A DNA stretch of 64,000 nucleotides from Minisyncoccota bacterium (GTDB lineage Bacteria; Patescibacteriota; Minisyncoccia; Phycocordibacterales; UBA5272). The position numbers and the translations under genes are program-made. The stretch is taken from assembly GCA_041651055.1 (NCBI GenBank), contig JBAZJW010000001.1:306661-370660 (forward strand), in the 5' to 3' direction. Positions 1 through 64,000 of this stretch are shown in pieces. Each line of letters starts with the position of its first letter. The stretch's first letter is position 1. Below the pieces are notes generated by a model, which ran no database searches, was not told the DNA's origin, and was given only the letters and a program-made list of their open reading frames with translations.

Positions 1-3000
1 GAAATCTGAGATAGCACGACCGAGTGCTCGTCCTTCTCCTGTCATCTTCATTGCATATCCTGGCATTGTCTTTGATACCGTAAGGAAATCTCCACGCTTT
101 ACTTCGCCGTTTTCTGTTGTAACCTTCACAGGAATACGTCCAGAGAATGCAACCGGTACACCGTCACGTGTATCACCACCAAGTGTAATACCTGCCTTTG
201 TAGAAATAACTCCGATGGCTTCATAGTCTGTGAGCGCCTTACGTACACCTGAGATATCGTACATTTCGGTTGTCGTACTTGTGTTACTTATCTGACCCCA
301 TGCGACGGTCGATGTACCGAATGCCACCACAGTACCCGCATCCACCGCTTCGAGTGCTGGATAATTTTCTGCTAAGTCGGCAGGCGTACCGATAGTTGTA
401 CCACCATCGGTGAACACATCTCCATCTGAATCAATACGGAACTTCACGTTTGATGCACCTCCAACATCTGAAAGAAGTCTGAAGATATCTACGTTCGATG
501 TCGATGTCGCAGAGTATGCATCGAGAACAGAAAGTGGTGTCGCCATGTTGATACCTACACGTGGATACTGTACTGCGGCGTAGCCGTTTGATTCACCATA
601 TACCGTAAGAACACTGGTACCTGCGATTGCTGCTGAATAACTCTCTACGGTACCTGTCGCTGCATTCAATATTGGAAGATCGGTCCACTGTACTATACCA
701 GCATCAGTGTCGAATGAAAGGTTTCCAAGTTCGAGGTTCGAAATTGACGTGACTGATGTAGAAGCATTGTAGAAAAGTCCACCTGAACCGATATTTACGT
801 TACCAGCAAATGTCGATGTCGCTGTACTTGAAGCCGCAGTGAAGAGGTTCGCATATACTTCACCAGCCTGACCAGCGTATGTGGTGGTGCCGAAGAGAAG
901 TGCGCCGAGTTGATTCATCATCATGAGTGATGAGCCGGTCGATGATGCGATGTTGAATGGATTCGTTCCTCCGACACCTTGAACGAAGAGTGATGTCGTT
1001 GGGGTGGTGGTTCCGATACCAATATTTCCTGCGATAAGTGTACCCGTAATACTTCCCTGCGAACCATTTCCGAGTCCTAAGACCCCAGCGGAGATACGTG
1101 AAAAACCAGTATCGCTATTTTCAGGGTTTGTATCTGGACTCCATGACAACACACCAAGAGCCGCGACACCGTGAGATAAGGATGTTGTTTTTATCCAAGC
1201 ATTAGAAGCAGAGTTAAGAAATCGCAGAGAGTTTATCGAGGGTTGTATCGTACCACTTGCAGAAGCACCAGATATATCAATCTTAAGAGATCCACCGCTC
1301 CCAGAAGCAACTATGTCACCACCAACGGAAAGTTTAAAGCTCGGTGTCGATGACCCGATTCCCACATTTCCATTTCCCAAAATCGTCATTGCAGTATTGA
1401 ACGCATTTTGGAATGTGCCTGAGGTACTACTTGCGGCGGCTGTCTGGAATATGAATGCTCCACCGAGACCTGTGCCTGTTCCGGCTGATGCTTTGAAAGT
1501 CGTACTTGTACCTGCAGTGTTCGTTGTTCCTGCAACAACGGACTGCACACTAAATGTCTGTGCAACTGGTGAAGCTGCATCAGCACCTCCAAGCTGGAGA
1601 TTGGCGGCTGCTTTACGAGAAAGAAACAAGTCTGGAGTACTCACAGCATCTAGACCACTTGACCAACTATATGAATAGTTGCTTGGAACAGATATATTCG
1701 AATACTTCCAAACCAATAGTTTTCCCTTAACCCCAGCCCCGTCATCTCCAAAAAAGCCAGTATAAGCATTAGCAATTCCGGTTATGTAATGTGGGCCTCC
1801 AGAAATAATCAATGAACTTGGAGATGAAATACTTCCAGTAGGAACAGTCATAGCACCGTCCTTTCGTACACTGAACTTACTAACTCCACCAACCTGCAAA
1901 TCAACTAAATTAGATGCAGCCAAACTCGCTGTATCGGTAATATTCATCGTAAGACCAGACATTGTAGACCCTGACTGATTCCACGTCTGTGCGAGATTAA
2001 CCAATGAACTCGTCGCTGTGACCGTACCACCATTCACAGAGAGTGGAGATACTGGGCTTGTCGTACCGATACCAACATACCCACCAGCACTTGCGAGAAT
2101 AGTTTGACCTGTGACAGTGAGAGCTGTAGACGAAGCAAGAGCTAACGTTGCATCCCCTGTTACATTAAGTGTCCCTGTCGCGGTAAGATTGTGCGTTGAG
2201 AAATCTGTGACAAGTGTCATGAAGGTGCTCGACGCATACGCATTCGTCACGCCTGAACCCGCTACGATAGTACTCCACAGTGTTGATGTGCCCGTACTTA
2301 CAAGAGCCTGTCCTGATGTGCCTGTAGCATTCGTACTATCGCGGAACCAACCAGAGAGATTAAGATTTGTGGATGTTGAGTTTGTAAACAATGAAGAAGG
2401 TGCGTTGACGGTACCTGTAGCTGTCACATTCCCCGCGAAGTATGAATCTCCGTTTACAGCAAGCTTGGCAGTAAACGTAGTCGTGCCAAGTCCGAGATTT
2501 CCATTAATATCAAATCTTGCTTTTTCTATTCTATTAATACCGAAAAGAATATTATGATACGAAGCTATACCTGTGTCGTTTGCATTATATCCTTCCAATA
2601 CCACGTTCCCTGTCGAGTTACCTGTGAGAGCTTGGAATGTAATACCGTTACCTGTTCCACCCATAAGGCTTTCATTTGTAACTCTAAGAGCACCCGTTTG
2701 GGATGTTGATGGGTAAATATCTATTCCGTATTGATTATCTCTAATTTTTGAGTTACCTACCACGATGCTTGCCGTACCAGCGCCACCGATAGCAGCAGCT
2801 GAGGCATCTGACATAAGTAAAACTTTACCTGTTGTCGTTCCTGCACGAACAGTACCAAAAACATCAAGCGCGTATCCTGGTGTCGATGATCCGATTCCTA
2901 CATTTCCATTCGCAAGCACATTAAATATCGATGTTGATGTAGCAATACTAAAGAGGTTCGAGGTGCCTGTTGCTGTGGATGAAGAAACGGAAAGAAGGGA

Positions 3001-6000
3001 GAGTGGTGTGGTGGTGCCGATACCGACGTTGCCTCTTGTACCACCAAGAATAATATTCCCTGATATGCCTGTTCCGTACCCAAGACCACCATCTAAAGTA
3101 ATATTGCCTCCACTCGCAAGACCTGCTGATCCAGATGAACCATTACCACCAGTGAGTGTAAGGATACCTCCTGTGATATTTGTTACGGCGTCCGGGGAAG
3201 CGTTACCACCGTGAAGGGTGAGTGAGGTCACTGCGTCTTGTCCACTTCCTAAGTTAGCTCCACGAACAGTCAATTTTGCAGAAGGCCCGTCGGTATCATT
3301 TCCAGAAATCACAGCATTAGCATAATAAGCTCGTATTGGTTTATAGAACTTAATTTGATTATCACCTGAACCAAAATTAATAACATTCCCATCTGTATTT
3401 GTAATCAATAGCCCATTCGTAGAAGAATTAAGTGCTCCCGGAATTGTTGGTCGCCCATCTTTTCTTACACTAAACTTACTAATTCCGCCAACCTGCAAAT
3501 CAACTAAATTAGAGGCAGTTAAACTGGCAGTATCTGTAATATTCATCGTAAGACCAGAAAAGGTTGATCCTGACTGGTTCCACGTCTGCACTAAATTCAC
3601 CAATGAACTTGTCGCAGTAACGGTTCCACCGTTAATAGAAAGTGAAGACGCAGGACTCGTGGTACCAATACCAACGTATCCATTATCAAGAACCGTAAGT
3701 CCTGGGATATTTGTACTTCCTGTTGTCTGGAACGCAATACCCGTGCCAGTGCCTGCACCTTTAACACCAAGACGTGCATATGGGGTAGAGGTACCGACAC
3801 CGAGATTGCCCGTACTAGTCACACGCATCGACTCTCGTGCGGTATAACCAACTTGTGATCTAAAGACCATGTCGCCACCAGACCAATAGTTATCAAAAAA
3901 AGTAGTGCCATTTGGCGCATCATAATAAAACTTAAATCCTTCATTAAAAGCGCCTCCACTAAAACCGTTTGATGAAGTAATACCGATAGAAGCAATATCG
4001 TTATTACCAAGACCTTTAAGCACAAGGCTTGGCGCACTTGAAGTAATCTGAAGATCAGCCCCGGGTGCTGTTGTACCAATCCCCACTCTCCCTCCCGCTG
4101 TCGCAAGATACGTACCACCTGTGACAGTGAGTCCTGTTGAGCTTGCGGTAGCGAGTGTACTCTGACCATTTACGTTAAAAGTTCCTGTGAATATTCCATT
4201 TGTTCCTGTGAAGCCTGTTGACGAAAGGTTCGTTGTAGACGCATTTGTAATCGTTGCATTTGTAGAAAAGAGTGATGCGAGGGTAGCTCCTGTTGCAGAG
4301 AGGTTTGTGGTAGATGCATTACCTAACGTAGTCTGACCAGAGATATTGAGTGTCCCTGTCGCAGTGACGTTACCCGCGAAGTATGAGTTGCCATTAACTG
4401 CGAACATTGCTGCGGGAGTGGTGGTGCCGATACCGACATACCCAGAAGTACCATTAATACGCATCGCTTCAGTACCATCAGCTTTGTTTATCATTGTGTT
4501 ACCTGTTGTTCCTAGGAACGTAGTGTCTGGTAATCCAGGTTCGAGAATCACATTTCCACCATTATATGCAGAACCTGATCTTGCAAGGTTATCCCCTCCT
4601 TTGACCAGTACGTGTCCGTTCGATTTATTTGTATATCCTGTAACCAAAAGAGCAGGATTATCATACCCTGCGGAAATAGAGCTCCCAGCAAAACCCTTTA
4701 CCGTTGCTGTATTTAACCACATAAAAGGGTTTGCTCCTCCGGCTGAAAAACCAAGAGTTCCAGCGTATCCGAAAAGCAAACTAACACTATTCCCAAGAAT
4801 ACTATTTGCACCAATATTAAGATTTCCATCTAACTTGGTATCACCAACAACATGAAGCTTTGAACTTGGTGTCGATGTTCCTATCCCCACATTCCCTCCC
4901 GCGGTTGCAAGTGTCGTCGTGCCTGTTGTATTGAAAAGCGTAGCGTAGAGGTTTGTTGCAGTGAATCCGGTTGAAGATGCGTTCGAGAGCGTGGTTTGAC
5001 CAGCGATGTTAAACGTGCCTGTTGCTGTCACATTACCCGCGAAGTATGAGTCTCCATTTACCGCGAACTTAGTGGTAGGAGAACTAGTGCCAATACCTAC
5101 ATTTCCTCTTGTTGTCGCAAGGAGAACGTTTCCTGCAATACCTGCATTCACAGGAGCTCCACCATCTAGGTAAATATTTCCACCATTTCTTGCTGTAGCA
5201 CCGGCATCCGATGAAGCACCACCGATGAGAAGCATATCTCTACCTGCCGCTGAATATGTTCCGTATTCACCAATACTCGTCGGACGAATAGTAAATGTTC
5301 CTGCAGTACTTCCAGCGCTTGGTCCTCCAGATAAAATAGAAGATCCTCCATTATTTATTTGAACGACTCCACTGGTACTATTTGGTGCAATACTAATATC
5401 TGTACCACTTCCACCTCCAAAACTCATTGTTCCACGCAAATCTCCTGTCGTCTGGTAGTAATCCTTAATCGAATTTCCGTTAATAGTAAGAAAATGATTT
5501 GACGGAGCCCCACTAAATGTAGCAATTCCTGCAGAACTTACTTTGAACATGCTAGATCCACCACTGTTTACATCGAACAATGCTGAAGGTGTAGATGTTC
5601 CCACTCCCACATTTCCTCCCGCAGTTGCAAGTGTCGTTGTACCTGTTGTATTGAAAAGCGTAGCGTAGAGGTTTGTTGCAGTGAGTCCTGTCGTTGATGC
5701 ATTCGTCAAAGTTGCAGACGTCGCAGACAAAGTGCCGACTGTCGCAGACGTGGAATATAAGTTCGTAAGTGTTGCTCCTGTTGCGCTTAAGTTCGTAGTT
5801 GACGCATTCGTAATCGTTGCATTTGTAGAGAAGAGTGATGCGAGTGTCGCTCCTGTTGCAGAAAGGTTTGTTGTAGAAGCGTTCGCAAGTGTCGTCTGAC
5901 CTGTTACGTTAAGTGTGCCTGTCGCTGTTACATTTCCTGCGAAGTATGAGTTACCGTTGACTGCGAACATCGCAGCAGGAGTAGTGGTACCGATGCCGAC

Positions 6001-9000
6001 ATTGCCACTATTTATAGACATCGTATTTATTAAACCAGTTGCAGAACCAGTATAGAAATCCATTCTTGCTGGACCTCCATTACCAGCAATTGCATTACCG
6101 TTTTGAACAACATCAATGACAGCTTGGTTATATAATGCCCCCGCCGTATTTACTCCAGAAAAACCAATCTGCCCTAAACCCTCTCCGTTTAAAGTTGTTG
6201 CTAAAGTTCCACTTACGTCTGAATGAGATTTTCCGAGAGTGATTCCTCCAGCCCCTTGCCAATTAGAATATGTACTAGAATAAGATATTGCTCGTAGTTG
6301 TGCAGAACTACCAGTAACACTACCAGTACCAGCTACATCTAGCTTAACACCAGGATTCGTTGTCCCGATGCCGACATTGCCTGTAAAATAGCTTCCATCT
6401 TTGTCTATGTACAGTTTTTCGGCGGCAGTATCATAACCACCCCCTCGTAAACTGATCGAACCCGTACTATTGCTAGCCGAAGCTGCATTTGAAAATACAA
6501 CAATACCATTTGCCCCATCGGGACCAAACGCAGCCTTGCTTGCTAGAGAGGCGACACCGAATGATGACCCGTATGCTCTAAAAAAACCGCCAACGGAACC
6601 ACTATAAGCCCCTACCGTTGCAGAATTTGAATTACTTGTACTATTAACTCGAATTGTACTATTAATCCCTGAACCATCGCCAGTGACTTCCAGTTTACCG
6701 TTTACTGGGTTTGTCGTTCCGATACCAACATTACCGTTGGAAATTATTCTCATCGCTTCAACACCATTGTTTGGAAAGAATCCAATTGAGGCACTAGCAC
6801 CGGCTCTGAGTTCCATAAGACTAGCGCTCATTCCAATACCATAATTATTTACTGGATTCCCATCGTTATACATGGTCCATTTGAGATTGGCAGGGCTTCC
6901 TGGAGTGCTATTGCCGTATGTACCTCCAAACGATACATTTAAAGGAGAAGCTGTGCTCTGACTAACATTTTTTCCAAAAATTGTATCTCCATTCGCAAGT
7001 ACATTAAATATCGGAGAGGTTGTCGAGTTGAAAGAAATAAACGGTGAAGCAAGTGATGTCGATGACGCCATGACGGAGAGCATTGCTATTGGAGAAGTCG
7101 TCCCCACTCCCACATTTCCATTCGAAGCAATAGTCATACGCTCGACACTCGATGTTACGAAGCGTAGATAATCATCCACACCTGCGGTGATGTATGTCGT
7201 CTGCGCTGGATTGATCACACCACCTAGACCTTGCCACACAGCATTGTCCCCGTATCCTTCGAACTGATGCGTAGTGACGTTGTAACGAACCTGTCCCGTG
7301 CCGGCTAATGATGGACGCTGTACCGTTGTACCTACAGGAAGACGAAGTGCATCGGTACCATAAATATCTACGATAGACGCAGGTGTCGCAGTCCCAATAC
7401 CGAGACGTGTGTTTGTATTATCCCAGAAGAAGTTCGCATTATTTTGTGAAAGCTTACCTCCTGTGCTGATGAATGGAATAGAGCCAGAGGTGAGTGCTGA
7501 GAAGTATGAGTCACCAGAGGTAGTAACATTCGTAGTGGATGCGTTGGTGGTCGTAAGACCACCAACGAACGCATTTGTAAGTGTCGCACCTGTCGCACTC
7601 AAGTTCGTAGTAGACGCATTTGTAATCGTTGCATTTGTAGAGAAGAGTGATGCGAGAGTGGCACCTGTTGCAGAGAGGTTCGTAGTAGACGCATTCGTAA
7701 ATGTCACATTCGTTGCAGTAAGTCCTCCGAAGAATCCATTCGTGAAGTTGAGCCCTGAACCAGAGATGTTCGTAGTAGAAGCATTTGTTACAGTAAGTGC
7801 TGAGAGGAATGCGTTTGTTGCAAAGAGTCCTGAAGCAGAGAGGTTCGTGGTGGATGCATTTAGGATTGTAGCTGTACCTGTAGTGTTCGTATTTCCGAAT
7901 ACTGCGCCAGTTGCACTGATGTTCGTTGTCGATGCATTTCCAAGTGTTGTCTGACCCGTAACTGTTAGATTAGAAATCGTTGTCGTTGCTAAAGTTGAAG
8001 TTCCTGTTACAGCAAGTAGCGTTGTGGTAGCGTTCGTAAGTGTTGCGTTTGTAGAGAACAGGGATGTAAGCGTAGCTCCTGTGGCTGAGAGATTCGTAGT
8101 CGATGCATTTCCAAGTGTGGTCTGACCGGTTACGTTAAGTGTACCGTTCGAAGCAAGAGATGATGTCGCGGTGATATTTCCAGCAGTGAAAGAGTTGAAG
8201 GTTGCAGTGATTGCATTTAATATCGTTGCGAAGAAGTTTGATGATGTCGCATTCACAAGTGTCGAACTTGCTGATGTAAAGCCAGTCGCTGAGAGGTTGG
8301 TCGTACTAGCATTCGTAATCGTTGCAGTACCTGTCGTGTTTGTATTTGTAAACGTTGCCCCTGTTGCGGAGAGGTTGGTCGTCGATGCACTTGTGGTGAT
8401 GAGCGAAGTAATAGAACCGTTTGTAGAAGAAATGTTTGTCGATGTAGAATATGTTGCGAGCAAATTCGTCGTATAGAGTGATGTCGCAGTCAGTCCTGTT
8501 GTCGATGCATTCGTAAGATTCGCAGCAATTGCATACAGTGTGTTTGCAGTAAGTGCTGATGATGATGCAGTGGAAAGTGTTGTCTGCCCCGTAACACCAA
8601 GTGTCCCCGTGAAGTTCGCAGCACTTGAAATAGTCTGTCCATTGATAAGGCCAGTAGTGAGGGCTCCAGATCCGAGATCAACAGCACCTACGAATGTGTT
8701 TGTCGCACCAAAAGTAAGACGAGTAGTCCCTGTGGAATCTTTGATAGCATTGCCATTTAATTGAAGCTTGTCATCTACGACAAGCGTATCGGTATTGATA
8801 TTGAAAATCGCATTCTGAATACCGAGAGATGCCTGAATCGTTGTATCACCTTCTGCATCCACTCGGAAACGCTCGACACCATTCACACCGACACCGAGAA
8901 GTGTACTGTTTGTGGAGCCTGACCCTGGATTAATATAAAGACTTCCTTGTCCGAGACCTGTACCGAGTGGTGTGCCAGTGAGTGTAAGCATCCCCGCAAT

Positions 9001-12000
9001 ACTTGATGTTGCAGTACCAGCGACGTTAATTGAATTCGCGAAATTAACTTTGAAGTTATTGAACTCAAACTGTGAAAGTGTAGAATTCCATTTAAGAACG
9101 GCGTTTGGTGTAGCAATACCTCGAGAAAATTCTAACGTTGAATCCTGTGTATCATTGGTGAAATTACCTGTATTAATAATAAAGGTTGATGACGCTGTAC
9201 CACCTGCCACAAGGTTCGAAATTGTCGTCGTTGCAGCATAAATATTTCCAAAACGGAAAGTCGGAGATCCGAGGTCTGCACCAAGGTCTGTTGAAGGCAA
9301 AATTGTCGAAGCGATTTTACCATTAATAGTCACCGTGTCAGCTGAGCTATCCCCCAAGATTGTATTACCATTTGTTGTGAGATTTCCAGAGAAAAGGTTC
9401 GTACCTGTTGTGTTCGTTGAATTAAATGTTCCGACAATTTGCACGTCGCCTTCTGCATCGATACGAGCCTTTTCAGCACCGGCAACCGAAAGACCGAGGA
9501 GAACATTGTTTGTTCCTGCTGATGTTGGATTGACATACACGGTCCCCTGATTGATTCCTGTTCCGAATGGCACAGCAAGGAACTGAATCTGACCATTTGT
9601 GATAGATGATGTGAGCGATCCTGCAACATTAAGAGACCCCCCAATGTACACATTACCAGATGTCTCAATAACACCAGGAGCTGTCGTAGCCACCCCGACA
9701 CCGAAGCCTCCAGAAATATATCCGTTCGTTGCTTTTATATCACTTGAAAAAAGATTTGTCGTCGTTGCATTACCTCCAACAAATGTATTGGTGTAAAGAT
9801 TCGTCGATGTCGCATTCGTAATGATCGCATTTGTTGTCGTGCTGTTACCAACGATGAGGTCTGTAATACGTGCAAGTGTGGACCAGAGGTTTGAGAAGAA
9901 GCCGTTGGTGGATGTGGCACTAGTTGCGGTGAAGCTTGTGGCTGTTGTTGTGGCGAAAGTTGAGGTGCCGACGACAACCACTTGTCCATTTACGTTAAGT
10001 GTTCCGCCTCCGATAACAAGTTTGTCGATGTATGCGTTTGTCGTTGTGGCGTTCGTTGTAGAAGCGTTCACGGCAACGAGATTTGTGGTCGTACCATTTG
10101 CTACCGTAAGGTTTGTCGTTGAGGCAGTACTAGCAGAGAGATTCGTCACAGTTGTGGTTGCAAGCGTTGATGTTCCAACGACGACCACTTGTCCATTTAC
10201 GTTAAGTGTTCCGCCACCAATGACGAGGTTATTGATATATGCGTTTGTTGTCGTGCTGTTCGTTACGATTGCATTTGTTGTTGTACTGTTTGTTACTTCG
10301 AGACCAACAATTGCAGCGAGCGCTGAAAAGAAATTAGTTGTTGTTGCGTTTGTTCCAAAAAGATTCGAAGCAAACAGATTCGTCGATGTCGCATTCGTAA
10401 TGATCGCATTTGTTGTCGTACTGTTACCAACGATGAGGTCTGTGATACGTGCAAGTGTGGACCAGAGGTTTGAGAAGAAGCCGTTGGTGGATGTGGCATT
10501 GTTTGCAGTGAAGCTTGTGGCTGTTGTGGTGGCAAAAGTTGAGGTGCCGACTACGACAAGCTCACCATTTACCGTCACATTACCATTTGATGTAGATGAT
10601 CCAACGACAAGGTTCTGAACATATGCGTTCGTCGTTGTACTGTTCGTCACGATCGCATTTGTGGTCGTTGAATTTCCGATGATGAGGTCAGTTATATTTG
10701 CGAGCGTGGACCAAAGATTTGCAAAGAAACCATTGGTGGATGTCGCGTTTGTTGTAATACTATTTGTTGCAAAAAAATTAGTACTTGAGGCGTTCGTTGT
10801 GGATGCGTTTGTCGCTGCAAGATTTGTGGTTGTAGCACTTGTCGCAATAAGGTTTGTTGTTGTTGCAACGTCGGCAGTAAAGCTTGTCACCGTCGTAGTG
10901 GCAAGCGTTGAAGATCCATATACAACAAGCCCACCATTTACCGTCACATTACCGTTTGATGTCGATGAACCATTTGTAATATATGACCCAACGACAAGAT
11001 TTTGTATGAAGGCATTTGTTGCGGTTGCATTGTCCACCAAGAATCTTGTAGCCGAAACATCTGTGAGAGTAGAGCTTGCAGCGGAAAGATTGGTGATATA
11101 TGCATTTGTTGTCGTGCTGTTTCCAAATGTAGAAGAGCTTGCCGTGAGTGTGTTCGCCGAAACTCCTGCACTAAATGATGCTGACCCTGTAAAGACGTTA
11201 GAACCACTGAATGCCACACCATTTAAGGTTGCATTCGCAAGGTACATATTTGACGATGTGCCATAGTTGAAATTCGCATATTCGATTGTCGTATCGCGAA
11301 GGTATCCAATAGTTGAAACACCGATGAGGCTCTGTGCGAAATATGGCGTCGATGATTGATTAACTGTGGTAGGCGTGATGAATCCACCGAACGATGTTGG
11401 TAAAGAAGGATTTGAAGCACTCTGTCCATCACGACCATCTCGCCCGTTTGCTCCAGCAGGACCGGCAACCGGCACATACTCAGTAATATACTTCGTGAGA
11501 TATATAGGTGAAGCGGCGGGAGTTGTTTTTATGGTAGCTGATGTAACAGATGAAGAAGGAGTGCTTACAGTAGGTGTAGTGACGGCCGGAGCGACTGCGA
11601 CAGTGTTTGTTGTGTTCGTAGATGGAGAAAGCAGTCCTGATGCAAGAATGGTGTAATTACAGCGCTTCTGATCAAGAGTTGATGAAAGAGAGGAAAGTTT
11701 ACAGTAGAGAGAGAGTGAGAGTTGGTCAAGGAAAGGGAGGTTTTTCTTTTGCTGCGCAAGACCACTTGGAGTTTGTGAGGTAAAGGCACCAAGCACTACA
11801 CCTTGATTCTGCGCATGTGGCAGCAATTCAATTTGTGCAAGACGTGGAAGATGAGTGTTCACACTTGATGCATATGTTGCCACTGTTTCTTTACTAAAGA
11901 TTTCTCCATGAAGCGTACCTACGATGTACGAAGTGAGTGTATGCACAAATGGAAGAGCGAGAGGAGTTCCAGCAACACCAACCTCACGAGGAGTCGCACC

Positions 12001-12432
12001 TGAGATAACGAGCTTATTTTCTGAAATAGGAGAAAGGGTTATTGAGTTGAGTGCTTTCGTATAAGTCACCTCCATAGCCAAAACAATGTTTTGTAGAGAA
12101 GATGGTGTAAATGAAAGATTCGGTACGTTTATTTTTTGAATAGCCAGAGGTTCGCTGTAGGCAATCTTTGGGATCGTTGCGAGAGATTGTGAGGCAAGTA
12201 ATTTTGGAAGTGTGTGTGCAAAAGAAAATGAAGTGTGTGCAAGTTTCGAAACAGTAAACGGTCGAGAACGAAGTGTAAGGATAAGTGATGAAAGAGGTCT
12301 TGCTTGTGAAAATGTGTATTGTGTGTCCTTTGTGTCAGCTGCTTTTGCAGGAGAAAAAGAGACGAAGAAGAAAGCGAGAGAGAGTACTGCGAAGACAAGT
12401 TTTTGGAATGTGCGACTACTAAGATCTTGCAT
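1..12432 (-). CDS. Giant secreted repeat protein (tail-fibre-like, beta-helical adhesin-like). It is 5' complete and 3' truncated by the window edge, with at least 4,144 aa in the window.
   Basis: The minus-strand ATG at 12432 (the revcomp of cat 12430-12432) opens MQDLSSRTFQKLVFAVLSLAFFFVSFSPAKA/ADTKDT, a signal peptide. The frame was hand-translated at 12432, 11475, 8709, 4440 and 1371 (all codon tops are congruent to 0 mod 3) with no stops. The track lists no complete ORF starting at 12432, which implies there is no in-frame stop before position 1. Recurrent motifs include YVGIGTTTP (4440-4418) and GNVGIGSSTPSFKLSVGG (1371-1320). There are long T/N/S/A 9-residue periodic repeats and a collagen-like GPAGANGRDGRDGQ stretch (11475-11434). 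Confidence 0.8.
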   Translation of the reverse strand, partial: MQDLSSRTFQKLVFAVLSLAFFFVSFSPAKAADTKDTQYTFSQARPLSSLILTLRSRPFTVSKLAHTSFSFAHTLPKLLASQSLATIPKIAYSEPLAIQKINVPNLSFTPSSLQNIVLAMEVTYTKALNSITLSPISENKLVISGATPREVGVAGTPLALPFVHTLTSYIVGTLHGEIFSKETVATYASSVNTHLPRLAQIELLPHAQNQGVVLGAFTSQTPSGLAQQKKNLPFLDQLSLSLYCKLSSLSSTLDQKRCNYTILASGLLSPSTNTTNTVAVAPAVTTPTVSTPSSSVTSATIKTTPAASPIYLTKYITEYVPVAGPAGANGRDGRDGQSASNPSLPTSFGGFITPTTVNQSSTPYFAQSLIGVSTIGYLRDTTIEYANFNYGTSSNMYLANATLNGVAFSGSNVFTGSASFSAGVSANTLTASSSTFGNSTTTNAYITNLSAASSTLTDVSATRFLVDNATATNAFIQNLVVGSYITNGSSTSNGNVTVNGGLVVYGSSTLATTTVTSFTADVATTTNLIATSATTTNLAATNASTTNASSTNFFATNSITTNATSTNGFFANLWSTLANITDLIIGNSTTTNAIVTNSTTTNAYVQNLVVGSSTSNGNVTVNGELVVVGTSTFATTTATSFTANNATSTNGFFSNLWSTLARITDLIVGNSTTTNAIITNATSTNLFASNLFGTNATTTNFFSALAAIVGLEVTNSTTTNAIVTNSTTTNAYINNLVIGGGTLNVNGQVVVVGTSTLATTTVTNLSASTASTTNLTVANGTTTNLVAVNASTTNATTTNAYIDKLVIGGGTLNVNGQVVVVGTSTFATTTATSFTATSATSTNGFFSNLWSTLARITDLIVGNSTTTNAIITNATSTNLYTNTFVGGNATTTNLFSSDIKATNGYISGGFGVGVATTAPGVIETSGNVYIGGSLNVAGSLTSSITNGQIQFLAVPFGTGINQGTVYVNPTSAGTNNVLLGLSVAGAEKARIDAEGDVQIVGTFNSTNTTGTNLFSGNLTTNGNTILGDSSADTVTINGKIASTILPSTDLGADLGSPTFRFGNIYAATTTISNLVAGGTASSTFIINTGNFTNDTQDSTLEFSRGIATPNAVLKWNSTLSQFEFNNFKVNFANSINVAGTATSSIAGMLTLTGTPLGTGLGQGSLYINPGSGSTNSTLLGVGVNGVERFRVDAEGDTTIQASLGIQNAIFNINTDTLVVDDKLQLNGNAIKDSTGTTRLTFGATNTFVGAVDLGSGALTTGLINGQTISSAANFTGTLGVTGQTTLSTASSSALTANTLYAIAANLTNASTTGLTATSLYTTNLLATYSTSTNISSTNGSITSLITTSASTTNLSATGATFTNTNTTGTATITNASTTNLSATGFTSASSTLVNATSSNFFATILNAITATFNSFTAGNITATSSLASNGTLNVTGQTTLGNASTTNLSATGATLTSLFSTNATLTNATTTLLAVTGTSTLATTTISNLTVTGQTTLGNASTTNISATGAVFGNTNTTGTATILNASTTNLSASGLFATNAFLSALTVTNASTTNISGSGLNFTNGFFGGLTATNVTFTNASTTNLSATGATLASLFSTNATITNASTTNLSATGATLTNAFVGGLTTTNASTTNVTTSGDSYFSALTSGSIPFISTGGKLSQNNANFFWDNTNTRLGIGTATPASIVDIYGTDALRLPVGTTVQRPSLAGTGQVRYNVTTHQFEGYGDNAVWQGLGGVINPAQTTYITAGVDDYLRFVTSSVERMTIASNGNVGVGTTSPIAMLSVMASSTSLASPFISFNSTTSPIFNVLANGDTIFGKNVSQSTASPLNVSFGGTYGNSTPGSPANLKWTMYNDGNPVNNYGIGMSASLMELRAGASASIGFFPNNGVEAMRIISNGNVGIGTTNPVNGKLEVTGDGSGINSTIRVNSTSNSNSATVGAYSGSVGGFFRAYGSSFGVASLASKAAFGPDGANGIVVFSNAASASNSTGSISLRGGGYDTAAEKLYIDKDGSYFTGNVGIGTTNPGVKLDVAGTGSVTGSSAQLRAISYSSTYSNWQGAGGITLGKSHSDVSGTLATTLNGEGLGQIGFSGVNTAGALYNQAVIDVVQNGNAIAGNGGPARMDFYTGSATGLINTMSINSGNVGIGTTTPAAMFAVNGNSYFAGNVTATGTLNVTGQTTLANASTTNLSATGATLASLFSTNATITNASTTNLSATGATLTNLYSTSATVGTLSATSATLTNASTTGLTATNLYATLFNTTGTTTLATAGGNVGVGTSTPSALFDVNSGGSSMFKVSSAGIATFSGAPSNHFLTINGNSIKDYYQTTGDLRGTMSFGGGSGTDISIAPNSTSGVVQINNGGSSILSGGPSAGSTAGTFTIRPTSIGEYGTYSAAGRDMLLIGGASSDAGATARNGGNIYLDGGAPVNAGIAGNVLLATTRGNVGIGTSSPTTKFAVNGDSYFAGNVTATGTFNIAGQTTLSNASSTGFTATNLYATLFNTTGTTTLATAGGNVGIGTSTPSSKLHVVGDTKLDGNLNIGANSILGNSVSLLFGYAGTLGFSAGGANPFMWLNTATVKGFAGSSISAGYDNPALLVTGYTNKSNGHVLVKGGDNLARSGSAYNGGNVILEPGLPDTTFLGTTGNTMINKADGTEAMRINGTSGYVGIGTTTPAAMFAVNGNSYFAGNVTATGTLNISGQTTLGNASTTNLSATGATLASLFSTNATITNASTTNLSSTGFTGTNGIFTGTFNVNGQSTLATASSTGLTVTGGTYLATAGGRVGIGTTAPGADLQITSSAPSLVLKGLGNNDIASIGITSSNGFSGGAFNEGFKFYYDAPNGTTFFDNYWSGGDMVFRSQVGYTARESMRVTSTGNLGVGTSTPYARLGVKGAGTGTGIAFQTTGSTNIPGLTVLDNGYVGIGTTSPASSLSINGGTVTATSSLVNLVQTWNQSGSTFSGLTMNITDTASLTASNLVDLQVGGISKFSVRKDGRPTIPGALNSSTNGLLITNTDGNVINFGSGDNQIKFYKPIRAYYANAVISGNDTDGPSAKLTVRGANLGSGQDAVTSLTLHGGNASPDAVTNITGGILTLTGGNGSSGSAGLASGGNITLDGGLGYGTGISGNIILGGTRGNVGIGTTTPLSLLSVSSSTATGTSNLFSIATSTSIFNVLANGNVGIGSSTPGYALDVFGTVRAGTTTGKVLLMSDASAAAIGGAGTASIVVGNSKIRDNQYGIDIYPSTSQTGALRVTNESLMGGTGNGITFQALTGNSTGNVVLEGYNANDTGIASYHNILFGINRIEKARFDINGNLGLGTTTFTAKLAVNGDSYFAGNVTATGTVNAPSSLFTNSTSTNLNLSGWFRDSTNATGTSGQALVSTGTSTLWSTIVAGSGVTNAYASSTFMTLVTDFSTHNLTATGTLNVTGDATLALASSTALTVTGQTILASAGGYVGIGTTSPVSPLSVNGGTVTATSSLVNLAQTWNQSGSTMSGLTMNITDTASLAASNLVDLQVGGVSKFSVRKDGAMTVPTGSISSPSSLIISGGPHYITGIANAYTGFFGDDGAGVKGKLLVWKYSNISVPSNYSYSWSSGLDAVSTPDLFLSRKAAANLQLGGADAASPVAQTFSVQSVVAGTTNTAGTSTTFKASAGTGTGLGGAFIFQTAAASSTSGTFQNAFNTAMTILGNGNVGIGSSTPSFKLSVGGDIVASGSGGSLKIDISGASASGTIQPSINSLRFLNSASNAWIKTTSLSHGVAALGVLSWSPDTNPENSDTGFSRISAGVLGLGNGSQGSITGTLIAGNIGIGTTTPTTSLFVQGVGGTNPFNIASSTGSSLMMMNQLGALLFGTTTYAGQAGEVYANLFTAASSTATSTFAGNVNIGSGGLFYNASTSVTSISNLELGNLSFDTDAGIVQWTDLPILNAATGTVESYSAAIAGTSVLTVYGESNGYAAVQYPRVGINMATPLSVLDAYSATSTSNVDIFRLLSDVGGASNVKFRIDSDGDVFTDGGTTIGTPADLAENYPALEAVDAGTVVAFGTSTVAWGQISNTSTTTEMYDISGVRKALTDYEAIGVISTKAGITLGGDTRDGVPVAFSGRIPVKVTTENGEVKRGDFLTVSKTMPGYAMKMTGEGRALGRAISDF
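9797..10590. repeat. Near-identical ~200-bp direct repeats inside the giant gene, with units starting at 9797 and 10377 (period about 579 bp). A ~50-bp sub-repeat is duplicated at 9965 and 10172, and a diverged third copy lies near 10661.
   Basis: Direct comparison of 9797-10010 with 10377-10590 shows only a few mismatches. Antisense ORF 9821..10618 contains MIAFVVVLLPTMRSVIRASVDQRFEKKPLVDVAL twice and VPTTTTCPFTLSVPPP twice. Confidence 0.8.
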
Positions 12433-12436
12433 GTAG

Positions 12437-12721
12437 ATTGATACTTATTAGTATAGTAAAAGTGGTGTATAAGTACAGCACAAAGTGGTACTTATCTGTG
12501 GATAAAGTACAAATTAAAATCCCTTATTCTAAAACGTTAAAATAGAAAATTTGCAGGTAAAATTTTTACTTGATAATTAAAAATTTTTAGTGAAATATAA
12601 GTCCTCTATTTCAACACACTTTTAGTAATGATAAAAGCAAAAATTAACCATTTCTTCTACACATTATGTAGGTCTTAGGGTTTTTAATTAAAAATTATCT
12701 ATAAGGGTTCTCCTTATAGAT
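12437..12721 (-). promoter_or_regulatory. AT-rich upstream region of the giant gene, the presumed promoter and leader.
   Basis: This is 285 bp of A/T-rich non-coding sequence between the rnhB stop and the giant-gene ATG, both on the minus strand. No specific boxes were assigned. Confidence 0.3.
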
Positions 12722-13360
12722 TCATTCTGTTTTATCTAATAGTTTAAATGCCTTTAAATACGAGATTCTATGATACTTCGTAATTCCATGTTTACCGATT
12801 GCGTTTCTGTGATCTTTTGTTCCATAGCCAACATTTTTATCCCACGCATACTCTGAGTTACTTTTTGAAAGAGCTCTCATATACCTGTCTCTTGTTTCTT
12901 TCGCTACAATAGAAGCGAGAGCTATCTCTGTAAATCGTTCATCCCCTTTAATATAGGACTTCTGTCGGAGTGATACATTGTTCACACGTATCCCGGCATC
13001 CGTTCTGATCATACAAGACTCAATAGGAACACCTTGCCGCTTCAAATCGTTCACACACCAATCGATACATTCCTGAGTAGCTTTTGTTATTCCATAAACA
13101 TCAATATACTTTGCACTCCGTGAACAAACTGCATATTTAATATCACTATATATCTTTCTGTTTTTTCTAATAGTTAAGAATATGCTGTTACGTAAACCTT
13201 TATTAATCTTCTTAGAATCTCTAATACTGTTATAGAAAAACTCCTTCTTTGCTTTTAAAGGGGTCTTCAGATAGAGAGCAGAGACAGTTACAGGTCCAGC
13301 CAGAGGACCTCTTCCCACCTCGTCGATTCCTATTACTCCGAATTTCTTAGGTAAGATCAT
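12722..13360 (-). CDS. rnhB: Ribonuclease HII
   Basis: It has the GIDEVGRGPLAGPV N-terminal catalytic motif, is 212 aa long and starts with ATG. Confidence 0.9.
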   Translation of the reverse strand: MILPKKFGVIGIDEVGRGPLAGPVTVSALYLKTPLKAKKEFFYNSIRDSKKINKGLRNSIFLTIRKNRKIYSDIKYAVCSRSAKYIDVYGITKATQECIDWCVNDLKRQGVPIESCMIRTDAGIRVNNVSLRQKSYIKGDERFTEIALASIVAKETRDRYMRALSKSNSEYAWDKNVGYGTKDHRNAIGKHGITKYHRISYLKAFKLLDKTE

Positions 13361-13505
13361 TTGCGTAGTATATAAGAATTTACCTAAAACAAACCACCCC
13401 TCTTGTGAAATAAGTGAACAATTTTAATTTGAATTATTAATTTTTAATAAAAATTTCAAATTTTAAATTAAAAATTATTTTTTCACTTTGTGGTAAAATT
13501 ACCCC

Positions 13506-16500
13506 ATGTTCATCCACCTCCGTAACCATACACACTACTCCCTTCTGAAAGCCCTTCCTAAAGTCGACGCACTGGTACGTGAAGCAAAGAAGTACGGAAT
13601 GACGGCGCTCGCGATCACTGATTACAGCAACATGTACGGTACGATCGAGTTCTATTCAAAATGTAAAAAAGAAAATATAAAACCAATCATCGGAGCTGAG
13701 TTCTTACTCCGCTTTCATGAGCGAACATTTAGCATCGTTCTCATTGCACGCACACTTGCTGGTTACAAGAATCTTATGCGCATCACGTCGATTGTAAACG
13801 TGGAGAATCCTCTCGCACCAGTTCTCACCGAAGAACTTCTCGTCACCTACAGAGAAGGTCTCACTGTGCTCTCTGGTGGCGCGTGGGGCGACATCAGTAA
13901 TCTTCTCGTCATTAATAAGAAAGAAGCAGATACACGTCTCGCCTTTTACAAAGAAAATTTTGGTGAATATTTTTATCTCGAAATAAACCCACAGACCGGC
14001 ATGGAGCATGGTGCAGAAATGCGTGCGAAAACTATCGAATACGCACGAGCAACCAACACCCCTCTTGTCGCAACCTACAACACTCACTACCTTCATGATG
14101 AAGACAAGCCTGCACATAAAGTTTTGTACTTAGTGCATGGTGATGAAAACGGCGCGGAAGAATACAATCACCTCTTTCAAAGAGACTCATACGTTTTTGT
14201 AAATAATGAAGACGCAGAAAAGGATTTCAAGGACACACCAGACGCAATAGCAAACACCGTAACAATCGCAGAAGCATGCACACTTGAAATCCCTCTCGGA
14301 GCCTGGGTGTTCCCTGCTATCGAATTTAAGAAAAATTATGATGATGATGTGCGGGATCTTGCCTACGCGGGACTCGCTGTACGTAACATGGAGCTCACCG
14401 ATCACGTAAAAACACGTCTTGAATATGAATTAAAAGTTATCGCAGATAAAGGATATTCACCATACTTTCTTGTGGTGTACGACCTCCTTCGCTTCGCTCG
14501 TGAAAACGATATTCTCACAAACATCAGAGGCTCAGTGGCTGGCTCACTCGTTACGTACCTTCTTCAAATTACCAAATGTGACCCGCTCGCATACAAACTC
14601 CCCTTCGAACGCTTCCTCAATCCAGAGAGACCTTCTGCGCCGGATATCGACATGGACTATTCTGATACTCGTCGTGATGATGTAATTGATTATGCTCGTC
14701 GAAAGTATGGTCTCGATAACGTGGCTCAAATTGGAACATTCGGAACAATGATGGCACGTGGTGCAGTGCGTGATGTGGCACGCGCAATGAAATTCCCATA
14801 CATTGTAGGTGACCGTATCAGTAAAATGATTCCCCCTCCGAAGCAAGGTTTCCCTGTTACAATCGCTGGAGCAATTGAAGAAATACCAGAATTAAAAGAA
14901 CTCTATGATTCAGATCGTGAAGCGCAAATCATTCTCGACATGGCACAAAAAGTAGAAGGATGCGCACGACATATTTCTGTTCACGCGGCTGGTACAGTGA
15001 TCTCACCATCACCACTCTGGGACTTCACACCAATACAAAAAGATCCTAAAGGAGGAAAGATAATTACCCAGTACGACATGTATACCATTGAAGATGCTGG
15101 CCTTCTTAAATTCGACTTCCTCGGTATTCGAAACCTCACCATCTTGGGAGACGCTATTAAGCTTACAAAAAAACTCTATAACGTAGATGTCGACATTGAA
15201 GCTATTCCCCTTGATGACCATGAGACGTTCAGTATGCTTTCTCGTGGCGAGACAATGGGTCTCTTTCAGTTGAACGGTTCTGGTATGACACGCTTCTTGA
15301 AAGAGTTGAAGCCGAACACCATCTTTGACATCAACGCCATGGTGGCACTGTATCGTCCTGGGCCACTTGAAATGATTCCGGAATATATTAAACGTAAACA
15401 TAACCCTTCCCTTATCGAATACCTCGACCCTCGCCTCGAACCAATCCTCGATCAATCCTTCGGTGTTATCGTCTATCAAGATGACGTCATGCTCACTGCC
15501 ATTCACTTGGCAGGATACTCGTGGCTTGAAGCAGACAAGTTACGTAAAGCGATGGGTAAAAAAATCCCCGCCGAAATGCAGGCACAAAAAGAAAAGTTGC
15601 TCGCGGGATTCGTTGAACACGGCCTCTCCCCAAGAAAGTGTCAGCAACTCTGGCTCCTCATCGAACCGTTCGCCGCGTATGGATTCAACAAAGCGCATGC
15701 TGCGAGTTATGGACGTGTGGCGTATCAGACGGCATACATGAAGGCGAACTTCCCTGTCGCCTACATGACCGCTATCATGAGTAATGAAAGTGGTGACATA
15801 GAAAAAATTGCCGAAATTGTTTCTGAGTGTAAGCGTATGAAAATAAATGTACTTCCGCCGGATATCAACAAAAGTGAAGGAGGTTTTAGTGTGGTGAAAG
15901 ACGAAAACGGAAAAGAAGAAATTCGCTTCGGACTCTACACGGTGAAGAATCTTGGTGTTGATATTTCTGACGCCATCATCGCAGAACAAAAAAAGAACGG
16001 ACCATATATTTCGTTCGAAGATTTCATTCGTCGTGTCACCCATAAAAACTTAAATAAAAAATCTCTCGAAGCACTCACCATGTGCGGAGCTCTTGATAAG
16101 TTCGCAGAGCGCGGAGAACTTCTCGCAAATATGGAAAGTATTCTTGATTTTCATAAACATGTCGTAAAAGACAACATTATGCAAGATAGTTTGTTCGGCG
16201 GCATGGAGACATCAAGCTTCGTTATGAAAAAAGCAAAACCAGTATCCCAAGAACAGAAGCTTGCCTGGGAAAAAGAGCTCCTTGGACTTTTCGTTTCCGG
16301 GTTCCCTCTTGACCCGTGGAAAGAAAAAATCGAGGCTCGTGGCGTCGACATCGACAAGGTGCACCATGATACCCCTGACGGAAAAGAAGTCTCTATCGCG
16401 GTTATTATTGAGCGTATTCGCATCACTAAAACAAAAAAAGGAGACCAGATGGGGCTTCTTACTCTACGTGACTATAGAGGCGCAATCGAAGTCGCAGTGT

Positions 16501-16634
16501 TTCCAGAAACCTATAAACGCTATAAAAGCCTTATAGCGCTTGATAACCCTCTCGTTATTCGAGGAAAGGTCTCAACCAGAAATGGCGAAAAAACAATTGC
16601 CGTAGATGAGATTAAAGCACTCGTAAAAAGCTAA
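13506..16634 (+). CDS. dnaE: DNA polymerase III alpha subunit
   Basis: It has an N-terminal PHP domain (HLRNHTHYSLL...ITDYSNMYG) and is 1042 aa long with a polymerase core. Confidence 0.9.
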   Translation: MFIHLRNHTHYSLLKALPKVDALVREAKKYGMTALAITDYSNMYGTIEFYSKCKKENIKPIIGAEFLLRFHERTFSIVLIARTLAGYKNLMRITSIVNVENPLAPVLTEELLVTYREGLTVLSGGAWGDISNLLVINKKEADTRLAFYKENFGEYFYLEINPQTGMEHGAEMRAKTIEYARATNTPLVATYNTHYLHDEDKPAHKVLYLVHGDENGAEEYNHLFQRDSYVFVNNEDAEKDFKDTPDAIANTVTIAEACTLEIPLGAWVFPAIEFKKNYDDDVRDLAYAGLAVRNMELTDHVKTRLEYELKVIADKGYSPYFLVVYDLLRFARENDILTNIRGSVAGSLVTYLLQITKCDPLAYKLPFERFLNPERPSAPDIDMDYSDTRRDDVIDYARRKYGLDNVAQIGTFGTMMARGAVRDVARAMKFPYIVGDRISKMIPPPKQGFPVTIAGAIEEIPELKELYDSDREAQIILDMAQKVEGCARHISVHAAGTVISPSPLWDFTPIQKDPKGGKIITQYDMYTIEDAGLLKFDFLGIRNLTILGDAIKLTKKLYNVDVDIEAIPLDDHETFSMLSRGETMGLFQLNGSGMTRFLKELKPNTIFDINAMVALYRPGPLEMIPEYIKRKHNPSLIEYLDPRLEPILDQSFGVIVYQDDVMLTAIHLAGYSWLEADKLRKAMGKKIPAEMQAQKEKLLAGFVEHGLSPRKCQQLWLLIEPFAAYGFNKAHAASYGRVAYQTAYMKANFPVAYMTAIMSNESGDIEKIAEIVSECKRMKINVLPPDINKSEGGFSVVKDENGKEEIRFGLYTVKNLGVDISDAIIAEQKKNGPYISFEDFIRRVTHKNLNKKSLEALTMCGALDKFAERGELLANMESILDFHKHVVKDNIMQDSLFGGMETSSFVMKKAKPVSQEQKLAWEKELLGLFVSGFPLDPWKEKIEARGVDIDKVHHDTPDGKEVSIAVIIERIRITKTKKGDQMGLLTLRDYRGAIEVAVFPETYKRYKSLIALDNPLVIRGKVSTRNGEKTIAVDEIKALVKS

Positions 16635-16666
16635 AAAAGTTTGTACACACATGTTTCTCTTTGATA

Positions 16667-16696
16667 TTTACAGCAGCATGCCCTATATGCTATAAT
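16667..16696 (+). promoter_or_regulatory. Sigma70-like promoter of secG, with -35 TTTACA, an 18-nt spacer and -10 TATAAT. The ATG is about 7 nt downstream, so the mRNA is probably leaderless.
   Basis: TTTACA lies at 16667-16672 and TATAAT at 16691-16696. The secG ATG is at 16703. Confidence 0.4.
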
Positions 16697-16702
16697 CTAC
16701 AC

Positions 16703-16927
16703 ATGGTTCACCTGCTATCTATTGTGCAATTAATACTAGCTATTCTCCTCGTTACACTCGTTCTCATCCAGCGAGCAAACACCGACGCGTCAGGCGCTTT
16801 TGGTGCAGATGGAGGATCTGGAGCGGCGCTTGAAAAGCGCGGTGCAGAAAAATCACTTCATCGTATGACGATTTTCGTCGCGATTGCTTTTGTGCTTTCT
16901 CTTGCATATCCACTCATTGTTCGCTAG
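16703..16927 (+). CDS. secG: Preprotein translocase subunit SecG
   Basis: MVHLLSIVQLILAILLVTLVLIQRANTDASGAFGADGGSGAALEKRGAEKSLHRMTIFVAIAFVLSLAY has the SecG pattern: TM1, then LIQ...FG, then Gly-rich, then R.T...F. The track ORF starts with TTG at 16661, but the internal ATG at 16703 is preferred. Confidence 0.7.
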   Translation: MVHLLSIVQLILAILLVTLVLIQRANTDASGAFGADGGSGAALEKRGAEKSLHRMTIFVAIAFVLSLAYPLIVR

Positions 16928-16990
16928 TACGTATCACATATAGATAGTCGAGGGTTTGTAAAGTCTACAAAGAAAGAGAGGTATTTCTCG

Positions 16991-17026
16991 CCTTTACTTT
17001 ATGAACTTTACAAACTTTATAGACTA
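16991..17026. repeat. Copy A of the dispersed ACTTT-phased element (cctttactttatgaactttacaaactttatagacta). A partial reverse copy lies at 16955-16975.
   Basis: It was compared by eye with the copies at 22726, 26818, 34260, 37724 and 58602/58651. Confidence 0.6.
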
Positions 17027-17033
17027 ACTCTCT

Positions 17034-18749
17034 ATGGATATCTCTTCATACACATCTTCTTGGTCTAGATTTAGATCACATACATACACACTTTACAAAT
17101 CTCTTTCTCCAGAGAGGGTTCTTGTGTTGTGGAGCCTTGTAGCACTTGCTGTGCTGCTTACTTTTTCTGCACTTGTGGTTTTCAATACACGATTTCTTGT
17201 TAACACACCAAGTTATGGAGGAATAGTTCGTGAAGGTGTCATAGGAACTCCCCGCTTCATCAATCCAATACTTGCAACAAGTGATCAAGATCGAGATTTA
17301 ACATCTCTTGTCTACGCCGGCCTCACAAAACAAAACACTGCCGCACACCCAATACTTGATATGGCAGAATCAATTACAGAGAGCGATGACAGGCTTCATT
17401 ATGATGTCGTACTGTCAAAAACAGCAACCTTTCATGACGGTGTGCGTGTCACTGCTGACGACGTTATCTATACTGTATCACTATTGCAAAACCCAACAAT
17501 CAAAAGCCCTCATCGTGTAGAGTGGGAAGGTGTCTCAATAGAAAAACAAAATGACTACGCGTTTACCTTTTCTTTAAAGAAGCCATTTCCTCAATTCATG
17601 AATGTTCTTTCTATAGGAATCCTTCCGAAGCATGTGTGGAAAAATTTGACCGAGGAACAAATAAGTTTAAGTGACTATAATATCCATGCGATAGGAAGTG
17701 GTCCGTACAAAATTGATACGATCACAACAAACTCAGGCATTCCTGAAGTATTCACATTGTCGAGTTTTGCAAAGTATTCTCTCGGTCGCCCATACATAAA
17801 CACAATTACAATTACGGTGTATCAAAATGAGAAGTACCTCTTGCAAGCATTTCAAAATGGAGACATCGACAGATTCCATGGTGTAACCCCTGAAAAAATA
17901 ACTAACTTACAAATCGCAACGAGCAGCATCCACACATCGCTTCTTCCTCGTACCTTTGCTGTCTTTTTTAACCCGAACAAAGCAAGCGCACTCTCTGAGA
18001 AACAAGTGCGTACAGCTCTACAAATGGCGATCAATAAAGAAGCTATCGTAAGCACCGTGCTTCGTAACTACGGAAAAGTAATTAACGACCCCTACCCCTT
18101 TGACGAAGACACAACAACTTCGGAGTACAATATAACGAAAGCTCGTTCTCTACTAGAAAGCAGTAAGTCTCTCAAAAAAGCATCGAGTACACTTTCCATT
18201 ACTCTCGCTACAGCGAACACCGATGAGATGAAGAAGGTGGCAGAAATGATTAAAGCCGACTGGGAAGCTATCGGTGTAAATACAACGCTCGCTATTTATG
18301 AAGTATCAGATCTTAACCAAACAGTTATTAAAGATCGAGACTTTCAAGCTCTTCTCTTTGGCTCCATTACCGAAAATCCTTCTGATCTATACGCTTTCTG
18401 GCATTCCTCACAGAGGACCTACCCTGGACTCAATATTTCAAACTACGTAAGTAAAAGACTTGATGCAAACCTAGAAGTTCTCCGTGAAGATGAAGATGAG
18501 CTTGCTCGTATCAGCGCGTATGATGATGTAAAGAAAGAATTTAGAGAAGAAGTTCCTGGTATCTTTTTATTCGCACCGTCTCTTATTTATGTGGCACGAG
18601 ATAAAGTAACCACGATACTTCCACAATATAGTTTCGATAATGCCTCACGCTTCATCCTTATAGAAAGCTGGTACAGATACACCGATCGTGTGTGGCCAAA
18701 AACATATTACAAACAACTTATTCAAACAATGGAAAATCTATTACATTGA
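17034..18749 (+). CDS. ABC transporter substrate-binding protein, family 5 (peptide/oligopeptide-binding-like), N-terminally membrane anchored.
   Basis: It has an N-terminal TM helix and an SBP_bac_5-like N-terminus (GIVREGVIGTPRFINPILATSDQDRDLTSLVYAGL), and is 571 aa long. There is no adjacent permease gene. Confidence 0.7.
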   Translation: MDISSYTSSWSRFRSHTYTLYKSLSPERVLVLWSLVALAVLLTFSALVVFNTRFLVNTPSYGGIVREGVIGTPRFINPILATSDQDRDLTSLVYAGLTKQNTAAHPILDMAESITESDDRLHYDVVLSKTATFHDGVRVTADDVIYTVSLLQNPTIKSPHRVEWEGVSIEKQNDYAFTFSLKKPFPQFMNVLSIGILPKHVWKNLTEEQISLSDYNIHAIGSGPYKIDTITTNSGIPEVFTLSSFAKYSLGRPYINTITITVYQNEKYLLQAFQNGDIDRFHGVTPEKITNLQIATSSIHTSLLPRTFAVFFNPNKASALSEKQVRTALQMAINKEAIVSTVLRNYGKVINDPYPFDEDTTTSEYNITKARSLLESSKSLKKASSTLSITLATANTDEMKKVAEMIKADWEAIGVNTTLAIYEVSDLNQTVIKDRDFQALLFGSITENPSDLYAFWHSSQRTYPGLNISNYVSKRLDANLEVLREDEDELARISAYDDVKKEFREEVPGIFLFAPSLIYVARDKVTTILPQYSFDNASRFILIESWYRYTDRVWPKTYYKQLIQTMENLLH

Positions 18750-18777
18750 TAACCAATTACACAGTAACTAAAAAATT

Positions 18778-20679
18778 ATGAACCCAGAAACAACAACACA
18801 ATCTACAGGCGACATGAACCCGAGCTCAGAGAGCACACCGATTTCAACATCACCTTCTGCTCCATTCCGGAGACCAAACGATAGACCTCGCACAGGTGGT
18901 GCGAATCGTTCGCGAAACAACAACCGTCCCCCACGGTCAATGGTTGGACCAAAGTTCGACACAACGGTCACCGGTAAAAGTGAAACCGATCACATCCCCC
19001 CACTCAAGGATGGAGATATTCGCATTATCCATTTAGGTGGCGTAGAAGAAATCGGACGTAACATGAGTATGGTTGAGTACAAAGACACGATTGTAATTGT
19101 TGACTGTGGTGTTCAATTCACAGAAACAAGCACCCCTGGTGTTGATTTCATTTTGCCAAACACACGCTACCTCGAAGAGCACAAGCACAAGATCAAGGGT
19201 GTTGTCGTAACACACGGCCACCTCGATCACATCGGCGCTATTCCGTATATCATGCCACGTATAGGTAACCCACAGATTTATGCGCGCTTCTTTACCTCTC
19301 TTATGATCAAGAAGAGAATGGAAGAGTTCACTCACTTGCCACCGCTTACGATGAATATTATTGAGAAAGGAGACACGGTAACCTTCGGAGATTTGAAGGT
19401 TCGTTTCTTCGGAGTATCGCACGCGATACCAGACTCTATGGGTGTCATTATCGAAACACCGTACGGTGATATCGTTCACACAGGAGATTTGCGTCTCGAT
19501 CATGATGATGGAATCCCAACAGATAATGAAGAGGATCGTTACAAGGTTTTTGAAAACAGAAACATTCTCCTTATGATGGCGGATTCCACAAACTGTGAGA
19601 ACCCAGGATTTTCTATTTCTGATCGTGTTGTGTACAAAAATATCGAGAATGTTATCAGGGATACCCCCGGCCGTCTCATCGTCAGTACGTTTGCAAGTCA
19701 GGTAGAACGCATGCTCTATATGCTAGAAACCGCTGAACGATACGGCAAAAAAGTTGTCGTTGAAGGTCGCAGTATGAAAACAATTATCGAAGTAGCCAAG
19801 CTTGCGAACATGCTCAAGATAAAACCTGAGACACTTATCACGCTTGAAGAAATGCTTCACTACCCAGAGAACAAGCTCGTTATCTTGGCGACTGGTGCTC
19901 AAGGTGAAGAATTCGCTGCGCTCGGTCGTGTTGCAAATAAGACACACAAGTTTATTCGTCTCACACCAAAGGATACGATTCTCATGTCATCATCGGTAGT
20001 TCCCGGCAATGAACGCTCTGTTCAGAACCTCAAAGATAAACTTTCTCGTCAAGGTGCTCACCTTATTCACTACAAAACATCAGATGTTCACTCTTCTGGT
20101 CATGCGAACGCTGACGAACTTGTATGGATTCACCGAAAGATTCACCCTAAATTCTTCATCCCTGTTCACGGATATCACTACATGCTCCGTGTGCATGCCG
20201 ACCTCGAACGCAAGCTCGGTATGATGGAAGAAAATATTGTTATTCCAGATAACGGTATGATTATTGAAATTCAAGATAATGGAAATAAAATTCTTAAACT
20301 AAAAGAAAAGGCACCGTGTGAGATGATTGTCGTAGACGGAACATCTGTTGGTAAAATCCAAGATGTCGTCATGCGTGATCGTCAGACACTTGCTGAAGAC
20401 GGAATGTTCGTGGTTATCGGTGTTATCGATAGTCACACGCACACCCTCAAGAAGTCTCCCGATCTTATTTCTCGTGGATTCGTGTACCTCAAAGAATCAC
20501 AAGATCTTTTGTACCAGACACGTCTTCTTACCAAGAAGGTTATCGATGATTCGCTCGCTCGTGGAGGATTTTCAAACCTCGATGATATGAAGCAGGAGGT
20601 TGCAGAAGCAACAACAAAATTCCTTCTTCAGAAAACAGCGAAGCGTCCGGTAATTATTCCGGTTATCATCTCGGTATAG
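18778..20679 (+). CDS. rnj: Ribonuclease J (metallo-beta-lactamase/beta-CASP) with a ~90-aa low-complexity N-terminal extension.
   Basis: It has the HLGGVEEIGRNMSMVEY...VVTHGHLDHIGAIPY motifs and a beta-CASP region. Confidence 0.85.
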   Translation: MNPETTTQSTGDMNPSSESTPISTSPSAPFRRPNDRPRTGGANRSRNNNRPPRSMVGPKFDTTVTGKSETDHIPPLKDGDIRIIHLGGVEEIGRNMSMVEYKDTIVIVDCGVQFTETSTPGVDFILPNTRYLEEHKHKIKGVVVTHGHLDHIGAIPYIMPRIGNPQIYARFFTSLMIKKRMEEFTHLPPLTMNIIEKGDTVTFGDLKVRFFGVSHAIPDSMGVIIETPYGDIVHTGDLRLDHDDGIPTDNEEDRYKVFENRNILLMMADSTNCENPGFSISDRVVYKNIENVIRDTPGRLIVSTFASQVERMLYMLETAERYGKKVVVEGRSMKTIIEVAKLANMLKIKPETLITLEEMLHYPENKLVILATGAQGEEFAALGRVANKTHKFIRLTPKDTILMSSSVVPGNERSVQNLKDKLSRQGAHLIHYKTSDVHSSGHANADELVWIHRKIHPKFFIPVHGYHYMLRVHADLERKLGMMEENIVIPDNGMIIEIQDNGNKILKLKEKAPCEMIVVDGTSVGKIQDVVMRDRQTLAEDGMFVVIGVIDSHTHTLKKSPDLISRGFVYLKESQDLLYQTRLLTKKVIDDSLARGGFSNLDDMKQEVAEATTKFLLQKTAKRPVIIPVIISV

Positions 20680-20697
20680 TTACTATTCTCCAGTCTA

Positions 20698-20742
20698 CAG
20701 AAATACTAAAGCGGCACCTACGGTGCCGCTTTAGTATTTCTG
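20698..20742 (+). terminator. Rho-independent terminator after rnj.
   Basis: The hairpin is cagaaatactaaagcggcacc/tac/ggtgccgctttagtatttctg, a perfect 21-bp stem. Confidence 0.6.
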
Positions 20743-20748
20743 TTAGCA

Positions 20749-21963
20749 TTGGACTGGCAACTGTCGACTGTCGACTGTATACTTAGCATATCTATGCACG
20801 CCATCACTCGTAATAAGCTTCTCGTCGTGACGTATATGCTCACGATTTTATATGCCCTTCATTATGGCATACCACTGTACGCCACATCATCATACCTTCA
20901 TCAATACTTTAGCGCGTCATGGGTGAGCGCACTCTACATGATAGGAAGTGTCATTTCATTATGGGCGTCAATGTCAGTCACGCAGCGTATTAAAAAATTC
21001 CATAGCTACAAATTCACCGCATCGCTCGCCATCGCAGAGATTCTCATTACCATTCTCTTTGCATTGTCTTCGAATATGTATCTCATTGCCCTGTTCTTCA
21101 TTGTTCACTTTACCTTACAAGCACTACTCTATGTTTCCTTGAATGTTTTTATTGAGAGCTTTAGTAATCACGCCGAAACAGGAAGCATTCGTGGTCTCTT
21201 TCTAGCACTCCTTAATATGGGTATTCTTATTTCCCCTCTCATTGGAGGAACAATTCTCGCGAACGGATCATTTCAGATGCTGTATATCGTTGCATCCCTC
21301 ACCCTTGTACCGTTTCTTTTCTTTCTCCATAAATATCTCCAGCATGTTAAAGAGCCGGCCTATCACACCATCGATATGGCAGGAGCACTTAAGCTTGGGT
21401 GGCAAAACAAAAACCTCCGAGCGGCACTTGTATCCATACTCATTGTGCAATGTTTCTATGCGGTGATGGTGATTTATTCTCCGATATACCTCGCTACGAT
21501 TGGTATATCTCTTCCTACATACCTTTCATTTATTATTCCACTAGCACTTATTCCTCTTGTACTCTTACCGTATGAACTAGGGATGCTTGCAGATACTAAA
21601 CTTGGAGAAAAAGAACTACTTATCATTGGACTTCTTATTCTCGCAGTAACGACACTTCTGTGTGTCGTCGTTACGAGCCCTGACCCACGTGTATGGGTAT
21701 TCCTACTTCTCATTTCTCGTATTGGGGCCGCTTGTGTGGAAACTATGGCGTTTACCTACTACTTCAAAAAGGTTGGCCCCGAAGATGCCTCCCTAACAGC
21801 TCTCTTTAGTAATGCCTATGCTGTGGCGACGATTATTGTGGGCGCGGTTGGTGTCGCGGTGGCACCACTTCTTGTCACACGACCTCAACTGATGTTTGTT
21901 ATCCTCGGATGTGCTATATTGTGGAGTATATCCTACGTTCTTCCGATGAAGGACACGAGATAG
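20749..21963 (+). CDS. MFS-type transporter (multi-pass membrane protein). The true start is probably downstream, for example 20794 or 20836.
   Basis: There are about 12 hydrophobic segments with an MFS-like arrangement. The first 10 codons overlap a (GACTGTC)n tandem motif. Confidence 0.55.
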   Translation: MDWQLSTVDCILSISMHAITRNKLLVVTYMLTILYALHYGIPLYATSSYLHQYFSASWVSALYMIGSVISLWASMSVTQRIKKFHSYKFTASLAIAEILITILFALSSNMYLIALFFIVHFTLQALLYVSLNVFIESFSNHAETGSIRGLFLALLNMGILISPLIGGTILANGSFQMLYIVASLTLVPFLFFLHKYLQHVKEPAYHTIDMAGALKLGWQNKNLRAALVSILIVQCFYAVMVIYSPIYLATIGISLPTYLSFIIPLALIPLVLLPYELGMLADTKLGEKELLIIGLLILAVTTLLCVVVTSPDPRVWVFLLLISRIGAACVETMAFTYYFKKVGPEDASLTALFSNAYAVATIIVGAVGVAVAPLLVTRPQLMFVILGCAILWSISYVLPMKDTR

Positions 21964-21990
21964 CTCAGGCTTTCAGCTTGAGCTAATACT

Positions 21991-22023
21991 CAATGAAACA
22001 ATAATCAATATTCAAAAAGATAC
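21991..22023. repeat. Left arm of a 33-39-bp inverted repeat flanking the pseudouridine synthase gene.
   Basis: The revcomp of caatgaaacaataatcaatattcaaaaagatac matches 22765-22797 with 1 mismatch, and 2 mismatches over 39 bp. Confidence 0.8.
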
Positions 22024-22036
22024 TGATACAACACCT

Positions 22037-22726
22037 ATGAAAGAAATTAAAGTTACAACAAAAGAACCAGTACGCATCAATGTCTTCCTTCGTGATGAAG
22101 GAGTTGGTTCTCGTCGCACTATCGATGAATATATTTCTAGAAATTATGTAACCATCAATGGATCACAAGCAAGTCTTGGTAGTAAAGTATCAAAGGGAGA
22201 CACTGTGTGTATCACCTATCCGCAAAAAGAACTCATCTACGCCCTCTACAACAAACCTCGTGGTGAAGTCACAGGACGAAGACCGGAGCTCGGAGGTTGT
22301 GAACCTCTCGGCCGACTCGATAAAGAAAGTGAGGGATTACTGATGTACAGTAACGACTACCGTGTTGTGGACGCACTTCTTAACCCAAAGTATGGGCGTG
22401 AAAAAGAATATGATGTCGTTATACGAGAAAAAGCCACACCTCGTGTCGTAACGCTTCTCAAGAAAGGTATTTACACACAAGAAGCAACCTACGCCCCTGT
22501 GAAATCTGTCTCTATCTACAACGAAGGTTTTTCATTACGCATAGTTCTCACCGAAGGAAAGAAGCATGAGATTCGTCGTATGTTAAATGCGCTTAACTTA
22601 ACCGTGATGAAACTTGCTCGTACTCGTATCATGTCTTTTTCTGTTCATGGATTAGCTTCTGGTAAAGTACACACCATGACACCGAAACAGGTCACCACAC
22701 TTTTGAAAGATCTGGGTATACAATAG
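22037..22726 (+). CDS. Pseudouridine synthase, RsuA/RluB family (S4 domain plus catalytic domain).
   Basis: It has the GRLDKESEGLL catalytic-Asp motif and an N-terminal S4-like region, and is 229 aa long. Confidence 0.8.
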   Translation: MKEIKVTTKEPVRINVFLRDEGVGSRRTIDEYISRNYVTINGSQASLGSKVSKGDTVCITYPQKELIYALYNKPRGEVTGRRPELGGCEPLGRLDKESEGLLMYSNDYRVVDALLNPKYGREKEYDVVIREKATPRVVTLLKKGIYTQEATYAPVKSVSIYNEGFSLRIVLTEGKKHEIRRMLNALNLTVMKLARTRIMSFSVHGLASGKVHTMTPKQVTTLLKDLGIQ

Positions 22727-22753
22727 TCTATAAAGTCAAAAGTCCATAAAGGA
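22726..22753. repeat. Copy B of the dispersed ACTTT-phased element in reverse orientation (agtctataaagtcaaaagtccataaagg), immediately after the stop codon.
   Basis: It begins at the TAG stop of the pseudouridine synthase gene. Confidence 0.6.
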
Positions 22754-22764
22754 GACGCAGACTT

Positions 22765-22797
22765 GTATCTCTTTGAATATTGATTATTGTTTCATTG
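22765..22797. repeat. Right arm of the inverted repeat flanking the pseudouridine synthase gene.
   Basis: The sequence is gtatctctttgaatattgattattgtttcattg. Confidence 0.8.
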
Positions 22798-22801
22798 AAT
22801 A

Positions 22802-23584
22802 TTACGAGGAAATCCTATACCTCTTCCCTTTCTTTATCACATACCCTTCCTTCACTAATTTTTCCAACACACCTTCTGTGCGCTCATCGTCAGGAGATGT
22901 TTCTCCATGTGTAATTGCAAACAAAACTTTTGCACGCAATTCACGAACAGATCCTTTATATACTGACTGCTTCACATGATGTACACTCTTTGCATTATGA
23001 GAAATAGAAGATGCTTTCAAATGAGCACCATAATCCATCAATGCGTAATACCAGATTCTTGCTCCCAATTTCTTTACCTGTGCACTTTTTTCTAATCGAG
23101 AAAGATCATCATACAAAATTCCATCGTGAATCTTTTCTTCACCTTGATGATAGGTTTCGATAAGCGCTGTGCGAATATTCGTCTCAAGCAATGGATGAGA
23201 AAATGTATCATAGGCAAACGCAGAGATAGCAGACGCAGTGTATGTGCCGATACCCGAGAGCGTGCACAGCTCATCGTATGATACAGGAACACGTGTATGC
23301 TTCTGTGCGAGCTCGTAGAGTGCTTTTGCACGCCGTTGATATCCGAGTCCTTGCCATAACACCAAAACATCTCGAAAACTAGCTTGTGACAAGGCTTTTA
23401 GCGTTGGGTAGCTTTTCATCCACAATGAATACTTCTCGAGCACACGACTCACTTGTGTTTGCTGAAGCATTATTTCACTCACCACAATTCTATATGGAGT
23501 GATATTTTTTCTCCATGGTAATGTATGTCTTCCATTTTTTCTATAGTGAACCAAAACTGTTTTTATGAATGTTTTATCCTGCAT
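22802..23584 (-). CDS. HhH-GPD superfamily DNA glycosylase (MutY/Nth-like) without an Fe-S cluster motif.
   Basis: LPWRKNITPYRIVVSEIMLQQTQV...WQGLGYQRRAKAL resembles the MutY N-terminal domain. There is no C-x6-C-x2-C-x5-C motif. Confidence 0.7.
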   Translation of the reverse strand: MQDKTFIKTVLVHYRKNGRHTLPWRKNITPYRIVVSEIMLQQTQVSRVLEKYSLWMKSYPTLKALSQASFRDVLVLWQGLGYQRRAKALYELAQKHTRVPVSYDELCTLSGIGTYTASAISAFAYDTFSHPLLETNIRTALIETYHQGEEKIHDGILYDDLSRLEKSAQVKKLGARIWYYALMDYGAHLKASSISHNAKSVHHVKQSVYKGSVRELRAKVLFAITHGETSPDDERTEGVLEKLVKEGYVIKKGKRYRISS

Positions 23585-23781
23585 GCAACTATTTCTTGTA
23601 AGGCTATCATGTTTTTCTTGTATATTTTTCTCGTGCGGGACAAAATTCTCGTTTCAACTGAAATCTGAGATTTTCTAAATATGTGAATAACTACCCTCTA
23701 TGTACTTGAGTATATCACTCAAGGTTGTTACACTATGTACAGACAGTTGTTTCTTATCAGCTTATTAGAACTAGTAAAAGA

Positions 23782-24078
23782 ATGTCAAAAACGACAGTCC
23801 TTGAAGTCTATCAAGACAAGAAGGGCATGTACCGATTCCGACTTCTTGCACGCAATGGTGAACCAGTATGTATGTCCGAAGGATATGCAAAAAAATCAGG
23901 GGCACTCGCTGCTTGCAATAAATTATCAGAATGGGTGACCCATGCACTTCTCGTCGATGCCGATAAAAAAGCAGATGCGGCTTCAAAAACAACTGGGAAG
24001 CAATCCGTCAAACAGATTGCTAAGGCGGCCACGTCAAGGGTAACCAAAAAGACAGCTACCAAAAAAGTTGTTTCATAA
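23782..24078 (+). CDS. DUF1508 (YegP-like) domain protein with a Lys-rich, histone-H1-like C-terminal tail.
   Basis: MSKTTVLEVYQDKKGMYRFRLLARNGEPVCMSEGYAKKSGALAACNKL is a YegP-type repeat. The track ORF starts earlier, at 23725. Confidence 0.6.
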   Translation: MSKTTVLEVYQDKKGMYRFRLLARNGEPVCMSEGYAKKSGALAACNKLSEWVTHALLVDADKKADAASKTTGKQSVKQIAKAATSRVTKKTATKKVVS

Positions 24079-24157
24079 GGAAGCCTGAGAAGCAACCGTA
24101 ACGCATCAAACAAAGACGTCGTTCCCCTACGCGCAAGCGTAGAAGAATTACAAAACA

Positions 24158-24192
24158 GAGACCGCCATACTTACCAGAGGGGCGGTTTTTGT
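24158..24192 (+). terminator. Rho-independent terminator after the DUF1508 gene.
   Basis: gaccgcc...ggggcggttttt is a hairpin followed by a T-run. Confidence 0.45.
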
Positions 24193-24591
24193 TTTTAGTC
24201 CATACATTGTGCCATCTGCTTCGCTAAGAAAAGTTTTTACTTCTGCGTCGTATGTCTGTATACGCCTTAGTCATAAAAACTTTTCTTAGCTTGCACCTGA
24301 CGCAATATCTGAACTAAAATTAGACATATTTACTTTGTTACAGGAAATTTTTCTCGGTCAATGTACTCATATGTACATCTCTCTCAAAAAATTTTCCTGC
24401 GTCGCACATCTTGAACCGTTTTATGCGGTAAAAACCTTTTGTTAGAAAAAAACATACATCGCGCATTACTACAAAAGTAAAAACCGCCCCATCATTGTGA
24501 TTACCATAAAGACTCTATGTCGTTTTACCTCAACAGCAAATATACAATAATAAAAATAGTAGGTAGTCCCAATATAAGACTTAGTAGCGTT

Positions 24592-25536
24592 CTATCTCTT
24601 GAGTTCATGTTCTATGCGTGAATGCACATACTGACCAGCGTCTACTCCTGTCGTCGCGAGTGACTGCATAAATCGTCCATCTTTTCTAAGTGACGGCGCG
24701 GTGTCAATATTCACTACGGTATATCCATCTGCATGCGAAATCATATCAATACAAACTGGCCCCGTAAGATCGAGCGCCTCGTATACTTGGGTGACGAATT
24801 TCTTCATTTGTTCTTTTTTCCATTCTGGAGCATGGACATGCGCACGCATCGGAGCCTCTTCGTTTGGGATACCTTGCAAGCTTGCAAAGGTTTCTACCCA
24901 TAGTGGCGTATACAACTTTTCTCCACGAAAATCAGGGAGCGCTGCGATGGATGATGTCGGTGCTTTTTTATACGTGAGCACATGTGTGTCTATTCCCTTT
25001 GCATGATAATCACGAATGATAGTTTCTAGATCTGTAAAAAGTTTTATTAATCGTGAAGGAGCGCCTGCTGTACGCACAAGTGGTCGTACCATAAGTGGTG
25101 TGTGATACGTAGACCACAGCTCACGAAAGAGACTGTCTTTGAGTGGAGCACTCGCACGGACGACGACAGTCTCGGGAACTTTGATACCTTGCTGACGCAA
25201 TACTCTGTACATGTCTTCTCTATCCATAGTCACTTCGTGTGCTCGAGAAAAGAGAAGCGGTATACCCATATCCTTGGCAAGTGCCTGATACGCTTCCCCT
25301 TTCATGCGTGTCGTGTCCACAACCGTGTGTGCAATAGTGAATATATAGTGCGCGTCCGTTGGCAAGCCTTGAAGCGTCCATTTACCTTCGGTGTCAATAA
25401 CCACATCAAGCGGCTTGTATCCTATTTTCGTAAGAGAAATTAAAACCTCTGCACCTTCAGCGAGAGATGTTTTGAAATTATGATTCCCTCCGCGAAGGAC
25501 TGCGATATCTGGCATGCTACGAGATACGTTTAACAT
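24592..25536 (-). CDS. ddl: D-alanine--D-alanine ligase-like ATP-grasp enzyme
   Basis: IAVLRGG...GYKPLDVVIDTEGKW matches the Ddl N-terminal domain, and there is a C-terminal ATP-grasp region. Confidence 0.7.
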   Translation of the reverse strand: MLNVSRSMPDIAVLRGGNHNFKTSLAEGAEVLISLTKIGYKPLDVVIDTEGKWTLQGLPTDAHYIFTIAHTVVDTTRMKGEAYQALAKDMGIPLLFSRAHEVTMDREDMYRVLRQQGIKVPETVVVRASAPLKDSLFRELWSTYHTPLMVRPLVRTAGAPSRLIKLFTDLETIIRDYHAKGIDTHVLTYKKAPTSSIAALPDFRGEKLYTPLWVETFASLQGIPNEEAPMRAHVHAPEWKKEQMKKFVTQVYEALDLTGPVCIDMISHADGYTVVNIDTAPSLRKDGRFMQSLATTGVDAGQYVHSRIEHELKR

Positions 25537-25573
25537 AGCTTTAGTATAGCAGTCGCTTCGCTAAATTTTAAAT

Positions 25574-25593
25574 TTTTAATTTCTAATTGATAA
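25574..25593 (-). promoter_or_regulatory. Shared 20-bp A/T-rich element (tttaatttctaattgataac) about 40-60 bp upstream of ddl. It is identical to the copy upstream of nrdB.
   Basis: An identical 20-mer occurs at 29294-29313 and a variant at 55540-55570 upstream of tRNA-Trp. Confidence 0.5.
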
Positions 25594-25870
25594 CAAGGCC
25601 CAAACACACTACATAAAAGGCTCGCGTCAAAATTTGACAAGAATACGAGTCTCTGGTATGAATAAGATATGGTAGTAATGATCGCATCACAGACGAATAT
25701 GTCAGCCAATTTCCTCGGGGGATACACCCCTAAGGGATTTCCTGATTATGTGATGCTGGGTGGGTCGTTGCAATAAAACACTAACAACCTCATAAGGACC
25801 TACAGTGCATCACATAATTCATGTGATGCACTTTGTGTATAAGTTCTTTTACACGCTTAGGAGGTTTATC

Positions 25871-26431
25871 ATGAGTGCTATTTTTCTCATCGGAAAGAAG
25901 ACAGTTCTGCGTCCCATTTCCGTGTCCGATATCGTGATTTTTACGAAGTGGATGAATAATTCTGAAACGAGAAGATATCTCACACAGAGATTCCCTATGA
26001 CAGAAACGGCAGAAGAGTCGTGGATCAAAAAGGTTAGTCTTTCACCAAACAACCCAACTGATGTTCGCCTTGTTATTCAAACAAAAGATGAAGGAAAGCC
26101 TATTGGAACAATAGCGCTACACAACATCAATTGGGTTGACCGAAATGCCACGACGGGCACGATCATCGGTGAAGCAGACTTCCGTAGCAAAGGATACGCC
26201 ACAGATGCCAAGATGGTTTTGCTTGAATATGCGTTTCAAACTTTAGGAATGCACAAGATCATCTCACGGGCCTTCGCATCAAATACCGCGAGCATCGAAT
26301 ACAGCAAGCGCTGCGGCTACACGGTCGAAGCAACTCTGAAAGATGAAGTTTTCGGTGAAGGGTCATGGCAGGACATTGTCCTTCTTGCCTGTTTCTACCC
26401 CGCATGGAAACTGGCAGCAGAAAAGCGGTAA
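25871..26431 (+). CDS. GNAT family N-acetyltransferase (RimJ/RimL-like).
   Basis: It has an Acetyltransf_3-like pattern (VRLVIQTKDEGKPIGTIALHNINWVDRNATTG). A strong RBS, taggaggtttatc, precedes the ATG. Confidence 0.75.
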   Translation: MSAIFLIGKKTVLRPISVSDIVIFTKWMNNSETRRYLTQRFPMTETAEESWIKKVSLSPNNPTDVRLVIQTKDEGKPIGTIALHNINWVDRNATTGTIIGEADFRSKGYATDAKMVLLEYAFQTLGMHKIISRAFASNTASIEYSKRCGYTVEATLKDEVFGEGSWQDIVLLACFYPAWKLAAEKR

Positions 26432-26759
26432 TTTTTTTCTCGGGCCAGAGGTTGTCATCAACCCCTGGTCCTTTTTATATTCTATAAATAGAATAAAGAA
26501 AAATCTGTCCATGTAAAGATTGACATGGTGTTACATTTTTATCATACTGAAATTCTACGGACTGTATTTACTGCATGTTGCCGCTGGCGGTCCTGTATGG
26601 GAAGCCGTCAGGTCATATCATGGGTGGATAAGCATGGGTTTAATTATGAATCACAAACAACCCAAAGGTGATGATCATACTCGTAGCAATGTGATGCACC
26701 TGACCGATACGAAAGTATCGGTTTCCCTTTTTATATAGCAGATATTTTAGAAGTTAAAA

Positions 26760-26812
26760 AACAATAACCGTCATTGCATATGCAATGACGGTTATTGTTT
26801 TTTCTTTTTTTG
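26760..26812. terminator. Bidirectional rho-independent terminator between convergent genes.
   Basis: It is a perfect 20-bp palindrome, aacaataaccgtcattgcat/atgcaatgacggttattgtt, flanked by an A-run and a T-run. Confidence 0.7.
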
Positions 26813-26817
26813 TATTT

Positions 26818-26855
26818 CCTTTATGGACTTTACAGACTTTTGACTTTATAGACTG
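26818..26855. repeat. Copy C of the dispersed ACTTT-phased element, immediately 3' of the PPIase stop.
   Basis: The sequence is cctttatggactttacagacttttgactttatagact. Confidence 0.6.
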
Positions 26856-26858
26856 GCT

Positions 26859-27377
26859 CTATTTCCCTGTCTTAATTAGCTCTACTTCGAAAATCAAAGT
26901 TGAATTCGCTGGAATGACACCTCCCACCGCCTGATTGCCATATGCGAGATCGGCTGGAATGGTGAGCTTACGCTTGCCGCCCACTTTCATACCTGCTACA
27001 CCCATATCCCACCCTTTAATTACTTCACCTGCTCCGAGAGTAAACATGAATCCCTGATCACCGTGATTACGTGATGCATCAAAAATCGTACCATTCATAA
27101 GCGTACCCACATACTGTACGGTCACCTTGTCCCCTGCGACAGCTGTGGCCCCTGTTCCCACCACTTCATCTTCCATCTTTAATTCTGTTACTAGCATATT
27201 GTTTGTTGTTACGTTTGTATTTGTAGTTTGTGTTGTCTGTGTCGTCGATGTTGCATTAATATTTGATATAAACTCATCATGAGTACCGCTATTGGGAGAC
27301 AAACCCAACGGGTCCCATAAAATTAATGCTCCAGCAATCACTACCCCAATTCCAATGTATATGTATGTTGATTTCAT
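26859..27377 (-). CDS. FKBP-type peptidyl-prolyl cis-trans isomerase, membrane anchored.
   Basis: It has an FKBP domain (GDKVTVQYVGTLMNGTIFDAS...GEVIKGWDMGVAGMKVGGKRKLTIPADLAYG) and an N-terminal TM helix. Confidence 0.85.
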   Translation of the reverse strand: MKSTYIYIGIGVVIAGALILWDPLGLSPNSGTHDEFISNINATSTTQTTQTTNTNVTTNNMLVTELKMEDEVVGTGATAVAGDKVTVQYVGTLMNGTIFDASRNHGDQGFMFTLGAGEVIKGWDMGVAGMKVGGKRKLTIPADLAYGNQAVGGVIPANSTLIFEVELIKTGK

Positions 27378-27386
27378 AAGTTTTTA

Positions 27387-27956
27387 TTATAGCAAACTAT
27401 TATCTATAACCACATGAGCAATTTCTTTTGGTTTAAATGATTCAAAGCACTCAATGTCATTTTCCCTCCAGATTCCATCCCATAGTTCATCTTGTGGATT
27501 ATTATATTCCTCTCGATCCCTCTTCTTCCCCCTTTCCGTAGCAATTTCAATTGGACAATCAATCCATATTGTATATCCAAAGTAGTGAAGCAACTCTGGA
27601 CGAAACAATCCAACCCCTTCAATAATTACTATTGAATGATTAGAAACACTAACAATGTTATCTATATTATTTTTACCATAATCAAAATGACCGTAGGAAA
27701 AAACTCCGTCTGTATAAAGAAAAGGATAGAGAACCTCCTTTTCTAGCCGCTCGTAATCCATAACACTCCACATTGAATACTTTGAAAGAGTTTTATCTTT
27801 CATAAATGAATCAACTCCAATAATGGGGGCGCCAAGTTTTTCAGCCAACAGATTCGCATACGTTGATTTTCCAGAACCACCAAAACCAGAAATACCTATA
27901 ATTAATGGCTTTGGCAAATTGTTTATTTTATCAATCAAGGCTTGATTAATAGTCAT
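27387..27956 (-). CDS. P-loop nucleoside/nucleotide kinase-family protein (uridine-kinase-like).
   Basis: It has the Walker A motif IIGISGFGGSGKST. Confidence 0.5.
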   Translation of the reverse strand: MTINQALIDKINNLPKPLIIGISGFGGSGKSTYANLLAEKLGAPIIGVDSFMKDKTLSKYSMWSVMDYERLEKEVLYPFLYTDGVFSYGHFDYGKNNIDNIVSVSNHSIVIIEGVGLFRPELLHYFGYTIWIDCPIEIATERGKKRDREEYNNPQDELWDGIWRENDIECFESFKPKEIAHVVIDNSLL

Positions 27957-28016
27957 AGAAATTATTTTGTATTTTTATTTTTTCAGAGACTGCTTCAGAT
28001 ACACAACTTTGAGGGG

Positions 28017-28144
28017 GTAATTATTTTCTAAAGAAATTGGATGCAGTACGAGGAGCTTAGGAATTTTTCAAGGAGACGTACGAGAAAGTACGTTGACGAG
28101 AAAAATTCCGTAGCGACAAAGTAATGCGCCAATTTCTTTAGAAA
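28017..28144. terminator. Long inverted-repeat structure immediately 3' of nrdB, the likely terminator of the nrd operon.
   Basis: ggtaattattttctaaagaaattgg (28017-28041) is inverted against ccaatttctttagaaaattacc (28123-28144). A nested acgtac/gtacgt palindrome lies between them. Confidence 0.4.
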
Positions 28145-28145
28145 A

Positions 28146-29258
28146 TTACCAGGATAAGGTGCCACCAGTCTTATACTCAGTAACTCGTGTTTCGAAAAAG
28201 TTCTTCTCCTTATTCAAATCCACCGCTTCACTCATCCATGGGAACGGATTTGAACTACCATACACCTGATCAATTCCTACACGTGCGAGACGTCTGTCCG
28301 CGATGTGTTCGATGTACTGTTTGAAACCATCTGCATTCAAACCAAATATTCCTGTAGGGAATACGTCCACAGCGAACTTGTATTCGAGCTCTACGGCCTT
28401 CTTCACGAGATTCGTAATACGCGTCACGAATTCCGGAGTCCAGAGTTCTGGTTGCTCTTCCTTAATCGTATTAATCATATCGATACCGAAGTTCATATGA
28501 TTACTTTCATCACGCATGATGTACTGAATTTGTTCAGCGCTTCCAACCAACTTCCCTTGTCTCTGGAATCCGAAAATAACGGCGAATGATGAGTAGAAGA
28601 AAATACCTTCGAGAATAAGCGAGAACACACACATATTCTCCAAAAACTTCTGATCACTCTCAAATGTCCCCGTCTTGAAATTGTCGTCAAATATTCCCGT
28701 GTTGAAAGAAAGAATAAATTCTTCTTTGTTGTAAATAGCATCCACCTCACGATACATGTTGTAGATTTCTGTACCGTCTAACCCAAGCGACTCCACCATG
28801 TACTGATACGCATGCGTGTGCACCGCTTCTTCATACGCCTGACGAAGAAGATAGAGGCGTGCTTCTGGCGAAGTGATGTGCTTATAGAATGCGAGCACGA
28901 GATTGTTCGCCGCAATAGAGTCCGCTGTCGTAAAGAATCCGAGCACGGTCTTGAACGCATGACGCTCATCATCTGAGAGAACGGTCTGAGATCTCCACTG
29001 TTCTATGTCAGATTGCATACTGATTTCGGTTGGAAGCCAGTGATTCGCATTTCCAACATTGTACGCATCCCATGCGAACTTGTGCTTGATCGGCCACAAC
29101 TGCACCACATCTGCTCCTCCGCCGTTGATTATTTTTCTTTCATTAACATCTACACGACTAGCACCACGCTGAATGATTGGCTGGTGATTTGGATCTCCAA
29201 ATGGAGGATTTGGGACTTGAGGGTTGGCTGAATTATTTGAAGGTGTTACAGGAGGCAT
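28146..29258 (-). CDS. nrdB: Ribonucleoside-diphosphate reductase beta subunit (class I).
   Basis: It has di-iron ligand motifs EEAVHTHAY and RDESNHMNFG, and is 370 aa long. Confidence 0.9.
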   Translation of the reverse strand: MPPVTPSNNSANPQVPNPPFGDPNHQPIIQRGASRVDVNERKIINGGGADVVQLWPIKHKFAWDAYNVGNANHWLPTEISMQSDIEQWRSQTVLSDDERHAFKTVLGFFTTADSIAANNLVLAFYKHITSPEARLYLLRQAYEEAVHTHAYQYMVESLGLDGTEIYNMYREVDAIYNKEEFILSFNTGIFDDNFKTGTFESDQKFLENMCVFSLILEGIFFYSSFAVIFGFQRQGKLVGSAEQIQYIMRDESNHMNFGIDMINTIKEEQPELWTPEFVTRITNLVKKAVELEYKFAVDVFPTGIFGLNADGFKQYIEHIADRRLARVGIDQVYGSSNPFPWMSEAVDLNKEKNFFETRVTEYKTGGTLSW

Positions 29259-29293
29259 GGTGGGTAGTTATTAGTTAATAGTTTCTAGTTTTT

Positions 29294-29313
29294 AGTTAAT
29301 GCATTTAATTTCT
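29294..29313 (-). promoter_or_regulatory. Shared 20-bp A/T-rich element (tttaatttctaattgataac) 36-55 bp upstream of nrdB.
   Basis: It is identical to 25574-25593. Confidence 0.5.
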
Positions 29314-29371
29314 AATTGATAACGAATCTACCTGTATTTCTGTTGACTGTCAGCTGTAGACTGTCGACTAT

Positions 29372-32335
29372 TTATTGGCATCCATCACACGTTGCTTCTG
29401 GCATGACAGTGATGTTGTACTTGGTGTTTGTCTTTGGCATCATCGCCATTTCTGATTGCACAGCAGGTGTCACGATAGAAGCAATCGGTGACATCACAGA
29501 GACTTGTGGTTCTGCGATTACTGCTACCACTTCTGGTGTAGTAATCATTGCTTCTGATGGCATACCGACAGAAACCGAACTCACGACAGGTTGACCAGCG
29601 ATTACGACACCGGCTTGGCTTTGTTCACCAGCACCACGTGTATGTGTCGATCCGAATTCAGATGCATTCACGGTACTCTTTTCTACTTGTGATGCTCCGA
29701 GAGAACGAAGGTAGTACGTCGTCTTAAGGCCGAGTGACCATGCGTACTCATAAATATTCGCAAGTTCACGACCAGATGTTCCAGCGAAGTAAATGTTGAG
29801 TGACTGTGACTGATCCACCCACTTACCCCTGTGTGCTGCTGACTTGATAAGCCATGATGGGTCGATTTGGAATACTTCTTTGTATTTACTCTTTAGATTC
29901 GCCGGAATACTTGGAATATCTTTCACCGAGCCGTCGTTATATTTAAGAAGACCAATCATTTCGAAGTCCCAAAGTTTGAGAGCTTTTAAGTCTGCGACGA
30001 GGTATGGGTTCACGACGATGAATTCACCGTTCATGTTTGACTTCACGTAAATATTTTTGTAAATCGGTTCGATACATGGAACAGACCCAACGATATTCGA
30101 AATCGTTGCAGTAGGTGCCATAGCCATCGTATTACTATTTCGCATACCATACTGTGCGACTGATGCACGTACTGGTGTCCAGTCGAGACGAGCTTCTTTC
30201 GATACTGCAATCTCCACACCGCGTTCCTTTTCAAGGAGGTCGATTGTGTCTACTGGGAAAATACCCCTGTCCCATTTACTTCCCTTAAAGCTTGAGTAGC
30301 TTCCTCTCTCACGAGCGAGCTCCGAAGAAGAAAGAATGGCGTGGTACGAGATGAGTTCCATTGATTCATCCGCGAACTGTACCGCTTCATCAGAATCAAA
30401 ATTAATATCCATCATATAGAGTGCGTCATGGAAGCCCATGAGACCGAGTCCAATCGGGCGATGACGGAAATTACTTCGTTCTGCTTCGACAGTTGGATAG
30501 AAGTTCACATCAATAACATTATCGAGCATACGAATAGCGGTACGTGTCGTTGTCGCCACGAGGTCCACATCGAACTTTCCATTTAACATTAGACGCTGAT
30601 AATTGAGTGACCCCAAGTTACACACAGCTGTTTCGTCTTCACTATTATTCAGTGTAATTTCGGTACAGAGGTTTGAATTGTGAACAATACCTGCATGATC
30701 CTGAGGTGAACGCACATTTGAAGGATCTTTCCACGTAATCCATGGGTGCCCTGTTTCGTAGAGCATGGTCACCATTTTTCGCCAGAGTTCACGAGCCTTT
30801 ATTGTCTTAAAGATTTTTATCTTTCCTTCCTCAGCAAGCTTTTCATATTCTGCATAATGCTTCTCGAATGTTGAACCAAACGTTTCTGAAAGAAGAGGCG
30901 CTTCGCTTGGTGAAAAGAGTGTCCAATCTTCATCTGCCTGCGCACGCTTCATAAAGAGATCCGAAATCCAGAGTGCGGTATCCATATCATGGGTACGACG
31001 ACGATCGTCTCCTGTGTTCTTGCGAAGTTCGAGGAATTCTTCTACATCGTAGTGCCAGTTTTCGAGGTACGCACATGTCGCTCCACGACGACGACCAGAT
31101 CTATTGATGGCGACGGTAACGTCGTTCGCGATTTTAAGAAACGGAATGATACCGTTTGATTTGATACCAGACTTTTTCACGAGTGCACCTGACGCACGCA
31201 CTGATGTCCAGTTCGTACCGATACCTCCTGCCCACTTCGAGAGCTGTGCGTTGTCTGAGTACACCTTGAAAATACTTTCAAGAGAGTCCCCGACGGTGTT
31301 CAAGTAGCAACTCGAAAGCTGAGGATGCTTGGTGCCAGCATGAAAGAGCGTCGGTGATGAAGGTACGAAACGAAGTGTCGACATTGATTCATAAAATTCA
31401 ATAGCACGTGTCGTACGATCGAGATCCTTTTCTGCAAGCGCGACACCCATGGCGACACGCATCCAGAATCCTTGGATATTCTCGATGATTTTTCCATCAC
31501 CTTCCACATCACGCACAAGGTATCTCTCATAGAGTGTCTGAGCACCGAGATACATAAAGAGATCGTCATGTGATCTGACGAGCGCAGATGCGAGACGATT
31601 GAGGTCAAAGTTTGCCATACGTGCATCGAGAAGTCCTGTAGCTACTCCTTTCTTGATACCAGCAATGAAAGTCTCTTTATACTGTTCGTCTATCTTGGTG
31701 TAATCAAGTGTCTCACCGAGAAGGTCTTCGTTAATCTGCGCGAGAATCATACGAGCGGCGACGTATGAGTACGCAGGATCTTGTTCGATCATAGAACGCA
31801 CTGTCATGATAAGTGCCTTCGAGATTTCCTTGGTGGTCATTCCTTCATAAATCTCAAGCTTGATCTGGTTGACGATTTGCTCGACATTGATTTCCTTTTC
31901 GTACCCCTTCACAACATAGAGCACTGACGCTCGAATCTTTTCAATATCAAACTTCTGCTTTGTGCCGTTAGCTTTCGTGACATACAAACCTCCTTCCTCT
32001 ACCTTTTCGAGAACTTCCATCTTTTCTTCTTCACGAAGTTTCTGATGTTCAAAACGATAAATGATGTAATGTTTAGCGACATCAAAAAAACCAGCACTCA
32101 TCAAGTGCTTTTCGACTAAATCCTGCGTATGTTCTACTGTCGGCACGTACCCTTCACGAGTAATAGCCTCGAGCTCGAGTTCCTTCCCCACCAATTCAGT
32201 AATGTGTTTTGCAACCGCGGCTTTTTCGTCGCGAGTAACACTTATGAATGCCTTCTTGATAGCACGTTCAATTTTCTCTGATTCAAAAGGCACAATTTCA
32301 CCATTTCTTTTCTTGATAATTTGCAGAATAGCCAT
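29372..32335 (-). CDS. nrdA: Ribonucleoside-diphosphate reductase alpha subunit (class I) with an ATP-cone and a ~100-aa S/T/V/P-rich C-terminal linker ending in CDGCQ.
   Basis: It has an ATP-cone N-terminus (MAILQIIKKRNGEIVPFESEKI) and an NLCTEITL active-site region, and is 987 aa long. Confidence 0.9.
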   Translation of the reverse strand: MAILQIIKKRNGEIVPFESEKIERAIKKAFISVTRDEKAAVAKHITELVGKELELEAITREGYVPTVEHTQDLVEKHLMSAGFFDVAKHYIIYRFEHQKLREEEKMEVLEKVEEGGLYVTKANGTKQKFDIEKIRASVLYVVKGYEKEINVEQIVNQIKLEIYEGMTTKEISKALIMTVRSMIEQDPAYSYVAARMILAQINEDLLGETLDYTKIDEQYKETFIAGIKKGVATGLLDARMANFDLNRLASALVRSHDDLFMYLGAQTLYERYLVRDVEGDGKIIENIQGFWMRVAMGVALAEKDLDRTTRAIEFYESMSTLRFVPSSPTLFHAGTKHPQLSSCYLNTVGDSLESIFKVYSDNAQLSKWAGGIGTNWTSVRASGALVKKSGIKSNGIIPFLKIANDVTVAINRSGRRRGATCAYLENWHYDVEEFLELRKNTGDDRRRTHDMDTALWISDLFMKRAQADEDWTLFSPSEAPLLSETFGSTFEKHYAEYEKLAEEGKIKIFKTIKARELWRKMVTMLYETGHPWITWKDPSNVRSPQDHAGIVHNSNLCTEITLNNSEDETAVCNLGSLNYQRLMLNGKFDVDLVATTTRTAIRMLDNVIDVNFYPTVEAERSNFRHRPIGLGLMGFHDALYMMDINFDSDEAVQFADESMELISYHAILSSSELARERGSYSSFKGSKWDRGIFPVDTIDLLEKERGVEIAVSKEARLDWTPVRASVAQYGMRNSNTMAMAPTATISNIVGSVPCIEPIYKNIYVKSNMNGEFIVVNPYLVADLKALKLWDFEMIGLLKYNDGSVKDIPSIPANLKSKYKEVFQIDPSWLIKSAAHRGKWVDQSQSLNIYFAGTSGRELANIYEYAWSLGLKTTYYLRSLGASQVEKSTVNASEFGSTHTRGAGEQSQAGVVIAGQPVVSSVSVGMPSEAMITTPEVVAVIAEPQVSVMSPIASIVTPAVQSEMAMMPKTNTKYNITVMPEATCDGCQ

Positions 32336-32461
32336 ACAGCGCCGTGAAAAATTACATCTTTATTAATATATAGAGTGTACACATTCAAAGGCTAAAAGCC
32401 ATCTTTTTTGTCTTTCATTTCCATGTCAAGAGTAACTCTTGACACTCTGTTCTACATATTT

Positions 32462-33676
32462 CTACACAACCTTATTTCGCAAGGCCTTGTGGTAACCGAT
32501 AGCGAAGCGGTGAGATTCGGCATTAGCAAGAAGTATTTCCTTTTTATGGTTATCCACATGTATAGCGCTACCCAAAATGTCTTTTGGTTTATGGCGTTCA
32601 TCTTTTACTACCGATACACATGGAATAGGAAGGCCGAGATGAGCGAGTACTTTTTCGGCAGTTTGCTTGTGTGCCATTCCCCCGTCGATAACAATAAGGT
32701 CTGGGTATCGCCATTCTTTATGAGCAAACCGTCGTAGAAGTATCTGGCGTAAGCCTTCGTAGTCATCGTTTACTTTTTCTTCCAGCTTAAACTTTCTGTA
32801 GGAATCTTTTGCTTTCTCTTTTCCTTCGAGCACGACCATGACTCCGACGCGTGATGTACCAGAAATATGTGCCACATCATAGGCTTCGATACGAAAGGTT
32901 GTATCCTTAAAAGACATAATCTCTTCTTCTTGTATCAGGCTTATGTCTTTTATGTGATCGAGTGCAAAGAGCGTGTTACGCGCCTGTGCTGCCTTTTCAA
33001 ATAACTGTTTCTTGGCATAGGCTTCCATATCTTTCGTAAGGACTCGTTTAATATCTGTCTTTTTACCTTCGAAGAATTTTCGAATATTATCAATATGTCC
33101 TTTATATTCAACCTCGCTAATAGCACCTATACATACCCCCGGGCAAAGCTTTATCTGAGCGTTAAAGCAGGGCTTCGTTTGACCAAGTTCACATCTATCT
33201 CGATACGGAAACATCTTTCGAATAATCTTCATGGCCGCGCGTAATTGTGTAAGCGAAGCAAATGGTCCATATACCGCGAGGGTCTCTTTCTTGGTGAATT
33301 TCTTTTCATAATCCCTGATGCGCATACTGAGTACCCGTGGATACGGCTCTCTCGTAATGACGACACAGGTAAAACTTTTGTCATCCTTTTCCTTGGCGTT
33401 GTACATCGGGACATGCTCTTTAATGAGCTTACTTTCAAGCAGGAGCGCTTCGAGAACACTCCCTGTTTCTTGGTGAGTCACCGTGTCTGCAAGCGTCACC
33501 ATGGTCACTAGACGGAGCCCACGAGCCTTCATGAGGTCTGGGTTGAAGTAGCTGCGCACCCTATCCTTGAGCGACGTCGCTTTTCCTATATATAAGATGC
33601 TTCCTTCCTTGTCACGAAAAAAATACACCCCCGGATTATCCGGAAGTTTGAGTGTGGACAAGTCTTGCCTTTTCAT
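32462..33676 (-). CDS. uvrC: Excinuclease ABC subunit C, a short form (404 aa) lacking the C-terminal (HhH)2 domain.
   Basis: The GIY-YIG region is MKRQDLSTLKLPDNPGVYFFRDKEGSILYIGKATSLKDRVRSYF. A UVR domain and an RNase H-like endonuclease domain follow. The track ORF extends 153 aa upstream with no homology there. Confidence 0.8.
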   Translation of the reverse strand: MKRQDLSTLKLPDNPGVYFFRDKEGSILYIGKATSLKDRVRSYFNPDLMKARGLRLVTMVTLADTVTHQETGSVLEALLLESKLIKEHVPMYNAKEKDDKSFTCVVITREPYPRVLSMRIRDYEKKFTKKETLAVYGPFASLTQLRAAMKIIRKMFPYRDRCELGQTKPCFNAQIKLCPGVCIGAISEVEYKGHIDNIRKFFEGKKTDIKRVLTKDMEAYAKKQLFEKAAQARNTLFALDHIKDISLIQEEEIMSFKDTTFRIEAYDVAHISGTSRVGVMVVLEGKEKAKDSYRKFKLEEKVNDDYEGLRQILLRRFAHKEWRYPDLIVIDGGMAHKQTAEKVLAHLGLPIPCVSVVKDERHKPKDILGSAIHVDNHKKEILLANAESHRFAIGYHKALRNKVV

Positions 33677-33814
33677 TGATTGTATTGTATAATAAAAGCT
33701 CGCCTTTGTACACTGGCGTGCCCGCCTAAAGGGTAAGCATATCATTGTGTGATGAGCGAAGGGTGGTCCCTGTAAGAAGGGGCTGGAAGAAAAATAAGTT
33801 AGGAGAATTTTTTT

Positions 33815-34054
33815 ATGGGCCAAAAAGAGCTCGATGATGCCGAAGCAATCGTTCCCCACGGTTGCAGAGGATGCGAGAAAGCGGAGGCGTGCGGAAAGAC
33901 TGCGCGCCAGATGATTGGGGAAGAGCGTGCTGCAAACCGGGAGAAATATCTCCGGTGTCACAGCATACTTGAGGAACGTCGGATTGCCGAACGCCCAGCG
34001 CTTTCCGTTTGGAAAGCGCGAAAAATGTACGGCGACGCTGCCGTTCAGTTCTAG
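33815..34054 (+). CDS. Small hypothetical Cys-containing protein (79 aa) in a GC-rich island.
   Basis: An AGGAG RBS lies 9 nt before the ATG and a terminator follows. The protein is MGQKELDDAEAIVPHGCRGCEKAEACGKTARQ...RCHS. Local GC is visibly higher than in the flanking sequence. Confidence 0.5.
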   Translation: MGQKELDDAEAIVPHGCRGCEKAEACGKTARQMIGEERAANREKYLRCHSILEERRIAERPALSVWKARKMYGDAAVQF

Positions 34055-34082
34055 GATTCGAGCACAAGCTCGGCCTAGGAAC

Positions 34083-34112
34083 AAAGCCACCCCTCGGTGG
34101 CTTTTTATTTTG
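34083..34112 (+). terminator. Rho-independent terminator after the small ORF.
   Basis: The hairpin is aaagccacccctcggtggcttttt. Confidence 0.65.
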
Positions 34113-34153
34113 CATACTAAAGAATTCTTAATCACTAAAATTTACAAAACAGT

Positions 34154-34176
34154 TTACATAGGGTGGCCCTATGTAA
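34154..34176. promoter_or_regulatory. Perfect palindrome TTACATAGGG-TGG-CCCTATGTAA, copy 1. It is 3' of uvrA.
   Basis: An identical 23-mer occurs at 38382-38404. Confidence 0.5.
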
Positions 34177-34259
34177 ACTATTAATATTTCACCTTGCTAA
34201 TATGCTACCCGCACTCATCTAGGCAAGACCTAGACAAATCAAAGTTTCAAAAGAGTATT

Positions 34260-34297
34260 CCCTTTATGGACTTTTGACTTTATAGACTTTACAAACT
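34260..34297. repeat. Copy D of the dispersed ACTTT-phased element, immediately 3' of the uvrA stop.
   Basis: The sequence is ccctttatggacttttgactttatagactttacaaact. Confidence 0.6.
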
Positions 34298-34304
34298 GAT
34301 ACAC

Positions 34305-36917
34305 CTATTTTTGACGCTTGAGGACTTTCTTTAAATACTGACCGGTATAACTATTCGGATTCGATGCCACTTGCTCTGGCGTCCCTGTCGCGATTACCTT
34401 TCCTCCCCCGACACCTCCTTCGGGACCGATGTCGATCACATGATCGGCACATTTAATAATATCCAAGTTGTGTTCGATGAGAAGTACCGTATTTCCTTTA
34501 TCAACCAATTTATTCAAAATCTCAATCAACTTCACAATGTCTTCGTAGTGAAGTCCGATAGATGGTTCATCTAGGAGATAAATAGTTTTCTCTACATGAG
34601 GACGATAGAGCTCACTCGAAATCTTCACACGCTGAGCCTCCCCTCCTGAAAGTGTCGTAGCCGACTGACCGAGCTCAAGGTAGCCGAGGCCTACATCGTC
34701 GAGTGTCTTTACTCTGTCGTATACCGCAGGAATATCATAAAAGAATGTGAGTGCTTCTTCGACAGTCATACAGAGCACATCATAAATACTCTTCCCTTTC
34801 CATTTCACTTCGAGTGTTTCTTTCATGAATCTTTTTCCAAGACAGACATCGCACTCCACATACACGGTCGGTAAGAAGTGCATTTCGACAGCTATTTCAC
34901 CATTACCCTGACACACTTCACAACGTCCACCTTTCACGTTAAAAGAAAAGCGAGATGGCTTCCATCCACGAATACGAGCCTCTTCTGATTCTGCGAAGAG
35001 GTCACGAATGTGTGTCCATGCACCAGTATATGTCGCAGGGTTCGATCTCGGCGTGCGACCAATAGCTGATTGGTCGATGAGCACGACACGAGAAACATAC
35101 TCAGTTCCAGAAAACGAAGCCACATTGTAAATCTGCGCACTGCGATGACGACGTTCCAATCGTGCAAGTAAGTTCTTGTACAAAATCTCGTACATGAATG
35201 AACTCTTACCAGACCCAGACACGCCCGTGATGACACCGAGCTTGCCAAGTGGCACATTCACGTTCATATCTTTGATATTAAAAATATTCCCACCGGTCAC
35301 ACGAAGTGCTCCCTTATCTGTTTGGCGACGAACTGGAATAGGGATTTGTTTTTCCCCACGCAAGTATGCAAGTGTCACACTGCCAGACTTATTGTTCGGT
35401 GCAGTGAGTAGTTCGTCCAGATATCCAGAAACTACCACCTCGCCACCATGCACCCCCGCCTTCGGACCAATGTCCACAATAAAATCAGATGCGAAGATAG
35501 TATCTTCATCATGTTCGACGATGATAATAGTGTTTCCGATATCACGAAGATGGAGCAGTGTTTGGATGAGACGTTCGTTATCTCGCTGATGAAGTCCAAT
35601 AGTTGGCTCATCGAGCACATAGAGAGCGCCGACAAGTTTGGACCCAAGCTGGCTCGCCAGACGAATACGTTGTGCTTCCCCTCCTGAAAGCGTGTCTGCT
35701 TTTCTATTGAGTGAAAGATAATCAAGGCCGACATTCAACATGAATTGTAGTCGTGACTGTATTTCTTTAATAACAACAGAAGCAATTTCTTGTTCTTTCT
35801 TGGTGAGAGGAATACGTGCGAAGTAGCTTTCTGCATCTTTAATAGAAAGCGCCGTGATATCCACGATATTTATTTTTTCAACATCATCTAGGTACACGTG
35901 AAGCGCTTCAGGACGAAGACGCTTGCCGTGACAATCATCACATTCATCTAAGCCGCCAAAATACTTGGTGCCGAGACCATTACACGTCGGACATGCACCA
36001 TACGGTGAGTTGAACGAAAACAAACGAGGTTCAATTTCGGGAAATGAAAATCCACAAGAAGCGCACGAGAACTTATTACTCATAATGGTTTTCTCGCCGA
36101 GAATTTCCACTTCGAGAAGCCCGTTTGATTCTTGAAGCGCGCGTTCGATAGCTTCTGAGAGTCGAGTCATGGCATCTTTTTCTGATGCTTTGTTTCGCAA
36201 TTCATCAATAGCAATAGAATCCACTACGATTGAAATTTCGTGCTTCTTTGTTTTCGAAAGGACTATTTGTTCACGCAGTGACTTACGGTGTCCATCGATG
36301 ACAGCTTCGGTGTAGCCTTTACCGAGCATGTCGTAAAGCATTTGATAGTGTTCCCCTTTTCTTCCACGCACAAGTGGCGACATGATGTGAAGTTCCGCAT
36401 GAGAAAATTCAACACCCATCATCTCTGTTTTTATTTTTTTGTAATCAACAGCTTTTACCTTACCCAAAATGAAATGCATAATTTCTTCATTCGAAAGTTT
36501 TTGAATTCGTTCACCGCATTCTATACAGTATGGCTTGCCAACGCGCGCATAGAGTACACGTAAGTAGTCATAGATTTCGGTAATGGTCGCAACTGTTGAA
36601 CGAGGGTTACGACCGGCTGACTTTTGGTCGATAGAAATAGCAGGAGAAAGGCCAACGATTTCATCAACGTCCGGCTTTTGCATTTGATTCAAAAACTGAC
36701 GGGCGTATGCAGAAAGTGATTCTACGTAGCGACGCTGTCCTTCGGCGAATATCGTATCAAAAGCAAGTGATGACTTTCCACTTCCAGACAATCCCGTGAA
36801 TACGATCATCTTATGGCGTGGCATCTCAACGGTAATGTTTTTGAGATTGTGTGTACGCGCACCCCGAACAATAATGCTTTCTAAATGTGCATGATTTTCT
36901 TGTTTTTTTGAGGCCAT
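34305..36917 (-). CDS. uvrA: Excinuclease ABC subunit A
   Basis: It has two ABC ATPase modules with Zn-finger insertions. The N-terminus is [54 protein letters not shown]. Confidence 0.9.
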
Positions 36918-37040
36918 AGGGATAGATGTTAGATGCTAGATTTTAGACTTTAGGTTCTCCCAAAATACAAACACGTCGGTCAAGGTAATTTTCGGATTAT
37001 ACCATATTTGACAATATTTTTCAAAAGATGCAGAATAATT

Positions 37041-37448
37041 ATGGACAAAAAACCAACTGAAAAGGAAATGACTATGACAAATTATTCCCGCGACCCCCTC
37101 ATAGACGAATGGATGATATTCCTGGTCTATGACGTTCTCATGACCATTTGTGTCATTGGGCAGCACGTGGTGGCATACAACTATTTCGGAGTAATCATGA
37201 TGCCCATCATGATTCTCGGTTATTTGGTGGTTCTCTATAACGACGGTAACTACTTGAAGGAACTACGCAGGTCGAGTTTTAGGGACGGCTCTGCTTTTGT
37301 TCTTGCGGGCTGGGCACTGTGCGTGAGCTTTATGTGGGTGTGGGGATTATGCATCATCTGCTTTGTCCTCCCCTATCGTGCATGGAAGAAAGTTAAGAAA
37401 TGGGTACACGATTCGAAAGAAGACGTCGACCACATGCTCGGTCTTTGA
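37041..37448 (+). CDS. Hypothetical small multi-pass membrane protein.
   Basis: It has three to four hydrophobic segments, and a terminator follows at 37471-37497. The track ORF starts with TTG at 37008, but the ATG at 37041 is preferred. Confidence 0.5.
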   Translation: MDKKPTEKEMTMTNYSRDPLIDEWMIFLVYDVLMTICVIGQHVVAYNYFGVIMMPIMILGYLVVLYNDGNYLKELRRSSFRDGSAFVLAGWALCVSFMWVWGLCIICFVLPYRAWKKVKKWVHDSKEDVDHMLGL

Positions 37449-37470
37449 AACTACCCCTTCGGAAACCTTC

Positions 37471-37497
37471 AAGGCCCTCACATGAGGGTCTTTTTTA
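37471..37497 (+). terminator. Rho-independent terminator after the membrane protein gene.
   Basis: The hairpin is aaggccctcacatgagggtctttttt. Confidence 0.55.
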
Positions 37498-37499
37498 AT

Positions 37500-37720
37500 C
37501 TCTCTTAGGGTCAATTCCCCGCAGCTTGCTGCGGTATCCGTGTCATCCTCGCGAAGGCGGGCGAATCAGCAGATTCGGATCTTGGATCACGCCAGTGTCT
37601 AGGACCTGGATTCCGGATCAAGTCCGGAATGACACCTGATACCTCGTCAGCTTGCTGCGAGGTGTTTCATTGCAAGAAACACAAAGAGCGGCCACGAAGT
37701 GGCCGCTCTTTGTGTTTTGT
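37500..37720 (+). ncRNA. Candidate structured small RNA of about 220 nt, class unknown. It lies between two terminators.
   Basis: The region is GC-rich and has a chain of perfect hairpins. These are ccgcagc-ttg-ctgcgg, attccgga-tcaag-tccggaat, cctcg...cgagg and gtgtttc-attgcaa-gaaacac. The 12-mer cagcttgctgcg occurs twice. It ends in the terminator acaaagagcggccac-gaa-gtggccgctctttgtgttttgt. There is no ORF. Confidence 0.35.
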
Positions 37721-37723
37721 ATC

Positions 37724-37753
37724 CCCTTTTGACTTTAAGGACTTTATAGACTA
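37724..37753. repeat. Copy E of the dispersed ACTTT-phased element, immediately 3' of the stop of gene 37758..38291.
   Basis: The sequence is cccttttgactttaaggactttatagacta. Confidence 0.6.
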
Positions 37754-37757
37754 CCCC

Positions 37758-38291
37758 TTACTTCATCGTCGCACTTTCCAAAATCTTGATCGCATCATCG
37801 TGTACTGTCTTCTTACTTTCCACGACAACAAGCCATTGATTATCAAGAACACGCGCAATATGCCATTCACTACCAGCTGATTCAGCAACCTGCCACTCAT
37901 ATGAGCCGATAGTTGTCGTACCTGTGGTATTTATCACAGAAATCTGTGGTGCAATAAATTTATTAATATACATAAGAGGTGTAAGACCACGACCACCCTC
38001 ATAGCTGAAGTAAATGTTTGCAATAATATTAGAACCATCAACAACTCTAATAAGCGCACCATCCATACTGATCGTTGTCGTAGCAACTTCTGGAATAGAG
38101 AAACTATATTCGATTTGATTGTCTCCTTCGAATGTACGCACAACTTTTCCTGTAACCGTTTTCATGTTCACAGTACTCACAACCTGATTCTTTGGGGCAC
38201 GAGCAGTGTGCTTTTTCATATAATAATAACTTCCGAACACAATAGCAGCCAAACTGACAACAACAAGCAAAAGGGATATATATGTTTTCAT
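37758..38291 (-). CDS. Hypothetical membrane-anchored protein.
   Basis: It has an N-terminal TM helix (MKTYISLLLVVVSLAAIVF) and a beta-rich ectodomain. No family was recognised. The track ORF starts at 38339. Confidence 0.5.
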   Translation of the reverse strand: MKTYISLLLVVVSLAAIVFGSYYYMKKHTARAPKNQVVSTVNMKTVTGKVVRTFEGDNQIEYSFSIPEVATTTISMDGALIRVVDGSNIIANIYFSYEGGRGLTPLMYINKFIAPQISVINTTGTTTIGSYEWQVAESAGSEWHIARVLDNQWLVVVESKKTVHDDAIKILESATMK

Positions 38292-38381
38292 ATGCCCACT
38301 AGTATACGCTTCAAAAAATAGTCTGCAAAGACTAGACAAATAAAGAAAAACCTATACAAAACAGTATATTCTTCTCTTTTT

Positions 38382-38404
38382 TTACATAGGGTGGCCCTAT
38401 GTAA
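38382..38404. promoter_or_regulatory. Perfect palindrome TTACATAGGG-TGG-CCCTATGTAA, copy 2. It overlaps the uvrB stop codon and lies 45-70 bp upstream of gene 37758..38291.
   Basis: It is identical to 34154-34176. Both copies are preceded by ACAAAACAGT, at 0 or 22 nt. Confidence 0.5.
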
Positions 38405-40508
38405 GGCTTGGATTTACCATTCTTCCTTTTAAAACTTCTATTTCGTCGCGAAGTATAGCGGCTGTTTCAAAGTCGAGAATCTTAACAGCTTCTTTCATTG
38501 CCTTCTCCTTAAGCTTTACCAACTTATCCGGATTTTTGGCAAATAACTTCTTGTCGATCGCCAGCTCTGCATTCACCGCTTTCGCGTGATCACTTTGCAT
38601 TTCTTCGGTAATGTCTTTGATATTCTTTTCAATGGTCGTCGGTGTAATACCGTGCTTTTTGTTGTACTCTTCCTGAATAGTCCGTCTGCGGTTCGTCTCA
38701 TTGATGGCACGCTCCATAGAACCTGTCATCACATCCGCATACAAAATAACTCTTCCACGTGAATTACGTGCGGCACGACCAATAGTCTGAATGAGTGATG
38801 TCTCAGAACGGAGGAACCCTTCCTTATCCGCATCCATGATTCCGATTAAGGTTACTTCTGGCAAGTCCAAACCTTCACGAAGCAAGTTCACCCCCACGAG
38901 ACAGTCGAATTCCCCACGACGAAACTTCGTAAGAATCTGAATTCTATCCATCGTTTTAATATCACTGTGTACATACTCTGCTTTCACTCCTTGTTCCTTC
39001 AAATATTCCGAAAGACTCTCCGCCATTTTCTTGGTAAGTGTCGTCACGAGCACGCGGCCACCGATTTTTACATCCTTGAGCACTTCCGCAATAAAATCAT
39101 GCACCTGGCCCTTGTACTTTCCACTTGCGCCAACTTTTCTAACTTCAAGAACAGGATCGAGAAGTCCTGTCGGTCGAATGATTTGCTCGACAACTTGTTC
39201 TGACTCTGTGCGTTCGAAGACTCCTGGTGTCGCACTCACATAGATAACTTCATGCACTCGGCCTTCAAATTCTTCATAACGAAGAGGACGGTTATCCTTT
39301 GCGCTTGGTAAACGAAAACCATATTCCACAAGTGTTGACTTTCGAGACTGATCACCTGCATACATGCCATGCAATTGTGGCAATGTCACATGAGACTCAT
39401 CAATCACAGTTAAAAACTCTGGTTCCCCTTTTGCATTGTGAGGGAAATATTCAAGAAGAGTGTCAGGTGCGACACCTGGTTCTTTTCCTGAGAGATGTCG
39501 TGAATAGTTTTCGATACCCTGACAAAAACCAACTTCCTTTATCATAGCCACGTCATATCTCGTGCGACGCTTGAGACGTTCGGCTTCCAATATCTTTCCT
39601 TCTTTGTCGAATTCCGCGAGACGGACTTTGAGTTCCGCTTCAATAGTCTTCACCGCACGTTCACGTGTCGGCACATCAGAAATAAAGTGCTTTGCTGGGA
39701 AAATAAAATATTCTCCGACAACCTTGAGCAACTTCATCGATACAGGGTCGACAATTTGCATGTGAGAAATTTTCCCACCAGCTATTTCTATTTGTAGCAT
39801 AACCGTTTCAGAAATTGGCATGACATCAATGCGATTTCCAAGCGCGCGAAATGTTCCAGGGTTTAAGTCTGCATTTGTTCTTTCATACTGAATACCGACA
39901 AAACGTTGCATAAGCGATATTTTTGAAAGTGAATCACCGACAGATAGTTTTATATTTTCTCTCTCATAATCTTTCGGGGAACCGAGACCATAAATACACG
40001 ATACTGATGCGACGATAATAGTATCTTTTCGTGTGAGCAGTGCCTGTGTCGAAGCGTGACGAAGTCTATCTATCTCTTCATTTATCTGAGCGTCTTTTTC
40101 TATATACGTATCTGTCACCGGCATGTAGGCTTCCGGTTGATAGTAGTCGTAGTACGATACAAAATAATGCACCGCTGCATCTGGGAAAAAGGTACGAAAT
40201 TCTTGCGCGAGCTGAGCCGCGAGTGTTTTGTTGTGAGCGATCACAAGTGTCGGCTTTTGTATTTGTTGTATAACGTTTGCAATGGTAAAGGTCTTCCCTG
40301 TTCCTGTGGCACCGAGAAGTGTCTGACGCTTCACACCCTTCTTCAGTCCCGCTACAAGCTCTTTGATGGCCTTTGGCTGATCCCCCGCAGGTACGAATCC
40401 TTTCAGGTTAAAAGACCCCTCATGTCTATGAGCTGAGGCGTTTTGCATAGGCGTCGATACTTCCGGTGTCTGTATGGTTGCTTTTGGTTTCTTGAGATTA
40501 CTTGACAT
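38397..40508 (-). CDS. uvrB: Excinuclease ABC subunit B
   Basis: It has helicase motifs (LLGATGTGKTF), a beta-hairpin region and a C-terminal UVR domain, and is 703 aa long. Confidence 0.9.
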   Translation of the reverse strand: MSSNLKKPKATIQTPEVSTPMQNASAHRHEGSFNLKGFVPAGDQPKAIKELVAGLKKGVKRQTLLGATGTGKTFTIANVIQQIQKPTLVIAHNKTLAAQLAQEFRTFFPDAAVHYFVSYYDYYQPEAYMPVTDTYIEKDAQINEEIDRLRHASTQALLTRKDTIIVASVSCIYGLGSPKDYERENIKLSVGDSLSKISLMQRFVGIQYERTNADLNPGTFRALGNRIDVMPISETVMLQIEIAGGKISHMQIVDPVSMKLLKVVGEYFIFPAKHFISDVPTRERAVKTIEAELKVRLAEFDKEGKILEAERLKRRTRYDVAMIKEVGFCQGIENYSRHLSGKEPGVAPDTLLEYFPHNAKGEPEFLTVIDESHVTLPQLHGMYAGDQSRKSTLVEYGFRLPSAKDNRPLRYEEFEGRVHEVIYVSATPGVFERTESEQVVEQIIRPTGLLDPVLEVRKVGASGKYKGQVHDFIAEVLKDVKIGGRVLVTTLTKKMAESLSEYLKEQGVKAEYVHSDIKTMDRIQILTKFRRGEFDCLVGVNLLREGLDLPEVTLIGIMDADKEGFLRSETSLIQTIGRAARNSRGRVILYADVMTGSMERAINETNRRRTIQEEYNKKHGITPTTIEKNIKDITEEMQSDHAKAVNAELAIDKKLFAKNPDKLVKLKEKAMKEAVKILDFETAAILRDEIEVLKGRMVNPSLT

Positions 40509-40578
40509 AGTTGATATATGATTATAGCATAAAAACTAGAAGAACCCTCAACCGCCCTAACCACCAAGGAGACTAGCG

Positions 40579-40932
40579 ATGACCACAAGCCAAAAGCATG
40601 AAGACTGGCAAGATCCTGACGAAGTCGGGAAGCTGCTGGAGGATTTCAAAAAAAATATCGCCCCCTTCCTCCAATTCGTCGGCATTTTGGCCGCGCTCGG
40701 ATTCATATTCGGATACAGTTATATCAACTGGGATCTGGTTTGGAAAAAGATTGAGCCCACCGTGCCGATACTGGCGCAGGCAACCCTGATCGGCACTGCG
40801 TTGTCGCTGACGTGCTGGTATCAGTTGAGCGTCTTTGTACGTCGCTCAGCTGTCATCGTCGGACTGATCGCTTTCCTCGTCCTCCTGTATAGCGGAGTGA
40901 CCACGGGAAGGTATCATCCCTTATACCGATGA
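40579..40932 (+). CDS. Hypothetical small membrane protein (117 aa).
   Basis: An AAGGAG RBS lies 8 nt before the ATG, there are three hydrophobic segments, and a strong terminator follows. Confidence 0.55.
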   Translation: MTTSQKHEDWQDPDEVGKLLEDFKKNIAPFLQFVGILAALGFIFGYSYINWDLVWKKIEPTVPILAQATLIGTALSLTCWYQLSVFVRRSAVIVGLIAFLVLLYSGVTTGRYHPLYR

Positions 40933-40948
40933 GATGGCCATGTGCACA

Positions 40949-40988
40949 GAGGGCCCTGCTTCGCGAGAAGCAGGGCCCTTTTTATTTC
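40949..40988 (+). terminator. Rho-independent terminator.
   Basis: The hairpin is agggccctgcttc-gcga-gaagcagggccc followed by tttttattt. Confidence 0.7.
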
Positions 40989-41002
40989 TTGTTATTTCTT
41001 TT

Positions 41003-42340
41003 TTATTTATAGTATCGCTTGATAAATGTATTCTTAAAATCTTCAAATGTTCCTGCAAGAATATGTTCACGCGCTTCTTCACATAACACCGTCAAAAATT
41101 TAAGATTGTGCAGTGAAGCAAGTGTTGCTGCAAGCATTTCATCAGAACGAAAAAGATGGGAGATATACGCCTTTGTGTACTTATGGGTATACCAACTGTC
41201 TTCTTCCGAAAGTGGAGACATGTCATCCTTGTACTTTACATTGTGCAAATTAACGCGTCCGTCTTTTGTATATATCGCACCATTACGCGCAATACGTGTC
41301 GGTGACACACAGTCAAACGTATCAATACCATTTTCTATACCAAGCAAGATATCAAGTGGCTCACCGATACCGAGCAAATGACGAGGCTTTCCTTCGGGCA
41401 AGATTTCATTCACCCATCTCACCGCTGTACCCATGTCTTCTTTTGTAAAACTCCCCCCGATACCATACCCATCGAAATCCATAGCGCCCAACTCTCGCGC
41501 TGATTCTTTTCGTAAATCTTCATAGGCGCCACCCTGCACCACGCCGAAGAGCGCCTGCATTTCCCCTGTCGCTTCTGACACACCGAGGCGTTTGTGTTCA
41601 TCAAGTGATCGCTTGGCCCACTCATGCGTACGAGCAATTGCTTCTCGTTGGTACTCGATAGGCGCAAGTGGTGACGTACATTCATCAAATGCAAAGAAAA
41701 TATCCGCACCAAGATTGTGCTGTATCTGCATACTTCTCTCTGGTGTGAATCTATGTTCACTACCATCATGAATAGATTTGAATGTCACACCATCGTCATC
41801 AATGTGTGCCAACTTTTCATGTGGACTTTTCTCCTCTTTCTCCATGCGCTTCACCTGACTTTTACTCTGGGCTTCACTGGCAGAAATTTCTTCGCTCGTT
41901 GCGATTTTACTCACACCATGACCGAGCGCTTGTCCAAGAGAAAACACCTGAAACCCTCCCGAGTCAGTAAATGTCGGCATCGGAATCTTTCCTTCTTTTT
42001 GTATTGTATTTTTCTCTAAACTGTTAACTCTTGACTCTTGGCTATTTCTAACCCATCCCATCATCTTTGCGAATCCACCATGATTTTTTACAAGTTCATC
42101 CCCTGGCTGAAGATAGAGATGATAGGTATTCGCGAGCACTGCTTGAGCACCGACATGTTCGGCGACGTCTTCAGGGCGAAGTGACTTCACTGTAGCTTTT
42201 GTACCTACAGTAATAAACGCTGGAGTCTTAATGTCTCCGTGCGGAGTATGAATAATACCCGCGCGCGCCAAAGGCGCGCGCTCCTTACCCTCACCATCCA
42301 CCTCCTCACATTTTTTTACTACCTCAAATGAAAATGACAT
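41003..42340 (-). CDS. tgt: Queuine tRNA-ribosyltransferase (tRNA-guanine transglycosylase) homologue lacking the CxCxxC zinc site.
   Basis: It has the ANTYHL, TDSGGFQV, FAFDEC, VQGG and DTFDCVSPTRIARNG motifs. The zinc-site region reads SEEDSWYTHKYTKAY where CxCxxC would be expected. Confidence 0.8.
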   Translation of the reverse strand: MSFSFEVVKKCEEVDGEGKERAPLARAGIIHTPHGDIKTPAFITVGTKATVKSLRPEDVAEHVGAQAVLANTYHLYLQPGDELVKNHGGFAKMMGWVRNSQESRVNSLEKNTIQKEGKIPMPTFTDSGGFQVFSLGQALGHGVSKIATSEEISASEAQSKSQVKRMEKEEKSPHEKLAHIDDDGVTFKSIHDGSEHRFTPERSMQIQHNLGADIFFAFDECTSPLAPIEYQREAIARTHEWAKRSLDEHKRLGVSEATGEMQALFGVVQGGAYEDLRKESARELGAMDFDGYGIGGSFTKEDMGTAVRWVNEILPEGKPRHLLGIGEPLDILLGIENGIDTFDCVSPTRIARNGAIYTKDGRVNLHNVKYKDDMSPLSEEDSWYTHKYTKAYISHLFRSDEMLAATLASLHNLKFLTVLCEEAREHILAGTFEDFKNTFIKRYYK

Positions 42341-42382
42341 ACAGACACTCTACCACGCCCTTCACGAAATCCCCACTCTTGA

Positions 42383-43525
42383 TTACCGCACCGTCGCTGC
42401 AATAACATCCACCAATTCTTTATCGAACATCGTTGGAAGAATTGATTCATGTGTCGGATTCTTTACATGCGCAGCGAGTGCGAGTGCCGCCTTGGTAAAC
42501 ATGCCGATTTCAAACTGCTTCACATTTCCATTAAGCACACCTTTGAAAAGTCCTGGGAAAATAAGTGAGTTGTTCAACTGATTCGCGAAGTCACTTCGTC
42601 CGGTAGCAATCACTGCAACTCCGGCTTCTTTGGCGACATCTGGCATAATTTCAGGAATTGGATTCGCAAGTGCAAAGACAATAGCATCTTTGTTCATTGA
42701 TTGTGCCATTTCTTTTGTGAGTGCTCCCGCTTTTGAAACCCCGACGAATACATCTGCGCCGACCACTGCGAGAGCGAGCGATCCTTCACTTCCTTTAAGC
42801 GCACTCTTTCCTATGAGTTCCAATTTTTCTTTAGTAAGCTCTTCACGTCCTTCATGAATAATTCCTTTACTATCACAAAAAAGAATATTAGAGAACCCGT
42901 ATGAAAGTAAAATTCGTGAGATTGCCACTCCTGCTGAACCAACACCGTTCACTACAATCTTCACATCTTTACCTTCGCCTCTTCCTGTAACTTTAAGCGC
43001 GTTGATAATACCACCGAGCACCACTGTTGCTGTCCCCCATTGATCATCATGCATCACCGGAATAGATAATTCTGCGCGAAGTCGTTCTTCAATTTCAAAA
43101 CATCGAGGTGCTGCGATATCTTCGAGATTCACTGCACCGAATACTGGAGCGAGCTGCTTCACTGCTTTAATAATTTCTTCTGTGTCTTGCGTGTCCAAAC
43201 AAATAGGAAAGGCGTCCACATCCGCAAAACTTTTCAATATCGCAGCCTTACCTTCCATCACAGGAATAGCTGCGAGTGCTCCAAGATTTCCGAGACCCAA
43301 AATAGCTGAACCATCAGAAATAATAGCCACTGTATTTCGCTTGAGTGTGTACTCGCGAGCAAGTGATGGATCGCGCGCAATTTCACGACACACCTCTGCT
43401 ACCCCTGGCGTATACGCACGAGAAAGATCATCTCTATCATTCATCGGAACTTTTGTGACAAGTCCGATTTTCCCGTGATGTTTTTTGTGAAGCTCTAGCG
43501 CTTCTTTGTTGTAGTCGTGAGGCAT
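42383..43525 (-). CDS. NAD(P)-dependent malic enzyme (short form).
   Basis: It has a malic-enzyme N-terminal domain and an NAD-binding domain (VVNGVGSAGVAI), and is 380 aa long. Confidence 0.85.
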   Translation of the reverse strand: MPHDYNKEALELHKKHHGKIGLVTKVPMNDRDDLSRAYTPGVAEVCREIARDPSLAREYTLKRNTVAIISDGSAILGLGNLGALAAIPVMEGKAAILKSFADVDAFPICLDTQDTEEIIKAVKQLAPVFGAVNLEDIAAPRCFEIEERLRAELSIPVMHDDQWGTATVVLGGIINALKVTGRGEGKDVKIVVNGVGSAGVAISRILLSYGFSNILFCDSKGIIHEGREELTKEKLELIGKSALKGSEGSLALAVVGADVFVGVSKAGALTKEMAQSMNKDAIVFALANPIPEIMPDVAKEAGVAVIATGRSDFANQLNNSLIFPGLFKGVLNGNVKQFEIGMFTKAALALAAHVKNPTHESILPTMFDKELVDVIAATVR

Positions 43526-43629
43526 GGATAGTTAATGGTTACTGGTTTATAGTCATACTAGTGTACGCAGTTCGTGGATTATTGTCTATCTTTGAAAGGT
43601 GGACACCGTGTTACTAAAGGAAAAGAATT

Positions 43630-44514
43630 TTATTTTTTGAGCAACGCATGCTTTTTGTCATACACGGCACTGATTCCAAAAGATATGACCATGACAAGCC
43701 CGCCCAAAACCTGAAGAACAGAAGTTGCTTCAAAGAAAATAAACCAAGCAACGATTCCACCAACAAGCGGCTCTACAACACCATCATACATACTCACCAT
43801 CATCTCATTGCTATGTTTACTAGACCACTGAATCAAAGCATACGGCAGCGCTGTGAAAATAATAATTAATAGAATAAAATGCGAAGCTGTATCTTTTGGA
43901 ATAAGAAAGTCATAATTATTCAACATCATGTATACACCAGATAAAAAGCTCACCGTAAGAAACTGCTGAGCACACAGTACACTTAGATGCACACCGGACT
44001 CCCCTTCGTATCTCTGAGACATCAAAAAATAAAATGCCATAAAAAATGCCGACATAAGTAAAAACAAATCTCCAAAAGCCAGACCGTCTAAGCCTCCAAC
44101 CAAAAAATACATGCCGACACCGGCTCCCAAGAGTGCAAAAGTATCTGTTGTTGTAACGTTGTGTCTGTACATCAAATAACCAAGATACGGAATAAACAAC
44201 ATTCCTAAGTTTGAAATAAAGGAAGTGTTCGCTGCTGTACTTAAATGAAGCCCATACATCTGTGCTATTTCCATAACCGTAATCAAAGAGCCGAGCAATA
44301 TCCCTTCTCTTATTCTGTAAAAGATATTTTTCTTTTTATAGATAGAGTAGACAAGAAAAACTATACCAGTCAATAGAAAGTTGTAAAAAGTAAATGTGAC
44401 AGGATCTATAAAATCAAGAATTCCTTTTTGGAAGGCAAACGATGATCCCCATAAAAAAGCCACAAGTATTATTGCAAGCTTTGTCTTATCCATACGAATC
44501 AAAATATCTTTCAT
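43630..44514 (-). CDS. DMT superfamily (EamA-like) transporter.
   Basis: It has 10 hydrophobic segments and two EamA-like halves. Confidence 0.6.
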   Translation of the reverse strand: MKDILIRMDKTKLAIILVAFLWGSSFAFQKGILDFIDPVTFTFYNFLLTGIVFLVYSIYKKKNIFYRIREGILLGSLITVMEIAQMYGLHLSTAANTSFISNLGMLFIPYLGYLMYRHNVTTTDTFALLGAGVGMYFLVGGLDGLAFGDLFLLMSAFFMAFYFLMSQRYEGESGVHLSVLCAQQFLTVSFLSGVYMMLNNYDFLIPKDTASHFILLIIIFTALPYALIQWSSKHSNEMMVSMYDGVVEPLVGGIVAWFIFFEATSVLQVLGGLVMVISFGISAVYDKKHALLKK

Positions 44515-44517
44515 AGA

Positions 44518-44829
44518 TTATCTATTTGTTTCACCCAGAATCCACTGACCATACGAATCATTTACTTCTGCATCCAATTTTAGTATGCACGGAGTGTCAT
44601 ATGGATGAATGTTTAAGATTTCATCTCGTACGATTTCAAAGTTTTCTTTTCTTGTTTTCAAAAGCGAAACAATTTCTTCTTGATTTTCAATAGAGCCCTT
44701 CCACCAATACCTGCTTGTAATCGGAAAAAAGTTCGCACATGCAATCAATTTATTTTCTAACAAATAATCGACAACTTTATCTGCTTCTTCTTGGTTTTTG
44801 TGCGTTACATAAAGAGTGAGTATTTCCAT
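44518..44829 (-). CDS. cutA: Divalent-cation tolerance protein CutA.
   Basis: EILTLYVTHKNQEEADKVVDYLLENKLIACANFFPITSRYWWKGSIENQEE shows the CutA1 fold pattern. The track ORF starts earlier, at 44868. Confidence 0.7.
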   Translation of the reverse strand: MEILTLYVTHKNQEEADKVVDYLLENKLIACANFFPITSRYWWKGSIENQEEIVSLLKTRKENFEIVRDEILNIHPYDTPCILKLDAEVNDSYGQWILGETNR

Positions 44830-44904
44830 ATCCATAATTATATCATGCATGGTATGACAAAAGACCACCCTTTTATCGTAGCCGAATAGACCAAAAAAGA
44901 TTGC

Positions 44905-44933
44905 TTGACAAAAAATCCTATTTTTATAGGCTA
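44905..44933 (+). promoter_or_regulatory. Candidate sigma70 promoter for 44993..45457, with -35 TTGACA, a 16-17-nt spacer and -10 TAGGCT/TATAGG.
   Basis: TTGACA lies at 44905-44910 and tttttatagg at 44921-44930. Confidence 0.35.
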
Positions 44934-44992
44934 CGTCTAGAGATGTTCACAATCGCGTGACATCATACCCAAAACCTTTGGCAGGAGGCCAT

Positions 44993-45457
44993 ATGACAAC
45001 ATCAACTGTTACCGACCAACTCGTTATTGATGGGAGAATTTTTCTTCCGACAGACAAAAGACTACATTTTGATTCCTATCATTATGAGGGACACGGAGCT
45101 CTATCTTTAAGTAGCTGCATACGTGGTACACATTTTTACCAAAAAGGTAGAAACTTCTGCGGTGTCGAATTTGCCAATTATCACAGTGGTCAATTCAGTA
45201 TTGCTGTGGGAGACGAAATTCAACTGCGGCGTCGAAAAAAGGCCTACATCCAAACACCTGCAAAGATTCTTGGTGTCTATGTCAATAACGATGAAGGAGC
45301 TAGGAAAATAAAAGAGGACAATAAAGACACTGCGGTGAGTTGGCGGAGAACGACCATAACAACTGACTTAATCGTTGTTGTGAAAACCACATCTGGATTG
45401 CTTTTTGGAGAATCCTACTACGAGGAAAGCAATTGGGGCAACAGTCGAAGAAGATAG
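44993..45457 (+). CDS. Hypothetical protein (154 aa).
   Basis: An AGGAGG RBS lies 6 nt before the ATG at 44993 and a strong terminator follows. No family was recognised. The track ORF starts at 44957. Confidence 0.5.
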   Translation: MTTSTVTDQLVIDGRIFLPTDKRLHFDSYHYEGHGALSLSSCIRGTHFYQKGRNFCGVEFANYHSGQFSIAVGDEIQLRRRKKAYIQTPAKILGVYVNNDEGARKIKEDNKDTAVSWRRTTITTDLIVVVKTTSGLLFGESYYEESNWGNSRRR

Positions 45458-45474
45458 TTTTTTGCAAATACCTA

Positions 45475-45503
45475 AGCCGCTCCCTCCAAGGGAGCGGCTT
45501 TTA
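45475..45503 (+). terminator. Rho-independent terminator.
   Basis: The hairpin is agccgctccc-tccaa-gggagcggctttt. Confidence 0.7.
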
Positions 45504-45616
45504 ACAAATTATATTACTACACGTCTTCTCAAAAACCCGATAGCCGAGTCAGAAAATGGATGAGGTACGCCGTTGATTTTTTAAAAATGTTTGGAGACGT
45601 ACTCATTTAAAAATGA

Positions 45617-46519
45617 TTAATGGAGCACCACCCCTTTACTAGCCAAACTCTCTTTGAGGCGGTCAGCTATTTCTTGCTTATTATATTTGTTCATTCTTTC
45701 TTTACCATATGCATCCGAAAACTGTACTGGAGTTATTGGAGCAGCCACAAACTCAACACGTTTTGCTTTCTCATCTATCTTTCGTATTATATACATTTGA
45801 TTAGAGTCGTCCATAAACATGGTTTTGCCTCGCTTGTTCATTTCAAGCAAAACAGAAAAAGGTTTGTCAAAATTTTCACCCGTAGGCTTCCCAAATTTAT
45901 CTACAGGGTTTGAAAAATCCACAACACCTATTTTGGTTACTACTTTTTCTCCATCATAATAAGTACTTTCTTCATCTTCGTAACTTGTACGTTTTGCCAT
46001 CGTTTCAAGCTTCATAAAACCAGCAGAAACTTCAGGATTTTTGAGTATTATTTCATTGTATGATTTACCGTGACCAAAATTCTGTCGATCTATTGCTCTG
46101 TCTATATCTTCTGAAGAATTACGATCACCTCCGATTACTTTTCTTTCTGTAAGAGAAAGTACAACTGAACCATCTTCCCCCCGAGACACCGAAGCAATTT
46201 CTCCATGAGAAAAAATAACACCGAAACCACCAAAAAAAGTACCGTCATTTGTATTTGGACGCACAGTACTTGCGGATAATGTCGGATTAACTCCGTACAA
46301 CAAATCTAATTTATCTGCCACACTTAACTTACGGGTATCTATGCTTTTATTATTTTCAGAAACATCCAAAGCGTCGCCAACTTGAACGGTGTGCACAAAA
46401 AATGCATTTTTCTCCTTCATTTGAGCAACTACATCCAAATGCGAAAGGTTTTCTTTTTTAGAATCTACAGACTCTTGATTTTTCTCCACCGTTCTCGTTG
46501 GAAATGTTTGATCCTCCAT
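45617..46519 (-). CDS. Hypothetical protein (300 aa).
   Basis: It is a long ORF with no recognisable motifs. Its stop is 1 nt from the fba start. Confidence 0.45.
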   Translation of the reverse strand: MEDQTFPTRTVEKNQESVDSKKENLSHLDVVAQMKEKNAFFVHTVQVGDALDVSENNKSIDTRKLSVADKLDLLYGVNPTLSASTVRPNTNDGTFFGGFGVIFSHGEIASVSRGEDGSVVLSLTERKVIGGDRNSSEDIDRAIDRQNFGHGKSYNEIILKNPEVSAGFMKLETMAKRTSYEDEESTYYDGEKVVTKIGVVDFSNPVDKFGKPTGENFDKPFSVLLEMNKRGKTMFMDDSNQMYIIRKIDEKAKRVEFVAAPITPVQFSDAYGKERMNKYNKQEIADRLKESLASKGVVLH

Positions 46520-46520
46520 G

Positions 46521-47411
46521 CTATTTCATATATAACTCCATCTTGGCGCGAACTACTTTCTTCATCTCCTCCTGCCCCTGATGGCCGAATTTATACGGTG
46601 CAACTTCGAGCGGATTTTTGTCCATATATTCTTTTTCACCATCCCTGAATGCTTTACGAATTTCTGTATTGATATGCACAATAGCGATACCAGCATCCAC
46701 GGCCGCAATCAAATCTTCGTCGGTGTTTCCACTCGCACCATGAAGTACAAGCGGCACATCTACCGCACGAGCGATTTCTCGCAATCTCTCAATGTGCAAT
46801 TTTGGCTCAGGTGCATCGATAAGCATGCCATGTATATTTCCAATTGCCGGTGCGAACATATCCACTCCTGTACGAATAATAAAATCCTTCGCTTGCCCCA
46901 TCGTTGTAATATTTTCTTCACTCACCCCTTCTGGAAGAGCACTGTTGAGCGATGACGACTGTCCGATATACCCAAGTTCAGCTTCGACGAGCACACGCTT
47001 ACCGGTCTTTTCCTCATAATTTCTCACGTAATCAACGCATTTCTTTACAAGTGCTACGTTTTCTTCATATGGAAGCTTGGCGCCATCGACAATGACACTG
47101 TCATACCCCGCCTCAACAACTTCCATCACTTTCTCAAACGTATACGTATGGTCGGCATTCAAGAAAATCGCCACATCGTATTCTTGGTTAAGCTCATCCA
47201 CAATCTGTCGTATCATCATCGTCCCCATGTACGCTCGTTCCCCCTCACTCGCACCGATGATAACCGGTTGACCAAGCTCTTGTGCGACTTCGACAATGGC
47301 ACGCGCTTGATCAAGGTTCGAAATATTAAAATGGGCAATGGCATTGCCCCTATCTTTGTACTCACTAATAGTCTCTAGATACACTTCACTTTGAGGGGTT
47401 AGGGATTTCAT
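46521..47411 (-). CDS. fba: Fructose-bisphosphate aldolase class II
   Basis: It has the AIAHFNISNL, NADHTYTFE, ELGYIGQ and LVLHGASG motifs. The track ORF starts at 47480 and would overlap the divergent kinase gene, so the start is probably at MKSLTPQ. Confidence 0.8.
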   Translation of the reverse strand: MKSLTPQSEVYLETISEYKDRGNAIAHFNISNLDQARAIVEVAQELGQPVIIGASEGERAYMGTMMIRQIVDELNQEYDVAIFLNADHTYTFEKVMEVVEAGYDSVIVDGAKLPYEENVALVKKCVDYVRNYEEKTGKRVLVEAELGYIGQSSSLNSALPEGVSEENITTMGQAKDFIIRTGVDMFAPAIGNIHGMLIDAPEPKLHIERLREIARAVDVPLVLHGASGNTDEDLIAAVDAGIAIVHINTEIRKAFRDGEKEYMDKNPLEVAPYKFGHQGQEEMKKVVRAKMELYMK

Positions 47412-47452
47412 ATCAACACAGTATATCGCACCTCGCGTGATACCATAAGTGC

Positions 47453-48442
47453 ATGGAAAAAACCTATGATTTGATTGCAATCGGAGACACGGTGGTGGAT
47501 GTTTTTATCAAATTAAACGTTGGACATGTACAAGAGACAGCTAACGGTGCGGAGTTATGCCTTCCTTACGGTGCAAAAGTTCCGTACGAATCGGCAACCC
47601 CTGTGCCTGCGGTAGGAAATAGTGCGAACGCTGCAGTGTCGGCTTCTCGTCTTGGACTTTCGTCTGCTCTTATTGCTTTTGTTGGAAAAGATGAGCACGG
47701 AGAGGAATGCCTCACGAGACTAAAGGAAGAGAATGTTGGCGTAGAATTTATGAGTCAAGAAGAAGGTAAGTCGACAAATTACCACTATGTATTGTGGCAC
47801 GGAAGTGACCGAACTATTCTCATCAAACACTCAGACTTTCTTGAAAAATTACCAGAAAATCTTACCCCTCCGAAATGGCTGTACCTTTCATCACTCGGTG
47901 CACACACAGAAGCTTTTCATGATGAGATATCGGATTATGTGATCGCGCATCCAGATGTAAAGCTCGCTTTCCAGCCAGGAACATTCCAGTTACAAGCAGG
48001 AGATACTCTTGCTGAAATCTACAAACATACAGAAGTGGTCTGTATGAATAAAGAAGAGGCGCAAGGATTACTACAAACGAATGAACACGAAATAAAAATA
48101 TTGCTTGATGCTTTGCAAAACTTTGGACCAAAAACAGTTATCATAACGGATGGAGCAGAAGGTGCCTATATGAAATATGATAATACGTATTTTAATATGC
48201 CGATATATCCTGACATTGCGCAACCTGTTGAGCGCACTGGTGCAGGAGATGCATTCTTCTCAACCTTCGTCGCCTATCTCGCAAAAGGATATGACGCGCC
48301 GTATGCCATTCGTCGTGCACCGATCAACAGTATGAATGTTGTGCAACATGTCGGAGCGCAGGAAGGACTTTTATCTGAATCGGAAATCGAAGAGTATTTG
48401 AAAAAGGCGCCAGAGAATTACAAGCTAACGATATTAGAATAG
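47453..48442 (+). CDS. PfkB-family carbohydrate kinase (ribokinase/fructokinase-like).
   Basis: It has the N-terminal GD(T)VVD motif and the C-terminal TGAGDAF anion-hole motif. Confidence 0.75.
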   Translation: MEKTYDLIAIGDTVVDVFIKLNVGHVQETANGAELCLPYGAKVPYESATPVPAVGNSANAAVSASRLGLSSALIAFVGKDEHGEECLTRLKEENVGVEFMSQEEGKSTNYHYVLWHGSDRTILIKHSDFLEKLPENLTPPKWLYLSSLGAHTEAFHDEISDYVIAHPDVKLAFQPGTFQLQAGDTLAEIYKHTEVVCMNKEEAQGLLQTNEHEIKILLDALQNFGPKTVIITDGAEGAYMKYDNTYFNMPIYPDIAQPVERTGAGDAFFSTFVAYLAKGYDAPYAIRRAPINSMNVVQHVGAQEGLLSESEIEEYLKKAPENYKLTILE

Positions 48443-48461
48443 TTAGGAGCTAGCAGTTAGG

Positions 48462-48545
48462 GGTACATACATAAAGCGCGACCTTCGGTCGCGCTTTATG
48501 TATGTAGTATGTATCATGTGTTTACTCCTAACCCCTAACTGGGCC
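48462..48545. terminator. Long imperfect palindrome forming a bidirectional terminator between convergent genes.
   Basis: The stem is tacatacataaagcgcgacc-ttcg-ggtcgcgctttatgtatgta. It is flanked by cagttagggg and cccctaactg arms. Confidence 0.55.
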
Positions 48546-48546
48546 C

Positions 48547-49533
48547 CTAATAAATCACTGTCTTTATTTTCTCCGCAATATGCTTCGCAGTCAACCCATA
48601 CTCTTCATAAAGTTCTTGAGGTTTTCCTGATTGTCCGAATCTATCTTCTATACCAACACGTGCCACACGAATAGGTGAATGTTCTGCCAAAAATTCTGCA
48701 ACGGCGCTCCCCAATCCTCCGGTCACCTGATGTTCTTCCACTGTTACAATCGCCTTCACATCTTTCACAAAACGAAGGAGGAAGGCAGCGTCGAGTGGTT
48801 TTACTTGTGGCATATTAATAACCGTCACGCCAATACCTTCTTTTTCTAATTCCTTTGCCGCCTTGAGTGCTTCATAAATCACTGGACCACAAGCAATCAC
48901 ACCGATTGAATGTGCGAACTCTCCACCATTCTTTTTTTGAGGAATATGCATCACATACGCCTTTCCATTATTAAACGAGTGATCTTCCGAAAGCATAAGG
49001 GGGGTCTTCTCACGCGTAAGCCTCAAGTACGAGGGATGTTTCGTGGTAGCAATGTACTCCGTAATGATACGTGCTTCAACAGCGTCACACGGAACGAATA
49101 CCTGCATGTTTGGAATCAAACGCATAAGACCGATATCTTCGAGCGCTTGATGTGTCGCACCATCTGGTCCAACAGAAATACCAGCGTGTGCTCCAACAAT
49201 TTTTACTGGCACATTATTGTATGCGATGGTGGTACGAATTTGTTCCCAATTTCTCCCTGGAGAAAACATAGCATAACTCGCCATAAAAGGAATATACCCC
49301 ATAGCTGCAATACCACTTGCGAGTCCTGACATTGCTTGCTCGGTAATACCCACTTCAAAAAATCGTCCGTGGAAAGCGTCCCTGAAATCCCCCATCTTCA
49401 CTGAGTCGGTCAAGTCTGCACACAAAGCGACTACACGTGAATCCAATTTTCCCGCACGTAGAAGACCCTCGCCGAATCCTTCGCGTGTAGCTTTCTCTTC
49501 TTCTTTAGCGGTGAATAATGTATTTCGTATCAT
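48547..49533 (-). CDS. Transketolase, C-terminal section (pyrimidine-binding and C-terminal domains). This is half of a split tkt.
   Basis: It is 328 aa long with Transket_pyr/Transketolase_C-like motifs. Its stop is 2 nt from the next gene. Confidence 0.85.
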   Translation of the reverse strand: MIRNTLFTAKEEEKATREGFGEGLLRAGKLDSRVVALCADLTDSVKMGDFRDAFHGRFFEVGITEQAMSGLASGIAAMGYIPFMASYAMFSPGRNWEQIRTTIAYNNVPVKIVGAHAGISVGPDGATHQALEDIGLMRLIPNMQVFVPCDAVEARIITEYIATTKHPSYLRLTREKTPLMLSEDHSFNNGKAYVMHIPQKKNGGEFAHSIGVIACGPVIYEALKAAKELEKEGIGVTVINMPQVKPLDAAFLLRFVKDVKAIVTVEEHQVTGGLGSAVAEFLAEHSPIRVARVGIEDRFGQSGKPQELYEEYGLTAKHIAEKIKTVIY

Positions 49534-49534
49534 G

Positions 49535-50401
49535 TTACTCTAATTCGTTCTTAATCTTACCCTTGAGCGTTCGCAACTCTTTGAGAGCCATTCTCCCCTC
49601 TTCCACACTAGGAGTTTTGCCATGCCATCTAAAGTCTCCTTCAAAAGCTGTCACCCCTTTTCCTGGAATCGTGTGAGCAATAATGACGGTTGGTTTATCC
49701 AATGAACTTTTTGCAGCACCAACAGCTCGCACGATATCGCGAAAGTTGTGCCCATCTATTTCTATGACATGAAAATTAAAACTTTCCAATTTATCTTTAA
49801 GAGATTCAAGGGGTAAAACGTCTTCCGTATAGCCATCTATTTGAATCGTGTTTCTGTCGATTATCGGAATAACTTTTGTGAGCTTGTACTTGTTCAACAA
49901 TAAAAAAGATTCCCATACTTGTCCTTCATTTATTTCACCATCACCCATACAGCAATAAAAATATCTATCTGGTTTGTGATTCTCTAGTTTATCCATGAGC
50001 GCCATACCGACTGCTTGTGATAGTCCACAACCGAGAGGACCAGATGTCGTTTCAAGTCCAGGGAGCGACTCGCGATGAGGGTGACCCTGAAGACGAGAAC
50101 CAAACCTGCGAAGTGTTTTTAATTCAGACACAGAGAAGTATCCCGCATGTGCCATGGTCGCATAGAGCACGGGCACGATGTGGCCATTAGAGAGGATCAC
50201 TCGATCACGCTGAACCCAGTCCGGATGTCGTGGATTGTGATTGAGAATACGAAAGTAGAGCGCAGTGAAAATATCCGCCATACCAAGTGGTCCAGCAGTG
50301 TGACCACTACCTGCCTCTACGAGCATCTTCACAATACTCTCACGTATATCTTCTGCACGAAGTGTGAGTGCTTGTACTTCTACGTCAGTGAGTGAGTGCA
50401 T
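49535..50401 (-). CDS. Transketolase, N-terminal section (TPP-binding). This is half of a split tkt.
   Basis: It has the TPP-binding GDGEINEG motif and HTAGPLGMADI. Confidence 0.85.
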   Translation of the reverse strand: MHSLTDVEVQALTLRAEDIRESIVKMLVEAGSGHTAGPLGMADIFTALYFRILNHNPRHPDWVQRDRVILSNGHIVPVLYATMAHAGYFSVSELKTLRRFGSRLQGHPHRESLPGLETTSGPLGCGLSQAVGMALMDKLENHKPDRYFYCCMGDGEINEGQVWESFLLLNKYKLTKVIPIIDRNTIQIDGYTEDVLPLESLKDKLESFNFHVIEIDGHNFRDIVRAVGAAKSSLDKPTVIIAHTIPGKGVTAFEGDFRWHGKTPSVEEGRMALKELRTLKGKIKNELE

Positions 50402-50557
50402 ATAGATAGTATACAGCCTACAGTCAACAGTAGGCAGTGGAAAATGAGCAGGTACAGTTTTTAGTTTCCAGTTTTTAGTTTTTAGTGATACAAATACAGA
50501 GAATTTACATAAAAATTAGAAATTAAAAATTTAAAATTCTTTTGTAATCAAAAGTAC

Positions 50558-51217
50558 CTATCCATTCACTGCAGCATTGATTTCTTCAAGCGAGGCACCT
50601 GCGTCATCACGTCCGAATATATAGGAACCAACAACAAGCGTATCCGCTTCTGCTTGTCGTACCAACTTTCCTGTTTCAAGAGTGATGCCTCCATCCACCT
50701 GAATATGCACATCACCAAACTGCTGCTTAAGGGCTTTTACTCGTCCTGGTGTATTTTCGTCAAAGGATTGTCCCTGCTCTCCAATATTTACAATACCCAT
50801 CACTTGAATAAAAACATGAGGATACAGCGTCCGAGCTTTTCGTATCATGTCTGCATGAAAGTCCAACCCTTTGTCATTTGATACAGCAATACCAAGCGCA
50901 GCGGAATGAGGAGAAACCATTCCAACCAATGTAGAGAGATCCTCGTCCGTAAACATATCTACATGCGCGACGATACTTTTCGCACCAAGAGAAAGAGCAT
51001 GAAGTGTGTGGAGTTGCCAAGTATCGAGCATGATATCGAACTCGTATGAAAAAGAAGAAGGCAATACTTCTGTACCTTCTGGCAACCATGTCTTCTCTCG
51101 ACCGAATACACCATCACAAAGGTCAATCTGTACTTTCGAAACAAGACCTTCTACACGTGAAAGTTTTTCTATAAGTTCTTCGAAGTTATGAGGCAAGATG
51201 GCGGGAGTGATTTGCAT
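50558..51217 (-). CDS. rpe: Ribulose-phosphate 3-epimerase-like TIM-barrel enzyme.
   Basis: It has motifs VQIDLCDG, AHVDMF, MGIVNIGEQGQ and VDGGI and sits in a PPP gene context. The sequence is divergent. Confidence 0.6.
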   Translation of the reverse strand: MQITPAILPHNFEELIEKLSRVEGLVSKVQIDLCDGVFGREKTWLPEGTEVLPSSFSYEFDIMLDTWQLHTLHALSLGAKSIVAHVDMFTDEDLSTLVGMVSPHSAALGIAVSNDKGLDFHADMIRKARTLYPHVFIQVMGIVNIGEQGQSFDENTPGRVKALKQQFGDVHIQVDGGITLETGKLVRQAEADTLVVGSYIFGRDDAGASLEEINAAVNG

Positions 51218-51276
51218 GGGAATTAAGTATTAAGGATTAAGGATTAAATATCAGAAATTAACTTTTAGAAAAGTCA

Positions 51277-52290
51277 TTACAGGCTTTCATGTATCTTTTC
51301 ATTATACCTTCCCACCTCGTCTCTACCAAATAATGCCCACGTAAATAGTTTCTCCTGGTGAGAGAGTTCATTCTTAACAAAATCAAGAGACTCTTTATTA
51401 TACCCAACAGGTATATTCCTCTTGGCAACGGCAAGCATTTCAAGTAAAGTTTCGTCATTTGAAACTAATTCTTTAATTTCATCACGATGAAACCCTTCTC
51501 CGGCGAAGTACTCTGCGACCATTGATCTCGCTGTCTCATCAAGACCCAAACCAGACACCCTGGAAAACTCTTCCATAAATTCATACGCAAATAGTCGCCC
51601 TTCTTCATACTCCATAGGAGATCCAATTAAACCAAAAGACATGCCTGATTCTGGGTCCACTTCTTCAAACACCGGAGAGGTTACCTCTCCTTTACGTGCT
51701 AAATATTCACTATAAATTGCATCAGTAATCAGTTCAGTCAATCCTTCATTGAGGTCATTAAACTCTCTACCAACAATCTCTTCCTTATTGGTAAGCTTTT
51801 TTGAAAAAAGATTAGTCACACCCGTTAGTTTCATTTCGTGACTTAAAGAGAAAAATTTAGAAGATGCTATATGAAGAGACTCATGTATACTCGCAGACAA
51901 CAACCTTCCTTTATCAACCGACCCCTTATCGTAAAATGATCGTGCATAAAAATAAATAGATTTTCCGTCTGTTGCTGCTAAAGCGTCGACTATCTGTGAT
52001 TCTTGAGAAAAATGGACACCCTCTCTCTTCTTTGGCTCTTGATAAGAAATTGTATAATCCACTACAATTGAAGGACGATAAACATCATCGAGCACTTGTC
52101 GAACATCCTCTTGTTTTATTTCTGGAAATGATTTTCTATACAATTCAGAAATGATATCCCCAATGAGGTTAAAATCAATTTCTCTCTCAAGAACCTCCTT
52201 AACTTCACTTATTCTTTCGTTCCAGACAAGCTCTTCTTGAGATAAAGATTCTTGTGTGAGTGCAGACTGAGAATAAGGAGGGTGTTCCAT
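51277..52290 (-). CDS. Hypothetical protein with an HExxH motif (HESLH) embedded in the pentose-phosphate operon.
   Basis: SIHESLHIASS is a zincin-like HExxH motif. No other family signature was seen. Confidence 0.45.
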   Translation of the reverse strand: MEHPPYSQSALTQESLSQEELVWNERISEVKEVLEREIDFNLIGDIISELYRKSFPEIKQEDVRQVLDDVYRPSIVVDYTISYQEPKKREGVHFSQESQIVDALAATDGKSIYFYARSFYDKGSVDKGRLLSASIHESLHIASSKFFSLSHEMKLTGVTNLFSKKLTNKEEIVGREFNDLNEGLTELITDAIYSEYLARKGEVTSPVFEEVDPESGMSFGLIGSPMEYEEGRLFAYEFMEEFSRVSGLGLDETARSMVAEYFAGEGFHRDEIKELVSNDETLLEMLAVAKRNIPVGYNKESLDFVKNELSHQEKLFTWALFGRDEVGRYNEKIHESL

Positions 52291-52291
52291 G

Positions 52292-52750
52292 TTATTTCAC
52301 CAATTCCTCAATCTGGATAATTCTATCAGCATGACGCTCATCATGTGAAAATGGTGTTGCTAAAAATAAATCAATCGCCTGCTTGGCTTCGCTCACCGTG
52401 ACAAAACGTGCACCTATAGCAAGAACATTTGTATCATTGTGTTCACGAGATACCTTAATCACATCAAGCGGGCCACCAGCGTAGACAACGGCGCGCACAT
52501 GAGCGAACCTATTCGCTACAATTGATTCTCCTACTCCTGATCCACCAAAAATAACCGCCATAGCCGGTGCATGCATTGCATCTTCTTGCACCTTTTCAGC
52601 AGCTCTGGCCATGTATTCCGGATAATCATCTCCGTCCTCTAGTGTGAGAGCACCACAATCGTACACTTCATTTCCTTTTTCTTCTAAATAACTTTTAATG
52701 TTCTCCTTCAATTCGAACCCCGCATGATCAGTTGCTAAATAAATTTTCAT
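52292..52750 (-). CDS. rpiB: Ribose-5-phosphate isomerase B
   Basis: MKIYLATDHAGFELKENIKSYLEEKGNEVYDCG is an RpiB/LacAB signature. Confidence 0.9.
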   Translation of the reverse strand: MKIYLATDHAGFELKENIKSYLEEKGNEVYDCGALTLEDGDDYPEYMARAAEKVQEDAMHAPAMAVIFGGSGVGESIVANRFAHVRAVVYAGGPLDVIKVSREHNDTNVLAIGARFVTVSEAKQAIDLFLATPFSHDERHADRIIQIEELVK

Positions 52751-52895
52751 ACTTTTAGTATATCATTTTACTCATAATGAATCTGGTTTTGGAAAGTCAG
52801 AAAATAGATTAGATTCTAGGCGCGGGAAAGCGAAAGAGAAGCCGTACGTACTAGTACGGTGACGAGAGAGCTGGGACCCGCAACAACGAAGCTAA

Positions 52896-53993
52896 CTATT
52901 TTATGACTTTTCCAGCACGAGCAACGTGTTCCACGAGAGTATGCGTATACCCCATTTCATTGTCATACCACGCCAACACCTTCACAAGGTTTCCCCCTAC
53001 CACACGCGTCATTTTGAGATCAGCGATAGACGCAAAAGGAAGACCCAGGATATCGCTGGAAACAAGTTCTTCTTCTGTCACTGTGAAAATATCTTTCCAT
53101 GCATCGGTACGAGATGCCTTCGTGAGAATGTCGTTCACTTCTTCCGCTGTCGTGTCACGCTTTGCTATAAAGGTAATATCAACGATTGATCCAGCTGGCA
53201 CTGGTACACGCATAGAAATACCGTCAAAGAGCCCGACAAGTGGTGGAAAGGCTTTGGTGACGGCAATAGCGGCACCTGTTGATGATGGCACGATATTCTG
53301 CGCTGCAGCACGCCCTTCACGAAAATCTTTTTTGTTCGGACCATCCACGATTGATTGCGAGGCAGTATACGCATGTACAGTATTTAAGAGTGCTTTTTCT
53401 ATACCAAGAGCTTCATCCAAAATAGCAATGAGCGGACTTGAAGCATTCGTTGTACACGACGCATTCGAAGTAATATTACACGTGCCGAATTTTTCTTCAT
53501 TCACACCCATGAGAATGGTTTCACCGGGCACCGTACCTGTCGTATCTTCTTTTGCTGGCGCTGAGATGACGACATGCTTTGCTCCGGCGACGATATGCGC
53601 TTGTGCTTTATCGTATGCTGTGAAAAGTCCAGTAGACTCAACAACCACATCGATGTCCATAGCCTTCCATGGAAGCAATGTCGGATCTTTTTCTTGAACA
53701 ACCTGCACACGAGAATCTATTTCCCCTTCGATAACCAAAAATTGTTCGGTCTTTACTATTTCTGTCCCTCCACTTTGGTCGGGACCTCGGTCCACTTCGT
53801 GGACCTCGGCATGCACATCAAACGGTGACACGCGATATACCGTATCATACTGAAGTAAGTATGCGAGATTATGCACGTCTCCTAAATCATTAATTGCTAC
53901 TACTTCTATATCGTCACGAGTTAGTGCAACTTTATAGAAAGCTCGCCCGATACGCCCGAAACCATTGATTGCTACGCGAAGTTTTTTGTCCAT
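52896..53993 (-). CDS. gap: Glyceraldehyde-3-phosphate dehydrogenase
   Basis: It has the VAINGFGRIGR NAD-binding motif and the ASCTTN catalytic Cys region. Confidence 0.9.
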   Translation of the reverse strand: MDKKLRVAINGFGRIGRAFYKVALTRDDIEVVAINDLGDVHNLAYLLQYDTVYRVSPFDVHAEVHEVDRGPDQSGGTEIVKTEQFLVIEGEIDSRVQVVQEKDPTLLPWKAMDIDVVVESTGLFTAYDKAQAHIVAGAKHVVISAPAKEDTTGTVPGETILMGVNEEKFGTCNITSNASCTTNASSPLIAILDEALGIEKALLNTVHAYTASQSIVDGPNKKDFREGRAAAQNIVPSSTGAAIAVTKAFPPLVGLFDGISMRVPVPAGSIVDITFIAKRDTTAEEVNDILTKASRTDAWKDIFTVTEEELVSSDILGLPFASIADLKMTRVVGGNLVKVLAWYDNEMGYTHTLVEHVARAGKVIK

Positions 53994-54089
53994 ATGTAAG
54001 ATAGTATATAGTTAATAGTTAGTAGTTGATAGTTAATAACTAAAAAACACCCCCAAATTATTTTGAAGTGTTTTTAGATATCAGTTAAA

Positions 54090-54974
54090 CTATCTGCGTC
54101 CGTCGGGAACATCATCTTCACCATCTTCCTGACCATTAACATCTTTAAGGTCACGAACTTCAGTGTTTACCTTAAGGGTACTAGTTGCCCTGTTTTCGTT
54201 TTTTATTTCTAGTTTTACACCCACCTTGTTCTCAGATTCTTTATTTGAGTCCACAGAATCTGTATCTTCTACATCTTCTGTATCCTCATTTTCGGATTCC
54301 ATCGTATCTTTCTCTTGATCTTCTTTTGACATTTCTTCTTCTATGCTTCTTTTTTCATCTTGGAAAGATTTTTTTATTTCATCTTTTTTATCCTTAAAAT
54401 CTTCCGCTGATTTCTTGGCATCTTCTAAAGCTTTTTCGGCGTCAGTTATTTTAGCCTCATCTTTTGTCACTTTAGCTTCTTCTAGAAGTTTTTTAAAGGA
54501 CTCGATTTTCACATCGACAATTTCTTTGTGAGCATCTGAAAGAGATTTCGAAAGATCACTTTCTTCTGAATCAAATTCATCATTGGCCTCTTTGGCTAAT
54601 TTTGTGACATCGTTTCCTGCGGCTTTTTCTGTCTTAATAATCTCTGCTGTTTTTTGTACAGTATCTATAATACTTGTATGCACACTATCTAAACCTTTTG
54701 AGTGATCACCAGATTCTGCAAGCATAGCCTTTGCTTCCGCAACACGCTCAGCCACGAAAGCTATTTGAAGTTTTACTTTAGCTTCCGGAGTAAATGCAAA
54801 AAGTTCCTGCAAAGATTCTGTTAGTTTATCGAAAAAATAAAAAGAACTTTCTGGAGTAAGTCCAGCTGAAGCAGAAACATTAGACGAAGAAACTGGAGTT
54901 GTTGTACTTGTTTGAGCAAAAGCAAAGGACACTGCTGCCCCAAACAATAACACTGATGATAGTATTTTTTTCAT
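54090..54974 (-). CDS. Secreted acidic coiled-coil-like hypothetical protein.
   Basis: It has a signal peptide, MKKILSSVLLFGAAVSFAFA, and a K/E/D-rich low-complexity C-terminal half. Confidence 0.55.
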   Translation of the reverse strand: MKKILSSVLLFGAAVSFAFAQTSTTTPVSSSNVSASAGLTPESSFYFFDKLTESLQELFAFTPEAKVKLQIAFVAERVAEAKAMLAESGDHSKGLDSVHTSIIDTVQKTAEIIKTEKAAGNDVTKLAKEANDEFDSEESDLSKSLSDAHKEIVDVKIESFKKLLEEAKVTKDEAKITDAEKALEDAKKSAEDFKDKKDEIKKSFQDEKRSIEEEMSKEDQEKDTMESENEDTEDVEDTDSVDSNKESENKVGVKLEIKNENRATSTLKVNTEVRDLKDVNGQEDGEDDVPDGRR

Positions 54975-55052
54975 AGTAATTTATTACTTTTAATAAGTAC
55001 TAACAGTATATCACTATAATAACCCTAGGCTCGCCTCGTACAAAAAACCAGA

Positions 55053-55203
55053 AGTACTTCTGGTTTTTTGTATTTTGCTTGGTCGTAGAATATTGCTTCA
55101 TAGAAATGTTGCTACATTTCTATGTCTTCGAAGCCAAGCTTCTCGACCTGCAAAAATACAGTCGTAAAGTACTTCTATTTTTTGTATTTTGCTTGGTCGT
55201 GAT
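55053..55203. repeat. Direct repeats of about 33 bp (gtacttct..ttttttgtattttgcttggtcgt) at 55053-55088 and 55169-55203. Each forms a hairpin, and the first includes the perfect palindrome acaaaaaaccagaagt/acttctggttttttgt.
   Basis: The two copies were compared directly. Further small palindromes lie at 55090-55150. Confidence 0.7.
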
Positions 55204-55245
55204 TACACGACACCCAGCAAAAATATAGTCATGAATACTCTCCTT

Positions 55246-55267
55246 ATTTTTGCGGGCCCACGAAGAA
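55246..55267 (-). repeat. Duplicated tRNA-Trp 3' end. It is a 22-bp direct repeat of 55439-55460, comprising the last 15 nt of the tRNA plus 7 nt of trailer. It is a candidate att-like scar.
   Basis: atttttgcgggcccacgaagaa is identical at both sites, and the two copies are 193 bp apart. Confidence 0.8.
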
Positions 55268-55398
55268 GTTCGGTCACCTCGTCTCGTTTTATGAGTACAT
55301 AAAACAGGAGACTCCTCGAAGTCACGTTTGACACTCGTCTACTGACTCGCCCTATTCGATTCTCCACGCATGTGACACAGGTCACATGCTGTGGGTCC

Positions 55399-55446
55399 GC
55401 AAAAATATAAAAACAGTATTCGAAAATACTGTTTTTATATTTTTGC
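55399..55446 (-). terminator. Perfect 22-bp-stem hairpin immediately 3' of tRNA-Trp.
   Basis: The hairpin is gcaaaaatataaaaacagtatt-cgaa-aatactgtttttatatttttgc. Confidence 0.6.
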
Positions 55447-55516
55447 GGGCCCACGAAGAATCGAACTTCGACCAACGGATTTGGAGGCCGTTGTTCTACC
55501 ATTAAACTATAGGCCC
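55446..55516 (-). tRNA. tRNA-Trp (anticodon CCA), 71 nt, with no encoded CCA.
   Basis: The revcomp is GGGCCTATAGTTTAATGGTAGAACAACGGCCTCCAAATCCGTTGGTCGAAGTTCGATTCTTCGTGGGCCCG. It has a 7-bp acceptor stem, the anticodon loop CUCCAAA (U33, CCA, A37), and a T-arm CGAAG-TTCGATT-CTTCG. Confidence 0.85.
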
Positions 55517-55539
55517 ATGTGTGCTATTCTAGCACAAAT

Positions 55540-55570
55540 TTTTTAATTTCTAATTTCAATTGATAAATTA
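55540..55570 (-). promoter_or_regulatory. Variant of the shared A/T-rich element (ttttaatttctaatttcaattgataaatta) 24-54 bp upstream of tRNA-Trp. A TAGAAT -10-like box lies 8-13 nt upstream of the tRNA 5' end.
   Basis: It resembles 25574-25593 and 29294-29313. Confidence 0.4.
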
Positions 55571-55600
55571 AAAACCAGACGATTGTCTGGTTTTTAATTT
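55571..55600. terminator. Bidirectional terminator hairpin 3' of rpmG.
   Basis: The hairpin is aaaaaccagac-gatt-gtctggttttt. Confidence 0.6.
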
Positions 55601-55603
55601 GAA

Positions 55604-55765
55604 TTACTTCTTTGTTTCCTTAAACATAACATGCTTTCGGAGTTTCTTTGAATACTTCTTGAGTTCAATTTTACGAGTTACAAGCTTTTTATTCTTTGAA
55701 GTCCAATATACTTCACCTGTTTCCTTGTGTTTTAGTAAAATGAGATTATCTTGTGCCTTTGCCAT
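55604..55765 (-). CDS. rpmG: 50S ribosomal protein L33 (53 aa). It is absent from the ORF track because it is under 60 aa.
   Basis: The minus-strand translation is [53 protein letters not shown]. It has the L33 pattern (YxTxKNK...ELKKY...KHV..KE.K). Confidence 0.8.
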
Positions 55766-55810
55766 AGTTTTGCAATTATACTTTATATTTTACCATTTAG
55801 CAACCCCGTA

Positions 55811-57211
55811 TTATCCGAGTTTCCCTTCAAAATAAGCCGAGAGTTCCGCTACAGGAATACGCACCTGCTCCATCGTATCTCTGTCTCGCACAGTCACCGC
55901 ATTATCTGTAAGCGTATCGAAGTCCACTGTCACGCAATACGGTGTGCCGATTTCATCCTGACGACGATAACGTTTACCGATTGACTGAGTTTCATCATAC
56001 GTAACTCTGGCAATTTTCTTTAAAGACTTTACCAGTTCCCGAGAAGGGGTAAGTAGCTCTTCTTTTTTAGAAAGAGGAAGTACGGCTATTTGGAATGGAG
56101 CGATCACAGGACTGAAGTGAAATACAGTACGAGTATCACCCTCGCCAACGGTTTCTTCGTCGTAGGCACTCGTAAGAATTGCCAGTATCGTTCTATCGAT
56201 ACCAAATGTTGGCTCAATAACATGAGGAATAAATTTCTCCCCTGTCTGATCATCTACATATGCTTGAGAAACACCACTGTACTTTTCGTGTTGCGTAAGG
56301 TCAAAATCTGTTCGGTAGGCAAGGCCGTATAATTCTTTTTGTCCAAAAGGAAAATCAAATTCAATGTCGATAGTACGCTTTGAATAGTGAGCAAGGTCAA
56401 CTCCAGCTTTTTCAATTTCATGAGTACCTTCTTTTTTAATACCAATATACTCTATCCAGGCATACATTTCCTTGCGCCACATTTCAAATAATTCTGCCCA
56501 GTCACCTTTGCGTGGGTCAAAGAAATATTCAAACTCCATAAGATTAAACTCACGAGAACGAAAAATAAAGTCTCTCGCAGCAATTTCATTTCTAAACGCT
56601 TTACCGATTTGAGCCAAACCAAAAGGAAGCTTAGGGTGAATACTATCTAAAACATTTTTGTAATTCGTAAACATTCCCTGTGCAAGCTCTCCTCGCAGAT
56701 ATCCCGTTGTGCTCGTCTCACTTGATGCCCCCATACGAACTGGAAAGAGAAGGTTAAAATTCTTTGCCTCACTGAATGGATTTCCATCTTTACTTTTAAT
56801 TCCTTTTTCTACAATAAGTGCAGTCATTTGGTCTGGCGTTAATCCTGCAGCTGAGATGCCAGCATCTTCCAAAACATGGTCAGTGCGGTATGTTTTTTTG
56901 GTAACACTGTCTTCAATAAGAGGGTCATGAAACCCTGCCAAGTGACCACTTGCTTCCCATATTTTCTCACTACTTATCTGTGCAGCATCGAGACCGTACA
57001 TGTCGTCTCTTTTGTTCACAAAAAAATCCCACCACGCATTTTCAAGTGCACGTTTCAAAAGGACACCTGTTGGCCCGTAGTCAAAGGTTCCTGCAAGCCC
57101 TCCATAGAGATCACTTCCTGGGAAAATAAATCCACGGCGTTTACAAAGCGATACGATCGCTTCCATTCGTGCTTGTGAGTCAGTTGTATTCATATCATTT
57201 GATTCTACCAC
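55811..57211 (-). CDS. glyQS: Glycine--tRNA ligase (alpha2 dimeric type).
   Basis: It has the GlyRS class II motifs (YGGLAGTFDYGPTGV, FDPLIED...) and is 466 aa long. Confidence 0.85.
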   Translation of the reverse strand: MVESNDMNTTDSQARMEAIVSLCKRRGFIFPGSDLYGGLAGTFDYGPTGVLLKRALENAWWDFFVNKRDDMYGLDAAQISSEKIWEASGHLAGFHDPLIEDSVTKKTYRTDHVLEDAGISAAGLTPDQMTALIVEKGIKSKDGNPFSEAKNFNLLFPVRMGASSETSTTGYLRGELAQGMFTNYKNVLDSIHPKLPFGLAQIGKAFRNEIAARDFIFRSREFNLMEFEYFFDPRKGDWAELFEMWRKEMYAWIEYIGIKKEGTHEIEKAGVDLAHYSKRTIDIEFDFPFGQKELYGLAYRTDFDLTQHEKYSGVSQAYVDDQTGEKFIPHVIEPTFGIDRTILAILTSAYDEETVGEGDTRTVFHFSPVIAPFQIAVLPLSKKEELLTPSRELVKSLKKIARVTYDETQSIGKRYRRQDEIGTPYCVTVDFDTLTDNAVTVRDRDTMEQVRIPVAELSAYFEGKLG

Positions 57212-57255
57212 AAAGTGTCGCTAGGCGTAAAAACAAGACCATTCCCACCACGTAA

Positions 57256-58221
57256 TCATTTGAGGTACGTCGCAAAAAAATCCTCCATCTTCTGATCCGT
57301 AAAATCATTCACACGCTTAACCACATCCATAGTGTGAGGCCATAAAGGAAGCCGGTAATAGGTCACAGGTACGCCCAAGGTATGAAGATATGCTTTCAAT
57401 ACATCTGATTGACTAAGAGGAACAAGCTCGTCAGATGTCCCATGAAAAATAAGTGTTGGGGGATCTTTTGAATCAAGGTATGTTATTGGTGAAGCCTCTT
57501 TGTAAAGTTCTGGAGAATCTTCGTATGGGTGACCAATGAACGACGTTACGAGCGAGTGATTTCTCATATAGCCTGTTGTGAGATCTGTCGGCCCATATAA
57601 ATCGACAACAGCTTTTATTGGATGAGAGACAGAACCGCCCCATCCATATGCCGCAAGAAGCGCGAGATGTGCTCCCGCTGAACCTCCGATAATTGCGATA
57701 TTATTTTTATCATACCCATACGTCTCACTGTGTGAAGACAGCCATGTCACTGCATCGTTAACATCTTCAATAGCTGCGGGATACGGAGTGTCAGCATCTA
57801 GTCTATACGAAATGGTCGCCGTGATATATCCTTTCTTGGCGAACGAAAGAAGGTACACCAAATAGTCCGATCTTTTGCCGCCACTCCATCCACCACCATG
57901 AACAAAAATCAAAAGCGGTGCCAGCTTGATGCTCTTTTTTTGTGGAATATACATGTCGAGCTGTAGCGACTGACCATTCACATTTTTATATTCAATATTC
58001 TTTATCTCCTTAATATCTGCGGGAATCTCTGGCGTTTTGTTTATTAAGGTTTCTAGTCCTACATCAATCGCCAGATATAATGGTGTGACAAAATGGTACC
58101 CAAGCGGAGGATCGTGAGGATGTAGAGCAGACCATGCTCGCGGAATAACCATCAGGAAGCAAATCAAGACAAGCACACATAACAAACCAAGAATGGTTCG
58201 TTTGAAAAGTTTTGATTTCAT
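57256..58221 (-). CDS. Secreted/membrane-anchored alpha/beta hydrolase (esterase/lipase family).
   Basis: It has an HGGGW oxyanion motif (IFVHGGGWSGG), a GGSAGAHLA nucleophile elbow and an N-terminal TM/signal region. Confidence 0.75.
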   Translation of the reverse strand: MKSKLFKRTILGLLCVLVLICFLMVIPRAWSALHPHDPPLGYHFVTPLYLAIDVGLETLINKTPEIPADIKEIKNIEYKNVNGQSLQLDMYIPQKKSIKLAPLLIFVHGGGWSGGKRSDYLVYLLSFAKKGYITATISYRLDADTPYPAAIEDVNDAVTWLSSHSETYGYDKNNIAIIGGSAGAHLALLAAYGWGGSVSHPIKAVVDLYGPTDLTTGYMRNHSLVTSFIGHPYEDSPELYKEASPITYLDSKDPPTLIFHGTSDELVPLSQSDVLKAYLHTLGVPVTYYRLPLWPHTMDVVKRVNDFTDQKMEDFFATYLK

Positions 58222-58279
58222 GAAAAGTTACGTATGTATTGTGTATAGTATTGCACCCCCCTAACCCCTAACAGGGGAC

Positions 58280-58534
58280 CTAGTACACGAAAAATCCTCC
58301 GAAAATACTATTGATAAGTGGAATAATTCCACCAACAGAAAATACAATAAATAATCCGATAAGTCCCCAGAACAAATGACTCTTACCATCATTCTTTTTC
58401 GTAGGATCATTCATATCGTAGATGAACTTCGCAGCACCATAGAGAAAGTATATAAAAGCACAGACAATAACAATTTGATACAGTGGCTGTACGAAGCCAA
58501 TGACGATATTTCTAAAAAGAGTTTCTCCGTTCAT
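58280..58534 (-). CDS. Small 2-TM protein, a VirB2/TrbC-like T4SS-pilin-type module (84 aa).
   Basis: It has two TM helices separated by a charged loop (DMNDPTKKNDGKSH) and shares the 2-TM module with the four downstream paralogues. Confidence 0.55.
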   Translation of the reverse strand: MNGETLFRNIVIGFVQPLYQIVIVCAFIYFLYGAAKFIYDMNDPTKKNDGKSHLFWGLIGLFIVFSVGGIIPLINSIFGGFFVY

Positions 58535-58544
58535 GGATATGAGT

Positions 58545-58744
58545 ATACCGCGTGCGACCCTAAATACAAACTTGTAAGTTTGTATTTAGGGTCGCACGAG
58601 TCGAAAGTCCGTAAAGTTTGTAAAGTCAAAAGGAAATACGGGTTCGTAATTTACTTTATGGACTTTTTACTTTATGGACTTTATAGACTAAAGTTTTTAT
58701 ACAAAAAATCCTGACATATAGTCAGGATTTTTTATATAAAAACT
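58545..58744. repeat. Hairpin- and repeat-dense intergenic block. It contains the perfect palindrome gtgcgaccctaaatacaaacttg/caagtttgtatttagggtcgcac, copies F1 (58602-58633, reverse) and F2 (58651-58690, forward) of the ACTTT-phased element, and the perfect hairpin aaaaaatcctgacata/tagtcaggatttttt.
   Basis: The palindromes were read directly from the sequence. Confidence 0.7.
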
Positions 58745-59308
58745 TTAGCAGGAGGTCTCCCCTGGCAAGCATGTCTTCGGTGCCATCCCTCCTTGATTGA
58801 TACCAAGAACAGATCCAGCAAACCCAATGATTCCCCACACAGATACCATTACGAAAAGTGCGAGCACGGAATACGCCATCCCTCTTAATGACTTCTGCTG
58901 CTCATCTGCACTATTTCTTCCTTTCCAAATGAATTCAATGAGAAACCAAAAGAATGCAAGCATCGCCATCCCAACCAAAAACGGAGCGAGGCGCTTTATG
59001 ATAAGTTGCGCAAGAGCAAGTAGACCAAGAACTCCGTTTGATCCACTCGTACCGCCGACATTTAACGTACCGTTGCCCACAGTAATAGGTACGCCACCTA
59101 TCGTCCCTCCTATTTGATACCCTCCTGTGTTTGCGTTATAGATGAGGCCCCCTCCATTTCCATTACTTACTTGTATGACACCTGTCTGGCCATTAACACC
59201 AACAGGAAGACCGTTTAAGGTGCCGTTCACTTGACCCACCTGAATCTGAGCAGATGTTAACGTACAGCTACTAAGGATGAGCACTGCACCAAGTAATAAT
59301 TTTTTCAT
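58745..59308 (-). CDS. Secreted pilin-like protein. It has a signal peptide, a Gly/Asn-rich region and a C-terminal VirB2/TrbC-like 2-TM module.
   Basis: The signal peptide is MKKLLLGAVLILSSCTLTSA. The module LLALAQLIIKRLAPFLVGMAMLAFFWFLIEFIW...SLRGMAYSVLALFVMVSVWGIIGFAGSVLGINQGG is nearly identical to that in 59440..59838. Confidence 0.6.
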   Translation of the reverse strand: MKKLLLGAVLILSSCTLTSAQIQVGQVNGTLNGLPVGVNGQTGVIQVSNGNGGGLIYNANTGGYQIGGTIGGVPITVGNGTLNVGGTSGSNGVLGLLALAQLIIKRLAPFLVGMAMLAFFWFLIEFIWKGRNSADEQQKSLRGMAYSVLALFVMVSVWGIIGFAGSVLGINQGGMAPKTCLPGETSC

Positions 59309-59373
59309 ATAGTAAAAGTATACCATAGGGTAGTTTTTAGTTTTTAGTTTTTAGTAGATGCAAATACATCAAT

Positions 59374-59431
59374 GCTTTATTTTTACATAAACAAAAAACC
59401 AAGTCGTACGACTTGGTTTTTTGTTTATGTA
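59374..59431. terminator. Long perfect palindrome, a terminator for the pilin-like gene 59440..59838.
   Basis: The palindrome is ttttacataaacaaaaaaccaagtcgta/tacgacttggttttttgtttatgtaaaa. Confidence 0.65.
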
Positions 59432-59439
59432 AAAAGCGT

Positions 59440-59838
59440 TTACGCTGCTGGAACCGGAACACCAGGAATCGGAACTGATCCACCTTGATTGATACCTACG
59501 AGTGACCCGAAGAATCCTACCAACCCCCAGATAGAAACCATTACGAAAAGTGCGAGCACAGAGTATGCCATTCCTCTGAGAGAGGTTGATTTGTTCTCAG
59601 CACTGTCAGCACCCAACCAAATGTACTTGATAAGGTACCAAAAGAATGCAAGAACAGCGAGACCTACAGCAAAAGGAACGAGACGTGTGACGATAGTCTG
59701 CGCAAGTGCAAGAAGAGAAAGAAGAGCACCTCCGTTCACAGCTCCTTGCTGTACTGAGTTACCGATAGTAATTGTTTGTGCAGATGCTGACATGATACTG
59801 CCAGCTGCGAGTGTGAATAATGTTAGTGCTTTTTTCAT
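59440..59838 (-). CDS. Secreted pilin-like protein with a signal peptide and a VirB2/TrbC-like 2-TM module (132 aa).
   Basis: The signal peptide is MKKALTLFTLAAGSIMSASA. The conserved module is LLSLLALAQTIVTRLVPFAVGLAVLAFFWYLIKYIW...SLRGMAYSVLALFVMVSIWGLVGFFGSLVGINQGG. Confidence 0.6.
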   Translation of the reverse strand: MKKALTLFTLAAGSIMSASAQTITIGNSVQQGAVNGGALLSLLALAQTIVTRLVPFAVGLAVLAFFWYLIKYIWLGADSAENKSTSLRGMAYSVLALFVMVSIWGLVGFFGSLVGINQGGSVPIPGVPVPAA

Positions 59839-59936
59839 ATGTTTTTATGTGTGTATGTTAAGTATAGCGTTCTTGTGATTCTTTGCAAGAATAGCTGGGG
59901 ATAGTAATGGTTAAGCAAACAAAGTAAGTCAATACT

Positions 59937-61163
59937 CTATATCATAATAATAGAAGGGTCAAGATAAACTCCATCTGTGGCTGGAGGTGTGGTTCCTCCT
60001 GCAGAAGTGTCTGCTGCAGGGTCAGAAACAGAAGAATTTATCTCTTGCATTTGCGCAGCTTCAGTCACACAGGTTCCATTTGAACCTACAACCATACCAA
60101 AATCACAACTAGCAGAAAAATCAGAAGAAGGGAGTGTTGGCCCTACTGTACCTGATGCAGGAGGTGTTACTCCTGTTGAAGCGGCACAAAGATCTTCCAG
60201 GCCGGGATTATTGGTTACACATTGAGCATATGTAACGGTTGCTGGTCCATTTCCAGTCATTGCAGCTTGAGCGGCTGTCTGACACGTGGCCATGTCCCCT
60301 CCTGTATTTGTCATGCAGTTTGTGTACACCGTATTAGTTAAATTTTCCTGAGCAGAGCCTATTCCTCCATAGGCTGCATATGCAGTCTGACACTCTGCGG
60401 AAGAGTTACCATTTGTGAGACATGAATTATAGGCCTGACTGGCTAGATTCTGTGCAGCAGAGCCCGTTCCTCCGGCCGATTGATACGCACTTTGACAGGA
60501 GGCATCTGTACCATTATTTCCAATACACGTATTATACGCAGATTGAGCTGCTGAAACAGTACCTCCGGCAGCAGGTACTACGGAAGAAGTTCCACCTGCG
60601 CAATTTTGCGAGACACATCTTCCTCCTGTGCCACATGTAGAGCCGTCAGCTTTTCCAGTACAAGCATTTGTTCCAGCCGCACTAGGGTTAACAAGAGCTC
60701 CTCCACTCGGAGCAATACCAGAACTTGCACCTCCGAAATCAAACGAAGGGATTTTGATTGTCGTCACATCAGAACCGCTAAAAAGAATTCCTTGTCCGAA
60801 TTTAATAATTCCATATACCGAGAACATGACAAAAAGTGCGAGCAATCCCCACCCCATGAATTGATTTCCAATTTTTACTTTATCAGCCTTTCCTTCACGT
60901 GCACCCCAAATGTACTGAACGATACCGAAGAAAAATACCACCAGTGCTGCTGCGAGAAGAAGTGTTCCCACAGCTTTCACCACCGTCGTCGTAAAGAGTG
61001 TAACAAGAACCGCGAATGTTCCGATACCTGTTGCGATATTTGTCACTGCGGCAGGAGTGGCTGCGGCGGCGCCAGTAACGTCCCCTGCGGCGGCAAAAAC
61101 AACAGATGGCACAGCTACTAAAAGAACACTAATAAGTACACGTGGGCTGAGAAGTTTTTTCAT
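59937..61163 (-). CDS. Pilin-like protein with a signal peptide, an N-proximal 2-TM module and a 280-aa Cys-rich repeat ectodomain.
   Basis: It has four repeats of about 30 aa with paired Cys (AQSAYNTCIGNNGTDASCQSAYQSAGGTGSA...). The module is LLLAAALVVFFFGIVQYIW...GWGLLALFVMFSVYGIIKFG. Confidence 0.55.
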   Translation of the reverse strand: MKKLLSPRVLISVLLVAVPSVVFAAAGDVTGAAAATPAAVTNIATGIGTFAVLVTLFTTTVVKAVGTLLLAAALVVFFFGIVQYIWGAREGKADKVKIGNQFMGWGLLALFVMFSVYGIIKFGQGILFSGSDVTTIKIPSFDFGGASSGIAPSGGALVNPSAAGTNACTGKADGSTCGTGGRCVSQNCAGGTSSVVPAAGGTVSAAQSAYNTCIGNNGTDASCQSAYQSAGGTGSAAQNLASQAYNSCLTNGNSSAECQTAYAAYGGIGSAQENLTNTVYTNCMTNTGGDMATCQTAAQAAMTGNGPATVTYAQCVTNNPGLEDLCAASTGVTPPASGTVGPTLPSSDFSASCDFGMVVGSNGTCVTEAAQMQEINSSVSDPAADTSAGGTTPPATDGVYLDPSIIMI

Positions 61164-61233
61164 AAATGTAATATCTATAAGTGTATACCATACTTCCTGT
61201 GCCGACTAGGGAGTTGTTCAGTATTTAAAAAAA

Positions 61234-62397
61234 CTAATTTGTGCAGGCACTGTTCGCATCTGGTGTGCCATCTCTCGTTATGTTATTTACTACATCAAAA
61301 CATCTTTGTTGAACAGTACTACGAGGGGTGGTTGAAGCAGTCGCTGGATTCACTGTGGCTGGTGTAACAACAACTGTTGGTGAACCTCCACTACTTTGAG
61401 GAGTAATAACAAAGTCTGCCTGAGAAGAAGAGCTCGGAACAGATGCTGTCGGAGTAACAGTTAAGGGAGCAACATATGAATCACTTCTACTCACACAACT
61501 TCCATCCAACCCTCTTTGTCCAGATAGTCCATTTTGTGTAGTACATACGGAGTTAGTGGTTCCTGCTGCAGGAACCACACGCCCATCTGGATTAATAGAT
61601 GTAGTAGAAGAGCCTACTGGTGCAGTAACAGTGCTAGCACTAGGCATGGTAGACGCCGGTGTAGTAACCGTAGAACTTCCAATAACTTGCAATGCGGTAT
61701 TTCTCACTGCGAAAACAAATCCTTGCACCATCACTACCGCAATTGTAATAATCGCTGCCAACAACGTGTACGAGTGCGCCTTTTTAAGTTCTTCAGGTTT
61801 ACCTTGCGCGTACACATATGCGAATCCTGAAAAAAGCCACATGCCGACAATGGATGGATATACGAACCACCTAATAATTATCCTGGCGAGACTAAGCAAT
61901 ACATCATAGAGATTATTCATTGTCGTAGGGTTCGGCAACAATGATCCGGTATCTGCATACGCGTGGGTAACAAATGCTTCAGAAAATAATTTTAAAATAA
62001 AATCTTGTACGCCAAATGATTTCAAAATAAAGGTAAGGGCTCCGGCGGCAATAGCGAAGACAACCACAAAACCAATAAGTGACTGAAAGGCTTCGTACCC
62101 TACTTTCTTAAGAGCCGCACCGCTAGGATCTTTACGAGCCCACACTATCATCACCATACGAACAACAAGAACAAGAACAACGAAAACTGATCCTATAACC
62201 GTGAAGAGTGAGAGCAGGCTCGAAACCATTGCTTTGAAGTTAGTAACATTACATTCTGTCTGTGCTGTCGCTCCACAGAGATCATTCCCAGAAATAGACT
62301 TCGTAGGATATGCAGATGTCTGTGCATACAGAGGTACAAAAGAAATTACTATGAAAAATGATGCGAGCAATGCAGTGAGGATGTATTTATTTTTCAT
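61234..62397 (-). CDS. Secreted membrane protein with two tandem 2-TM pilin-like modules (4 TM in all) and an S/T/P-rich C-terminal tail.
   Basis: It has a signal peptide plus four hydrophobic helices, then a TTPASTMPSASTVTAP...VVVTPATVNPATASTTP low-complexity tail with Cys pairs. Confidence 0.5.
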   Translation of the reverse strand: MKNKYILTALLASFFIVISFVPLYAQTSAYPTKSISGNDLCGATAQTECNVTNFKAMVSSLLSLFTVIGSVFVVLVLVVRMVMIVWARKDPSGAALKKVGYEAFQSLIGFVVVFAIAAGALTFILKSFGVQDFILKLFSEAFVTHAYADTGSLLPNPTTMNNLYDVLLSLARIIIRWFVYPSIVGMWLFSGFAYVYAQGKPEELKKAHSYTLLAAIITIAVVMVQGFVFAVRNTALQVIGSSTVTTPASTMPSASTVTAPVGSSTTSINPDGRVVPAAGTTNSVCTTQNGLSGQRGLDGSCVSRSDSYVAPLTVTPTASVPSSSSQADFVITPQSSGGSPTVVVTPATVNPATASTTPRSTVQQRCFDVVNNITRDGTPDANSACTN

Positions 62398-62450
62398 GGT
62401 TGTGGATAGTTAGGGGCTGGCAGTTAGGAGTTAGGAGAAGTCTCTACCAA

Positions 62451-63773
62451 TTATTGTGGAGTGTAGAGATCACGAAGGCGAGCAACAAAAGTATTCGCCG
62501 CATCCGTCACTCCTGCGCGCCCACTAATAACATCCGAAAGCATACTCATGACATATGCCGTGGATGCGTCCGAAAAGCTATCATACCATCCGCGCGCATT
62601 TAACATACTAAGAGAGATGACTGCATCGACACCGGGCACGCTTGCGTACGACCTGAGTGCTGGCACCGATCCTACTATTCCAGCAATGGTCGGAGATACA
62701 CCTCCGCCTGCGAATTGTGCTTCTACACTGAGCGCTGTTACCGGATTCTTCGAAGATTTAAGCGTAGCGATGCCGTACATTTTCATACCTGTCGCAAATG
62801 TACCATAACCACGTGTTTGTGGAAGGTATGTCATTTCGATATCTGCTTTTGGATTGCGTGCGCGCAGCGTGCCAAGCTCGCTCGCGTAGCCTACATACAT
62901 GGCCACCTTTTCTGCAACGAATTGATCGTCTGCATTTCCTGAAAATTGATTCCACGTATACGTACGTTGTGTAGGGTCTGCGAATTGTGTGAAGAATCTA
63001 ATCACTGTAGAAAGTGGGAACACGTCCCCTCCTTCTGTTGTCGGAGTGTTCGCTGCAATTTGAAGCGAGATAGCCCCTGCTTGGTCATAAAAGGCAAGCA
63101 CAGGCACTTGTCCAAGTTGCCAGATGATTGCCATGATAATATCTTTTGCATACGCGAGGTTCGGTGCACCGAGAGCAATACCTGATTCCAAGAATTGGCC
63201 CTGTGCATTAGCAGATGTAAGAGTTGGAACGACGTTTACCACTTCATCCCAATAGGTCGGAGGATTCGCAATGCCATGTTTTGAAAAAAGAGAACGATTA
63301 TAGAAAAGCACCATTGGATCCACTGACACGGGAAGCGCGAGTGCTCCGAGTGGTGTCCACATGACATTGGATCCATCTACGTACGTATCTTTAAAAGCCT
63401 TTTCACCGAGCGAGGCGAGAGGGAAAGGATATAGACGAGGAGACTGAGTGAGAATCATCTGATATGGTGCGAGAATCATATCCGGACCAGCTCCATTTGC
63501 AAGTGCTTCCAAAAGCGTTTGGTTGAATTTGTCTTCACGTATTTCTTTGTACACCACGCGATAGGTTTTTGCTTTTGGATTAAACTCCTGAACGACTTTG
63601 TTCATTTCTGGTTCTGGAAGAGTTCCCCAGAGAACTACCTCACCAGCTGCGGTTTGATCAGGATTTCCAAGAGGAATCTTTCCTGAGAAAATAAGAACAG
63701 CAAGTAGCGCGGCGAAAACGCCAGCCCCGAGAATTAATTTACGTAACATTACTACAGTATATAGGTTATACAA
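62451..63773 (-). CDS. ABC transporter substrate-binding protein, family 1 (sugar-binding-like), membrane anchored.
   Basis: It has an N-terminal TM helix, is about 440 aa long and has SBP_bac_1-like composition. There is no adjacent permease gene. Confidence 0.55.
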   Translation of the reverse strand: MYNLYTVVMLRKLILGAGVFAALLAVLIFSGKIPLGNPDQTAAGEVVLWGTLPEPEMNKVVQEFNPKAKTYRVVYKEIREDKFNQTLLEALANGAGPDMILAPYQMILTQSPRLYPFPLASLGEKAFKDTYVDGSNVMWTPLGALALPVSVDPMVLFYNRSLFSKHGIANPPTYWDEVVNVVPTLTSANAQGQFLESGIALGAPNLAYAKDIIMAIIWQLGQVPVLAFYDQAGAISLQIAANTPTTEGGDVFPLSTVIRFFTQFADPTQRTYTWNQFSGNADDQFVAEKVAMYVGYASELGTLRARNPKADIEMTYLPQTRGYGTFATGMKMYGIATLKSSKNPVTALSVEAQFAGGGVSPTIAGIVGSVPALRSYASVPGVDAVISLSMLNARGWYDSFSDASTAYVMSMLSDVISGRAGVTDAANTFVARLRDLYTPQ

Positions 63774-63903
63774 AACAAGAACTAGTGGATACGTATCCTT
63801 TACTCAAAATTTCTTTTTATTAAATGCTCTTAATTCCAAAGTTTCTTTTCTTTTTTCACGTAACCCCTAACTGTTAGCCCCTAACTGGGTCTAGGCCTGA
63901 ACT

Positions 63904-64000
63904 CTACGAAGAAATCGCGATGAACGCATAGTGGTATCCGCCGGCGGGGAGACGTTTTTGCATTCTGAAGCCATGCTTTTGCACGAGATCCTCGGCTTTT
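63904..64000 (-). CDS. 3' end of a minus-strand gene truncated by the window edge. The product is unknown.
   Basis: The frame reads ...KAEDLVQKHGFRMQKRLPAGGYHYAFIAISS and then a stop (the revcomp of cta 63904-63906). Confidence 0.3.
   Translation of the reverse strand, partial: KAEDLVQKHGFRMQKRLPAGGYHYAFIAISS

Follow-up and report, generated by a model that had tools for sequence, protein, structure and literature searches.

A probable T4SS-pilin-family gene array with hypervariable ectodomains in a Candidatus Paceibacterota genome

Arrays of genes for pilin-like proteins of Pfam family PF18895 (T4SS_pilin) have been described for the Patescibacteria. The Saccharibacterium Southlakia epibionticum carries six PF18895 pilins in an essential T4SS cluster, two of which also match PF04956 (Wang 2023, PMC10633639); in S. 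epibionticum ML1 the array is SEML1_0014-0019 (PMC10633639). A survey counted 441 such arrays in 383 Patescibacteria assemblies, mainly from Microgenomatia and Saccharimonadia, and found a pilin gene near virB4 in only 1135/1948 assemblies (Quinonero-Coronel 2025, PMC12102498). In Patescibacteria enrichments (PMC10936435), T4SS-pilin genes are among the highest-expressed genes whose function is unknown. No T4SS pilin from the Patescibacteria has yet been shown to form a pilus (PMC12857230).

The array discussed here was found in a Candidatus Paceibacterota MAG, within a 64-kb stretch of DNA whose full length is referred to below as the window. Its five minus-strand genes, P1 to P5, had been called from the letters alone in a first-pass annotation, and both an ORF check and the NCBI annotation agree with those calls (Table 1). 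NCBI labels each product "hypothetical protein." ENA/Logan gene calls omit P1 and show an antisense 112-aa ORF in its place, and an alternative start of P2 at 59326 would give a protein of 193 aa. The array had also been described as lying next to a giant adhesin-like gene, from which it is in fact separated by 46 kb.

Table 1. Features of the array and its surroundings, in window coordinates
Feature	Position	Strand	Description
Giant ORF	1-12444		
P1	58280..58534	-	84 aa, WC444_01930; minimal pilin module without signal peptide; final array gene
P2	58745..59308	-	187 aa, WC444_01935; signal peptide, Gly/Asn-rich segment, pilin module, C-terminal Cys pair
P2 Gly/Asn-rich segment	59036-59245		Of 70 residues, 21 are G and 10 are N
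P3	59440..59838	-	132 aa, WC444_01940; signal peptide and pilin module
P4	59937..61163	-	408 aa, WC444_01945; signal peptide, pilin module, disordered linker, four Cys-stapled repeats, tail
P4 pilin module	60768-61034		Residues 44-132
P4 Cys-stapled repeats	60174-60551		Residues 205-330; four helix-turn-helix repeats
P5	61234..62397	-	387 aa, WC444_01950; signal peptide, Cys pair, two divergent pilin modules, S/T/P-rich tail
P5 pilin modules	62008-62247 and 61681-61929		
P5 tail	61237-61677		44% S/T/P; two Cys pairs
SBP_bac_1-like membrane-anchored protein	62451..63773	-	432-440 aa; PF01547 61 bits; 53 bp upstream of P5
Intrinsic terminator after P2	58688..58748	-	28-nt arms, 96% complementary, and T-run
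Intrinsic terminator after P3	59380..59435	-	Perfect 28-nt arms and T-run
Palindrome	58551..58598	.	Perfect 23-bp, just upstream of the P1 -10-like box, without T-run; perhaps an operator or RNA hairpin
Promoter-like site for P3	59861..59888	-	TTGCAA, 16 nt, TATACT; consensus match only
TATAC(T/A) box, P1	58542-58547	-	Consensus match only
TATAC(T/A) box, P2	59317-59322	-	Consensus match only
TATAC(T/A) box, P4	61182-61187	-	Consensus match only

A module of two hydrophobic helices recurs along the array, as had been proposed. P2 and P3 are 58% identical over 108 aa, and the pairs P2-P4, P3-P4, and P1-P4 are 28-33% identical. Profile comparison by hhalign gave 99.2% (E 2e-19) for the P3 family against the P4 family, 97.6% for P1 against the P4 family, and 91.6% for the P5 alignment against the P4 family. 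The claim that the P2 and P3 modules are nearly identical was too strong, as the core is identical at 41/58 positions (71%).

The module belongs to PF18895, for which the curated gathering cut-off is 26.6 bits. P1 exceeds it with 30.0 bits (E 5.4e-7, spanning profile positions 12-68 of 71), P3 (25.4 bits) and P2 (19.0 bits) fall below it, and relatives of three of the types lie above it: P0022 of the P3 type with 29.1, P0143 of the P4 type with 28.7, and P0123 of the P5 type with 35.5 bits. P4 and P5 themselves had no PF18895 match in the Pfam profile search and would join the family only through their orthologues and the profile comparisons. Taken together, we are confident that the locus is a PF18895-family pilin-like array. 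The earlier assignment to a VirB2/TrbC-like family is upheld in substance by PF18895, but not as direct membership of PF04956 (TrbC/VirB2), to which none of the five proteins matched at E<=10. When a 272-sequence profile of the module was aligned by hhalign with nine genuine VirB2/TrbC proteins, the probability was 1.6%, and a search of PDB sequences with the P3-family profile found no pilins.

Hydropathy gives two hydrophobic segments, and the AlphaFold models of P3 (helices 37-75 and 80-114) and P4 (helices 50-90 and 93-127), with pLDDT 80-93, show a helical hairpin with a short charged loop, in agreement with the two-helix topology first suggested. Fold searches return only generic helical hairpins. 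A signal peptide had been claimed for four of the five proteins, and P2-P5 do begin with MKK or MKN followed by a hydrophobic, signal-peptide-like segment that P1 lacks. The cysteines of P2, P4, and P5 are even in number and all lie outside the transmembrane helices, save Cys15 within the P2 signal peptide; all Cys pairs are in segments predicted to be extracytoplasmic.

P3, for which 346 homologues were collected, the best 120 of them about 56-81% identical, is the most conserved member of the array and a candidate for its major subunit. Its companion P2 carries a G-rich insert and a C-terminal Cys pair that also occur in some P3-family members of other genomes.

The segments that the first-pass annotation had attached to the module, namely the Gly/Asn-rich stretch of P2, the four two-Cys repeats of P4, and the S/T/P-rich tail of P5, are all present. 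The repeats of P4 carry the motif Y-x-x-C-x(9-10)-C at residues 210, 245, 280, and 312, and a search of 1.84 billion representative proteins found this ectodomain in just 13, every one of which also has the pilin module. The Cys-repeat ectodomain is fused at either the N or the C terminus of the module, which fits an arrangement in which both termini face the same side. In other relatives, IPT/TIG domains are followed by a PF18895 module at the C terminus of the same protein.

P5 itself resembles the module only weakly, with no Pfam pilin match at E<=10 and a nonsignificant 2.3 bits against a custom family HMM. The doubled module claimed for it is nonetheless backed by its orthologue P0123 (50% identical), in which the PF18895 match falls in two stretches. 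P5-type modules are present in 36 related loci, and the P5 tail is absent from all related loci compared. In a table of the 14 closest related loci, the P1 orthologues are 49-64% identical; BLASTP matched some array member in 82 loci.

The comparison with relatives drew on 85 sources, that is, 84 fetched loci plus the window, the related contigs being Paceibacteria-type. Co-directional arrays of 2-8 module genes were seen in 84/85. The P1, P3, P4, and P5 types are old, distinct orthologous types kept across dozens of species, in which the modules are conserved and only the ectodomains are hypervariable; "paralogue diversification," the term first applied to the array, is misleading. The block conserved in relatives reads gyrA / methyltransferase / SBP-like / array / glyS, with gyrA conserved at the locus in 57 loci and the methyltransferase in 59. 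The SBP-like gene of the window, on the same strand as P5, is possibly co-transcribed with the array. A homologue of it lies directly upstream of the array in 63/79 nonredundant related loci, the median gap being -10 bp. The SBP-like protein has weak matches to sugar SBPs in the PDB, and no ABC permease or ATPase partner is encoded near it. In one locus (L003), the SBP-like gene has a pilin gene ahead of it. The array's neighbors are housekeeping genes, with no phage context.

No VirB4, VirB6, or VirD4 family member was detected among window ORFs of ~170 aa or more, which bears out the earlier observation for ORFs of that size. Nor did T4SS genes turn up within 10 kb of the arrays at 78 related loci from species-representative genomes, or in seven relatives when the upstream search was extended by another 10 kb. 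Because no such gene lies near the array or the arrays of its relatives, its link to a T4SS is one of homology.

Each gene had initially been credited with an A/U-rich leader and with its own strong palindromic terminator; the terminator claim does not hold for the whole array. A long hairpin with a T-run is found only at P3 and P2; there is no strong terminator after P4 or P5, and P1 is followed by only a 5-bp stem. The leaders of P1-P4 are short, with TATAC(T/A) boxes 7-22 nt before the ATG and no Shine-Dalgarno-like motif visible by eye, and P5 has no such box. In the window, P3 combines a promoter-like box of its own with a strong terminator.

We propose that the products enter the cytoplasmic membrane, four of them by way of a Sec signal peptide, probably ending in A-x-A↓Q, and that each module would form a hairpin of two transmembrane helices with the short charged loop in the cytoplasm; both ends would therefore face outward. 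The short, highly conserved P3 type would be the likely major structural subunit, with P2 as its paralogue, and P4 and P5 types, which present hypervariable disulfide-bonded outer domains on the same module, are probably minor, adhesive, or host-recognition subunits. P1 would contribute a minimal module lacking a signal peptide. By analogy with S. epibionticum, the subunits would presumably be extracted from the membrane by a T4SS of the monoderm type (VirB4/VirB6), with its genes at another place in the genome, and be built into a pilus-like surface structure for contact with a host cell. Topology in vivo, polymerization into a surface filament or pilus, dependence on a T4SS, and a role in host contact are all inferred. 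We consider the statement as a whole, a VirB2-like PF18895 array of hairpin topology serving a T4SS-built, pilus-like host-contact structure, to be moderately probable. For the narrower proposition that the products are assembled into a T4SS-dependent pilus, we would put the chances slightly short of even; the P5 tail of ~150 aa and the P4 ectodomain of ~280 aa would not be easily accommodated in the tight packing of a VirB2-type filament.

The strongest competitor is that the hairpin is a mere membrane anchor, such that the five are envelope or surface proteins that display variable ectodomains in the case of P4 and P5 and pack the membrane in the case of P1-P3, with no pilus and no need of a T4SS. 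The generic nature of the hairpin fold, the large ectodomains attached at one end of the module or the other, the position of the array in a gyrA-to-glyS housekeeping block, and the absence of T4SS genes nearby in the window and the related loci examined are all in keeping with an anchor. However, the module family has members inside T4SS clusters, where they are essential; four to five distinct conserved module types, including the very short, ectodomain-less P1 and P3, exceed what an anchor needs; and the conservation of P3 would be extreme for one. We judge this explanation unlikely, if still to be reckoned with.

Less probable still, and to us rather doubtful, is that the conserved five-type set of the Paceibacteria forms a separate surface appendage or envelope scaffold that has become independent of the T4SS, a heteropolymer with a P3-type body and with the P4/P5-type hypervariable, disulfide-stapled ectodomains serving host recognition or nutrient capture. 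The setting for such a reading is the housekeeping block, away from T4SS genes and directly behind an orphan SBP-like gene.

That gene could also form one surface complex with the array, for example, a device for capture or uptake of host-derived sugars in which the pilin-like proteins are the membrane or extracellular part. The close same-strand spacing of the two in most loci, the order of genes in L003, and the lack of a nearby transporter partner are what this idea would draw on. The adjacency may be plain synteny, however, because gyrA and the methyltransferase are conserved there almost as often, and the SBP-like family is very divergent, one member being without a Pfam match at 1e-5. 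We know of no precedent for a complex of this kind, which we count against it, and regard it as improbable. Finally, that the small two-helix proteins are holins or another unrelated membrane class with a merely compositional pilin match is effectively refuted: transmembrane bias can inflate similarity scores, but the only holin match is a very weak one of P5 to Phage_holin_3_6 (E 2.1), and against it stand the PF18895 matches above the curated cut-off for P1, P0022, P0143, and P0123, the signal peptides and extracytoplasmic Cys pairs, the conservation of orthologues across dozens of species, and housekeeping neighbors without phage or lysis context.

Among known systems, the preferred reading of a pilin array invites comparison with TrbC/VirB2 (PF04956; Agrobacterium VirB2, RP4 TrbC), with which the proteins share a general layout: small size, an A-x-A↓Q end to the signal peptide, a pair of hydrophobic helices with a short charged loop between them, and a Gly-rich end past helix 2. 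Unlike these pilins of diderm T4SSs, they have a monoderm host and no detectable sequence or profile similarity to PF04956 members; the genes are not beside virB1, virB3, or virB4, and three of the five proteins have long extra segments. A second comparison is with the Mbov_0395 family of pilin-like conjugal transfer proteins (NCBIfam NF045849), found in ICEs and plasmids of Mollicutes and Firmicutes. P1 matches it over its full length with 29.7 bits, below the cut-off of 40 that P3 (16.2) and P2 (15.8) also miss. The sole relative of P1 in a plasmid collection is a member of this family from Pontibacillus, a "pilin-like conjugal transfer protein" that is 32% identical to P1 and whose gene lies 4 kb upstream of that for a VirB4-like CD1110-family ATPase. 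Proteins of the Mbov_0395 family are encoded by single genes in mobile-element T4SS operons, not in chromosomal arrays.

The closest resemblance is to the PF18895 arrays of Patescibacteria, which are of the same family and likewise consist of tandem, co-directional genes for small, sequence-divergent proteins that combine a signal peptide with a two-helix hairpin. Both are chromosomal, in a CPR host, and without relaxase context. Published arrays have 2-11 genes with a mean within-array identity of ~25% and a maximum of 54%, compared to 28-58% here. Whereas the S. epibionticum array lies inside a T4SS cluster, this one and the 78 related loci occupy the gyrA/SBP-like/array/glyS block and are free of T4SS genes within 10-20 kb, and the lineage is Paceibacteria-type rather than the Microgenomatia and Saccharimonadia that dominate the survey. 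The array described here also has distinct conserved orthologous types, two with large hypervariable ectodomains and one with a doubled module, features for which we found no description in the papers we consulted. Because such arrays were described for the group in 2023-2025, we regard this locus as a good new example rather than a new kind of system.

The window is an ordinary stretch of chromosome from a Patescibacteria/CPR bacterium, and a Pfam scan revealed housekeeping content that includes DNA polymerase III alpha, ribonucleotide reductase, UvrABC, a split transketolase, GlyRS and a DUF5667 protein. The accession numbers of DUF5667 and PF18895 (T4SS_pilin) are adjacent, both falling in a Pfam batch built largely from CPR genomes. 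The five minus-strand genes discussed here, P1 to P5, were called by us exactly as in the first-pass annotation and are listed below with their surroundings. They match verbatim the NCBI entries WC444_01930 to WC444_01950 of a Candidatus Paceibacterota MAG, all five named "hypothetical protein"; their contig measures 775 kb at NCBI and 559 kb in the ENA assembly. ENA and Logan omit P1 and call an antisense 112-aa ORF instead, while NCBI and JGI call P1; since P1 has both a PF18895 match and orthologues, we regard the antisense ORF as almost certainly a spurious call. P2 has two candidate starts (59308-59326), giving 193 aa at JGI and 187 aa at NCBI. The upstream ATG overlaps a -10-like box, TGGTATACT; should this box truly act as a promoter element, the mRNA for the 187-aa P2 would be nearly leaderless, and so would that for P1.

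Positions of the array genes and of neighboring features (window coordinates unless L001, a fetched locus that runs past the right window end, is named)
Feature	Position	Strand	Remarks
Giant ORF	1-12444	-	at least 4148 aa; extends past left window end
Esterase, BD-FAE / alpha-beta hydrolase	57256-58221	-	between P1 and glyS
P1	58280-58534	-	84 aa; last in transcription order
Antisense ORF	58376-58714	+	112 aa; opposite P1
Perfect 23-bp palindrome	58551-58598		abuts P1 -10-like box on upstream side; no T-run
Tandem direct repeat	58650-58690		just upstream of the 23-bp palindrome
Terminator-like hairpin after P2	58688-58748	-	long, perfect/near-perfect, then T-run
P2	58745-59308	-	187 aa
Terminator-like hairpin after P3	59380-59435	-	long, perfect/near-perfect, then T-run
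P3	59440-59838	-	132 aa
P4	59937-61163	-	408 aa
P5	61234-62397	-	387 aa; first in transcription order
SBP_bac_1-like protein	62451-63773	-	membrane-anchored orphan
23S_rRNA_IVP/bAvd-like four-helix-bundle protein	L001 2782-3147		before gyrA
AIPR (abortive-infection) protein	L001 6223-7836		between gyrA and methyltransferase gene

All five proteins are predicted to carry a two-helix membrane hairpin, here called the module. P2 and P3 share 58% identity over 108 residues; their common core, which had been described as nearly identical, is indeed shared, at a lower identity of 71% (41/58). P1 and P4 are 28-33% identical to other members, and profile-profile comparison with hhalign joined the P3 family to the P4 family (99.2%, E 2e-19) and P1 to the P4 family (97.6%). 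Against PF18895 (cut-off, 26.6 bits), P1 scored 30.0 bits; P3 (25.4 bits) and P2 (19.0 bits) fell under the cut-off, and the P3 homologue P0022 reached 29.1 bits. P4 gave no match, and its homologue P0143 scored 28.7 bits. P5 is the weak member: our family HMM, made from 272 module sequences, scores it at 2.3 bits, and it has no Pfam match, PF18895 included, at E≤10. We place it in the family because its orthologue P0123 (50% identical) scores 35.5 bits against PF18895 in two stretches, hhalign relates an alignment of three P5 sequences to the P4 family (91.6%), and BLASTP finds P5-type doubled modules in 36 related loci.

The proposed VirB2/TrbC-type assignment stands on its PF18895 side, through P1 and the homologues and orthologues over the cut-off, and not as direct membership of TrbC/VirB2 (PF04956), for which hmmscan gave no match. 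An hhalign comparison with nine genuine VirB2/TrbC proteins from conjugative plasmids, a narrow and exclusively alphaproteobacterial alignment, returned a probability of 1.6%, and a search of PDB sequences with the P3-family profile gave chance GPCR-like matches only and no pilin. Because these direct PF04956 and VirB2 comparisons failed, the array is bridged to VirB2 by published data on Southlakia epibionticum, where PF04956 is matched as well by two of the six PF18895 pilins (PMC10633639). Matches in NCBIfam were to the Mbov_0395 pilin-like conjugal transfer family, all sub-threshold. In a collection of 72,556 plasmids, P1 has a sole relative, a Pontibacillus Mbov_0395-type pilin-like conjugal transfer protein whose gene lies 4 kb upstream of that for a VirB4-like CD1110-family ATPase.

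AlphaFold models of P3 and P4 have a signal-peptide helix followed by a long helical hairpin (helices 37-75 and 80-114 in P3, 50-90 and 93-127 in P4; hairpin pLDDT, 80-93). The N-termini of P2 to P5 begin with MKK or MKN and a hydrophobic stretch, which closes with ...A-Q in P2, P3 and P5 and with AAA-G in P4; in the P3 family alignment, A20 is invariant and Q21 nearly so. The inter-helix loops are short and contain Lys/Arg, and the cysteines of P2, P4 and P5 are even in number and lie outside the helices, except for Cys15 in the P2 signal peptide. An N-out/C-out hairpin, with two such hairpins in P5, would fit these predictions. P3-type and genuine VirB2/TrbC proteins are alike in having A-x-A and then Gln at the end of the signal peptide, and in a Gly-Gly motif directly after helix 2, which in the P3 type belongs to an invariant QGG preceding a Pro-rich tail. 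These two sites parallel the processing sites of the T-pilin and RP4 TrbC, any cyclization or trimming of P3 being purely hypothetical.

Outside the module the proteins diverge. In P4, a disordered linker leads to a four-cysteine cluster and then to four Y-x-x-C-x(9-10)-C repeats with a period of 32-35 residues, modeled by AlphaFold with high confidence as four helix-turn-helix units (pLDDT, 86-96) and lacking a PDB match. Searched for exhaustively in 1.84 billion representative proteins, this repeat domain turned up in only 13, all of which also carry the pilin module, with the domain N-terminal to the module in one. In relatives, IPT/TIG domains are joined to a C-terminal PF18895 module. Unlike the modules, the P5 tail has no detectable counterpart in the arrays of related loci, and the P4 ectodomain has none there beyond a single BLASTP match.

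A scan with the P3 alignment over one genome per GTDB species yielded 78 loci, from MAGs labeled Paceibacterota, Parcubacteria, Nomurabacteria, Kaiserbacteria, Adlerbacteria and similar. With the family HMM, co-directional arrays of 2-8 module genes (median, 4) were seen in 84 of 85 sources, i.e., 84 fetched loci plus the window. The array ORFs encode 70-502 aa, with at least 200 aa in 71/368, and doubled modules recur. The surrounding block has a conserved order: Lactamase_B_3, gyrA, methyltransferase, SBP_bac_1-like protein, array and, often, glyS. In the 14 closest related loci, identities to the window proteins are 49-64% for the P1 type, 52-76% for the P3 type, 42-66% for the P4 module and 29-44% for the P5 modules, compared to 58-66% for the SBP-like protein. 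Compared type by type in this way, the subunits of the array are distinct and old and make up a stable set in Paceibacteria-type genomes; the array is not the outcome of recent duplication.

The SBP-like gene has no ABC permease or ATPase nearby. Of the 79 non-redundant related loci analyzed, 63 have a homologue of it directly upstream of the array, and in one locus, L003, it lies inside the array; the adjacency could reflect functional linkage or plain synteny. The esterase gene has no counterpart at its position in any related locus and is therefore a lineage-specific insertion. The AIPR and 23S_rRNA_IVP/bAvd-like genes of L001 lie about 2-7 kb past the right window end, and gene tables of three relatives have neither at these positions. 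No reverse transcriptase was seen near the bAvd-like gene, so a DGR is not indicated. The giant adhesin-like gene reported as adjacent to the array is presumably the giant ORF, which is 46 kb away; its identification as an adhesin was dropped, as it has no Pfam family at E≤0.001.

Each gene had also been credited with its own strong palindromic terminator. A long hairpin with a T-run comes after P3 and P2 only; there is none after P4 or P5, and a 5-bp stem only after P1. A strict scan of the relatives contradicts one terminator per gene as a general rule, being positive after 24/80 last (P1-type) genes, 14/88 P3-type genes and ≤7% of other types. The 23-bp palindrome, since it lacks a T-run, is not a standard terminator and could be an operator or a 5' hairpin; the repeat beside it consists of two copies of AAGTCCATAAAGTAAA. 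By consensus match only, a TATAC(T/A) box lies 7-22 nt before the ATG of each of P1 to P4, with TTGCAA 16 nt upstream of it in P3. P5, whose start is 53 bp past the SBP-like gene, lacks such a box. Read by eye, the short leaders of P1 to P4 show no Shine-Dalgarno-like motif. TGGTATAC was rejected as an array-specific motif: with 4 copies in the window against 1.3 expected, it is not significant on its own. High expression of the array is plausible by analogy with Patescibacteria enrichment cultures, in which T4SS-pilin genes rank near the top in expression among genes of unknown function (PMC10936435).

Members of the VirB4, VirD4, VirB6 and PrgI families were not found among window ORFs of about 170 aa or more, nor among the ORFs up to 10 kb from each of the 78 related arrays, where the only large Walker-A proteins are IF2, ClpB, FtsH, UvrA and helicases. 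The next 10 kb upstream in seven relatives likewise has none of these families, housekeeping genes only and no ORF above ~480 aa; the Pfam scan of this stretch in one of them, L094, gave TrxB, FtsZ, FtsA, YbeY, HisRS, signal peptidase I, Pth and an S1 protein. The main rival reading is that the array proteins are displayed in the membrane independently of a T4SS. Elsewhere, a 2025 survey, in whose supplementary list this MAG is absent, found a pilin gene near virB4 in 1135 of 1948 assemblies having both (PMC12102498), and the T4SS and pilin array are essential in S. epibionticum, the sole genetically tested species (PMC10633639). Most likely, P1 to P5 are membrane-inserted VirB2-like subunits of several fixed types, which would be assembled by a T4SS encoded elsewhere in the genome, with P3 as the body and P4 and P5 as variable host-facing subunits. 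A holin identity was rejected on the Pfam scan and gene context.

A large part of the bacterial diversity not yet in culture belongs to the Patescibacteria, whose presumed way of life is attachment to host cells. The ectodomain fusions make the P4 and P5 types candidate determinants of host recognition, and the P3 type would be the best target for imaging or antibodies. The first-pass annotation was largely correct in what it observed, apart from the terminators and the proximity to the giant gene, and was right on the family; its filament is an unproven proposal, a pilus built by Patescibacteria pilins being an "intriguing possibility" in a 2025 review (PMC12857230). Arrays of this kind have been published (Wang et al.; Quinonero-Coronel et al.), so that the type of system is known and its product so far hypothetical. 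Quinonero-Coronel et al. (2025) reported 441 "VirB2 arrays" of 2-11 genes each in 383 Patescibacteria assemblies, with a mean within-array identity of 25%, and suggested that they help adapt to host strains (PMC12102498). In the array papers and the 2025 review we came across no description of the Paceibacteria-type placement away from T4SS genes, the stable orthologous types and doubled module, or the ectodomain fusions, including the rare Cys-stapled repeat. The present locus and its relatives leave the known picture unchanged in kind, and show that such arrays can occur at a distance from all T4SS genes and that hypervariable ectodomains, namely a Cys-stapled helical repeat, IPT/TIG domains and S/T/P-rich tails, have repeatedly been joined to one or the other end of the pilin module.
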